A program made the position numbers and the translations under genes. DNA of 64,000 nt from Balanoglossus misakiensis (Eukaryota; Animalia; Hemichordata): assembly GCA_040954595.2 (NCBI GenBank), contig CM082581.2, forward strand, positions 4,208,699 to 4,272,698. The letters are read 5' to 3'. Shown piece after piece: positions 1 to 64,000 of this stretch (the first letter of the stretch is position 1; every line of letters begins with the position of its first letter). The notes under the pieces were generated by a model. That model did not search any database. It saw only the letters and a program-made list of their open reading frames with translations, and was not told the origin of the DNA.

Positions 1-772
1 ATTTGTGTAAAGAATTTCAGTGATGATACTGTCATGATACTGCGAAGTAAAGCTAGTATGTCGAAAATGTGGCACATGTTATTAATTTATCAATTTAATC
101 ATTTTGGCTAATCCATATAGGCAGTATGTTGTCTACAGTTAGTTTTTGCAATGGGTAGCTTCACTGAAGTACTTTGACCACGGAATAAACACCCCCGCCT
201 CACCATTCTAAAAAGCTACACTGAAGTAAAGGTTTTCACAATTTGAAATTGGTAGAAATATACAATATACTCAATCTTAAAAGGCACAACTTTCAAACCC
301 TTGTTCACGCAATAGTAGGTGCTCCTCCTAGTCGTACATTAGGCTAGTTGCGATGTCTAACTTACAGTACATTAGTTACACACACGAATCGCAACAGTTT
401 ACCACATTTGGCTAATCCTATAAACAGATCGCAATTTGTGTTAGGTATTTACAGATAAACACAAATGATCGTCTGGTCAGCTAGCTACCTATGAGTACTG
501 TGCTTACAGTGAACTAGTAAGTATCGATGACAACCATGAGTTATTGTGATGGTAATACATGTAAATGGATTTCATAATTAGAGAAACTCGCTTTTACTTA
601 TGTTACGATTTTCCCATCTGTAAATTTCTCGAAATTTTCGGCTGTTATGAAAAGAATCATTTCGCTCACATGAGACTTGCAATCCATTATAGAAGACACA
701 GGCATATCGGACTGTGGAATTACAAAATACATGGCAAAATGACTCCATGTTTTGAGACTATTAGCTGTCGCC

Positions 773-3700
773 TTATTTGTCGTACAATTTGTACACTCTG
801 ATTTGATTGACAGGTGCAATCCAGCCCTGGGTGACAGCAATTCTGCGGCCATCTTGGCTGACAGCAATATGATTTGGATCACACATGTCATCTTCAAACA
901 GGATGCGATCAAACTCACCATCAGCTTTCAACTTCACGATCCTATCATTTCCCCAATCACAAATGAAGATATTGTCTCGTTCATCTACATCGATGCCACA
1001 CGGACGATGAATCTGACCGTCACCGCTACCCTTCGAGCAATAAGAGGTGAGAAATTTCATGCCCGCATCAAAGACCTGGATGCGATGGTTGTTTTCGTCT
1101 GAAACTAACAGCTGATTTTTGCTGTTTGTGACTACAGCGTGGGGTCTGTTGAATTGCATTCGTTTATTTCCCTGCTTCCCAATCTCACCAACAAGCTTGC
1201 CATCCTTGTTATATTTCATCAAACGATGGCCACTGTAGTCAGTGATCCAAAAGAATCCAGCCATGAAAGCAATACTGCCAACACTAGTACCTTCTGGCAA
1301 GTTAATAATCTGAATGATCTTTCTGGTCTTGTCACAGACAATGACCTGCATGTTGCCAGAATCAGTTATCATATAGTGCTCGTTGGGGGACAGAGCTACG
1401 TTCCATGGCTGAAATGGTTTTGGAAACCGACCTTCAAATTCGATTATATTATCACATTGGTAGGATTTGTTGAGGATCTGTACGCGGTGATTTTGCTGGT
1501 CGCATACCACAAGCTGGTCATTATGCCATGTCAGACCTCTGGGAGCTTGAAATACTCCAGGCTCTTTACCATATGTCTTATTGCCAATCAACTGCACTGT
1601 CCAGTGAAACTCAGCTGCTGTAAAATAAAATGAAAGCACACATCGGAAATACTAAGCGTCTGCAACAGTTATTGGCATATACGTTAAATATCTTCTTCAG
1701 TAAAGAAGGCTTGCAAAATGTTTTTGCAAGGGCTACAGAATTAGATTGGGTTTGTTCTGAACGCATGCTCATTGAATCAAGATATCCACACATGCAGATG
1801 AAATGTTGTTACTATAGCACACAACAGACGTTCAATGATCGATCAACTAACCATGTTTTTTGTCCGGACCAGTTTGCTGTTGCTCGACATCTGATGCGCA
1901 TGGAGTTGGAAATGAAAGAGAATAGCCCTCTATCGGCCATTCTTTTCCCGACTGTCCACCCGGTTGTTTCTTGATTTGACTGCCAGCTACTGATGAAGCC
2001 GAACCAGTTTGTAGAACTGTAGATGGAATAGACTAGCCCACTAGTCGCTTGGTGATTTTTAAATCTCAATACTTTTTGTGTTTTCGGTGGTTTTTTGTCT
2101 TAATAAATAATTTCAATACTTTTTGCGAGCATGCTTGCCTTTAGCGTGTTTTTGGTAGTGAGGCGAGTTTCGAATTTGCGACTGAGCTTGTGGTTTCGGG
2201 TAGCGACACGTTCCCTACACAGCCCATAGACTTGGAGCAAGTCTAAGTCAGCCACTGCAACTTTCGTACAATAGACAGTGCAGAGGGGAAAGCATAACGA
2301 TGCTGTCGCAAGTAGCAAAATGTAAACTTTTTAAAATAGAAATGTGGTCCTTAAGAATGCATAAATGTGGGTTTTATTTTGATCTCTTTAGCTTTTAAGG
2401 CACACCCTTCCAGCTTTCCCCTTTTGAGCACAGGTCGTACCATATTTGAGAGAAGCGCTCTCAACTACTACGGTGCGACCTGTGCTTTTGAGAGGCCCCC
2501 TCAAGTTACGCATCCGACTGCCCCGGCCGTAAATACATGTAATGACTACTTTCTAATTTTTCGAAGCACTGGCGTCGCTAATTTACACAGAGAAGGGGTG
2601 AGCGACTGATGACAGTCTACCTGTACATGTAAAACTGGATTTCGACCCAGTAACCTCGGAGAGAACCCCCGGGTGATCCCGTCCTTTGAATCTGAATTTA
2701 AATGCGAATCTGAAAAATCTATATCCGCGAATTTCTACTTCCGCTCAGTTTTACTGAAAACAAGGCATAGTATGTAGATTCCTGATTAAACCCGTTTCCA
2801 TGGTCACTTGATAAGCCATTTTGGTCACTTTCAGGACGTTTTTGCTTAGGGGTGAGTAGTTCACTTTCAGTTTCATTATTGGCGAACGGTTACACGAGAG
2901 TGATGTGGGTTTTGTGTTCATTGTCTGTGTCAAGTGTCAAACGATAATTTTTGTGTATGTATGACTCAGACATTGATGACAAGACATGACGATGATGAAC
3001 TGGTTCTCAATATGGGCCGACACGTTCCCTACACATCCCATAGACTTGGAGCAAGTCTATAGATGGAATTAAAAAAATCGTTCGTCGGCACACAAGAATG
3101 AAAAGAAAACTTAATGTTGAAAGGTTGCTCTTGCTTCATTCGCAGGGCACAGTTGGTAGCAAACACTTATAATGTGTACGTGTGAAACATGAAAAATAAA
3201 AAAATAAGATTAGTAAGATTTTTTTAAAGATTGGCTCACCTGGCATTTTTGTTTCAACGGCATTTCTTACTGCCTTGTCACGATAACGTAGAATTTTGTC
3301 TGCGACAAAATCTTTCAACTCGAAGCTCTTACCAACGAGAGTTTCTTTATCGATCATTTCTATCATGTCCCTTCCGGTCACACGATTTTCTCGAAACTTG
3401 GAAATGCCACTGTCGTCGATGTCTAGTTCTTTCAACCATTCACAGATTTCCTCGACTCTAAGATTTCGGAATTCTGCGGAAATCGAAGAAATGATCAAGA
3501 AATACATATAGGGTCTACATAATTGCATTTACTTTTATATTGTTGTCACACATGCTGTGCTGTTCAAACGACACCCCTTTAGGGACTGGTCAATATTTAC
3601 ACATATACATGTATACATATACATATACATATACATTTGTACATATACATGTACATATATATGGCTGGGGGTCACTCAGTTTTTGAAAGTTGACATGGGG

Positions 3701-4137
3701 GAGGTCACCCCCTTTCCGTTTTCAATGAGAGGGTGGTCAGTCACCTTTTGATATCCACAAAATAGAATCCACTGCACCCCTAGGCCGGAGAAACCGACCA
3801 GTCCCTTAAGCGTGTCATTTTAGTAGAAAATGTCATTACCCTCAGTGGTGGAGGAACCTCCTTTACACATCTCTTTTTTCAGTTTCTCGGCGGTGGTGAC
3901 GTTGCCACGTCTTGTCAGAGCATCTACCAATTTCCTGATTGTCGCTTCACTGGCAGACCTCTTGTACCACTCGTACAACAGTTTGTATTTACATTCCCGA
4001 CGACCTACGCCAAGATAACTCTTCTCGATATCGTCAATATTGCCTTCGGAAACTCCCAGGGAACGCACTACGAATCGGATGTCGTCCAAGCTGACGTCAT
4101 CAATAACAAATTGAATGGCTTCTTCTATGGCTGCCAT
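773..4137 (-). CDS. Death domain - SAM - NHL-repeat protein (~513 aa, 4 coding exons: 3840-4137, 3240-3473, 1852-2016, 773-1617)
   Basis: GT/AG boundaries read directly; all three introns are phase 1; 1542 nt open to the stop at 773. Exon 1 is death-fold-like (VRSLGVSEGNIDDIE...YKLLYEW...ATIRKLVDAL). Exon 2 is SAM-like (VEEICEWLKEL...FRENRVTGRDM). The last exon has about six NHL repeats (FNRPHAV...VSDENNHRIQVFD, PCGIDVD...CDWGNDRI). Confidence 0.85.
2861..2876. promoter_or_regulatory. IRF-element-like motif in intron 2 of the DD-SAM-NHL gene
   Basis: TCACTTTCAGTTTCAT, i.e. tandem GAAA half-sites (GAAACTGAAAGTGA on the minus strand). Motif match only. Confidence 0.3.
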
Positions 4138-5036
4138 TTTGCTGGTCGGTCTGTGGAGTTATTGTACCAGAGAACTAGCTGTAGTATACGTATGACATAT
4201 CAGTAAATGAAGAGTTTCACTAAAATATGGGATGCGGTGGGGTGGGGTTGGTGGATGGGTGGACGAATGGAGGGATGGATGCATGCATGCATGCATAGTA
4301 TAAATGTATCTGTCTACAGCCAAACCACAGACCATTTCCAGATTATTAATATTGCATAGAAAGTGTGAGGTGTATGGTTTATTATGGTGCATGTAACACG
4401 CGCATACTACAGAAGCGGGTGTTTGTGTGACCAAATAAAATGTCCATCAGGCCCCAAAATATCAGTGACGTTCTGACGGTGACAAACGAAAAAGCTCATC
4501 CACCCATCCGTCCACCCCCATCACACACATACCACAGCAAATATGTGCTAGCCATACAGAATGTCCATGCATTTGAACTGGTAGTGTGCACGTTTTCTAT
4601 ATTTAAACTTCAAACTATTTTGTAATACTTCACATACATGTAGCAAATGGAAAATGACAAAACTGAACATGCTAACGGTCTTCCTTTTTGTCAACAGACC
4701 TGTTGATCAGAAGTTAATACATGTACAAATAAACAAAATGGCGCCAGTAGGATGTGGCATACCTTCAGCGTTCAGTTCGTCCTTCTGCATAAAGCTTGAT
4801 ATCGACCGACACCGTTGCCTTTGTACATATAGACGTGGTCAGTTCAGATCATTTGAAAACATTACAGCCATCGCCGAAAATAAAATGGAGGTTCATGGAG
4901 GTCGAACTTTGCATGCGTTTAGTATACAGTCATGTGACACAAGCAATATGTCAAGTAATCGTTGAGTCATAAACTACGATGTTATCACTGTTATTCAGAA
5001 ATAAAGTGTAAAGGTCAGCTGCGGTCGACGTCCTGG

Positions 5037-5050
5037 AGTTTCAGTTTCGC
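5037..5050. promoter_or_regulatory. ISRE/IRF-binding consensus upstream of the DD-SAM-NHL gene
   Basis: AGTTTCAGTTTCGC matches the AGTTTCNNTTTCNC ISRE consensus, about 900 bp upstream of ATG 4137. A YY1-like AAAATGGCG lies at 4735-4743. Confidence 0.5.
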
Positions 5051-5599
5051 TCTGTTTTGTTGCACTCGTGCACCCTTTCTACTGGTAAACGCTTCCTACA
5101 AATACAATTTCAAAGTGTGGAAGTCACTTAGTACATCCATGCTGTGCCCAAACACACATTTCCGACTTCATCACTTTAGCCACAGATGCCTGCGAATGAT
5201 AAGGAACGGCCTACTGGTATGTAGTGTGTAGCATAGAGGCCTTTCGATATCACTATTTGTAGGCACGTACTTTCCACTTGGCCACTAACATCAAGCATAT
5301 AATGCCCCCCCCCCCTTCCAATAGCGAGTTTGATACATGTACATGCACATTATATGCACAGGTACTCTAGCGGACGTATATTTATATAAAGGAAAACCTG
5401 TAATTTCACAAACCATGTTGTCGCAGTTTATCGAACATCATCAGTTCTAATTATTAGTTCTATCATAAGAAAACTAATGACCAGATACGGGTATCACACT
5501 TGACTTTGCCACAATTTAGCATCTTTTCTCTCTTGATAAATAATAAAACGCTTTGTGTATTTTATCGAATAAGTGTTGAACATCTCCAGGTTTCTCCCG

Positions 5600-6170
5600 T
5601 CATTGCAACACTGGGTATCCACTCGTCCAACTTGCACAGTGACGTTGTTGTCGTATCCCCATGCAATCTGCTGAGTCGGACCAACCAATACCAATGTGAG
5701 GGTAGTTCGGATCACTGCCAGGCTGTTGAAAATTGAATTTTGCGAAACTTACTAAGAATATACTGAAAAGTATAGTTGCATAAATTAATGCAACCACATT
5801 ATGTCTCGTCAATCATACAGAGTCTGTCAATTCTCAGATAGAGTTATGGCAGAAGTACTGACCTTATATGACCAATGACTGTTGGTAACACTGCTTTTCA
5901 TGACGCCAATGTCATATGTCCACGTTTCCGTATATTATTTATATAACAAATGCCTGATATACATGTAAGTTTCGTCTACGAAATTTTGATGGGGCGGGAT
6001 GAAACAGTGACGTGTATGACATGTGATACTTCTGCAAACTTGTGGTGACTAACGTTCCTGTTATAATATAGTCGGGGACAAAACATCCCCAACTCGTGTG
6101 AGAATATGATCCCAGGTCCTCGGGAGTACGAGATGCTATCACTGTCCCTATTGTCAGATCTGCATCAATC
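5600..6170 (-). pseudogene. Possible two-exon relic of a Cys/Trp-rich protein (exon-like ~6053-6170 and ~5600-5720)
   Basis: Acceptors ttttttcag (~6171) and ttttcaacag (~5721). Peptides IDADLTIGTV...SWGCFVPDY and PGSDPNYPHIGIGWSDSADC...HCASW. The paralogous copy at 31.7-31.9 kb has a stop. No family recognised. Confidence 0.25.
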
Positions 6171-6966
6171 TGAAAAAAATCTATAGAGATTGGCATTGTC
6201 TTTGCCTTGACTTAATTTGGGCTTTCCGCGTACTCTTGCTGTGAGAGACATACGACAGAAACGGAACGCGAACAGCAAAGACCAGATAAAGGTAAAGACG
6301 CCGACTATCTCAACAGCTGATTTTCATCGGATTGAGTACCCAGTAAATCAAAGCGACGCATGCAGACAAAGTAGGGACCGTTTTACTATGTAGTATCGTA
6401 TGTTTACTTTTCAACTTGAATGCGGCAACATTAAAAGTGCAGTTAAGTCTTTTGCATTAAACCGTGGCGACCACCGAACTGTACTGGACACCTGTTGGAT
6501 TTTAGACCTAAGTTTTCACTTAGACAACACTTGCATTGTGCACATGTATACAAGAAACTGGGATTACTGTCGGAAAAGCCTACTAAAACTGCGTACCCTT
6601 TTGAAGTCCGGCCTATAAATGTTACATTCACGAGATATATCACAGTTCCAAGCAGCGAACCGTGGATGCTCTCATAGAAAAGCTACGCGGGCGTGTCGTC
6701 CTCATCCACTGGACCGGGTCTATTTTTAAAGCCAGACTATGCGGGTCTCGAATCTGGGTCGCCTTTTGAAGTGCTTTCTTTTGTCAACATGGAATCGTAT
6801 CGTGCAAGAGCACACAATAATCGGCGAAAACAGATTTCAGAAGCGGGTCAGGAGACGTATTCAGACAAATTCCTGAATTTTCCTTCGAAAGCGGGAAAAA
6901 GTTTCAGCCCGAGACACCCAGCTATCAAATAGCGCTGCAACAATTGACGATTGTACTTTTTACCCA
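6062..6966 (+). repeat. Segmental duplicate, copy A (6062-6470 and 6695-6966), homologous to 31742-32112 and 32777-33056
   Basis: Shared strings include gtcggggacaaaacatccccaactcgtg, ggtaaagacgccgactatctcaacagctgattttcatcggattgagtacccagtaaatcaaagcg and ccactggaccgggtctatttttaaagccagact. Confidence 0.9.
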
Positions 6967-7135
6967 TTCTTATGTTTATCAGCCATGGAAAAGATATACT
7001 GTTAAAAATCCACATTTTCAAATGCACTGTCCGATTATTATTTTGTCACTTCATGACAATTTTCTCCATTTTTAGAACCAAAAGATCCTTTCACTTTATT
7101 TTATTATTAGTTCATTACTTCTATTTAAGTATATG

Positions 7136-8980
7136 TTTTTTTTTTTTTTTTATTAATTTTTATAGGAAACAAATGACACAACAGAAACAACACAAAAACA
7201 CAAAACAACAAGCGAGGTCAATAAAGATTAACGCTTACAAAGATAGAAAAAGTAAGATTTGTTACAACTCACAATGCAAAAGTACTGCCCATTTTGTTTC
7301 ATACTGATTTACAGTTTTTCTATATTTTGCAAGTTTACCTTCAACACAGCGGACTTCTCTAATTTTATCCATAAATAAACGAAAGTTCAAAGGGTGGGAA
7401 TTAAATCTGGCTGTATAGATAAAGTATTTTCCCAATAATAAAAGGTAATTAAAAAGAATAGAATCTTTTGAATTGTACAAATCTGAGCCAAGAACTACTG
7501 TTTGGCAATTCAACTGGAGTGTATGCTTCGAATTGTTTGACCAAAATAACTCAAAATCTTTCCAAAAATTGTTAGCTTTTGTACATTCCCAGAATAAGTG
7601 CTCCATTGTTTCGGTATTATTGCAATGATCGCATAGATCATTAGGGCATAGTTTTCTAATATGTAGAAACTTATTAGTCGCAATTATCCTGTGCAAAATT
7701 TTGTACTGAAAATTACGCATTTTCTCTTCTATTGTTGTATTTTTAATCCTGCTCCAAATAGTTTTCCAATCAGGGGAAATATTATACAACCTTTCAATGT
7801 AGGCTTGACTTCTGGGAGGTACAAACTTGCTTCTAACTAATTTTTCATAAATCGTTTTGACTGACCCATCACCCAGCGGGCAGTCTTGGTCATTTACAGA
7901 TGTATGTCTGGTTCCATAATTTTTTTGAAGGTTTCTGGAATAGCGTGGATGAGGCTATGATATTTGAGAAACTGACTCTTGTCAATGGTATATTTTGTTG
8001 AAAACTTGTCCCAGGAAAGGTATTTACCTTTTTCACATAGATCTGATATATACATAATACCCTTGTCATACCAATCTTTAAAAAATACAGAATAATTATC
8101 AATTAAAATGTTCTTATTATTCCAGATGGTTTCGCTTTGGCTACTATCATCTATTACAGCTCTCAAATCGTGATAATATTTCAACATATCTCTATAGTAT
8201 TGAGGTATAGTAACAGGCAAGAAATTAATGTCAAAGTTACACTGTGATAAAAGATCTAATCCTCCAATTTTCCCAAAGTAGTACATTGGGATCTTCGTCC
8301 ATTGATGATTACAGTTTTTAAACGTGCAAGCAGTGACAATTTAAAAGCTTTGTCAAGTAGTTCACAATCGACCATTCCCAGACCGCCCTTATCAAGATTA
8401 CCAATCAAAGTATTGCGTTTTATCTTATGGGGCTTTCCATTCCAAATAAAGTCAAAAAGATATTTGTTTGCATACGTTAAAACAATCATCGGAACGGAAA
8501 CGGCGCTCATCATATAAGTTAACTTTGAGGCTCCGTGATATCTTGCCAACAGAACTTTCCCTCTCAAAGTGAGGTTTCGAGAATTCCAAACATTTAAATT
8601 ATTCTTCATTTTTCGAAGCTTCTGATTGAAGTTTAAATCCTCTATGTCGTTTTTATTGTAACCTAAGTAAACCCCTAGGAGTTTGATGGGAGCGTTTGTT
8701 GGCCTGATACCACAGTCATCAAAGGACTCTGACCTGTATTTTCCAAGAAGCATCATTTCTGTTTTATCACAATTCATACTCAAACCTGAACAATATTTAA
8801 ATTTTTCAACTAGATGAATGACATTTTTAAGTGATTGTCTGTTATGTAATAAAAAAGTGGTGTCATCTGCAAACTGTGAGATGCGTTCTTCACTCCCGTC
8901 AGGGAGAAGTAAACCAGAAATATTTATATCTTTACGTACTGCAGTAGCTAACAACTCAATTGCAATAACAAAAAGTGCGG
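7136..8980 (-). mobile_element. 5'-truncated L1/Tx1-clade non-LTR retrotransposon (RT C-terminal part and zf-RVT) with poly(A) tail
   Basis: LFVIAIELLA...SQFADDTT...FKYCSGLSMNCDKTE...LGVYL...GGLGM; C-terminal CDHCNNTETMEHLFWEC zinc knuckle; frameshift near 8270; AATAAA plus an A-run on the minus strand at ~7136-7155. Confidence 0.85.
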
Positions 8981-8984
8981 TTGA

Positions 8985-9630
8985 CAAGTTGACAGTTGCT
9001 GTTTTAAATGTAGGCACATACAAATTAGCATTGCTAACAGATCGAGTGATAAAATAATACATCTCAGAAACGTAAGAAAATTCATTTAAATAATCAGGCG
9101 CCAGGCCATGTAGTATTTTGAAAGTTTGAACTGCAATAAAGTAATCAATTCTGAAATCTATGGGCAACCAATGAAGAGTTGTCAAAAGAGAATGAGAAGA
9201 AAATTTTACATCGACTCTTAAAATTACTCTACCAGCTCTTTTCTGAAGTGTATGAATTCTTTGTAGATTGGTTTTCGACGTATTGCCCCAAACAGTGCAA
9301 CAGTAGTCAATTACAGAAAGAAACATTGCATTGTAAACCAACATAAGAGTATGCCTTGGGGTCAAAGGTCGCAGTTTCCTCAGTACCCCAATCCGCATTG
9401 ACAATTTCCTACTAAAGTTATCTATTTGAGCATCCCATGTTTAAAGCATTGTCAATCTCTATTCCAAGAAGTGTGTGAGAGGAAACACAAGAAATGCAAA
9501 TATTATTGATCCTAATATTGGGAGTGACAATTTTGGGCGAGAGGCAACAATCATCCATTTTGTCTTGGTGGTGTTAGTTGACATGGCACTCTTTGAAACC
9601 CAGGTGGAAATTGGTAAAACGTCCCCTTGA
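8985..9630 (-). mobile_element. L2/CR1-group LINE ORF2 3' fragment
   Basis: IGVLRKLR...LVYNAMFLSVIDYCCTVW...LQKRAGRVIL...LHWLPIDFRIDY...FKILHGLAPDYL is the typical post-RT region of CR1/L2 elements. A degraded NTTKTKWMI motif lies upstream. Confidence 0.75.
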
Positions 9631-9709
9631 AGTTTTGTACCAACTAAGGCTCGGTTGCGATACGGGGAATCACTCGTCCGTGACGCAGACACACTCGTTC
9701 AAATACAGG

Positions 9710-10076
9710 GCAATTAGGCCTATATATGCTAATATTACTAGTAAAAGTCATACACTTTAACTCATTAATTATGTGCATACCTAATTCCAGGCTAACCAAT
9801 AGGGATAGAAGTCCCAATAGAAGTCCGGTTTTTGTTCGCCATGATCAGTTTCGTATCACAGTTTTTGGCAAAATGTTGGTGACCTTCAGATTACCATTGA
9901 CCTACTTTCGCGTATCTCAGCACATCAGAGCATTTGCAGTATTGGCATTTGGTTGAATGTGTCACCTAATAAGTCTCATGCTTAACCTATTGAATATGAA
10001 TATACTACTAGTATATCATATCGCCATGTGCCAGTCCAGCTATGGGGCCCGCCATTGCTGCTTGCGGCTATATTTT
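9710..10076 (+). mobile_element. 3' fragment of the non-autonomous DNA element family also at 15.7-19.4 kb (Helentron/HINE-like)
   Basis: Contains cattaattatgtgcatacctaattccaggctaaccaataggg and ends ggggcccgccattgctgcttgcggctatatttt, matching the ends at ~17115-17145 and ~18305-18340. Confidence 0.65.
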
Positions 10077-10369
10077 CGAGAGTATATTGTTTTCACACTC
10101 CTCTACCAATGAGACCAATGCTGGTAGTTCCATTTCTCGAAACAATTCCTTTAGAAGTTTTAAATCGTCATTTTTGATGCGTCCCTTCTCTTTCAAACTG
10201 TAAAATATTTCTGACGGAGATTCCAAATCCTGCAATTCTCGTTTTGGTATGAAGTCTTCTCGTAACAGGCCTCTGAGATGACGTTCATCAGTTCTGTTTA
10301 AACGCTTCTCAAGTTTCATGAAAAGGACCTTCAGCGGATTTAATTGTGTTACTTCGAAATGCTTTGAAT
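10068..10369 (-). CDS. Death effector domain exon (terminal exon of the chimeric gene)
   Basis: LKVLFMKLEKRLNRTDERHLRGLLREDFIPKRELQDLESPSEIFYSLKEKGRIKNDDLKLLKELFREMELPALVSLVEE follows the six-helix DED pattern. Acceptor atcattacag at 10370. Confidence 0.8.
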
Positions 10370-12741
10370 CTGTAATGATAATATTACTTTATTAATGTCA
10401 TATCATACAAAAGTAAACATAACATGCAAATTACACATTTCTCAAATCTGATCTAATAGACCATCTTGATATTCTGACTATATAGCATGTATGATCTTTT
10501 CCCACAGAGATTAAACTAAATATTATGAGATTAAGTTTTAAAATTCCATGATGTGAAATTACAGTAAAAATTATTATACATACAAGTTTCATCACTATTT
10601 CTCAGTGACCAAGTCATCCCACAGATCTGTATATATAATTACCGGAACGTTTTGCCATAGCATAGCATTATTTTTGACACTTACCTCCATTTGAAGAACT
10701 GCTACCGACTGGACTCGCTTGGTTCCTCTATACACGAGAAAAAGAGACCAGTTATATATATTTAATCAACAGCAACATGTACGGGAAAATAATTTAATAT
10801 GTTTCAATTTTCAAAACATATTAGTGCTTGAAAACTTTGAGGTACTCATTACAGTGATTCCCTTTGCAGCCAAACTGGCCAATTACCCAGCCAAGTTGTT
10901 TACTATTGAGACTTTCAGTGTTTGCCTAACACATTCAATTCCAGGTGAAATGCAAGACAATGGATCCGACACTCCATCCATGGGCAGTCAAATGTACATA
11001 TGGGCACTCATAAAGGTTAGTCATTATGGCTATAACCTAAATTGTTACATGAGGTATGGTGTGGGGGGATTAAGTATGGGCACCATACGATTATAATGCA
11101 TTCATATCATCTGGGTAACTGGCCACTTTGCTGTACTAAGCCAATGAAGGGAAAATGCACATAAGTATCTTCTTTTCAACATGATATATTGAAGCTAAAA
11201 CCTGTTTGTGTTGTGTTACAACAATGACATTTCTATGTTTCACATACTAATAATACATTCAGGTAGGTTCTTACATTTGGCATTGCGAATAAGACCTCAA
11301 CACTTGGTGATTCATCATTTTTCTGAAACAGCATACATCCATGCAGACCCATTCCACTTTGCTTGGATTTAACGAGAACATCCCAGTGGTTATCACTAAA
11401 TGGGTAGTATGTTCTCCTGTTCAGCTTAGTCTCCAGATGAAAAGCCCCCCTTTCGGGTACAGTATTTTGGACAACATCTCCATGTTTCAGCTCAATATCC
11501 GAACTGTGTGTTGTTCTTTCATCAGTGTATTGTTTATACTTATCTTCAGTTCGCAATAGATCTGATATGGATCTTTGTCCCTTGGTCTCTATCAAGTCGC
11601 ATCTTAAGAATGTCGGAAATTGCTTGTGCTGAAGAAGAAGAATATTTACAATCTGATTTCCAGACTTCTTGGAGTCTGTGACGGTAGATAGGATGTAGCA
11701 AATTCGTGGCATGACTTCTTTGATGTATCTTCCCAACGAATATCTGAAAACAATTCCAGACACTTTCAAGGAATGGAAATGGTGAAATGTAATCAAATGT
11801 TCTACCGATGCATGACGACACATTTAGAATCACAACAGAGATTACAGAAGCGATGTGTTATATTTCTTTCAGATACAAAAACATCAAATTAAAGAAAGAA
11901 TGCAATATCAACATAATCTTAGCAATTGCATTGCATTTCCAAGGTATATATTTAAGGAAAGAAACTCCAACCTACATGTACCCACTCAGTATCTGAGTAT
12001 GAAATTCCACCACATCTTGTTGTACAGTAAAAGGACAATCCTTTGTAACATCTTTCCAATCACAATTACCAGCCTCATCTTTCAGTACGCACAGTTCTGT
12101 ATCATCAGAGGAAACGCCAGGAATGTCTGGTGGCAGTGGGATGGTTAGTTTTACAGGCTTGTTGAACTTTATGCTTTCCCTCTGGCCTCGATTGATGTAT
12201 ACTATGGATGCAAAGGACACGTCGAGAGATTCTCCACCAATTGGGAAGACACTATCAACTGTGTTATAGCCACAGTCATGGACCTTCAATACAAAGTGTA
12301 AAATATTAGGCGAAATCCCATCAAGCTGCAACTGTTACAATCATAGGTATTCGGCGAGTAGCATATATACACTAGTTGCAGGTAAACCTTTGCACATAAA
12401 TGGCATTTTCATGCATGGGTCAGAAATGTTGCCATTACCCATCTCAGCCTGAGAACTGGGACTGGTCCCAGATTGCAAAAAAAGCGATCTGTAACCGGTC
12501 CCTGACACATCTGACTGCACTTTTGGCAAACTGGGAGTCCAAGTTTGCGGTACCAAATTGCGTTTTGAGGACTCGTATACCTGAAACTGCATGCTAACTA
12601 ATAATGCGTGTGTCAGTGCAAAATGACAAAGCCCATTGAATGTTGTCACTGCCCATATCTAGCTGATTTAACCCCTGTTCAGCTACAGTTGAAGTAATGC
12701 TCTAAGTGGGGTTATAAAAGGCATCATGGTCAAGGTGGTGG

Positions 12742-12835
<94 letters not shown>

Positions 12836-15800
12836 AATGATGATATTATTCACCTCTAATATCAAAGCCGTTTCGTCTTCGATGGCATCTTCTGGGACTA
12901 CAATGCTGATCCTTTCGTCTTTTTTTGAGGTAAATGTTCCACCTTCTTTCCTGATATCAAATGTGTCTTTATATGGTCTCGAAATTGCGATGAAAAATGA
13001 AAAATGGCAGACTTCTACCTTGATATTATTGTCTACCTGAAAATGAATAAGCATTTAACAATTAATATCATTTTTACTTTTCGTATATGGTCAGAATCTT
13101 TATGAACAAATGAGTAGGCCTCTGGATTGATGATAGTACTGTTCTGCTAGTAAAACAACCGGTTTTCTTGTGACTGTCGGACTATTTTTTGTTTTGCCAA
13201 CTGGAAGGTCAGCAGGCTGCAATGACTGACAATTTAATTACATGTCCATAGATACATACATACCCATACACATATGTGCGTACTGAAATGCAATAATATC
13301 AAGTTAAGAATGGCATTGATATGTAGTAAAATTTCACTGTGCAGATTTGTGACGTGCTTACTTCAATAGTTTTTAACTCTTCCCATGTTTCACCATTTTT
13401 GCTTGTTAGGATGACAAGTTCTCTCTCAAATGGCTGAACAGTTAGACACTTCCTCACAAGGTAGACTGGTTTTTTCAGTGTTATGCTATCTGACTTGAAA
13501 TCAAGGACATCTGACTGATACCATTCAAAGTCTGCAAGAGGGACCTTGGTGATGTTCTTGTTACATGTGACCAATAATGTTGTGTCTTCTTCCACACATT
13601 CTGGTGGGACCTCGAGTGAAAATCCACATGGTAATTTGTAGGAAAATCTTTCCTTTAGGAGGGAAAACAAATCATTACAACTCCAGAAATGGGCTGGAAA
13701 TCTCCACTATTGAAGGTTGCAGTGTTAACTACACAGTGAACACCTATTGCCTGGCCATGAGGGCCATAGCGGCCGTTTATTACACCCGAGGGGCTGTGAG
13801 TTACCAGAATCATATGCTATTTCCCTCGGCCTGCGGCCTCGGGAAATAGCATATGATTCTGGTAACTCACAGCCCCTCGGGTGTAATAAACGGCTGCTAT
13901 GGCCCGAATATAGGCCAGGCTATAGGTGTTTTATAATAAACCTCATGCTAACAGCTGGGAAAATCTTGCAATTTTCTCTTGAGGCTGGCAGACGACATCT
14001 TCAGCGGTGGCCATTGTGTCAGACGACGCGACGCTGATTGACGTGACCGAGTCTGCGCACTCACGCTGGTCACGTGACCGGTTTATTTTTTCTGCTATTT
14101 CCCTAGCGGTTCATAGTCGATTCTATTTTCCTATCACGTGACGGATACTGGCGAATCACGGCACAGTATTAGCATGATGTACATTATAATGTAAATTATG
14201 TCATGAAAGCATTTGCCTGCAAAGTAAAGTTCAAGAGGCCAGATATGATGTATAATTTCAAGGCCTTAAAATATGAACAGTTTTGATACAAAAAGTATTG
14301 CCTACATATTATAACCTGCCATGGTGCATGCTGATGCATTCCAAGTAAGAAAGCCTGTATCAAGTTACACAATTTCTAGATGTTCATCGACAATTGTTTT
14401 ACTGAATATATTTCAATCCTTACAAATATGTATTGCACAACCTATTGAGAAACAAAAATGTGACGATCAAATTAATAAAAATACTCTAATTTTTCTTCAA
14501 TCATCACGCCTACCTCATTAGCAGCGATGAGCACAAGAGTTCTTTGGCCTTTGATATCCTCTGAAATGCAGATTTGTTAGGATAGTTAAATTGGTATACA
14601 TGTACCGGTATGTTTATAACATATTAGTAAATCTTGAAATTGAACATGGTTTTTCATTTGATAATTGCACTGACCTTTTATATTTCTGTTTGTCCTACTA
14701 GCCTGAATATGTTTTATACCTGATCTACTCACTTAACACCCATCTGTAGAGCTTTGCAGGAAACAATTTACTTAGTCCTTAATTTGCTGTTTCCCTGCAG
14801 TATTGCGCATATTAGTTGGTTCAACAGAGTTGATAACAGACCCTCCAACACCATGCATGCACAGCTGTAAACCTAGCTGCCATGTATGCAGTCTTTTGGC
14901 TCCTGAACACACTTACGGGTAAGTACACGACACATCAAACAGTCACATGATCAATGCCATGTTCAGAGTTGAAAATTACAATTCAGCTTGATAAACAATG
15001 TGTCGCTCAAAGTGTGGTTGTCAGGCAAAACTATGAAAAATGTGCTCAAAACTCACCTTGTTGGTGAGGTCCTTGGGTTATTGTGCTCTCTTCCAATTCA
15101 AGGAGCTTATTGATTGCTTTCTGTTTAAGTATATTCCGTTCTTTAAGTTGGTCATTCTCTTTCCGCAAACCGTTTATCTCAATATCATCTTGTTTCCCTT
15201 GGATGACTTTGTCAGTTAATTTCTTTTCTAGTACATCACAATCTTTTCTGACTTCTCTGAGGCTTTTTTCTTCCTCTTTTCCTCTCAGTATTCCTTCAAG
15301 CACTTTCATATCAAATTTCATTTTGTTTAGCTCCTGCCCAGACATTTCAGTTTTAATGGCTTTATCTTCACCAGAAACTTTCTTTGCTAGTACTTCATAA
15401 TCTTTTCTGACTTCTTTGAGTATTTTCTCGGTATATTCCTTTTCTTCCTGGTTTTCTCTCAGCCTTCCTTGTAGCACTACCATCTCAGTTTTCATTTCTT
15501 CCAGATCGATACTAGTAATATCCCTGACAGACAGTTCAGTTTGAACGTGTTTCTCTTCTCTTGACTGTTTTTCAGGGCTGTCAACTATAATGGTAGAAGA
15601 GATGAAAGGTATAAATAGTAGAGACTGGATATTCAAGCTCATCACCGTACCCTGAGGAATCACATACACGTGTTTGATTGCCTAGCCTGTGTTCACAGAG
15701 AGGATATAAGCCAAGCTCTTTCAACACAACATTGGCATATGCCAATTGTTAGGGGCACAAGCCTATCGGGCTTGTGCCCCTATTGGTATTGTTTGGATTT

Positions 15801-18800
15801 TTAGGGCCCAAGCGCACGCAAGCGCTTGGGCTTGGCTTGGGCCCGTATTGGTTTCATTGGGGTTTTTAGGGGTCCAAGCGCCTGGAGCGCTTGGACCACT
15901 ATTGGTTTCGTTGGGGTTTTTCTGTCTTTAGAGCCCAAGCGCACACCAGCGCTTGGGCCCTATTGGTTTCGTTGGGGTTTTTAGGGGCCCAAGCCAAGCC
16001 AGGCTTGGGCCCGTATTGGTTTTGTTGGGGTTTTTCTTTCTTTCTTACGGGCCCAAGCCAAGCCAGGCTTGGGCCCGTATTGGTTTCGTTGGGGTTTTTC
16101 TGTCGTTCCTTCTTTCTTTCTTCTTTCTTTATTCGTTATGTCAATTATTTGTCGCTCTAGATCTCAGACACCACTGCAGGTACAGTTCTCAAACTTGCTA
16201 CAGTGGTCAAGGTCAATGAGTGGTCGTGCATTGAACCCATGAAATTTTTAATTAGTCACGTGACCTGGCGGCCATATTTGATTTTCTGAAAAAATGCAAA
16301 TCTCAGATCTCAGAAACTACAAGTCAGATCGACTTCAAATTTGGAGTGCTGGTAGACTACCTTCTGCCCATCATTTTTGTAATTGGAAATTATGCTGTCA
16401 AAGTTGCAGTTTTTTTGCTACAATTTTTTTTCTACAATATGTTACAAATTTTTGGCGATTTTTCACATGACCTTTGACCTACTTTTCACACATTATTATT
16501 TCTGCATATCTAATTCCAGGCTAACCTATAGGGCTAGACGTTTGGTTTTTGATGCATGTGGATTAGTGTGTGATCAAAATATTTTGCTACTTTTCATGAC
16601 CCCTTTGACCTCTGTTGACCTCATTAATTATGTGCATAGCTAATTACAGCCGAACCAATAGAGCTAGAGGTTTTGTTTTTGTTATTCATGGACCAGTATG
16701 GGGTCAAAATATTTTGTCCAAATGTTGGGTGACCTCGGGTGACCTTTGACCTATTTTTGCATATCTCGACATCCACAGCAGATACAGCCTTGGCGTTTGG
16801 AGGTATGGGGCCATACTGAAAAGCCAAAGTTTTGGGTCACCTGTGACACCTGCTTGACTCATTATTTATGTGCATACCTAATTCCGGGTTAACCAAAAGG
16901 GCTAGAGGTCTGGTTTTTGTTGGACATGGACCACTATGGGTCAAAATTTTCTGCCCAAATTGTGGGTGACCCCTGGGTGACCTTTGACCTACTTAACACT
17001 ATATCAGCACCAAACATAGATATAACCTTGATATTTCATGGGATAAAAGACAGCATTATGTTTCTACTAATTAATTATGTGCATATCTAATAATCAGATC
17101 AGATAATAGAGCTTGGGCCCGGACAATGCTGCTTGCAGCTTTAATTATTATTATTATTCCGAGAAATTTCGGCATGGTAGATCAGGAAAACCGGTCTGAA
17201 ACTTGGTAGGGTGATAGCGGCCAATTAGGAGACGTGCAGTGGATCGTGAATATTTAATTAGTCACGTGACCTGGCGGCCATATTGGATTTCCTGAAATTC
17301 GTTAAACGAGTCCTTCTCCAAAACTACTGGCCTGATCGAGTTCAAATTTGGTGTGCAGGTAGCCTACCTTCTGTCCATCATTTTACCCTATTGAAATCAT
17401 GACGTCACACATAAAGTTTTTTTGCTACAATTGTTTTTTCTGAAAAACTACTTAAAATTTTTAAAATCTTCTTCTCCAGAACCAGCGATTGCCAAGTCAC
17501 GCGATTTGGGATATGTGGTCACCTAACCTATGTCTATCAAGTTTGCGAAGCGCACTGTGATTGGTCGATCATTATGGCGGCCATGTTGGATTTTCGGAAA
17601 ACCATTGAAAAGTGAAAATTCCGTTTTGTAGCCAAAATTTTAACAGCATGGAAATTCTTTTTTTGGATATGAGTCATCATTTGACCGGAAGTTGTCACAA
17701 TGTTTCGGTGCAATTTTCACTTGACCTTTGACCCAGTTTTAAAACAACTAATTATATATGCATATTCCCCATACCTCCTCTTGTAAAATCACCACAGTCA
17801 TGAATTTTGTGGACATGGGTACCAATGCTGCCAAGACATGACACATATATTTTGGTATATTTGGCAATGACCTTTGACCTATTTCTGAGACATCATTTTT
17901 CTGCATATCTAATTCCAGGCTAACCAATAGGGCTAGAGGTCTGGTTTTAGTTGGACATGGCCCACTCTGGGGTCAAAAGTTTATGCCCAAATTTTGGGTG
18001 ACCATGGATGACCTTTGATCTACTTTCCCATATCTCAGCATCCACAGCAGTTAGAGTCCTGGCTTTTGGGGGGCCGATGGAGCACATATGGAGTCTTACA
18101 CAAGACCACATTAATTATGCGCATACCTAATTCTAGGCGAACCAATAGAGTTAGGGGTCTGGTTTTTGTTGGACCTAGACTAGTATGGGGTCCGATTCTT
18201 TTGCCCAAATTTGGGGTGACCTCAGGTGACCTTTGACCTACTTTCCCATATCTTGGTATCCACAGCAGATACAGCCTTGGCATTTGTTGGTTACCATGGG
18301 AACCGCTTGTGCCCCGCCAACGATGCTTGCAGCTTTAATTAATATTGTTATCATCTAAGAGAGATTACTATTTGTGAGATTATTCACCAACCAAACACAT
18401 TAAATTGTATTTACTGGAGAGAGTGGATAGTCAAACTCAGTACATTGTCAACGGAGTGAGTTGACCACTGCATGTACCTGTTGAGTATTATACCATGAGG
18501 AATCACATATACCGGTACACGTGTTTGATTGCCTAGCCTGGCTACACAGAGCAAGAATCAGCTAAGTTATGCTTGTGATTTTTATACCGGCCATTTGACG
18601 TGTTCTTTCAACAGATCACTAGCCCTATGTGCATGTTTGTAATGCTGTTATCATGAATTTCAAAGTAAACTCAAAAACACAGCCTATAACCCTGCAATCA
18701 GCAATTAAAAATAAATTACCAAAGGGTTTACACACCAGGGGTTTCTCGAAACCCTGTTGAAATCGTGCTGTTTTAGGGGCACAAACCAGATAAGGGCGGG

Positions 18801-21800
18801 GCCCTTATTGGTATTGCTGGAGTTTTTAGTTGGGGTTTTAAAGGCCCAAGCCTATTTACCTAATTCTAGGCTAACCAATAGGGTCAGAAGTCTTTTTGTA
18901 CAGGCACCAGTATGGGTGACCTTGAGATGATTGTCCTACTTTCTCATATCTCTGTATCCAGAATAGCTATATGACCTGGCAGTTAAGTTGGAGGTATGAA
19001 ATGCTTATTAATTATGCACATATGTAATTCAAGGCTGACCAATAGGGCTAGAAGTCTGGTTTTGGTTCGACATGGATTAGTTTGGGATCAAAAATTGTTG
19101 ACAAAATTTTGGTTGAACTTGAGATAACCATTTACCTACTTCTAATATTATAGCATCTAGAGCATACTTATGCGGCTTTGGCATTTGGGAGGCTGTAATG
19201 GAGTCTTATGATTTACCTCATTAATTATGTGCATGTCTAGTTCTAGGCCAATCAATATGACTAGGCGTTTGTTTTCTATTGAATAGTAATCGCTATAGAG
19301 CCGCAATTTTCTGTCAAATTTTTGGGTGACCTTTGACCTACTTTCACATATCTCCGGAATCAGGATCTACAACACGTACAGGCGTACTGTTTCTTACCTT
19401 CCGGCACCTCAAAAACATATTTACTTTTCTGTGACATTTTCACCTCATTAATTATTTGCATATATAATTGTCGGCCATCCGATAGGCGTCCAGGTGTCTT
19501 ACTGATTGGGCATTGACTACAAAAGGACGTCGACCAAAATTCCAGTATTGCAGCTTCCCTTAAATGCTCACAATCGACAAAGGAATGTACAAGGGAGAGC
19601 AGATAAGGGAACGATTTAAGGAAAACCTTGCTAACATTTGTTTTGATATGTTTACCTGTGTCTGTGAGTCTAATCTGTTTCTTCTTCCTCTCTATGTTCT
19701 GCACCATGTCTTGGAGTCTTCGCTTAGCTGCACCTATTGCTTCTGGGTTTCCTTCCAGATAAATGCCTGTTGTTTTGAGCGTCAATTTGCCTTTCGTTTG
19801 GTAGAGTTGTTGTCTGATGTCGTCAATGTCTCCTTCACTCTTGTGACGTTTTATGAACCTCATGATGTTTTCATCGACATTCAAACATGTCGACGTTTTC
19901 AAATTGGCTTGTATGAACTCATGCAGATTCTTGACGGCAGGTTCAACATTCTGTATTACTCCAACTACATCCAAAGCATCGCGCTTGACTGTGATATGAA
20001 CGAGGTCGTCCTTCTGTAAGTTGTGGACCAGTCTTTTGAACTCGCCCTTTTCAAACATTCCACTCGTGTCATCTTTGGTTCGTATCTTGTCCACCTTGAA
20101 GCAGCGCTCGATGATTCCGATAACTGCTTTGATAGTATCTATAGATGTAGACGTAATGATGACGTCAGACTCTCTCACTTCAATTCTGGCTTTTAGGTTT
20201 TGATTTTTGATCTGTTGGCATAGATACCGTTTCCCTGGTTTCCTTTGCAGGAAAGCAATGAGGTGTCGCTTCGGTGATCTGTAATATTTTTCGTGAAATG
20301 TCTTGAAGGCTTCGTAAACCTCGCACATTGCTGGACTAAGGTCACCCTGGCAGCCAGTGAAGATTACACATTTAGATTTCCAATCGATTGCAATATCCAC
20401 CGCGTGTCGATCTCTGATAGCATCCAGTTGTTTCGAATTCTGCAGAAGGTACAGACGCCCAGTGCTTTGATTGGAAATCTTAGACGTTTTTCTACGTGAT
20501 TTGCGTTTCAGTTTCTCCAAATAAGCGTTCTCTGATTGTCGAATCTTTTCTATTGCCTTATCCACGTCTAATGTCTTTCCAGTTAGATGAATTTCATGCT
20601 TTTGTTCATCCGTTCGCACTCTGAGCATGCTGGATGGAGTTTTTTCGAGATCTGATAGTACTGATTGCAACACTTTTGGATTGACAGTCACGTTCTTTTG
20701 GCTGTACTGACCGAAGAACTCGGCGAGCGCCGCTTGGCTGTTTTCTTCCCACTCTTGTTTTTTCTTTCTTCCGTTGATAGTTTTACTGGACGAGACGCGT
20801 ATGGTCTCTCCTCCAAGATCACGAAAAACGATTGCGTCTACAGCACCCATGACTCTACGGAATTCATCCCCGTGTTCTCTGTTAGATTCGATAAACTGGA
20901 ACGCATCACGATTGACTGGCAGTGAGTATTCGGAGGTGTTTGACAGGCTTCGCGTCATTTTAGTGGGTTGTGCGAACTCCTGTTCCTGCTCCTTTTGCTT
21001 CGGCGTCATTTGAAAGGGTATTGGGTACACTTTCTCCTCTTGGTACTGCGTTGACGTAACTTGTTCTGAGAATTCTGTCTTCTTATTGTGTGGCGCTTTC
21101 TGAACGTCGGATTCATCATCTTCTTTCGGGTCACCACAGTCCTCTTCGGAATCCACTTCCACGCGGTCGTAAAAAGCTGCCACAGAGAGGTCCTCGCCTT
21201 TGAAGGTGTGTGAGCGAGCCAGCACACGTGTTACGCCTGTGTTTAGAAAGTCATCGGTACTGTGAGATCAGATGAGGCTGGGGCGTGTGGGAATTCACAA
21301 TCCGAAATTTGCAATGAAAATTAAATATCTCGAAATATTGCAAAAAATGTGATTAAATGGGTCTAAATGCTTAAAGGGAAAATGGGAAGAGAAATTTAAA
21401 ATAGAGTTGCAATTTCAAGACCTTACAGTGACCATACGGATTCCATAAAACACCATTCTGTCAAACTTGAGCTGTGTACAAGTCACTTTAGACTACGTAC
21501 AAGGGAACTACATTTACAATAAGGAGGATAATTCAGTTTTATGCTACTTACATGAAGAATCTGTAAATGTTATTTTTGCAGAAGAATTATCTGCATTAAC
21601 AATAACTTTGTAGACATCGCCACCACCACTTCGCTCTTTGTTCTCAAAGTAGAGTTCCAACCGATCTTCGGTGACGTCATCGGGTAAGTCGGTGATGACG
21701 ATCGTTCTTGTCTCATTCACTGGAAACAGCTGTAATCTCGAACGATCCAGAAACTTTTTCTTCTCTGGTCGTCTATCGGACGTGTCGATCATCCTCTTTA

Positions 21801-24800
21801 AATCTAGTAGAATGGACAACGCAAGATCATTTATGTTACTTTCGCATTAACTGGTGTTGTACTCTCTTGAAAAAGTGTTCTCATCATGAAACCGACAAGA
21901 TTCGTGTGATATGGTTCTGATTAATTTATACCACCATTAATTATGTGCATATCTAGTTCTAGGCCAATCAATATGACTAGGCGTTTGTTTTCTATTGAAT
22001 AGTAATCGCTATAGAGCCGCAATTTTCTGTCAAATTTTTGGGTGACCTTTGACCTACTTTCACATATCTCCGGAATCAGGATCTACAACACGTACAGGCG
22101 TACTGTTTCTTGCCTTCCGGCACCTCAAAAACATATTTACTTTTCTGTGACATTTTCACCTCATTAATTATTTGCATATCTAATTGTCGGCCATCCGATA
22201 GGCGTCCAGGTGTCTTACTGATTGGGCATTGACTACAAAAGGACGTCGACCAAAATTCCAGTATTGCAGCTTCCCTTAAATGCTCACAATCGACAAAGGA
22301 ATGTACAAGCGAGATCAGATAATGGAACGATTTAAGGAAAACCTTGCTAACATTTGTTTTGATATGTTTACCTGTGTCTGTGATTCTAATCCGTTTCTTC
22401 GTCTCTATGTTCTGCACCATGTCTTGGAGTCTTCGCTTAGCTGCACCTATTGCTTCTGGGTTTCCTTCCAGATAAATGCCTGTTGTTTTGAGCGTCAATA
22501 TGCCTTTCGTTTGGTAGAGTTGTTGTCTGATGTCGTCAATGTCTCCATCACTCTTGTGACTTTTTATGAACCTCATGATGTTTTCATCGACATTCAAACA
22601 TGTCGACGTTTTCAAATTGGCTTGTATGAACTCATGCAGATTCTTGACGGCAGGTTCAACATTCTGTATTACCCCAACTACATCCAAAGCATCGCGCTTG
22701 ACTGTGATATGAACGAGGTCGTCCTTCTGTAAGTTGTGGACCAGGCTTTTGAACTCGTCCTTTTCAAACATTCCACTCGTGTCATCTTTGGTTCGTATCT
22801 CGTCCACCTTGAAGCAGCGCTCGATGATTCCGATAACTGCTTTGATAGTATCTTTAGATGTAGACGTAATGATGACGTCAGACTCGCTCACTTCAATTCC
22901 GGCTTCTAGGTTTTGATTTTTGATCTGTTGGCATAGATATCGTTCCCCTGGTTTCCCTTGTAGGAAAGCAATGAGGTGTCGCTTCAGAGAATTGTGATAT
23001 TTTTCGTGAAATGAATTGAAGGCTTCGTAAACCTCGCACATTGCTGGACTAAGGTCACCCTGGCAGCCAGTGAAGATTACACATTTAGATTTCCAATCGA
23101 TTGCAATATCCACCGCGTGTCGATCTCTGATAGCATCTAGTTGTTTCGAATTCTGCAGAAGGTACAGACGCCCAGTGCTTTGATTGGAAATCTTAGACGT
23201 TTTTCTACGTGATTTGCGTTTCAGTTTCTCCAAATAAGCGTTCTCTGATTGTCGAATCTTTTCTATTGCCTTATCCACGTCTAATGTCTTTCCAGTTAGA
23301 TGAATTTCATGCTTTTGTTCATCCGTTCGCACTCTGAGCATGCTGGATGGAGTTTTTTCGAGATCTGATAGTACTGATTGCAACACTTTTGGATTGACAG
23401 TCACGTTCTTTTGGCTGTACTGACCGAAGAACTCGGCGAGCGCCGCTTGGCTGTTTTCTTCCCACTCTTGTTTTTTCTTTCTTCCGTTGATAGTTTTACT
23501 GGACGAGACGCGTATGGTCTCTCCTCCAAGATCACGAAAAACGATTGCGTCTACAGCACCCATGACTCTACGGAATTCATCCCCGTGTTCTCTGTTAGAT
23601 TCGATAAACTGGAACGCATCACGATTGACTGGCAGTGAGTATTCGGAGGTGTTTGACAGGCTTCGCGTCATTTTAGTGGGTTGTGCGAACTCCTGTTCCT
23701 GCTCCTTTTGCTTCTGCTCCTTCTGCTTTATTTGAAAGGGGGGTTGTGGGTACACTTTCTCCTTTTGGTACTGCGCTGCCGCAACTTGTTTTGTGAATTC
23801 TATCTTTTTTTTGTGTCGCACTCTCTGAATAATTGGTAAGAATTCCTCCTCATCCTCCTCATCCTCGTCGGCTTCATCATCTTCTTCCGGGTCACCACAA
23901 TCATCCCCTTTCATGTGGTCGTAAAAAGCTGCCACAGAGAGGTCCTCGCCTTTGAAGGTGTGTGAGCGAGCCAGCACACGTGTTACGCCTGTGTTTAGAA
24001 AGTCATCGGTACTGTGAGATCAGATGAGGCTGGGGCGTATGGGAAATCACAAACCGGAATTTGCAATGAAAATTAAATATCTCGAAATAATGCAAAAAAA
24101 TGTGATTAAATGGGTCTAAATGCTTAAAGGGAAAATGGGAAGAGAAATTTAAAATAGAGTTGCAATTTCAAGACCTTACAGTGACCATACGGATTCCATA
24201 AAACACCAATCTGTCAAACTTGAGCTGTGTACAAGTCATTTAGACTACGTACAAGGGAACTACATTTACAATAAGGAGGATAATTCAGTTTAGGCTGCTT
24301 ACATGAAGAATCTGTAAATGTTACTTTAGCAGATGAATTATCTGCATTAACAATAACTTTGTAGACATCGCCACCACCACTTCGCTTTTTGTTCTCAAAG
24401 TAGAGTTCCAACCAATCTTCGGTGACGTCATCGGGTAAGTCGGTGATGACGATCCTGCTTGTCTCATTCACTGGAAACAGCTGTAATCTCGAACGATCCA
24501 GAAACATTTTCTTCTCTGGTCGTCTATCGAACTTGTTAATCACCCCCTTTACATCTAGTGGAATGGACAACGCAAGATCCTTTATGTTACTTTCGCATTT
24601 ACTGGTGTTGAATTCTCTTGAAAAAAGTGTTCTCATCATGAAACAGACAAGATTCGTGTGATATGGTTCTGATTAATTTATACCACCTGTCCAGTTCCGT
24701 TTAAATCTTCAAACAACAAAATTAACAAGTAAAACATAATGTTACACGAAGTCTACTGGAATTTAAGTTCTATCAATGATTACCTATGTCATCTTCAAAC

Positions 24801-26061
24801 GTCACAACAGCTTGATTCTGGTCTCCATCTTTGTCAACCTGAATGACATCACTTCCGGCTAAGTCTTTCAAGAAGGGTCCAAGGCAGTCTGCAGTTGTTT
24901 TTGCAGATACATTCTGTCGATCAAGATGTTCAAATTATTTACCAAAATGGACATGGATATTAAAGTTTCCCGCCAATTACTTTGATTTGCATATTCTGCA
25001 GACAATATGTAAATATTCCTTGAGTATAATTACTAGTATCTCGGTATAGTGGCGAGTCATACAATACATTATACAGTTGCAATACACAATTTTGATAACT
25101 GAATAGTAACGCTTTCGCATTTTGGATTTAACTATTCCATTTCTGGCTCTAGCTCCGCAAAGTGCCTCTTGAACGGACTTGCTTTTGTTGCATATAGGGC
25201 GGTGGGTGTAGCATATAAAATTGTTCATATACCACCGCCTTTAAAGATTTATTCCATTTTGTGTAGGATAATCATTATGACTCAGCTTATACGAGTACCT
25301 CATGCAAAAGGAATGAAGACCGTCCACAACATTATATTAGTATATTTCTTTCTCAGCAGACTTACTTTTATAAGTAACTTCGTACAGTCAATAGGTTTCT
25401 CCGTATATAACTTTACTTTCAGTTTTTTGCCTTGCAGGATATTTGACCGACGAACCACTCTTTCGGCAACTACAAAAATCAAGACAAGAAGTTGTAATGT
25501 ATGCATGGGGTAACCCATATGCCCTTGGGGAATGGGCTGGATGATTACAAAACGTCTGTCTCTGATATATAATACAGAAAGGTTTACTTTCAGGAAGGCC
25601 AAAATGGCTGTGGGGCATTCCATTGGCTTTGTGATCTGTGGAGTTTCTCAGTGCCTGTGGCGGCATTTGTGTAATCAATCCTATAAGTTGTAGTTCTCAA
25701 TCATTGGTTCTCATTTAGTGAAGTTGACACTGGTGTGTTACACTGTATTTCCAAAATTTATTGCAAATAAATCAAGTACAATGTACCAGTAAATGCCATT
25801 GCCCTGCTGTATATTGTATCGATACAAGAAATATTTCAGAAAAGAAATCAGAGCTCGACTGTGATTGCACTTCAGTATATAATAGTACTTCATGTGATAT
25901 TCATGGCACACATTTTTTAACTCAGATCTTGAGACATATTTACTGACACTTACTTGGTTGTCCTTTTTATTGAACTATTCATGAACTATAGCCAGTAAAA
26001 TACACGGTATATTATAAGATACTCGAGTATTTTAGGGGGAAAGCAATTCAATTGGAGTGGT

Positions 26062-26152
<91 letters not shown>

Positions 26153-26205
26153 TTATTTATTTATTATTTATTATTTATTTATTTTTTATTTATTTATTTA
26201 TTTAC

Positions 26206-26268
<63 letters not shown>

Positions 26269-26855
26269 TAAAGCCTTCACAAAGAAGAGAAATAAATAAA
26301 ATGCACACACACAAAAACTGAATTCAAAAGTTAACACAAAATGCAGATAATTAAAATGGTCTTAACAACATATTCAAAAGACACCGACTGCGTGCATCCT
26401 TTGCCAAAAAAACTGGCAAACACTGTGAGTCAGTCAGTCAGTCCATCCAATCCAGAACATGTCTTCATATTTTTACGCATCGCACATACATAATGATTAT
26501 CAAATTAACGGATTGACGGAGAGGTACATGTAGAATATCCCTATGAAAACCCTAACATATTGAATTTCGGAATAAATACCAAGCATGTATTGTATTTAAG
26601 TTAAAGTGACCCTTGGCCCAGTAGTCCCCATTTTGAAAAAAAATAACTCTCTTTGACACAGCTGCCTGTCATTGACACGTACTTACCTGTTGAGTTTTCA
26701 AATGCGATGAGATATATAGTTCCCTTCCGGGTGATTGTGAGGATTTTGCCTCCTCCGGACCGTTTTGTGTCTTTAAAGTACTGCTCCAACGTTGCTTCGT
26801 CCTCACTATAGTTTGAAACTTGTATTATGGCCCCGTCTCTTGCAGCGGTAGCCAT
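10068..26855 (-). CDS. Chimeric PARP14-like RRM/KH (x2) - coiled coil - ZU5-ZU5-UPA - DED protein (~2089 aa, 15 exons)
   Basis: Exons 26687-26855, 25366-25469, 24784-24913, 24303-24554, 22372-23988, 21552-21803, 19656-21236, 15057-15584, 14514-14560, 13362-13652, 12854-13036, 11982-12283, 11275-11743, 10685-10727, 10068-10369. All are GT/AG with matching phases and sum to 6270 nt with no internal stop. The 19656 to 15584 join crosses a 4-kb TE-filled intron and is the least certain link. Confidence 0.7.
11275..13652 (-). CDS. ZU5-ZU5-UPA (PIDD/ankyrin-like) exons of the chimeric gene
   Basis: ZU5a: GFSLEVPPECV...SDVLDF...LKKPV...NGETWEEL...VEVCHFSFF. ZU5b: EGGTFTS...ISIVVPEDAI...FNKPVKLTIPLP...WKDVT...FHTQILSGY. 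A following beta-rich ~155-aa exon is consistent with UPA. Confidence 0.75.
12743..12843. repeat. (ATG)n microsatellite
   Basis: Direct reading; intronic. Confidence 0.95.
13739..14190. mobile_element. Non-autonomous element with a ~190-bp internal palindrome (13739-13930)
   Basis: Arms aacacctat...gagttaccagaatcatatgctatttccc and gggaaatagcatatgattctggtaactc...ataggtgtt surround a GC-rich centre tcggcctgcggcctc. Confidence 0.65.
15057..15584 (-). CDS. Coiled-coil exon (phase 1-1) of the chimeric gene
   Basis: E/K-rich heptads with an internal repeat (MKTEMVVLQGRLRENQEEKE...KEVRKDYEVLAKK / MKFDMKVLEGILRGKEEEK...REVRKDCDVLEKK). Confidence 0.75.
15745..19355 (+). mobile_element. Cluster of tandem or nested non-autonomous DNA elements (Helentron/HINE-like) in an intron
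   Basis: Hairpin 5' ends (gggcccaagc...gcttgggccc), internal degenerate repeats (aattatgtgcat...ctaattccaggctaaccaatagggctagagg, tgacctttgacct), and 3' ends gcttgcagctttaatt at ~17145 and ~18340. Confidence 0.65.
19219..24687. repeat. Intragenic tandem duplication of ~2.7 kb (19219-21935 and 21935-24687) carrying an RRM exon and a large KH-like exon
   Basis: ORFs 19360-21225 and 22076-23977 are nearly identical, as are their introns. The junction is gattaatttataccacc|attaattatgtgcat at ~21935. Confidence 0.95.
19656..26855 (-). CDS. PARP14/PARP10-type N-terminal region: RRM-like repeats and KH-like arrays
   Basis: Three L(EQ/EL)YFxxxxRSGGG RRM signatures (LEQYFKDTKRSGGG, LELYFENKKRSGGG, LELYFENKERSGGG), VLARSHTFKGEDLSV, and KH-like units (IHLTGKTLDVDKAIEKI, VIFTGCQGDLSPAMCEV, IYLEGNPEAIGAAKRRL). 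Confidence 0.75.
26061..26268. repeat. (TTTA)n microsatellite
   Basis: Direct reading. Confidence 0.95.
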
Positions 26856-27213
26856 GTCAATGATTATCAGAGTCGTAGCTGCTATGTTTGGTCGTTCATT
26901 TTTTAGCACGGCAGAGTAGAACGAGCAGGGTCTAGCAGTTTACCTCCAGGCCCAGACATTATCTCCAACCTGAAATGGAGCAGGTCGGAAAACATACATT
27001 AGCACACACAGTCATTTATGGCGGTGGACCCCGCCGTGGACCGTGTGCGACCGATCTCCATAATCCTAACTCTAGGTACCCTAACCCTGAACCCATAAAA
27101 TCGTGAAAATAATGTTATAACTTGCAGCTCATGTGCCTTTAAATAATAAAATCCACCAACCACTTGCGAATGAGCGCCCATTGCTGTTGTCTCAGAATGG
27201 AGCATGGAGCTGT

Positions 27214-30200
27214 CTGATAGTGTGGTATGATGTGTATTCCCGTAGGATTTTTGTGCTAAATTGATTTTTTTGCTGTTTTGGCTTCTATGGGGACCCAACT
27301 ACCCGAAAATGATGGGGTGCAATTTTAAGGGCCCCTCCATCATATTTTTCTGGGGGGGGGGGGTACTTCCGTTTTGTGGTATGATCTGTATTCCCGTAGG
27401 ATTTTTGCGCTAAAATTGATTTTTTTGCTGTTTTGGCTTCAATGGGGACCCAACTACCCAAAAATCATGGGGTGCAATTTTTAGGGCCCCTCCATCAATT
27501 TTTTTCGGGGGGTCTCTTCTGTTTTGGTCACTCGAGGATATTTGTTAACCTATTTACTCATGGGAATTTGGGCTACAATTAATTTGTTTTTGTGGTTTTC
27601 GCTTTGGAGGGGACCCACCTGGCCAAAAATAATCGGGTGCAAATTATAGGGCCCCTCCATCATTTTTTATTTGGGGGGGGCACTTCCATTTTGGCCACTC
27701 CGAACTTGTTTGTTGGCCTATTTACTCTATTATCATGGGAATTTGGGCTACAATTAATTTGTTTTTGTTGTTTTTGCTTTGGAGGGGACCCACCTGGCCA
27801 AAAATTATAGGGTGCAAATTATAGGGCCCCTCCATCATTTTTTATTTGGGGGGGGGCACTTCCATTTTGGCCACTCCGAAGTTGTTTGTTGGCCTATTTA
27901 CTCCCTTCTCATAGAATACTTTGCTAAAAATATTATTCTTTGATGTTTTGGTTTCAATGGGGCTCCACCAGAACTAAAATGATGGGGTTCAAATTGTTTG
28001 AACCTTCCATCATGTCTGGGGGGGGGGGGGTAATCATTTCTGTTTTGGCCACCCTGAAGATACTTGTTCACCTGTTTACTATACGGTTAGTATTGTCGTG
28101 GTATTTCTGGCAATTTGGTTTGCTCATTTGGCTTGAATGCAGACTGACTGCCGAAAAGTTATGGTGTGCAAAATGTTGGACCCCTTTACCACATTTTTGG
28201 TGGTGGTGGGGGGGGTCTCTATATTTGTTTTCGCCAACCCGTTGTAACAGTTGTTTTTTACTCGTAGATTTTTTCGTTTATTCTAAATTTAGTATACTAA
28301 AGTAAATTAAAACTCCTTTATATATAATAAAGTACATAATGTGTATTTTAGTTTATTTTCCGAGCTACAGTCCCATCTCATAAAATGAACCCTTGAGGCA
28401 CCCTCCCTACCATGGAAGGTGCAATAAACAACCCAAGAAGCATAACGATTCTTCTGATATCTTGGTATTCTCAATCATCATTTTCACAAAAACCAGTACT
28501 GTTTGATCTACTCATCGTCAGTGTCGTTATCTTCAAGAACATTTCCCCTTAATTGGTTTTCAGTCTCCACCATAGCATTTGCAGAGGGGAGTACATGGTA
28601 AATCATTCTTTGAGCAACTGCAACGTCCCCTACAGGCTACAACCTGCTTTGCAGCCACATTTGATAAGCTCTAGTACTGCCTTTGGTGCAGGGAGAGCAA
28701 GACATTTTACTGGATAAAACACGCCATTCTCCGATTTCCACCCATTCTTTTCGAGTGGTGGAAGTTCAGGACAATTTGTTGTGTATGATTTATCCCTCAT
28801 TGTGATGAAGGGGTGGCACCCTTTTCACAGATCACGCAAATCTTGTTTTTATCTGACATATTAATTCTGTAGTTTATTGCAAAATGTTCAAATAGCTATC
28901 GATCTGGAATGTAAAACGCGGCTTGCGGTGCTAAGAAAATAGCCATTATGTATTTAGTAATAAAACTGAGATGTAGTTCACAGACTTGTTTTATTTTCAG
29001 TAGTATTGAGCTACAAAATGAGCCAAATTTGATATTGTTAATGTTTACCAAAACAAGTTTTAGAAGTAAGACATAATTCAAGGGCCTTTTACAGCACTAT
29101 TAGGCTATTGGCATGAAAATTTTGAAAATACTACTTTAAAATAGACAATACTTCAACTGATATGTACTTCACAGGCTTTATTTACGACAGTATTTAACTT
29201 TGAAATGAGTTCAACTGAATATCGTTTTAATACCCCCCCCCCCAAAAAAAGTGTTGAACTAAACGTACTTCAGAGTTTTTGCACAGACTGATATCGGGGA
29301 GAATTTTAGTACAATGGTAAATATCTCAGACATTGATTGTGCTACGAAAGAATAAACAACTCTTAAAGAAAAAGTTCACATCTACATAGACTTTCACTAA
29401 TTGCCCCGGGAAAGAGAATAAAGAGTAACCCTAATATATTATACTATTTGGTATAGCCTAGTATACTATACTTTTGTAAACCATAGAAAACATGAGTGTG
29501 GTGATGAGTTGGGTGACGGTCCAAGGTGAGGGGAGGTATATTATGGAGGGGAGGTATATTACACATGTAGTTCAAATCAGAGAGATATTTGTGGTTGATT
29601 TGTAAGTGTCATAATTCAATTAAGTATATTTATAAAACTAAGATAGCGCAGTAGTATATGTGACAACTAATAGAAATGTAGGTAACTGATATGTTTACCC
29701 CATAAACCGTCTAATATTTGAGATTCCCAAAATGTGGAGAGGCCGTAAAATTTGACCTCCCTCATTTTTGAGCAGTTAGGTCCCCATAGAAGTTTAAAAA
29801 AAAGAAATTGGAAGAAATCCTTTACAAATACACATGTCACACTATGAAGGTTAGATCAATGAACAAATATCTCCAGGGCTGCTAAAACTAAAGTGACCCC
29901 CCCCCCGCAAGAAAATGTGATGGAGGGGTCCAACAAATTGATTTCCATCATTTTGGGGATGTTTATTCATCATTGAAACCAAAACAGCAAACAAAACAAA
30001 TAACTATTAGCAAAAACTCGTACGAGAATACACGAAATAGGTGAACAAATACCGTTAAGATTGTCGAAATGGAAGTGCCCCCCCCCCACAAATGTAATAG
30101 AGGGGCCCTAACATTTGCATACGATCTTTTGTGACCAGGTGGGTCCTCATTTAAGTCAAAACAGCCAAAAAAAATATTTAGCAGAAAATTCTACAAAAAT

Positions 30201-30563
30201 GGAGTAGATAGGTGAATAAATATCTTCGGGGTGGCCAAAACAGGAGTGACCCCCCCAGAAAAATATGATGGAGGGGCCCTAAAAATTGCACCCCATCATT
30301 TTCGGGTAGTTGGGTCCCCATTGAAGCCAAAACAGCAAAAAAATCAATTTTAGCACAAAAATCATACGGGAATACACATCATACCACAAAACGGAAGTAC
30401 CCCCCCCCCCCCCAGAAAAATATGATGGAGGGGCCCTTAAAATTGCACCCCATCATTTTCGGGTAGTTGGGTCCCCATAGAAGCCAAAACAGCAAAAAAA
30501 TCAATTTTAGCACAAAAATCCTACGGGAGCTGTTTTTCTTGACATACCATACCGCACTATGAG
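27214..30563. mobile_element. Foldback-type DNA transposon derivative with long inverted arms of ~155-bp tandem subunits and an internal CXC ORF remnant
   Basis: Left-arm subunits (tcccgtaggatttttgtgctaaa...ggggacccaactacccgaaaatgatggggtgcaatttt...) at 27.2-28.2 kb are mirrored at 29.7-30.5 kb (...tttagcacaaaaatcctacggga). Exact ends are uncertain. Confidence 0.8.
28560..28800 (-). pseudogene. Frameshifted tesmin/TSO1-like CXC C-terminal fragment of a transposon ORF
   Basis: PELPPLEKNGW...PAPKAVLELIKCGCKAGC, then a frameshift, then GRCSCSKNDLPCTPLCKC. Confidence 0.65.
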
Positions 30564-30727
30564 GCTGGAGGTACGCTGCCGGATATGAGTAGAACTGTTG
30601 CACCACCAAGATGCTAAATACTGCAACTATTTTGGTTAAGGCTATCTATAAACACGATTCATACAGCACTTACTGTATCACCTTAGAGCTGAAAAGATGG
30701 CTGCATATACGTAAACCTGTGATTAAA

Positions 30728-30784
30728 GGGATTTCTACGAATTTAGACGGGGAAAAACCCCGGGGAAAACCCGACATGACGTAA
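30728..30784. promoter_or_regulatory. Cluster of kB/Rel-like sites and a CRE/ATF-like site; putative promoter of the chimeric gene
   Basis: GGGATTTCT (30728), GGGGAAAAACCCC (30749), GGGGAAAACCC (30762) and TGACGTAA (30777). A minus-strand GTAAGT donor at 30668-30673 suggests a short non-coding first exon. Confidence 0.45.
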
Positions 30785-30920
30785 GTTGCATCTCCCTCCG
30801 ATGCTGATTGTTAATTTCGTACAGTAGCAGTCTAATTAAATGCCTGATTGTGTTTACAATGACCGACTGATTGTATTTGCTCTACCACACGTTGTGTGTT
30901 CCTGTGGAATAAGGTTATTA

Positions 30921-31432
30921 TTAAAGGCACGTAAGCTGCAACTGGATAAAAAATCAATGTTTTAAATAATCTCATATATGCTTTTAATTATATCTATTAA
31001 ATGCTATTTCATGATAATATATCAAGCTCAACACTTATTTATGACAAAATGGCCAAAAATTAAAAAAAAACGAAAATTCCTGAAATTTTTTAAAAAGTGC
31101 AATATTGCAGTGAAAAATGAAAATCTGATGTCTCAGTGGTGTACATTTACTTCCATGAGCTCAAGTGGATGAGATCATGTTTTGTTTATGAAGTTTCACA
31201 ACCGGAAATGCGACATTTTCATTGTTTCTTTCATTTTCCCACGGTGGCGGCCATAATCGCTTGCGGCAAAGCTTTATTATTTATCTGGTTAAAACTTGCA
31301 TATGCACTCATATTTAGGGTTTATAATGCTTGTGTATAGTTCACTGCCTTCATCTGCATGGACTAATGGTAGTGCAGTGTGAAACAAAAATTATGAAAAT
31401 TATCCCAAAAGTTACAGCTTACGTGCCTTTAA
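30921..31432. mobile_element. Kolobok-like MITE with TTAA target-site duplication
   Basis: ttaa-aggcacgtaagctgcaact ... agttacagcttacgtgcct-ttaa. An orphan right end of the same family lies at ~27120-27142. Confidence 0.8.
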
Positions 31433-31741
31433 TACGAGAAAAGTGACGATGAACTTAGCCCGGAGACACAGGCGTTGATCTAGAATCTAGAATACAACGC
31501 CCGGGGACAGTGGAGTAACTTCCTGCTGAGCTGAAAGATAGTAGCCCTGGCAACGATCAGGGTCGCTTAGTAACGAATGGATAACGAGTGATCTATCAAA
31601 TGTTGACGGGCGCCAGTGGTTGGATGATATAATTAACAAAGAAATAGAGAAATCACGAAAATATGACGTAAAATGGTATTTTTGAAAACTTTAGGTGACT
31701 TACCCGCCAGCACGGTCTTTTCTAGTAACCGTGTCCGCCAG

Positions 31742-33056
31742 TTATAATTGTCGGGGACAAAACATCCCCAACTCGTGCGAGAACTATGATCCCCGTATGA
31801 TCACAGGTTCTTGGGAGTACGAGATGTTATCACAGTTCCTATTGTTAGATTTGCATCAATCTGAATAATATATATATATATAAATAGGCGTTGTCTTTGC
31901 CTTTACTTGATCTCCGCTGTTCGCGTTTTCTTAAAGAGAGAGACGACAGAAACAGAACACGAACAGCAAAGACCATACAGGTAAAGACGCCGACTATCTC
32001 AACAGCTGATTTTCATCGGATTGAGTACCCAGTAAATCAAAGCGGCGCAGACAAAGTAGGGACGCGGCAACATTAAAAGTTCAGTAAAGACTTTTGCATT
32101 AAACCGTGGCGATCTATATCTTGGTAAGAAAGGAGTTCAGTTCCAGAATTCTAGGAGTGCGGTCGTTTCGCTGATCCAGCCGTGACTGCAGGCTTGACCT
32201 GTATGTCCACGGCTGGCCATTCTAAATAAAGTCATCGGCGTTTAAATTTACACTCCGTACGTGTTCCCGTCTCTTCATCAACCATCATCACCCTCACCCG
32301 ACATCACCCGAGAACGTGTTCTACCCCACAATTGGGAGACATGACATGTCTCCAAATTGTGGGGTAATACACGTTCTCGAGTGAAGGTGATGATGGTTGA
32401 TGAAGAGACGGGAACACGTACGGAGTGTAAATTTAAACGCCGATGACTTTATTTAGAATGGCCAGCCGTGGACATACAGGTCAAGCCTGCAGTCACGGCT
32501 GGATCAGCGAAACGACCGCACTCCTAGAATTCTGGAACTGAACTCCTTTCTTACCAAGATACAGAATCATTTTTAAACACATCAAACTGCCCGCGTGGGG
32601 TCTTTACAAAACACTATTGTTCTTCGCCTAAGCTGTGAACGCCGGTAGTCAAAATGTAAATTAGTTACAGCTAGCCACCAGTACGTAAAATTCTTTATGT
32701 GAGTGTGAATTGGTGATTTCGGATGGAATTTCTGGCGTCCCCGCAGCCCCTAACAACGTCATATTGGTGTCATGACATCGTCCTCACCCCACTGGACCGG
32801 GTCTATTTTTAAAGCCAGACTTTGCGGGTCTCGAATCTGGGTCGCCTTTTGAATCGTATCGTGCAACAGTACAATGCTCGGCGAAAAGAGATTTCAGAAG
32901 CGGGTCAAGAGACTTGTTCAGACAAATTCCTGCGTTTTCGCTTGAAAGCTGGTACAGATTCAGGCAGAGGGGTTACAGACATCTACAAAAATGCCCCAGT
33001 GTACACCCCAGCAACTATCAACTAGCGCTGCAACAACGATTGTGCTTTTTTACCCA
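31742..33056 (+). repeat. Segmental duplicate, copy B (homologous to 6062-6966), interrupted by a palindrome
   Basis: Same shared strings as copy A. Minus-strand donor GTAAGT at ~31698-31703. Confidence 0.9.
32117..32561. mobile_element. ~445-bp near-perfect palindrome (foldback MITE, possible TA TSD)
   Basis: tatcttggtaagaaaggagttcagttcc... is mirrored by ...ggaactgaactcctttcttaccaagata; centre at ~32344. Confidence 0.85.
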
Positions 33057-33745
33057 CTCTGTAGGCAACATGAAAGAATAATATAAGTCAACATTTTCAT
33101 ATACACTGCCTGAATGCGTTCATTTGTGTTTAGCACAGTTAGCCATATTTCTAATGGACCGGGAAACATTTTCACTCGTTTCCCACTCTTGAGTAAATCA
33201 GTGACAGTAAAGCTAAATGTTATGCATTTTGGGAGTGGACGGACAACTCTGCTGAAATCTATTGCTTTGAGCATGATAAAGAAAAGAAGTCAAATTGGAT
33301 ATCACGGGTCCGAGTCAGACATGATATGCATGAGAAAACTTAAGTTTTTTACGCTATATTCTGCACTTAGTCAATGATTTCAATTGTAAATAAATCCGTT
33401 TACCATAATTCTAATGAATAGAACCTGAATCAATTATTTCGTTTGGTTTGCTTCTGAAAACAGTTTTCTTCAATATGTACATGTATAACCACAGACAATT
33501 TGTCTGTGGTATAACCAAGCGATCTTTTCTCAATTTAGGGTCATTTTGGAAATTAGTGTTGTGTTATCATTGGGCAAAGTGAGTTAGGCTGAAAATCGTA
33601 TTTGCTAAGTTTTGATTTATGGTATTACTACATATGTACTGTCGATTACTTGCCCGAGCGCGCGTAAATGTGGAAACCGATTGGTCCGGACATTAAGCAA
33701 TTGCTTTAGCTAACTATAGAGGGCGCCCACATGTACCAGAAGGCT

Positions 33746-33838
33746 CTAATTCCTTCACCACCAGTTCCCTCTTTAGAGCTCCAACCTTACCATAGAAAAC
33801 AATGGGTTTCGACTGAACCATGGTGGTGAAAGGGTTAA
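33746..33838 (+). mobile_element. ~90-bp piggyBac-like MITE (family also at 57002-57094 and 60414-60505)
   Basis: Shared core ccaac(c/t)ttaccat..aaaacaatgg...aaccat.gtggtgaaagggttaa. Confidence 0.7.
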
Positions 33839-36800
33839 AACATAAAGGATAGATTACTTTTTTTGTAACATGCAGTTACATAAATTACTGTGACATCAAC
33901 AGCATTACAAACCAAATTTTAAAAACTCAAAAATTGAAAAATACACACAAAAAACATATATGTGTAACAACACTTCTGAAATTTTTATTTCATCAAAAAA
34001 AAAAACGGAACATGCAGTGTAACAATACAGAATACATGTATATCTCAACATCCAGGAACTTTGAAAAAATCTTGCTAATACTAATATCTCACCAAATGAG
34101 CTGTTTTTCATGTGTTTTAATTCTCACAGAAAGTAGAAGCCTTTAGAATGACAATGGATGAAGAACAGGAAAACTGTCATACATGTGGCTGAAAAGAGTT
34201 TGTACACAAAAATGTACAGAAAAGCATTTTGTTTAACTCTTATGAGAAAACTTTGGCAAAATGACAAATAAGGGTTATCAGTGATCTATCAAATGTTTTC
34301 AGCTAATAAAACAACAACTATTTGCACACTTTCCAAGAAGTGCCAGTCCCAGCAAATTAACAACAAAAACCACAAAAGTTTGTGTTCTAAGAAGCACTAT
34401 AAAAGAAGTACCTACAGTAATGTGACAGGATATTTCACTCAAAACAAAAGTGCACTGATAAAAAACAATAATGTTTACAGTGAATATACATCATAATTTC
34501 ACAAAGATTTCGATTGAGCTAATGATTGGAAACAACCCTGTACTGAAGAGTTCATCAAAACTCTCTCCCATGTAAAAACACCAACACTTCAAAACAAATG
34601 AACACCAATCAAGTAAAAGATGTAATGATAGTTTGGGTAATAGACAAAGTGTGTAATGCAGGGTATGTATTCAAAACACCAAAATCACTCATTGTTAATA
34701 CTGTGTCTATCTGAACCTATCCATCTGACAGAAAAAATGAAATCAGTATTAAGTAACAAAAATATGGCATATCTATATTTGCATAGGTAAGAGTCATCTA
34801 TGAGAATAAATGCTGCGATTTCGAATGCATTGCTGCTGGTGTTATTACCTGATTGAACAAGCTATGTGACAGGAATGCTATATGTCGATACCATGGCAAC
34901 TGCTTCCTACAGATTACAGAATCATGAGCCATACTGAAAATTCAAACATAGAATGAACAGCCTGGCTGAGAATATGTTTGCATTGTCAGTTGCGTTGATG
35001 TGTTCTTAATGTTCGCGTGTCATACACAAACACAGTAATACCACTTGTACAATGTTCAGGATAAATGATTTACGAGAAATGTCACATTGTTGTGCATGTC
35101 ATTTTCCTGCAGAAATAAAGTCACAATGACTGCGTACACTCAAAAGTGCCACATGAACAACCCAAGTGGTCTGCAGCATAACGAAATAAGTTATAAATCA
35201 CACAAAAGTTGTAAATTATGCAAACATGTTTTGTAAGTTAACTATGAAACATGTCAAAATAACATTTACATGAGATGTTAAATACAACTAAACTTTACTG
35301 AAGGAAAGGCCAACACTCATTATTTATCATCTCATATACTTAAGCTTGTGCTTCTACATCAACTTCCTAACTAAAGTAAAAAGTCACAAAAATAATCTCT
35401 TCTAAACCTTTGCCTATATTTTCTTGAATATATAAAGTAAGATGTGATAAACTACTTCCAATCTAAAATGCACTACTTTGAGGCATTGGTGTAAACTTAA
35501 AATTTAATCTGATGGCAAACTCTCAAACACTTTAAAACTTTGATAAAAACTGAATACTATGAACACCACTGTAAAACATCAGCATTCAGGGACACAATAC
35601 AAAAGGACGTTAAAAAACTAAGACGAGACACAACTATTAAAAAGTATGAGTATAAAAACTGTCAAGTCATGTCAGAATAGTGTTTTCAGTGTTTGAAATA
35701 TGACTGAAAAAGTCAACATTGTACATTGTCAGAAACGAAGAAAATGTTTTCCTTAACTGTACTTAATCCAATGCTTCATGTCTGATCATGATGATGTTCT
35801 GATCTGTTTTTAAAAATTTGTTCAACTCAGTGTAGGGTCTGATTTTCACTATATTCCCTGTCAAATAATGGTTGAATTAATACCAAACGGTTGTCAAGAG
35901 TTGGTTATTCACGCAAAACAAAGTTGTCTCATATACATGTACTGCCTGTGACCAAATGTTGGATTGGCTGAGAGACAGTAACCTAAGGAGTCCAGAGTGC
36001 ACCTAGGTAGTCAGATGGTTACCACCCCTTTTCACTGCCAGACTTCTGATTGGTTTGTCCAACAATAAATATTCAAAAAAGTCTCTCTGTCAAAACTGGC
36101 TTGATCACAGTGCACATGTCAAATGTTTGATCTTCAGAAAATGAGTTGATATGGGACAGCTGTGTTATAAACAGGATCTGCACTTATTTTGTACAACACA
36201 AATTTGTATTATTTTCAATTGTGAGACAAAATTCTGCATTCTGCACCCATATCAACACTCTTGTATGACTGCGTTGCATGCTAACTGATTACAGATTTTG
36301 TGGAAAACTGGATAAATGTTGACTTGACAATGACTTGAAAATGATAGTGAGATATTTCAGAGTTGATTTTTGGTCCCCGAGTCATTTTCCACACTATTGC
36401 ACTAATGCAGTCATAACTCATATGTGCAATGCAAATCAAAAAGTACAGTAAGCAACAAATATTTTCATCATAATTTCTGACTATCCTTACGAGGCAAAAT
36501 ATCATTTCCTGGCAATGATTCAGAATGTTTTACTTTCATTCATAATAGCTTTCCACATAATTGTCAGTTTTGCACACTTATGATAAAATTAGCACTTGAT
36601 TTCATTAACAATATGAACTCAAACTCATAGCTGACATAAAGTATTTTGCATATTCTTCATGATGGGTCTATATGGCACATTTCACTATCACAAATATAAA
36701 TAAAGGTTATAAGAATAAATCTGTAACTGTAACAAACCCTTGTTAATAAAATATACTCTTCTGCCATTGGTGACACACAAAACCTAGCTTCAAATTTTTT

Positions 36801-38067
36801 ATCATGTATACTGTAAAATGGGAAAAATCCATGACAGAAACTTTCCTTGATTTCAACAGAGGTGACTATTATGGGATGGTAAATTTTTGCATTCTCTTTC
36901 TCTCTGAAAAGCATTGTATCGTACACATTGTTCTTACGCAACTTTTTATTATCGCGTTGTTTTTTTCTCTTGGGACGTTTGCAAAAATTTACCCTTCGCG
37001 AAAATGTTCTGTTTTACAGTATGTTCTTTGCAACACATGATTTTGCCATGTACCGGTACATGTATTTGGCTTGAACGATTATCACCACTACAGAGGTACA
37101 GCTAAAGACATCACTTATAGGAACGATACAATGTAGAATCATGATTTACAGCTGAAACATCCAGCAAGGACATCTCTTATCATTCATGCAAATGACACTG
37201 ACTGTTTTTATGTTTTGTTCTTCAGGCATTTCAGAAACATGAATGAATCCAATCAAGATAGATGCAGTATATTTCACAGAACTTCATATGCGCGAAGACG
37301 CACATCAGATATGATTTTGAATCAGGCAGGTTTGAGTCACATATGAGGTAACTAAGAAACAAAACTAATCAGAAACACAATTAATTTGAAAACCATTTTC
37401 AACTAAACACCAGATATTGTAACATCATTTGACCGATGATTTGACTGAACAAAGTATGAAACAAGTTACTCCATAAACATCTGTTTGATTGTAATTTTTC
37501 ATCTTTTTAAGATACTTACTTTCTCATCTAGATCCCTGTGATTGGCTGAGGTCTTTCACACACAATTCCTCATCTGCTTCATTGGCTTGCAAAGTCCATA
37601 TCCTCAGTTACTAGGACAACTGTAATCATGCTCTGATATTTCAGTTTGACAGACATGCAACGTCATCCAAGATTTTCTGGAATCATTCTCTGATTGGCTA
37701 TGCTGCAGCGCACACCTCATACTCCTCTTCATTCTGATTGGCTTGAACATCAAGTTCTTCATGCAACCATCCACTTTGATTAGCTTGACAACCAGGTGCA
37801 CCATCTACATCTCTGGTTGGTTTGTCTTACGGATGAACATCTCTGTCTTTCTGGATGGACTACCAGGTGCACCATCTCATGGCATGTTAATCTCGCGGAC
37901 TGGCTTGAATATCAACAGATCTTCAAGCATCACATTAGTTGAGAGGGTTACCAGTAGTCCATCTTCTTTTTTCATCTAGATCTCTGATTGGCTTGATCAC
38001 CAGGTACTCATCTTTTATTATTCAAATCATCTGGTTGGCTGGCCAATCACATACTCATTTCATGACA

Positions 38068-41000
38068 CTAATTGCTTGGATTGGCTGAACATTCAACCAC
38101 ACCCATTTTATCGTTCGTCTTTGTCTCATCTGAGAGACAATTGACAGCATAGTTGTTCTCCGCAGAAACCTGTCTTTGATCATCCTGACTCGTCACTGTA
38201 CAGTCTGCTCTGTCGACAACATCTTCCTCACTCGTTTTTTCACAATGTTCAGAATGAAACACTTCAAAGAGAGTGTCCATCAACTTCTTTGGTGTTTCAA
38301 CTACTTTGCGCACTCCCACTCGACAATTGGCAACTAACTTCTCTGCTGTCTTAACTACTGTGTGCACTCCCACTGGAGAACTGGCAACCAACTTCTCTGC
38401 TGTCTTAACTGCTGTCTTCACTCCCACTAGAGAAGTATCCCTTGTTTCACCAACTTTCTGCTCTCCCCTGTCTTCATTTCCAAATTCTTGTCTTCCATGA
38501 TTAACATCTGCAATCACTTCACCATTATCAGATTTTTGTATGGCTTCGTCGCTCACATAATTGTTATTAGGATCAACTTTCAATCTTCTCTCCAGTACCA
38601 CCTTTGGCTGGAGACGGGATTCTGCAGCATCTTCTTGAAACAACCTCCTCCTGTAATTTCTTCTGCTCCCTCCTCTGCAAATATCACTTCTGGCATTATC
38701 TGTATCTAACATTCCCCTGGCACTGGATCGACTAGTGTGTATCCTAGGTGACCATCGGGTTTTCGTCTTTCTTTTCTGAGTAGATGACTTCCTGGACACA
38801 GCTCTGCTCCCTTCGTCGAGACCACCAGCAACCAAACGGGACTTACAACTTCTGGACTTGCAGGTTGATGATTTGACCCGTTGGTCTGCATTATCACACA
38901 TTCCCCCGGCACTGGATAGACTAGTGTTTATCCTGGGTGACGATCGGGCTTTCATCTGGATTTTCCGAGGTGATGACTTCTTGGACACAGCTCTGCTCTC
39001 CTCCTCAAGACCACCAGCAACCGAACGGGACTGACAACTTCTGGAATTACAAGTTGATGATTTGATGACGCCATCTGCGGTGTTGTTTATTCTGTCCGCA
39101 TTATCTAACGCTGCCCTGGCACTGGATTGAGTAGTGCGTATCCTAGGTGACCGACGGGTTTTCAGGTTTTTCATCTTGATCTTCTGAGGTGTCTTGGACA
39201 CGGCTCTGCTCCTTTCCTCAAGACTTCCAGCAACCAAACGGGACTGACTACTTCTGGAATTACCATCTGAGCTGTTGTTCGTTCTGTCTGCATTATCAAA
39301 CATTCCCCCAGCACTGGATAGACTAGTGTTTATCCTGGGTGACCAACGGGCTTTCATCCGGATTTTCCGAGGTGATGACTTCTTGGACACATCTCGGCTC
39401 TCATCCCCAAGGCTTCCAGCAACCAAATGGGACCGACAACTTCTGGAATTATCTAACACTGCCCTGGCGCTGGATTGACTAGTGCGTATCCTGGGAGACC
39501 AACGCGTTTTCAGGTTTTTCATCTGAGGTGTCTTGGACACGGCTCTGCTTTCTTCCCTAAGACTTCCAGCAACATTAGATGTGCACATTTTCTTGGGTCT
39601 CCCACGTTTCCTTTTGGGAGGGATAACAACATCTGCGTCCACTGCACAGCTTCCCTCGGCCACTACATCTTTTTGTTGATCAGTTTTTCTTGGGCTTCTT
39701 CTTTTTCTTGTCACAGTCAAATTTCCTTCTTTACCAGTATCTTCCCCTCCTCCCATCTTCGTCACATCATCTTCCAGATCTTTTGCCGGTCTTCCCCGTT
39801 TTCTTTGTTTCGTACGTTTCTGTGTGGCCTTCTCTGACTCATCTCCTACCAGCTCATTCCGACTTCCCATTTTTCTCTTCTGGGCCATCTTTACTTTTCT
39901 GGGTTTCTCAATGTTTGGTTCAAACTCTGTGACAGTACTCACTCTGTTCTTGTCTTCACTATCAGTGTGCCTCTTGTTACGACTTTGTCTTTCCTGATCA
40001 TCTTCCGGGTTTGCCATTCTGTCTCTCCGCCTTCTTTTCTTCCTTTCCTTTGTGGCAACATTCGGAGAGGAGTGGAAATAACCAGGATCGGAACTTCTGC
40101 TGACCAGTACTTGGCAATCATACATGCGTCTTTTCCGGAGAAAATCCTTCCACTCAACTTTCCCCTGCCTGCTGGTCTTGGCATTCCTGAGTTTCAGCTC
40201 TGGTCCCTTCCCCAAGTTCCTCAATCCGGCGCCGGCTCCATGCGTATGCAAGGAGAACGCATCAATTGCGAAAAATCTCTGGCATTTACAACACATGATA
40301 CAAGGCGCATCTTTGCCCTTGAAAAGATGCATGTGCAGCCATCCATCCGTGTGGTGACTGTTCAGGTAACCGTGGAACACTTTCAACGGAGTACTGCATT
40401 CTAATTTCACCTTGCATTGGGGTGTGCCATACCCTGACACGCTGTGCATCTTGGACACTTGACACCTAGGTGTTGCACCCCCTGGCACACATCTTGCTGC
40501 TTGGTTGTCCGGTGTAGCACCCCCTGGCAAGTGTTCTACCCTAGAACCTTTCCTCTCTGGTATAGCATCCTGTGGCAAATTCTGTGTTGTGACGGTTTCC
40601 TTTTCTGGTGTAGCACCCCCTGGTATACTGTCTATCCTGGAAGACATATCGTCTTGTGAAGTGCTTCTGGCAGTATCACATTTCAGTTCAGCACCTCTTG
40701 GCATGCGTTTTCCCCTAGTACATTTCCTCTTTGGTATACTATCCTGTAGCAAACGATACGCCCAGCCAGTTTCCTTTTCTGGTGTAGCACCCCCTGGTAT
40801 CTTTGCTCTCTTGATAGACGTATATTCTTGTTGCTGTGCAGTATCACGTGCTGGAATAGCATCCACTGGCACTGAGCATGTCTCGGAAGTGTCCCCTTGT
40901 GGTGTGTAAACTCCCGGATTTTCCGGTGCAAAACTATCACTGTTCAAGTCTCCTGGGACACCGTCTCTCTCTGAAACATATTCACAAACATCTGCTAACA

Positions 41001-44000
41001 TGTACAGAAGCGGAACTGGAATCTTATCATCAAGGGAAGTGTACGCGGCCGTATCAATATCTGTAGATGTGTCAGGCACCTCATTAGAGCTCGCTGCTGC
41101 TTTCTGTGTTTCATCAGTTTCTTCGGTCATATCACAGGCAGCTGATTCAAGACCATTGTATCCACTACAAGACTTGAGACTGGCATCGGTTTCATACTCT
41201 GTGCAACCAGGAACCACTCTCTCTCTAAAATCAGGATATGCACCACCGCAAAGAGCGCCATTCTCAGGAAACTCACGTTTGTTGGAATCACAATACTCCT
41301 CATCGTAGCCATCATTCTTAAGGCCGTGAAATACTTCAGCTGAGTTATTCTCACGATGTTCCGTTGCAAAGAGGAGACAAAAAAAATAATCAATGCGTTC
41401 TGCTTCAGAGCCCTGGCTGTAAGTTTCACAATTATCAGGAATTTGGTGTTCCGCCATGTTTGGCTCGGAGAATCCCAAGTTACCTTCTTGTTCCATAAGA
41501 CCATTTCCGTCGTGACTGCAATCCATTTCACAGTTTTCAGACTGATCGCGCTGTGACATCTCACTTGGGTTGTTAACAAGAGTTGCGTCCATTGGTTGAT
41601 CATCACCACAAAGTTGTGATAAGTCCTGCATGTCTTGTCTTCTGTCATCTGCATGCTGTTCAGTTTCTTCCCCTGAAGACTTACACAAATAATTTTCGCA
41701 ATGATCCATTGCGACAAGCAAATCCACATCGGAGTTTTCACTTTCTTCCGCCACACCTCTGGTGTAAGTCAACTGGTCTCCGGTATTCGGACACTGAGCA
41801 GCGAAATGAAACACAGACTCGTTTCCACCAGATGTTTCTGCAGTTGTCTCACGTGGATTGGATTCTTCTGTGGAAAATATCGCTCCACTTTCTTCCAATA
41901 GGTCCGTCTCGCTTTGCATTACTACTGCATCATCACTGGGCAACAGGATCTGCTTTGCCTCATAATCAGAAACATCACATTCATGATGGCCGACTCTGTT
42001 TTCCGTTTCAATGTGATTATAACCAGGTCTTGTCTCGTCTTCATTGTGTTTACCATCATCACTTTCATTCGACTGACCGCTATCACAACATCCAGGTTCT
42101 TTATCCTGTCTGGGCTCCGGGTTTGGTGTCATTCTCTGGTGCGAACTTTCATTTTCTACAATTGACCTTTGACCTGTTTTCTCACCGTCGCATTCTTCGG
42201 TCACACCCAAGGAAATGCTGTCTTTACTTTCACCGGATCCAATCGTGTCTGTCTTTTCAATCAACTCACCGTCCCTATGAATGCATTTAGCCTCCAGACC
42301 CAAATTTGCCAAAAAAATGTTCTTGTCAAAATTTTCCTCTCTGTGGCATGCCGCGTTATCTCGGGCGTCATCTTCATCAGGACCAGCTGCTCCGCGACAC
42401 TCTTCACTGTCTAGACACAATATCACTCCGTTTTCATCAGAGAGCAAACGTTCGTCCACTGCTACACGTTGATCTCCTTTGTCACATCGTTCACCATCAT
42501 CCTCTTCAGAGCAGCTGTAAAAGTCATCATCATCGCAAACATCTGATAGGATCCCCACATCTTGCCTCTCCTTGAGCTCAGCATTGCCGCTACTACAGTC
42601 GATCATTTCACCCGTTTCTTGGCATTCCCTGGCAAAGTTAAGAGTCGCGTCGTTTCCTTGACAACGGGTGGACACCTGCTCCTCTTCGCTGCTGCGACAC
42701 TCTTGGAGATTCTCATCTGCACAGCCACGGTGCGATGCTGATGATCTACTTTGAAGTTCCTCATCTGACAGAAGGACATCAGCAGGGGTTGGGACCGGGG
42801 GTTGGTCACGAATTCCCTCAGACACGTTTGGCCCGGCTTTGTCCAAGAGCTGAATATCTTGACAAGTGAGCACTGGGAGTGTGTCTCCATCATACTGACT
42901 GTTACCATGGGAACTGCTGCCTTGCGTGCGTTCTTTATCCCCTCCACTGTATTCTTGTTCACTAGGAAAGTCCCTGTTGATTTCTGCAGGGTCTTGGTAG
43001 TTATCGGTCTCACTAATGTCTATCCCATCCGTCCCACTAACATCCAATCTGCCATCGATTTGAAATTCCTCCTCGTCATCCTCGCTGTCCGATGAACTTA
43101 ATTGAAGATCTTCCCATAACAGCTGGTCTGCATACGGTAGGTTTCTGGGCTGTTTTTCAGGTGAGATGTATGGAGACAACGGTGAGTCTAATCCCTTCTC
43201 AGAATCACCCGTCCAAGCAAATTTAAAAAAAACGTTCTCCCTAAATCTTGGTGAATCGGCTGTATTTTCAGGTTCACAATCTGAGGCTGGGCAATCTTCA
43301 GCATCACCTTGCAAGGTTTCAGCGCCATCTTCAGCATCACCTTGCAAGGTTTCAGCGCCATCTTCAGCATCACCTTGCAAGGTTTCAGCGCCATCTTCAG
43401 CACCATCTTGCAGGGTTTCAGAGTCATCTTCAGCATCACCTTGCAAGGTTTCAGCGCCATCTTCAGCACCATCTTGCAGGGTTTCAGAGTCATCTTCAGC
43501 ATCGCCGTGCCAGGTTTCACTGTTTGTCTTCGATATCAACGGATCTGATTCCTCGGGAGTTTGAATTTTTCCTTTCTTGGAAGCCACCGGTGAATATTCT
43601 GTCTCTGAATCTCGCTCACCAAAACTAATCCAGACACAACCATAAGACTCAGGGTCATCCAGGGGGGTTCCCTCACAAATCGACGTAATAGAGTCATCGA
43701 AAGGTCTTTTCATGGACTGTCTTCTGTTCGGTGATGGTGTCGTCTTCTTGTTTTTCATCCCCAAATTGTGTGTTCCTTGTTTTGTCTTGTTTGAGTTTTG
43801 CTGTTTTCGTGTCTGGTTCCTCTTTCCACGTGTTTCACTCCCTCTCTGCACATTTGCCTGTTTTCTACATTGATTCTTACTTGGTGCGGTTTTTGACATT
43901 GCTCCTCTTGAAGACGCTTGTGTTGAACTTGATTTTCTGGAAGGATCTGCACTGGACTTCACTGATTTTGAGCTGGGTCTCTTGGAAGGTGGTGACTTTG

Positions 44001-47000
44001 CATTACATCTTCTGGCGGCTGCAGCTTTGGTGGAAGGTTTGTTGGTGACTGAATTTGCACTCGCTCTCTTGGAGGTCCCCTGTTTGGCATTTGTGGATTT
44101 GCCACCAGCTTTCTTTGGTGTTTCTTGTTTGACTTTTACGGATTTTCCACCAGCTCTCTTGGTTGACCTTGCTTTCAACTCTACTACTTTGGAGCAAGGC
44201 CTGCCGATAGATTTAGAGTTAGAGCTTCTTTTTCCAGAGGAAGGCAGCTTGGGAGACTTTGATTTTAGACGGGTTCCACTGGCAAGTGAGGGTTTGACGT
44301 CTGATAAGCTGTTGGCTTTTACGGCTGCTTGGCGGGATGTGGACACAGGCACTGGTATCATACTATCAACCCCCTCATTTCGGGAAACCACATCTGGTGT
44401 TGGAATCCTCCCTCTGTCTCTTCGACCTTGTTTCGAGAGCTGGTGCTTTTGCTGCATTGTGAAGTATCGCTTCCTCATCTTGCCGACGTACGTGTGATAG
44501 AGCACACCGGCATCTTGGTACGCAATCATCGTCAGGTATGACGGCGTGAACTTTCCACACAGAGCCTTCTTCTCTTCACTACTGCACTTGTAGTATCGCA
44601 ATCCCAGCTGATTGCACCACTTCAAGAGGCTTTTCTGGGTTCGGTTTCGCATCAACTTGGAGCGCATTTCCGTTAACGTGACGTACTGTACACCGTTGCT
44701 GACCACGCCCACTAAGACAGCATTACCGATCACAAGTCGACACGGTTTGACGTCGCTTCGGGCGTTGGGTGTCACTTCTTTGCGGCTGTACCCCAGTAAT
44801 ATCTTACACAGAGGTTTCGCATCTTTCTTGCTGATCAGGTGACAGGAGGTGACATCGTCTCTCACCAGGTTCAGCTCTTTCATCATTTGCAAGGGCCGGC
44901 CAACACACTCATAAACAGTGATTTCAAGTTCTCTGCAGGTGTTGAGTACGAAGTCGGGCGCCATATTCAACACTTTCTCCGAGACGTCCGTCAGGGAGAG
45001 CATACGTAAGTCTTGGGTCACTATTTCACACACGGATTTCGACTTCAAGACGTGCTTGTGGAAACTGAAAGTGCCATCTGCAGAGTTGACGGTGACTGCC
45101 TTATTTGAATGGTCTCCATCACGCGAGTCTCGTTTCAGGACAGACTCACTTGCGACATCATCTCTGGAATTACTAGCATTGCAACTGACATCTGATGCGT
45201 TCATCTTCTGCGATTTTTCACTTCTTTCTTGTCTCTGAAGTCTGTCATCTATATCGATGGTTATTTCCCTGGATATCTGGTCAAGTAGTCGTTCGTCGTC
45301 TATGTCGAGCAATTCAAAGTTCAGCTCACATCCCTCCATTCCCATGGCAATATCAAGACCAGGACCCTGTCTCTTTTCTTGCAACCTCCCTTCCGCTCCG
45401 CTGTTCACTGTCCAAAGCATGCCAGGTGCTGACTTGATGGCGCTGTGACTGTGTTGGTTAGCCATACCTGCAGAATTACAAACAATCCATTTTCATTAAC
45501 AGCAAAACCTCATTAAGGTAGTGGACTAACTTAAAGGGACAATGTCTCTCTCTTGCTGCCCTTTTTCCATTAATTATGTTTGATACAAGACACCGCTTAT
45601 GTTATTCTACATGTGGATATATAGTGAATCAACATTTGACCACACACAACTTCCATCCCGTTTGTAGGATATAAGAGTAAACATCTCGCTGAAATGAATA
45701 AACGGTAGAGACCGATTATTCCTTTTGGCGAGTTTCCCACTCTCGTGTCTACACGTGGGATGGAAATTAGGTGCGGTCAAACGATGATTCACTATATACC
45801 CACCTGTACCGTTGTACATTCTCAAATTCACTTACCAGGAACTGATGGTGTAACAGTATGAGTATCCAGATCTAGCATTGTAACATCGTTTCCTGGTTGG
45901 GTAAACTCATGAGGTCCATCATCATAGACAGTCATCATAGCTTGATAAATACTGGCGCAATTATTGACATCTTGATTTCCTGTGAATAAGGGAGTAAGAT
46001 TACATAATGTAAAACAGGAAATTTTCGCGATTAATTTTCACGTTTTCATATTTCACTAACTGCATCGATATCTTCGATAAAACTTTTTTACGCAACTTTT
46101 TATTTTTGCATTTTTTTTAGCTCAAGCAAAATTTGCAAAAAAATTATCATTCATGAAAATTTCCCATTTTACACTATGGGACACAGGAAAAAACTAATCA
46201 TTACAAAACCACAATGGGGTATGGGAGAAATAAGATCAGTCAACACAACGAGTCAACGATTAGTCAATCCAAACAGGTGTCTTCTTTAAATCAAAACATT
46301 ACCCACATCTGTCTGTGAGGTCATTGATGGCCAGTTGCAGGTCAAAATGGCCGTCTGAATTCATCCTGTCATATGTCAATTGTCACCATCTACTTCTTAA
46401 AACTGTTTAGAAAACTCACATAAACCACAAAAAGTGAAACCGATATAACAGTGGTGTACAATGTGTGTCTACCTTGACCAACTGTAAACAACTGTGGACT
46501 AAAATTCTGCAAACTTAGTAAACAGCTCCAATACTTGAAACAAGTGGAGTGTACACACAGTTGCACTTTCAAGGATGTGAAAATGCTGATCTAAACAAAG
46601 GTATATATCTTACTTTCAATAATGGTACAGCCATTGTTGTCATTTTTCTGTTGCTGGTCCAAACACTGAGGTAGATGTTCCTTCCATCTCACATCCTGTC
46701 CAATTCTGGTTGCGGTCCTGATCATCTTTGTCTTTGACACACTGTCGACACAAACATCGAAGTCTCTACCACGATCACCATGGAAACCACTGTCCGGACT
46801 GTCATGGGCATAGGAATCCACGTTTGCAGGGTTCTCCACAGATAAACTGCTTAGTACATTGTAGCTTGGTGAAGAACTTGAGTTGATACTTGGCTTTAAG
46901 TGTTCACCAGACCTCCCTTCACCAAACTCCGAAAATTGTGCATTGTGACTCACACTGTCTGTGTTTCCATCTTCTTTATCACCTGTTACATGGGCACTTG

Positions 47001-47259
47001 CGGTAAAGTCGTTGTGGCAATCTCCAAGGTTACCACAGTTTGGTAACACAACGTTGCCATCTACACCACTAGATGAAAAGTTTACGTTGCTTGGCAACAC
47101 TGATGTTGCATTATCATCCACCCCTTCCTTGAGCCACTCTTCAACATCTCTGATTTTCTGCTCAAAATCTTCAGAGGGATTTGACTGGACATGATTTTCA
47201 TAATCCTCCAGTAACTCTTGTAGCTCTACGGGTAGTTGTGCAAAGTTTTGGTCTGCCAT
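38068..47259 (-). CDS. Large SKI/SNO/DAC-family protein (~2729 aa; exons 46614-47259, 45836-45979, 38068-45467)
   Basis: 7.4-kb open exon; phase-1 introns. Two Dachshund-homology-like domains (~45060-44790 LSLTDV...CRELEITVYEC...LQMMKEL...CHLISKKDAKPLC; ~44740-44480). SKI SAND/SMAD4-binding-like motif KVFH...G.LHMHLF...APCIMCCKCQRFF..DAFSLHTH (~40140-40390). Two KRGRP AT-hook-like motifs. Confidence 0.75.
43275..43510. repeat. 33-bp coding minisatellite (~7 copies of xxAEDxxETLQ)
   Basis: catcttcagcatcaccttgcaaggtttcagcgc repeated in frame within the large exon. Confidence 0.9.
45531..45770. mobile_element. Hairpin MITE fragment (family also at 54805-55031)
   Basis: Shared ttaaagg...ctctctc...cccttt...attaattatgtttgataca start and a central imperfect palindrome. 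Confidence 0.6.
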
Positions 47260-50194
47260 CTTTTTGTAGTTATTTGTGTTTTCTCAACTGAGTACATACC
47301 TGTGAAATAAGATAGATAAAAAACAAAACAAAATATTTACAGTCCTCTGTTGGATATTGATGATATAAACACTGGCTGTTCATCAAAAGATTGCTCAAAA
47401 AGATTTTGAACTCAATGACAAAGAAAAGCAGTTCAACTTCAACTATACCATTAACCAAAGACTACGGTACGTCATGAAATATTAGAAAAGAAAGCTGAAG
47501 AACTAGAAACTTCCACTTGAATGATCAAACAGGAGCTATCTTCGTTACAAGTGTTTTCTTATTGGCTATTTGTTTGCTGCCGAGGCGGGTAAGGTATTAA
47601 GAGGCACCATGGTGGGGCGACTTGCCTGTTCCTATGAAAACAGTGCCCCCCCCCCTCATGTATTTTAGGATTAGCATGTGGCCTGCCTCTTTTCACTTAT
47701 GTGGGCTGTGGTGAGGCGACATGGATTCCACATTATCTTTGCTCTCAGAAATTAAATCTTGAAGAATAGAAAAACATGGGACTTTTTTCGATGCAAACAC
47801 AAACAGCGACCGACATGTTACCCCCCCCCCCCCAAGCACCACCACACACATCAGTTATCATCAGATCTCCTACAAAAAATCATCCAGTTCCCTCAACTCA
47901 ATGTAACGTTTGTTCATATGTCACTTGAAAGTTTTTAATATCAAGGTAACCAACAAAAATAATCCGTTGAGTTAATTATTTCGTGTAAATTGTGAAGCAA
48001 CTGGTATTCGAAACAGCCGTCGTCGTATTTGAACAAAGCATGTCAGATGAAGCATGATGACTGTAGTGATTATGTGATGATGACGTTGCCATTGTTGGCT
48101 TCAAGTTCAACTCTAGTTTACATTCATCTGCTTTGTCGATTGTTTGTTTGCAAACTAAATCTGCAGGGTTGCATGCCTGATCCTTCCAAAGAGAAAATTG
48201 ATTGACATCTTACCTATTTCGACAATCGCGGCTTCAGTTTATTCAGTGAAACCACATCATTCTGTCCTCTCACCCACTTCATCATGGTTTATCCAAAGCG
48301 AGGTTAAAAGTTTATCGTTTACATCGCCGATGAGGGCGTACTTTACGTGTAAATTTCTGCTGGTGGTCTCAGCCAATCACGAATTCGATCGACGTGTACG
48401 TGAAGTGTAATAAACAACTGTTGGGCATGGTCTAGTCAAGTTGGTCTAGTCAATCAACGAATTTTTGGTATAGTTGTTGAGATAGCGATTGGTCTGTAAT
48501 TATCAACTGATGTAATATCTTTTGACCTATCCTCGACAATAGGTACAATCATTGTCAGCATAAAGTCGTCTGTGAACAAAAAACACTGTAAAGCAAAAAC
48601 AGAACACAACAAAAAGACGCAATTTATGTGATGAGCTCCATGTGAGTAGACAAAAATGTCATAACTGATGGCAATGTGGGATTTCTCATTTTGGGACTGC
48701 TGAATGCACCCTACCGGTAGTAAGCATGGTAGTAAGCATGCAGTTCTGAATCTCTGCTGCCTTGGAAGGTTTAGTGTCCTGCATCTATGCTTCCAGTGTC
48801 TGTATTTTTACAGCAAAGCCAAACAGTAACCATGAATTTTCATGATTTGCACTGGAAAGCCTACACTGGTATAAAGTCTGGTCAAGAATATAACCCCAGG
48901 CACTTTTTATTGAGATATCACTGAGCTTGCAACTAATACTAGTGAATGCGTTAAACAAGCCAGTCAATTATTAAACTTCAAGGACTCGAAACAGTATTAA
49001 ACTGCATGATTTATTTTATCAGAGCAATTAAGTATTTCTAATAGTCACATACATTTAAATATTGACATGATAATATTGTTTATAAGTGTAATAAAACAAC
49101 ATGAGGACAAATCAGTCTTTTTATTCTTCTCTTTATTGCACATTCTGCACCAAATTCAATGTTTTTCTTGAGTCAATGGTAGTTAGTGGCCTCTACAGTC
49201 AAATCGAAACTCATTAACATAACAATTATCTACATTGTTATGTAAATAAGCAACTACTTGTAACAGGATTCTTCAGGAGAACACTGAAATTAATAAATTA
49301 AATGTCATTTACATTTAAAGCATGTAAATATGGTGCACTACATAGGGCTATTCACAACATATAGCTATGTATGGACAAGGGCTCGGTGCACAACATAGTG
49401 GATTATATGGAGTCCATGAATGGCCATATTTTGTTCACATGCCTTATTATGCACCTTTTTGCCATCTACAATGAACTCCAAAGTGGACAAGAACTGAATA
49501 ATGTTTTGTTACAAAACTATGCAAATGGTTGTCATCCAGCCGAAAATAGAGCTCTTCAGTCACTCAGGACAAGATATACAGACATAAACGTGTCAACCAT
49601 AGAGCGACACTTTGCACTGCACTAAAAGAGAAACATATTGCAATTGTGCACCATAGATTCCGGCAGCAGGTGAGGTGTCTGATAAAACATATTTACAACT
49701 TACAGCATAACAAGTGTCTTGCTCTAAAAATGGATTAGCCAGAGGCAGTATATGTTATGAGATTCTTAGAATGTGAAAGAATCTGAACAGGGAGTTCTGG
49801 TTATATATCTTGTACACGAAAGCCTCATTTATGTTTGAATGCAGTGTCGAAATAAGGGAATACTGGTCTTGAAATCTTTTTGGTAAACAAATTTCTTCAG
49901 AATAAGAATATGTGATGACACATGCTGACTAATGCAAAAAAATTTCCTTGGTATACTAGCATATAATTACACACATGTGTACACCCAATGGCAAAACTGC
50001 TGTTTTGTCAATATTAATTACTATTGAAAATCAATTGAAATGACTATTTCAAGCCTTTTTTTGCATGTCATTACATGTCCCAGAGCAGTCATTTTAAGAG
50101 AATTCCTGGGAGCTGGGTTACTGGGGCTTTAACTTTTAAATTTTGCTCCAGCTTAATCTAGCACCTTAAATAAATCAATTTCCAATCTATACAG

Positions 50195-50464
50195 TTAAAA
50201 AATACGCTTCTTTACAATGTACAACACGGTTGCGAAAAAAAATGCTAAGGCAAGAATAATCAGTAGTTTGTCTGTTATTTCTCTCCTATTGTATTTTGTT
50301 AAAAGATTCCGACTCATGTGTATAACCCCTCGCATGCCTTTGAATTCTTCGTGTGTTTCTTGGATTGTTTTGGAAGATGTCACTGCAAGAAAAGAGAAAG
50401 ACATTGAGAATGGTAGCATAATAAGTAAAGTCTTTATTTCTAGCTCATCATTATCACCGCCACT

Positions 50465-50519
<55 letters not shown>

Positions 50520-50567
50520 ACAACACGATGATGATGATGATGACAACAATGATGATGATGGTGGTGG

Positions 50568-50606
<39 letters not shown>

Positions 50607-50741
50607 CAACGACAATGATGATGATGGTGATGATGATGATGATGATCATGATCTATGTAATAAAATAGTCAGTTTTATTTAGAAATTCATGACAGTATTT
50701 CAAAGAAAAGAAAACTACACAGTTATTTCCTACTCCTGTGA

Positions 50742-50792
<51 letters not shown>

Positions 50793-52755
50793 AAAGACTT
50801 AACCATAAATTAGTACTTTTTTGTCACATAAACTTAATCCATGATTCCCACTTTCAAAGCTTTGGTACATGGAAAAGCTCCTAAAACTTACCTAAGGTAT
50901 GCATTGTTTCTTCACTTTGTTGAACGCTAGATGCCATCATTCGACTTATACTCATCAGATTCTCTGTAATACTTGTTGCAGTTTTTGCAAGATTTTCTCT
51001 GTTTTTCCTTAAAGAAAGAGACAAATTACAACATAAAACCTCATGCAAGACATGCCAAGTCTTAATAACCATTAATCACCTGTTTTCGCTTTATAAGAAA
51101 AAATCTGAATTTGTAGGGCTTCAAAATAGTGTACTAGTATTCTTGTGACTGGTACACCATGTGATCAAGACTTCTATTGTGACATTATTGGAAAACAACA
51201 TTTTGCTTTGGACAACTTCTAGGAATATCAGAAATGACATTCATATGGGATAGATAAGAACTGTCAGACTGAACATGATAAAGGTATGACTGTTACCTTT
51301 TCCTAATTTCTGGATTGGTGCCTCCACTCATCAAGTCTTCTTTTGCACTTGCGTCTATCTTTAATTTACATGCCAAATTGGCTTTTCTGTGCGTTGTTTT
51401 GGTACTGTAAGAAGGAATAGAAACATTTCACACTTTCTTCAATTGAAGGGAATGCTGGTGTGGCTGGGTTGAATGCTGTTGGGATTATGTAATGAGCTGC
51501 TGAGCTGCTGAGTGTATCATACAGCTCGTCCAAGACACAACAGGATATTGGATATTGGTCGCATGGTGTACGGAATACATGCCAGCTCAAAAATTCTGCT
51601 AAAACTAAATTTCTTTGTATGTATTATCAAAACTAACATATTCTACAAGGTCAAATATAGGCACTGGCAGAATGAGGTGGCAATAACAGAGGACATATTT
51701 CAGTCTTACCTTTGTAATTGTTTTCTGTGATTCTCAGCATCGTTAAGAATGTTTATTCTATCTGTTTCTTTGTCTTGTTCCCTTGCAAGCCTCTCTAAAT
51801 CCTGTCAATGAGAAGTTTACCAACAAAGTTATTACAATCAAGTTTCTAATTAATAGATGTAACCACTTTGAAACTGTCTATTGATTTTTGCAACGTTGGA
51901 ATTACACAGGTCATCAGTAATGCCCACTATAAGATCTGCATATGCGCATATCATGGTCTGCTGGTCATGGCATGTACATGTATGATGTAGTGAAAAGTTT
52001 GAAAAACTCAATGTACATTGGTACATGTTCAATAACAGAGGAAGCACTGACAACACCAGTCACTTACATCTATTCTGTTCCTTAAAACTTGAAGTTTTTC
52101 CTTTATCTGAGCATTAATTTCATTCAATTTCTCTTCTGTATCAGCAGTCTCCCAGATATCCTGGAAAGACAAGAATGAAGGTAGAAATGAAGGTAGAATG
52201 CACCTCGAAAATCAAAGTCTTAAAATTTCACTCATATTTTGCTCAGGGCAACTTGGATTATGGTTCCTTAAAATTGAGAATAAAAAATGGGAGTCACCGT
52301 GTGCTCTGCTGGGTCCTACTACACCCCCCCCCCCCCCGTGTTTTTGCAAATATTAACTTTACTGTAAAGGTCAAGGGGCGATCTACAGGAATGCCAGAAT
52401 GTTGACTGTGTGATCATGAATTATGTGATGTGGTGTGTGCTGGGGTTTAAGCCACGGTCTCTGGGGTGACCGTGGGTTACCGAATATGCATAAGAATCTT
52501 CGAGTTACTTTGCCCTTTCACACTGCAGTGAACCAGATGGCAGAATGTAAACAGACCTTGGTGTCTGCATCATAGTGCATGCACGCAGGCATGCTGCAGT
52601 GATGTGCACCTTACCAAATACTGAAACAAGTGTTGTAGAGAGATAGAATGGCATGCGTTCAAGACCAATACCTGAATGAGAGCTTTGATCTGTAGGTCAT
52701 GTTTCACAATTTCTTGTACACAGAGACGAACGTGAACATCCTCCGTCGCCATCAT
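50195..52755 (-). CDS. BNIP1: Vesicle transport SNARE SEC20/BNIP1 (~226 aa; exons 52672-52755, 52068-52160, 51710-51801, 51297-51404, 50892-51007, 50195-50382)
   Basis: EDVHVRLCVQEIVKHDLQIKALIQDI...HRKANLACKLKID...ITENLMSISRMM...TSSKTI.ETHEEFK...LLTKYNRREITDKLLIILALAFFFATVLYIVKKR (C-terminal TM). 681 nt, phase-consistent. Confidence 0.95.
50465..50650. repeat. (ATC)n followed by imperfect (ATG)n microsatellite; (GTT)n at 50742-50791
   Basis: Direct reading; last intron of BNIP1. Confidence 0.9.
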
Positions 52756-52900
52756 GCATTGAGGATTTCCCTTTCCATGATGGCGCCATCGCGCATGTCA
52801 CGGGGAAGACCCACCTTTTACGGCGGACTGTCGCAGGACGGAAACTAGTTCAACACACATGATGTAATCAAAACATCACAACTGATTTACACGTAGGTAA
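52756..52900. promoter_or_regulatory. Putative bidirectional promoter BNIP1/ENTPD with palindromic YY1-like site
   Basis: The two genes are head-to-head. GATGGCGCCATC at 52779-52790 carries ATGGCG on both strands; locally CpG-rich. Confidence 0.5.
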
Positions 52901-53541
52901 ATATATGCGTGGGATGTTTTTTTCGTCTTCTCGGACTATATGGGAAGTTATTGAAAAAAAGTTATTTCAACCACAGTTAAACGTAGCCGTAAAAGAGTAA
53001 CTGGTACACGTTTCATTTTTTTTCAGACAGCTAATTCAGAATCAGATTTGGGTCAATTTGGGAATGTTGGAGTAACATTGAAGTTTGAACTGTTATAACA
53101 TTGAAGCAAATCGTGCATATGGATGCTTAAAACACAGTGAGTGTTATTTATTTATCACATTTAAAACTGTTTACTGAGTTGTATGGTGATGATGCGTGAC
53201 CTCCACCTCCAACGACCCACGGTTAATGCAAATATCCGTGGCAATTTGAATCCGATGCTGGCTACAGACTGAAGTGGTAGCTTCCTGGTGTGTACTTCTT
53301 CGTAGTGTGGTGTGGTAGATATCTAATGGATTAATTAGTGGCCGAAAAGTACACAGCCGTTGCTTCCTGAATTACAGTTACATGTACGATGTTTCGTTAA
53401 TAACAGAAAGTGTCATCGGTGTGGAACAAATGGAATATGAAAGTTTTGTATGCAACGTATGTGCCAGGATATCTTCTTGCGGTAACAACGTAGATCAACG
53501 ATACTGTAACTGTCAACGTCACACAGTGTCTGTCGTCACAT

Positions 53542-56500
53542 ATGGCGAGGTTAGTAACTATTGTGCCATACAATGCTGTATAATAAACAATTCATATGAC
53601 GTGGAAAATCAGTGACAGTTGTGAATTTTCTTTCATTATCATTCCATACTCATCCATTATCCCTGTTGCGGTTTGATTTGAATTTAACATTTTCAAATGG
53701 CACAGGCGAATAAATTGTCCTGTTTTCCTCCTGGTGGTGATATTTCTAATCACCATGTACAAAATTAAAGAGACCGGTGAAATGTTGCCTTATTTTTCCA
53801 TGGATGTATCCAAGGCATCAAATTTTCATATCTGTTAGGCCAGATAGATAGTCTTTGGTTCTGACAATATCATCATCATGCTTTAAAAAGCCAACTGCCA
53901 TGTCTGCTTGCCTTGTCAGTCATTTGTCAGAAACCTGACGTACCAGTAATTGACAGGCCATACCGGACTTAAAGGGGCACAGAACCAGACAAAGGTTTCA
54001 CCAATTGATATGGCCGTGGTATATTAAACATACACTTATTTCCAAACATTTACAACACTAACTTATTGTTCTCTGTATTTCAGTAAAAATAAGGGTACCA
54101 TCATCATGAAAAAAATTACCATTTGCCATCGTGTACATTTACATTGCATTAAATTTTCTTGTATTTTGAGCTCTCATTATCTAGATGTTTGCATATTTAG
54201 TGTTGGAAGCTTATGAGATCAGTCAGCATCCTATATGTCTGTGCCCAACTGCAAAGACTTGTATGTATCATCTCGGTATTTGGTATGTAGATGCATCTAA
54301 GGTCATGGGTGGGAATGTCTTCATTGTTTTTATTAAGATAGTTTGTATTGCTACCTCATTAATTAATTGTCTTTTTTTTCGTTTCAGGTTATTTCTCCCA
54401 TCACTCCCAGCAGTATGGCATCTCAGAGTGAATGGCTTCAACCGGAGTTTCATCACTCTGGTGTTAGGACTTGCTTTTGTTGCAGTCTTTGTCATGATCC
54501 TGATTGTGGAAAGTCACAAACTCAACATAGATGACGGCTACGAACGATACGCCAACCAGTACCTCCACGCAGAAGCCACGGATATTTCAGATCCCAATTT
54601 ATTTTACGGAATAGTCATAGATGCTGGTAGTAGCGGAACCAGGGTGTTTGTCTATTTTTGGCCGCAGCACACTGGAAACCCGACTGAAATGTTACAGATA
54701 CAGCAGATGAGAGATAAACACAGACAGCCTGTTGTGAAGAAAATTAAACCAGGTAAGGCTTTATGCAACAAACTTTCCTAACCCTAGTCCTCTTCTTGCC
54801 AAGTTTAAAGGAAAAAAGTCTCTCTCTCGATGCCCTTTTCTATTAATTATGTTTGATACAAGTAAATTATTAATTATGTTATTCTACATGTGAATATATA
54901 GTAAATCAACATTCAACGACACACAACTTCCATTCCGCTTGTAGACACGAGAGTGAAAAACTTACCAAAATGAATAATCGGTCTCTACCATTTATTCATT
55001 TTGGTGAGATTTTTATTCTCATACCCTACAAGACCTGTAATTTGCTTCCAGATTTGCTCAAGACTAACACACGATTGTGGTCCCTATGTTCATCATCAGG
55101 TCTCTCAACATTGGCTGACAATCCAGACCAGGCTAATGAATATTTAAAACCACTGCTACAGTTTGCAGCTGATCATATACCAGTTGTCAAACACCAAGAA
55201 ACTCCATTGTATATCCTAGCAACAGCTGGTATGAGAATGCTGCCAGAAAGGTTTGTATGAATAGATGAGCTTAAAGTCAAAGTTAGAGCAATGATGTAGT
55301 CACGCAGTGATGAAGGGTCTGTGAGTTTTCTTTGTAAAAATATAGTGATGTCATGATCTCATGTTACATATGGTGAGGTCATGTTAACAAACATAGGTTG
55401 TAAATGCTAGAAATGCAAGTAGAATGCACCATATGAATAGATGGATTGTGGCCCATTGCGAGATTTCGCGAGATTTGGTTAATTTCTGTAGCAACAGTTT
55501 GCTAGCAAAGTAAGACAAGTGGCGCTTTGTATGAAACTAGAATAGGTGCAGAGTTTAATGAATATTGTAACTTTTTTGGCATGAGCCATGTTTGTCCTGT
55601 GTCACATGAAAATGTCCTCCCATGTAAACTGTCCAATCGCACAAGATCTTGCAGAGCCCCATGGTGTTAGTGAAATGATTTTTTGCACATCTAATATGCA
55701 GGAAGGCAACAACTTTGATTCCTCTCTAATGCCAGTATGTTACCTTGTGGGTTTTGACATTTTTTTAACATCAAGAAACAGTCTATAACTTTGGATTATC
55801 AAGGATGAATTTCTCTTTGCAGCCAGCAAACTGCCATTTTAGAAGACGTCCGCAGAGACATACCCAATGATTTCAAGTTTCTGTTTTCTGAAACTCATGC
55901 TGAAGTCATATCTGGGAAAGAGGAAGGTGTATATGCATGGATTGGTATCAACTTCGTTTTGGGAAGATTTAATCATGCTGATGATGGTTAGTAATTTTCA
56001 TTTTCATGCATGAAGACTGATTATTTCGTGCCAACTCAGTAATTGTTTCCTGCCAAATACTAGTATGCTGATTTTCCTGGAGAGGTCTGAAGGCTGCAAC
56101 CATATACTCTTGATTGCCATTTGTCTAAACTGAAAAATGACTGGCATCTTTACAGAATTTTTGCCAGTCATTGCTCATGATTGGTTGGACTCAATAATTT
56201 GTGTAGAAGAGACTAGGCACACATACAGTGCTTCATTCAAGATGCTAGAGTAAGAGGGATTGTGCCAATTAATATAGGGGCATTTGAAATATTTTTGTCA
56301 GTGACTTGCTGAATTTCATCCATCCCTTAGTCTCAGACAGTGTGCCCTCTAAGCCCATATGAGAGCCACTGACTCAACAAACTCACTGGTGACTCAAGAA
56401 AATTATCCCCAGTACATGCTTATGTATAGGGCTGACTCGGAGAAACTGTTAGAAATCCTCAAATTGACTTGAAGCTTTTAAAAATTATGTTTGTTGGAGG

Positions 56501-59500
56501 GCACACTTGTCTCAGACCACAGACATGCATGAATGCACACACACCGTCACACACACACACAAACCAATCCTGCGCTTTCAACACTCTATATTTTCTTTTC
56601 TCCTGCAGATGATCCAGTTGTATGGGTTGATGTTGGAAAATCAAACAATGAGACCAGAATGCTCCGGAAAAGAACAGTCGGCGTCTTAGACATGGGTGGT
56701 GGCTCAGCACAAGTTGCTTTCGAAGTTCCCAATTCTGTAAGATTTAACTTGTATAATAAACAGGTGTTTACTTTCTCTTGTTCCTAGATATGACAAAAAA
56801 ACATCATTATTTTATACTAACAGTTAACAGGTTGTTAATGGCTTGTGGCTACCATGGAAAAAAACTGCTATCAAAGAATTGGTGCATACTACAGGAAGTG
56901 TCTCTAACTTCATGAACTGGGTGTAGTCTCTCAAACATACATGTGTCGGTATCATTATCTTGGTGATATGAGAGATCACACTGCAGTTATGGAAAAATGA
57001 TTTAACCCTTTCACCCCCATTATCCTTTATAGAGGTCCAACTTTACCATTGAAAACGATGGATTTGGACCAAACCATAGTGGTTAAAGGGTTAAACTGTA
57101 TGGGAATGCAAGTTTGTCACCTGACAATCCTGTAGCATTGCACAATTTTTGTCACGGTGGTAAACATTATCATGGGAGAACATGTGTTGTGAAATGCTCT
57201 CTTGGAATTTGTTTTCATACTTGTTCGCAGGCCAGTCTCTTTCACTACAATCAATTCCAGTCATGATAAATAATTGAAGGAACATAAACAAAGTCCTGCT
57301 CATATGTTTCAAGGAATGTCCTATATAACTTCCGTCCACTTCCATGCGTAGAATGCATTTGGAGTTTAATAAATCATTTCAATACATGGTATTTTCAGTG
57401 GTAAAGAATGCTTTTTAATATGACATATTATGTTATGGGTATTATAATAGGTCTGAAATAATCTCTGCTAATTGTAAAATAGTCAATTAGAATAGTCCAT
57501 AATTTGTCCACAATTTCTGTATGCCTATTTTAATAAATGTAAATTCGCCATTATGGAAATTAAAAGATAAATATGGTAATGTTATAATAAACTCGTTTGT
57601 GGTGCTTTTAGCACATCTGCTGCTGCATATATAAACCACTCACTTGAATTTAATTTGATTATAATTAACGTTAAATTGATTTGTGTTGTCCTACAGGAAG
57701 AACTAGCCAAGGGTTTAATGGCAGAGTTCAATCTTGGTTGTGATGTCCACAAGACAGAGCACGTCTACCGGGTTTATGTGACAACATTTCTTGGATATGG
57801 TGGCAATTCTGCGAGGGAGAGATATGAAAAGGTGTTGATCAACGAAACAGCCAAACAAGGGTAAGAAGTATTTCTGTTTGCAGTCATTTCTGTGTATTCC
57901 AGGACAAGTAACTTGCAAAGATAGAATGTCAGAATTAATGTCAACTTTCATCAACTCCATGCGGTATATACGGTACGCTCAATTCTGAAGGGTGTACATC
58001 ATGTATACGGCTGTGATGGATAACACATAATTGTAGATTGATGAATTGATAAGTGGCAGTTATGAAGCCATTTTCCAAGTTTTCCCATATCGGGAAGGTG
58101 AGACCCACCACCCCAACCCTCACCCCTCAACCCCACCTCCCAATGGTATGTTTTAGGATGAGGGGAGATGTCTTGCAAGTATGGCCAGTCAATATGTGCT
58201 GTGTAACATGCCTTGTGGAATTTATTATCAATGAAAATGGATGAGGTGTGTTACAGAAACCAATATCAAAAGTGTCAGTTTGGGCAGTTGAAAGGTTCTT
58301 TTTTAAAAACCCATACCCAACTTGTTTGTCAAAGCCATGCCTATGAACAGAGACACTTTTTATGATTTGATGTCAAACAGTGTTTGTGTTAGCATGCAAG
58401 TCTGAACATGTTCTATTGTGCCTAATTTCAGTAATATCATCGGTGTTGATCCACTGACCCCAATACAAGATGTCTGCCTACCCCGAGATATGCCTGATGA
58501 AATCCAAGATGACAACGGGAAGATCTACCACCTGAGAGGGACTGGCAACTTTGACGCCTGCAAAGAAAGAGTCAAGCCTTTACTGGACCTGAACGTGCCG
58601 TGTCAGAAAGATCCATGCTCCATCAATGGAGTCTATCAACCACAGATCGATTTCTCGCAGAGTGAATTCTATGGATTCTCAGAGTATTGGTATTGTATGG
58701 AAGATGTGTTGCGAATGGGAGGACCTTATGATTACAACTCATTTCATCAAGCAGCCAAGGTGAGTCAGTTATCAGTATGCTGCGATGAAGTTTCAGGTTC
58801 CATGATAAGAAACGATCCTTTGAAAATGAGTATAAAGCCAAAAATTCATGGGCTCGGAAGCCTCGCCCATGAATTTTTGGCTTTCCCCTCGCCCTTGCCC
58901 ATAAACAAACGTTAATGGTCAGGGCGTCGTCCATTATTTCCATATTCACAGGGCTTTTGTGCTAGCAAGTGGTCCATTCTTGAAGAACATCATAAAAAGG
59001 GTCTTTATCCGAAATCAGACCACCATAGACTAAAGTAAGTTTTTGTACTTCGTTAGCACCATCAAACTCTACTAGAAAATACTTGACTTTGAAAATGCCA
59101 GAATCCTATCAATAATAATGAATATATTTTGAATGAGACAGTGTAAAACTTCTTCAATTTTTCACTCAATTATTTTCAACATAAAATGTGAAATTTGAGC
59201 CATGTGAACTAGGAGATGTTATTTGTGTGAATAATTCTGTATTCATATAATTGGGGTAAACATGAAAATGTCATTGTGTTTAACACTCCGATTGTTCTAC
59301 TTGACAGATATCAATGTTTTAAATCAGCCTGGATGGCTTCCATTTTACATGACGGTTTCAAGTTTCCGGAAGGCTACAGAAATTTAAGGACAGCAAGTTT
59401 AATCCATGACAAAGAAGTTCAGTGGACTCTGGGAGCCATTCTCTACAAAACAAGATTCTTGCCTTTGAGGTAAACACAATTTTTTCATTTCTCCCAATAT

Positions 59501-60346
59501 ATCTTTGAAGTTTCATTTTCAGCAGTGTTCTAGTAGATTTAGATGGAATTGCTGCTTATGATGGGGAAAGTGGACCAGACACCAGTATTATTTAATATCA
59601 ATCATGTGATCTGGCCATGTGACAATAGAAAAATATGTCCATTTAGTTCAGAATCAAGGGGGAAAATAGAGGGAGATGTGAAAAAGATAAAAATGTTAGG
59701 CCACATTATGACAGTGAAAGATCTGGTGTTCAAAAGGGTTAAATATGTCTTTTCAAAGGGGATGTTACATGTGTGAAACATTCAAGCTATGATATTAAGG
59801 TTTTCAGTGCAGTGTTGTTGCTACTTAAAGGGAAGGGGTTGTCGTGCCACGTGGGTGTCCCCCTTGACGAGAATATGTCCTCCCATACCAACGCAAACCC
59901 CACCTACTAGGATCTTCAGTTGCTGTCATGCCCAGTCTACGCTACGGTTGGCTGCTTCGTTCATTCTAAGAATGGTCTAATTTTAGGGATTTGTGGCAAA
60001 ATTGAAATGTTTATAAACAAACAAACACGGCGTGACAACCCCTTCCCTTTAACATAAAGATACTAACTGAATGTTTTTTGTTGTTTTTGTCGTGTGCAGG
60101 GAAATGCAGCATTTCCAAGGTGGATACCGGCCTCCCTGGGTCCGAGCCACGATGATGTCCAACCAGTTCCTGCTGGTTTTATGTTTCATCGTGGTCGTGG
60201 GTTCCATTCTCTTGTACATCAGACGTTTACGTAAACTCAGCATGCTGTCATCGCCGCTGAGTCGAGTACCCACCATGGCGTACTTCATGACAGAAGCTGA
60301 TCAGGTTCAAGAGGGAACAGAGGAAAAGTACTACAGCTATGCCTAG
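53542..60346 (+). CDS. ENTPD4/7: Ectonucleoside triphosphate diphosphohydrolase 4/7 (GDA1/CD39 family), ~599 aa, 10 exons
   Basis: Exons 53542-53549, 54388-54752, 55100-55250, 55823-55986, 56609-56736, 57697-57860, 58432-58759, 58952-59034, 59308-59469, 60100-60346 (1800 nt). Apyrase conserved regions DAGSSGTR, ATAGMR, ISGKEEGVYAW, DMGGGSAQ and WTLG; N- and C-terminal TM helices. Confidence 0.95.
57002..57094 (+). mobile_element. ~90-bp piggyBac-like MITE (TTAA-CCCT...AGGG-TTAA)
   Basis: ttaaccctttcacccc...gtggttaaagggttaa. Confidence 0.75.
59825..60052. mobile_element. TTAA-flanked MITE (Kolobok-like)
   Basis: ttaa-agggaaggggttgtcgtgcc ... ggcgtgacaaccccttccct-ttaa. Confidence 0.8.
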
Positions 60347-60413
60347 AATCTACCAATTGCACCGAGTCGACACCAGCTATGTCCGTCAAATTATGATGAG
60401 CATCAGGGAGGAC

Positions 60414-60505
60414 TTAACCCTCTCACCCCCGTTTCCCTCTATAGAGGTCCAACTTTAACGTAGAAAACAATGGATTTGGACCAAACCATAGTGGTGAAAG
60501 GGTTA
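60414..60505 (+). mobile_element. ~90-bp piggyBac-like MITE in the ENTPD 3' UTR
   Basis: ttaaccctctcacccc...gtggtgaaagggttaa, about 70 bp after the stop codon. Confidence 0.75.
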
Positions 60506-61253
60506 AATCCACAACCTACAACACTAAGTTGCCCAGCAATGGGAGTCAGAACCCTGAGTTAGCCACATCACTTTAGTCTAGCTATTTATAGGATTTTAAG
60601 GGGATGGAACTGACAGGTTATCTGTCTAGTGTGTTAAAGTACCAGCCACGTGGCCTTCACTGTCTACAACATTTACACTCGGACACAAGTACAAGTCAAC
60701 ATGAAAATATAGTATTTATTTGAGGAAGTATTAGATCAGTTACTTGGCTACAGATAGTAGCAAATATTTTAGGGACCAAAATCATGACCACAGTCAACTA
60801 TTTTTATATTAAACCTGTCAGATCATGTGACGTGACTGTGTGTCAAGAATCTGAACAATGTGATCAAACATTACTGCAATGACATTGATCATTTATAATG
60901 ACAGTGACTGGGCACAGAGATATGCCAGTATTAGAAAGTAGTTCCAGAATAATTTAATTTTAACTTGGCGAGAGTAGTACAATCATGATTTTGAATACTT
61001 CTGTTGATTTTTCTGATGTGATCGAATATACATTGTTGTGATGATTGACAAGATGACTGAGATGCATCTTTGGCCCAGGTAATTTGAAAGAACATAAGAA
61101 CATGAAAGGGAATTTTCACATAGTATATTGAACAAAGAGAAAGTGATCGCAAGTTGTAAGTTGTTGAATTTCACGGAACATTGCAATCAAGAAATTTATA
61201 TTATTCCGTTTCATATATTGTTACATGTACATTGTAACTGAATGTTTCAACTC

Positions 61254-61259
61254 AATAAA
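61254..61259 (+). terminator. Putative polyadenylation signal of ENTPD4/7
   Basis: AATAAA followed by GT-rich sequence. An opposite-strand AATAAA at ~61540 suggests 61.5-64 kb is the 3' UTR of a convergent gene outside the window. Confidence 0.4.
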
Positions 61260-64000
61260 TATTTGGACACAAATTAGACTTGTCTTGTCCTTGATGAAAT
61301 AGATTGGTTTGATTGTGATGTTGTTGATTGAATCAATCTATAGAATTTTTGCATTTTAACTCATCATAGAACAAACATTTTGATTTGGGGTGAATAATGC
61401 TCGGAACAGTGAATTATGTACATGTATGATGTCATACCAACAAAGGGCCAGGATGTCGGGTCACCCAGGGGTCAAGAAAGTGGCCTAGTGCACAGACACT
61501 GAAACAAACACACACAGCCATCTGAAGAGCGATGCAATGTTTATTTCTTTACAAGAACAAAGTCTCCATATTTACAGTCGACATCATCATCATATCTACA
61601 ACTGCTTCCTTAGTCAATATTTCAGTAAATTAATGCTTTAAGTTACAGCACACACTGCTTCAATGAAAACTGCCACAAGTGTAACATGTACGTTACAGAC
61701 CTGTCTCTCGTAATGTAAACCAAACACAATGTCGAGAAAAATTGCTTGGGATTGACCATCAATCACTTGCCTGCTGTAAAACTACAGACAGCAGACATGT
61801 ACATATCTTCACCTATATACAAGTATATGTACACGGTATGATCAAATCACTAAAGAAGCAGACTGCATCATCTTTGTTACCAAAAAAGAAACTGCATCTC
61901 TCTTGAATTTTTCGGCATTGCATTCCAAAGTCAACTACTTCTCTCTGATGTGTCAATGACTTTTGTAACTGTAGTTTCTATCCATCTTTCATCGGGGGGG
62001 GGCATTCATTGTCTCCCCTCGATGTATCCCCCTCCTCTACAAAAAAAGTTTTGAAGTATAACAATTCTATCAAACTTACACTACATCAGACTTTACTTAT
62101 CATATACCATTCCCTGATAACGATGTATTGTTGTTTTATGATAGATGTTTGTAAACTTAACACTGTGAAAGTCATGTAATATCAATGATATCAAGTTAAT
62201 TTCTGGTGACTTTGCAAACAGGCTAACTGTTATTTTTGCTACAGGTAGTGGAGCTCTATACAGGATGGGTATCTGTGTGATATATAGTACTAAAAAACAT
62301 CACACCACAAAAAATGACAGTCCTCAGATCACTGAAGATGTGTAGAGGATAACGGTGAAATATGAATCACCAAGTACAGGGAGATGATGGTCCGTTTTTT
62401 TTTTGTTTTTTTACAAAATATCTTGGATGGAAAGTCTTTCCTTACAGGCAGTGACCTGTTTAATCTCACCACATGGAATACATGTAACTGGAAATACAAT
62501 GTACTTTTATTATTTATAAACAAAACACTACACAGTCTTGCATCCCTGAAATGCATCAATGCAAAGGCAGTCAATGATGCCAATCTTCGACCACAGCCTG
62601 TGTTCTAAAACTGTATAATGTCTTTTTTTCACCAACGCCATAATCTAAATATAATTAATATATAACACAAACCAAATACATGATAAAATTTATTTGTAAT
62701 ATTCCACAAACAAAAAAGAAAACGTTAACTCTAGACTGAGTAAACCTTGCAAGTCTTCACAAGATATAAACCGTCTTTACATCTTTGGTACAATACATGT
62801 TAAGAATGACATCCTCAAAGGATTCAACATTTCTCTAAATTTTCACAGGTTTAGGTCATTTAAACCATGGTCAGTTACAAATAAAAAGAGGGGATGAATT
62901 TTCTTTTTTTCATGAAGCATCAATTCGAAGTGAAATGATGTATTCAAGAATGGTCGAACCATAATGATAAACTTTCAATATCTCTCCTTTGAAATCACGT
63001 AAAATGGGCACTGTGTTTATTGCTTTGTTTTCCTCCGTAAGATGAATCAGGTTTATCTAGTGATACAACAAAAACCTTATAATAATTATATATTTTGTAG
63101 GTTGCTAGTATTTGGAATCTCGGTTTGACTTTTTTTTCTTGCTTGACCTTCCTGTCCATCTCAAAACTGCACCAGGCAATACACAACACAACATAGTGGG
63201 TATGAGAATGTACTTTTTTTCTCCCCTTTTACTGCACATTTCCCAATTTTTCTGTCCATCACTGTCCTTCCACTGTCCAGGCAGTTACTGCTATTTCAGC
63301 CAATTATTCATATATTTAAAAGGCAACTGTGATAAAACTGTAAATGCTTTTGAGTAAGATTTGGCATTCATTCACATCTTTTCAAAATTATGAAGAACGG
63401 GTGAATACCAAATATATCCTATAGAAAATAGACATGCTTAAATAAATTATATAGAATAACTTTGTCTTTTGTACAGAAGTTACCATATATACAGGGATAT
63501 TCGGTCACTAGAACGTAAAATGATACCGGTAAATGTCAACACATAATTTTGTTTGAATTCACACCAGATTGAGAGCAATCTGCTAATAAGATATATCCTC
63601 ACACCCACTGCAACTAATAATAATAATTCTCAGTATAATGATCAACTCTCTGAAGAATCCCACAGGACCAGCTCTGTGTATTTTGGGACATCAAGTACTG
63701 GTGACATATTTACAAATGTTCAATCTATGGATTGTTTTTTGAGAATATACATTGACAAGGTGCAACAGTGATAATAATTACACTTTCTTGTGGTTTAGTA
63801 CATGTGGTAAACGCCTACTGAAAAAATCTCATGACAGCAAATTATTCATATATAAAAATGATCTCCCAGATATGGCATTTTTTTTTTCGTCTGACATATT
63901 TGGATAAACCCATAAACGGCAACTATTCCACTTGTCTAACCAGAAATGGGAGGACAATGTCTGAAAGTCAACATTTCAACAAAAAACCCTGCTTTAGTGT

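Follow-up and report, generated by a model that had tools for sequence, protein, structure and literature searches.

PIDD1 carries LRRs, two ZU5 domains, a UPA domain and a RAIDD-binding death domain (DD), and its cleavage and the His-Phe-Ser motif have been defined (PMC9162469). NLRP1 and CARD8 place the FIIND (ZU5-UPA) between a variable front and a CARD, with a single ZU5 that is cut directly before the UPA, and NLRP1B acts as an integrated decoy (PMC13037943). In ankyrin-B, a structural adaptor, the ZU5-ZU5-UPA-DD module (PDB 4d8o) stands behind ankyrin repeats and ends in a DD. PARP14 consists of RRM1-3, six in-line KH domains, a split KH with three macrodomains, KH8, WWE and ART (PMC10450202), and its RRM/KH front is largely uncharacterised (PMC13224862). 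The KH1-2 unit of PARP14 binds RNA, and tracking over 40 bases has been proposed for the PARP14 KH domains (PMC10450202). Protein binding is a further role of KH domains in the PARP14 family (PMC11080071). The RRMs of PARP10 drive oligomers, and RRM1-3 forms rings (PMC13710856). Fusions of PARP14 with DED and TRADD-N are listed for sponge and oyster (Amphimedon XP_019855315.1; Crassostrea EKC32942.1 and XP_022299287.1), the sponge protein also containing UPA domains (PMC8195603).

The window, a 64,000-nucleotide stretch of Balanoglossus misakiensis DNA, contains a locus that is read here, with roughly an even chance of being right, as one young chimeric gene in which a PARP14-type front without its enzyme is followed by a coiled coil and a ZU5-ZU5-UPA-DED module, predicted to be self-cleaving and likely to serve as an immune sensor. 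A sequence-only reading of the window could match this architecture to no described protein, and no described protein was found with the exact order RRM/KH-coiled coil-ZU5-ZU5-UPA-DED, but fusions of PARP14 to a DED or UPA are on record in sponge and oyster. These fusions likewise hold a PARP14-type RRM/KH array and a DED in one chain; they differ in having an N-terminal DED, TRADD-N, retained macro and PARP domains and no listed ZU5 (PMC8195603), whereas the window protein has lost the enzyme and carries its death module as the C-terminal output. As both halves are freely shuffled in marine invertebrates, one more combination is to be expected. The protein is a new combination among known shuffled death-fold proteins and likely acts as a self-cleaving bait or scaffold sensor.

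The gene spans 10068..26855 on the minus strand, and, as the sequence-only reading had claimed, its 15 exons join into one open reading frame, here of 2089 amino acids with a sole, terminal stop; the junctions named there, 19656/15584 and 11275/10727/10369, likewise fall at the same coordinates (Table 1). The borders are GT-AG at 14 of 14 introns. For 12 of the 15 exons, only one of the three frames compared is free of stops or closes in the terminal stop. Introns 3 to 8 are all of phase 1, and an in-frame stop lies 5′ of the exon 1 ATG at 26855. Exons 10-15 are independently confirmed by collinearity with the Ptychodera flava protein P0002 (XP_070536463.1) over 466 columns at 42% identity (E 1e-103). 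The CpG observed/expected ratio falls from 0.96 in exons 1-5 to 0.51 in exons 8-15 (p 4e-4); values of 1.08 and 0.59 are found for the neighbour gene.

Table 1. Features of the locus in window coordinates; P0001, P0002, P0004 and P0008 are database matches to the ZU5-ZU5-UPA module.
Feature	Position	Strand	Description
Exon 1	26687..26855	-	aa 1-56; N-terminal part of first RRM; PF23222 RRM_PARP14_1 at E 0.002, below cut-off
Exon 2	25366..25469	-	aa 57-91; end of RRM1 and presumed start of RRM2; no Pfam family
Exon 3	24784..24913	-	aa 92-134; presumed RRM2; no Pfam family
Tandem duplication	19219..24687		about 2.75 kb; copies 24687-21935 and 21935-19219; 94-97% identical; breakpoints in introns
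Exon 4	24303..24554	-	aa 135-218; last part of presumed RRM2, then RRM3; PF23085 RRM_PARP14_3, 51 bits against a cut-off of 24
Exon 5	22372..23988	-	aa 219-757; RRM3 end, acidic linker, about 6 type I KH domains (copy 1); PF23254 at E 2e-5, below cut-off
Exon 6	21552..21803	-	aa 758-841; second copy of exon 4, with RRM2 remnant and RRM3; PF23085, 51.1 bits
Exon 7	19656..21236	-	aa 842-1368; second copy of exon 5, with KH array copy 2; nearest Atlas clusters are KH proteins
Intron 7	15585..19655	-	4071 nt, filled with repeats; alternative in-phase donor at 19399
Exon 8	15057..15584	-	aa 1369-1544; likely coiled coil, from heptad score; 58-nt repeats within the exon; both ends in phase 1
Exon 9	14514..14560	-	aa 1545-1560; strand leading into ZU5-1; aligned at its end with P0008 and P0004
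Exon 10	13362..13652	-	aa 1561-1657; ZU5-1; PF00791 at E 0.009, below cut-off; 48% to P0001
Exon 11	12854..13036	-	aa 1658-1718; last part of ZU5-1, first part of ZU5-2; 48-50% to P0001 and P0002
His1668-Phe1669-Ser1670	12998..13006	-	predicted self-cleavage site at the end of ZU5-1, cut before Ser1670
Exon 12	11982..12283	-	aa 1719-1818; ZU5-2; ankyrin ZU5 matches at E 4e-5; 51% to P0001
Exon 13	11275..11743	-	aa 1819-1975; UPA; 39% to P0002; no Pfam family
Exon 14	10685..10727	-	aa 1976-1989; Ser-rich linker, needed for the frame; without independent homology
Exon 15	10068..10369	-	aa 1990-2089 and stop; DED; PF01335, 42.6 bits against a cut-off of 35.9

The proposed domain order RRM-RRM-[RRM-KH]x2-coiled coil-ZU5-ZU5-UPA-DED is supported, with the individual modules recovered by different routes. 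In the Pfam scan, which took in 13 of the 15 exons (exons 9 and 14, under 20 aa, were left out), the DED and RRM3 exceed the cut-off, while the single-exon matches of RRM1, KH and ZU5 fall below it and exons 2, 3, 11 and 13 match no family; the KH domains are instead supported by Atlas and fold searches and the ZU5-ZU5-UPA module by profile and fold searches with relatives. Within the front, exon 1 resembles the RRM3 of exon 4 (E 9e-7), RRM2 is presumed from its position on two split exons, and exon 4 matches NMI (E 4e-4) and a PARP10 RRM (E 1e-3) among PDB sequences. A type I KH array follows the RRMs, as in PARP14. The low-confidence model of exon 7 (pLDDT 47) shows repeated strand-helix-helix-strand-strand-helix units, and the best fold matches of the KH region are type I KH domains (Z 9.2, rmsd 2.3, 75 aligned); exon 5 also has weak PF23248 and PF23252 matches. 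By sequence, exon 7 gave chance matches only in the PDB, and Foldseek with the single-sequence KH model found nothing at E 0.001 or better. Modelling suggests about six KH domains per array, a count that sequence alone does not fix, since only one of 15 pairs of candidate units stood out (z 3.7). The window protein resembles PARP14 in an RRM3 that fits the PARP14 model and in a presumed set of three RRMs followed by about six KH domains, its array stopping where the split KH would begin; unlike PARP14, it has a doubled RRM3-KH block with the coiled coil and death module after it. No macro, WWE or ART domain was matched by Pfam in the 13 exons scanned or in 89 other ORFs of intron 7 and the flanks, where the remainder of PARP14 was sought and where not one of the ORFs has any Pfam match.

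The C-terminal half belongs to a ZU5-ZU5-UPA family of hemichordates in which the fronts are many and some members end in a DED. The module is collinear with P0002, P0001 (XP_070548985.1) and P0008 (XP_070531668.1) of P. flava, the DED end is common to the window protein, P0002 and P0008, and the window protein forms one clade with P0001 and P0002 (100/99). Relatives carry LRR, FN3, CARD or ankyrin fronts and also differ in their death folds; P0008 starts with a CARD where the window protein has RRM/KH, and RRM/KH occurs in none of the 12 matches to the module. Longer relatives were sought by word index (exon 13 to 2000 aa, exon 7, and alignment A1), a method weak by its own note, and none was returned; Atlas gave no usable match with exon 13. 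Three of the 12 matches (P0009, P0011 and P0012) are bacterial repeat adhesin-like and were left out of the alignments and tree. A metagenome scan yielded one locus (L001), whose long open frame presumably represents a bacterial transposase and which was treated as a chance match.

The nearest solved relatives of the family are ankyrins, with ankyrin-B ZU5-ZU5-UPA-DD as both the best profile match (E 6.5e-20) and the best fold match (E 4e-19, in a search run on P0002), at about 16% identity; fold matches to NLRP1 and CARD8 reach E 2e-5 and 8e-4. With PIDD1 the window protein shares the double ZU5, the UPA, a C-terminal death fold and His-Phe-Ser after ZU5-1, but it lacks LRRs and a DED replaces the DD. 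Because the family already includes DED-ending members and many fronts and is closest to ankyrins among solved structures, a PIDD in which LRR and DD have been replaced, as had been proposed, is an analogy and not demonstrated descent. Like NLRP1 and CARD8, the protein has a ZU5, predicted here to cleave itself, that follows a variable front and precedes a death fold, but it has two ZU5 domains, keeps the upstream site and ends in a DED. Within its clade the first site is better kept (His-Phe-Cys in P0002) and the second is worn; in the window protein ZU5-2 ends in a degenerate Ile-Leu-Ser (aa 1816-1818). Self-cleavage is thus predicted once, before Ser1670, and the predicted freed piece is ZU5-UPA-DED, similar to PIDD-C; the release of a UPA-death-fold fragment of the NLRP1, CARD8 or PIDD-CC type is not predicted.

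The DED itself lacks two motifs. The FL motif of the type Ib surface is replaced, as Gly2023-Leu2024 aligns with Phe122-Leu123 of caspase-8 DED2, and Glu-Leu-Pro-Ala aligns with RxDL, the DED motif in helix 6, of caspase-8 DED1. The FL motif is retained in the DED of P0002, and its loss together with RxDL in the window protein may represent decay. In human FADD the phenylalanine of the FL motif is required for caspase-8 activation (PMC11074299). The loss of both motifs makes the proposed wiring to caspase-8-type death doubtful.

Whether the two halves form one transcript depends on the splice of exon 7 to exon 8, which is predicted and, on indirect evidence, fairly probable. The donors of exons 7 and 5 are identical, and across the exon 7 donor the AT skew changes from +0.44 to -0.18 and the coding score from 0.53 to -0.14, an exon-like to intron-like transition. 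The exon 8 acceptor is among the strongest of the gene, with no convincing first exon of its own upstream. The phase agreement at the join is cheap evidence, with a chance expectation of at least one in three. The locus could alternatively consist of two neighbouring units, a truncated or decaying RRM/KH-only PARP14-like gene and a separate coiled-coil-ZU5-ZU5-UPA-DED gene, an arrangement considered rather unlikely. Past the exon 5/7 donor the frame stays open for 98 codons (0.14% of background positions), so the front could end there, but this read-through scores as intron and enters a repeat family, and the frame of copy 2 has been kept, which needs exon 5 to be spliced. Its reading as an old continuation into the split KH has no support, given its intron-like composition and the lack of a Pfam family. 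The 4 kb between the halves is filled with repeats and may hold a non-coding first exon of the second unit, but AATAAA is absent between 19655 and 16133; in intron 7, none of 22 ORFs has a Pfam match, no macro, WWE or ART remnant was seen and no hidden exon passed the filters, the best ATG-started candidate being 25 nt. The CpG contrast is compatible with two units, but equally with a young fusion or a 5′ to 3′ gradient. That the nearest models of P. flava (P0001, P0002 and P0005) lack a front domain also suits separate units, but P0002 begins inside ZU5-1 and is therefore incomplete. P0001 and P0002 both look truncated, so that their lack of a front is uninformative on the true fronts, and all family models are uncharacterised.

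Under the single-gene reading, the two halves would stem from a PARP14-like gene that stopped after about six KH domains and from a ZU5-ZU5-UPA-DED gene, combined by phase-1 exon shuffling. The precursor would be cut at Phe1669/Ser1670 into pieces of 192 and 48 kDa that stay bound, and the PARP14-type front would act as the trigger, its RRM/KH array gathering with PARP14-like proteins or RNA and serving as bait. Cutting or degradation of the front by a pathogen would then free ZU5-UPA-DED to engage a DED partner. Since the freed piece would retain ZU5-2 and its DED motifs are worn, its output is likelier to lie in modulation of a DED complex or NF-κB-type signalling than in direct caspase-8 killing. 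A more specific form, in which the protein is an integrated-decoy receptor whose recently doubled, diversifying bait cassette is destroyed by pathogen enzymes aimed at PARP14-like proteins, so that the self-cleaved ZU5-UPA-DED fragment comes free and signals via a DED complex, is put forward tentatively and is itself unlikely; if true, invertebrate deuterostomes would guard the antiviral ADP-ribosylation arm with an NLRP1-like tripwire and a DED output. More generally, the coupling of a front-only PARP14 to a self-cleaving death-fold output would mean that the front alone carries a sensing or bait function, would provide a direct read-out for a ligand or attacker of the PARP14 front, and would carry NLRP1-type guarding beyond the chordates, to a deuterostome with a DED output.

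The fused gene could instead encode an RNA-nucleated platform, a doubtful reading in which the doubled KH array sits on long single-stranded RNA, the RRMs and coiled coil oligomerise, and the clustered DEDs draw in FADD or a DED caspase with the C-terminal fragment not released. The RNA binding and proposed tracking of the PARP14 KH domains and the rings of PARP10 RRM1-3 agree with such a platform, as does the more basic KH copy 2 (pI 9.5 against 8.7 for copy 1), and avidity would gain from a doubled array. Against this, canonical GxxG loops are largely missing, with just one GxxG at a KH loop position and that one lost in copy 2; the KH domains might bind protein, the DED lacks FL and RxDL, and the kept cut site is left unexplained.

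The duplication of exons 4-5 as exons 6-7 is recent, with a clean junction of one shared base, no N in the window and a nearly identical stretch of 600 nt between copies; exons 5 and 7 are 86-87% identical. The dN/dS between copies is about 1.5 and does not differ from 1 (p 0.30), so that positive selection between them is not significant. A value near 1, the worn DED motifs and an architecture found in no relative would also suit a genuine young chimera that is neutral or without function, an exon-shuffling by-product in an immune cluster that is open because it is recent. This is improbable, as 2089 codons contain no stop or frameshift, all splice sites are intact, indels are in-frame only, and internal repeats of about 80% identity have had time to arise in exon 8. 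The copies' divergence falls in the allelic range of marine invertebrates and they share the near-identical 600 nt, but an assembly error in the duplication or the join, with two haplotypes or loci stitched together, is very improbable given the clean junction, and if only the duplication were mistaken the architecture would be the same. The two KH copies both seem to be translated, as all four exonic indels between them are multiples of three, all four intronic indels are of 1 nt, and none of 60 non-synonymous differences is a stop. The indel and stop tests give p 0.059 and 0.154, not significant, if one copy only is assumed unconstrained, and p 0.011 and 0.024 if both are.

The 15 minus-strand exons (26855-10068) join into a frame of 2,089 amino acids with a single, terminal stop, GT-AG boundaries at all 14 introns and an in-frame stop upstream of the start ATG at 26855, which bears out the sequence-only reading of one stop-free frame with consistent phases. 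Exons 4-5 (copy 1) and 6-7 (copy 2) form a tandem duplication of ~2.75 kb with 94-97% identity and intronic breakpoints. As its junction is clean and the window contains no N, the data favor a real duplication rather than haplotypes stitched together. At its start copy 2 carries the end portion of the presumed RRM2, and the layout is therefore RRM1-RRM2-[RRM3-linker-KH array]x2-coiled coil-ZU5-ZU5-UPA-DED, the order given in the first reading. All four exonic indels between the copies are in-frame, all four intronic ones are single-base, and none of the 60 non-synonymous changes is a stop; with both copies taken as free of constraint, the indel and stop tests give p 0.011 and 0.024, and with one taken as free, 0.059 and 0.154. 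The differences concentrate at two places, the acidic linker and the surroundings of KH3-KH4, and dN/dS between copies (~1.5) is not significant. Divergence between 22540-23640 and 19830-20920 is patchy, with ~600 nt nearly identical and flanking blocks at 75-90%, a pattern that suggests gene conversion.

For the front half, the Pfam scan (13 of the 15 exons) gave RRM_PARP14_3 matches that pass the cut-off in exons 4 and 6, with RRM_PARP14_1 and KH_PARP14_8 falling below it on single exons; exons 2, 3, 11 and 13 matched no Pfam family. KH_PARP14_2, _5 and _8 matched weakly in four of 12 sub-windows of exons 5 and 7. KH proteins make up the Atlas clusters nearest to this array (best score 0.92, recognition low by the tool's own caution), and in a single-sequence structure model (pLDDT 47) the type I KH pattern recurs about six times. 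Foldseek with this model returned no match, and in VIA-align the top-ranked matches were type I KH domains (Z 9.2, rmsd 2.3, 75 aligned), chiefly for the last unit. The KH assignment is supported by the Atlas and by this fold ranking. GxxG loops are mostly absent from the array. In PARP14, three RRMs and then six KH domains in line precede a KH domain that the macrodomains split (PMC10450202), so the front ends at about the start of the enzymatic half. Unlike PARP14, the gene has no macro, WWE or ART domain and falls outside PARP14 membership.

In the C-terminal half, DED is above the Pfam cut-off on exon 15. A HMMER search with exon 12 against 1.84 billion representatives gave 12 matches of at most 51% identity, comprising seven from Ptychodera flava, one from Glandiceps talaboti, one ankyrin-ZU5-DD protein and three bacterial-type chance matches. 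Residues 1619-2080 are collinear with the relative XP_070536463.1 (P0002) at 42% identity. The family profile matches ankyrin-2 through ZU5, UPA and the death fold (E 6.5e-20), and a structure model of P0002, standing in for the spliced C-terminal half, matches ankyrin-B ZU5-ZU5-UPA-DD (E 4e-19) as well as UNC5b, NLRP1 and CARD8; the ZU5-ZU5-UPA assignment is supported in this way, with the single-exon ZU5 match remaining below cut-off. The nine true relatives end in DD, CARD or DED and carry fronts of LRR (P0003, P0004, P0007), LRR-FN3 (P0006), CARD (P0008, XP_070531668.1), ankyrin (P0010) or none detected (P0001, XP_070548985.1; P0002; P0005), with RRM or KH in none of the nine. The models of P0001 and P0002 open at ZU5-1 or within it and may be incomplete, so P. 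flava may share the fusion. A ZU5-ZU5-UPA tree of 10 rows places the gene with P0001 and P0002 (100/99) and next with P0008 (93/94), the members that end in DED. On this evidence ZU5-ZU5-UPA-DED is a module already present in hemichordates, and the novelty is the front.

Sequence evidence makes it fairly probable that exons 1-15 lie in one transcript. The exon-7 donor is the same as the exon-5 donor, and base composition and coding score switch from exon-like to intron-like exactly there, which argues for a single gene over two separate units, an RRM/KH part and a ZU5-DED part. None of the 89 scanned ORFs (96 listed) of intron 7 and its flanks matches Pfam, so no PARP14 remainder for this donor turned up, and exon 8 combines a strong acceptor with the lack of a convincing first exon of its own upstream. 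Counting against a single gene, the donor is followed by 98 open codons, a rarity at 0.14% of background. CpG o/e differs between the halves (0.96 vs 0.51, p 4e-4), but a neighboring gene has a like 5' to 3' fall. Phase agreement at a single join is cheap and searches for long relatives, themselves weak, were blank. In favor of one gene, introns 3-8 are all phase 1 and both copies stay in frame. The two-unit reading is less favored than a single transcript. Copy 2 also has a stronger, phase-1 donor, at 19399, which would add 86 codons with the fusion still in frame; the position is GT in copy 2 and GC in copy 1.

The predicted protein would work in the manner of PIDD1/NLRP1-type self-cleaving platforms. 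Without LRR or DD and with one cut site it is outside PIDD1 membership, and it also fails that of NLRP1/CARD8. PARP14 domains with DED are already in print, as PMC8195603 reports that about ten proteins of Crassostrea virginica combine DED-TRADD-N, KH, RRM, macro and ART, and its Figure 4 source data include a sponge protein, Death-DED-TRADD-N-UPAx3-RRMx3-KHx7-Macro-KH-KH-PARP. The same data include coral HEPN-TRADD-N-ZU5-ZU5-UPA-Death proteins. Among 60 of 62 RRM and 30 of 96 ZU5 places in these Figure 4 data, which concern TRADD-N proteins only, no protein combines RRM and ZU5, and a literature search for ZU5 with PARP14 found no such protein described in titles and abstract openings. The domain order is undescribed and both modules are known as shuffled in marine invertebrate immunity; the proposed new architecture holds for the order and not for its components, PARP14-DED joins being published and ZU5-ZU5-UPA-DED already hemichordate.

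Self-cleavage of PIDD1 takes place at a His-Phe-Ser motif behind each of its two ZU5 domains and yields PIDD-C and PIDD-CC (PMC9162469). Here the first site is intact (His-Phe-Ser, residues 1668-1670) and the second is Ile-Leu-Ser. In this motif Phe serves as the structural anchor, and UNC5b has Leu at the equivalent place (PMC3210808), so a single cut of the precursor is predicted, after ZU5-1, into 192 and 48 kDa pieces, and the PIDD-like module would keep one of its two sites. The freed piece would be ZU5-UPA-DED and PIDD-C-like. PIDD-C is tied to the branch that signals through NF-kB and not to the one through caspase-2. In the alignment of P0001-P0008, the P0001/P0002 clade shares the bias toward the first site, whereas in the LRR and CARD members it is the second site that retains x-Phe-Ser and the first that is lost, the hemichordate family splitting by the site kept.

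In the DED, Gly takes the place of the FL-motif Phe, and RxDL is absent. Human caspase-8 FL mutants lose self-filaments and keep FADD binding, and human FADD F25R gives no caspase-8 activation (PMC11074299); this DED is therefore unlikely to serve as a FADD-like nucleator, which weakens the suggested wiring to caspase-8-type death, and it may be a cap or modulator of DED assembly. The front could act as bait, with the C-terminal piece released after its degradation as in NLRP1B (PMC13037943), or triggering could proceed by clustering of the front, PARP10 RRMs assembling into rings (PMC13710856) and PARP14 KH1-2 binding RNA (PMC10450202). As the cut site is kept and the GxxG loops are mostly missing, we favor bait plus clustering as the putative trigger, all functional steps being ones that we infer.

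The window also holds another death-fold gene of shuffled make-up, which lies 6 kb downstream.

Other genes, elements and repeats in the window
Feature	Position	Strand	Description
Death domain-SAM-NHL propeller gene, 458 aa (773-4137)	4137-3840, 3473-3240, 1617-773	minus	three exons, phase-1 GT-AG introns
Broken LINE-type retroelement pieces	7262-9440	minus	RVT_1, zf-RVT; between both death-fold genes
Single 2474-codon open frame	38068-45492	minus	SKI/DACH domain, weak c-SKI SMAD-binding domain, AT-hook, tandem repeats
Sec20/BNIP1 gene exons	50195-50668	minus	
GDA1/CD39 nucleoside phosphatase gene exons	54185-58915	plus	
98-codon open read-through after donors	19360-19655, 22076-22371		exon 7 and exon 5, respectively
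36-nt stretch present twice	18516-18551, 15665-15700		92% identical; lies on either side of 2.8 kb of intron-7 repeats, without which the intron would be ~1.2 kb
Palindrome in intron 9	13739-13930		71-nt arms, 96%, plus 18-nt outer arms; MITE-like
Further palindromes	32113-32565, 50445-50646
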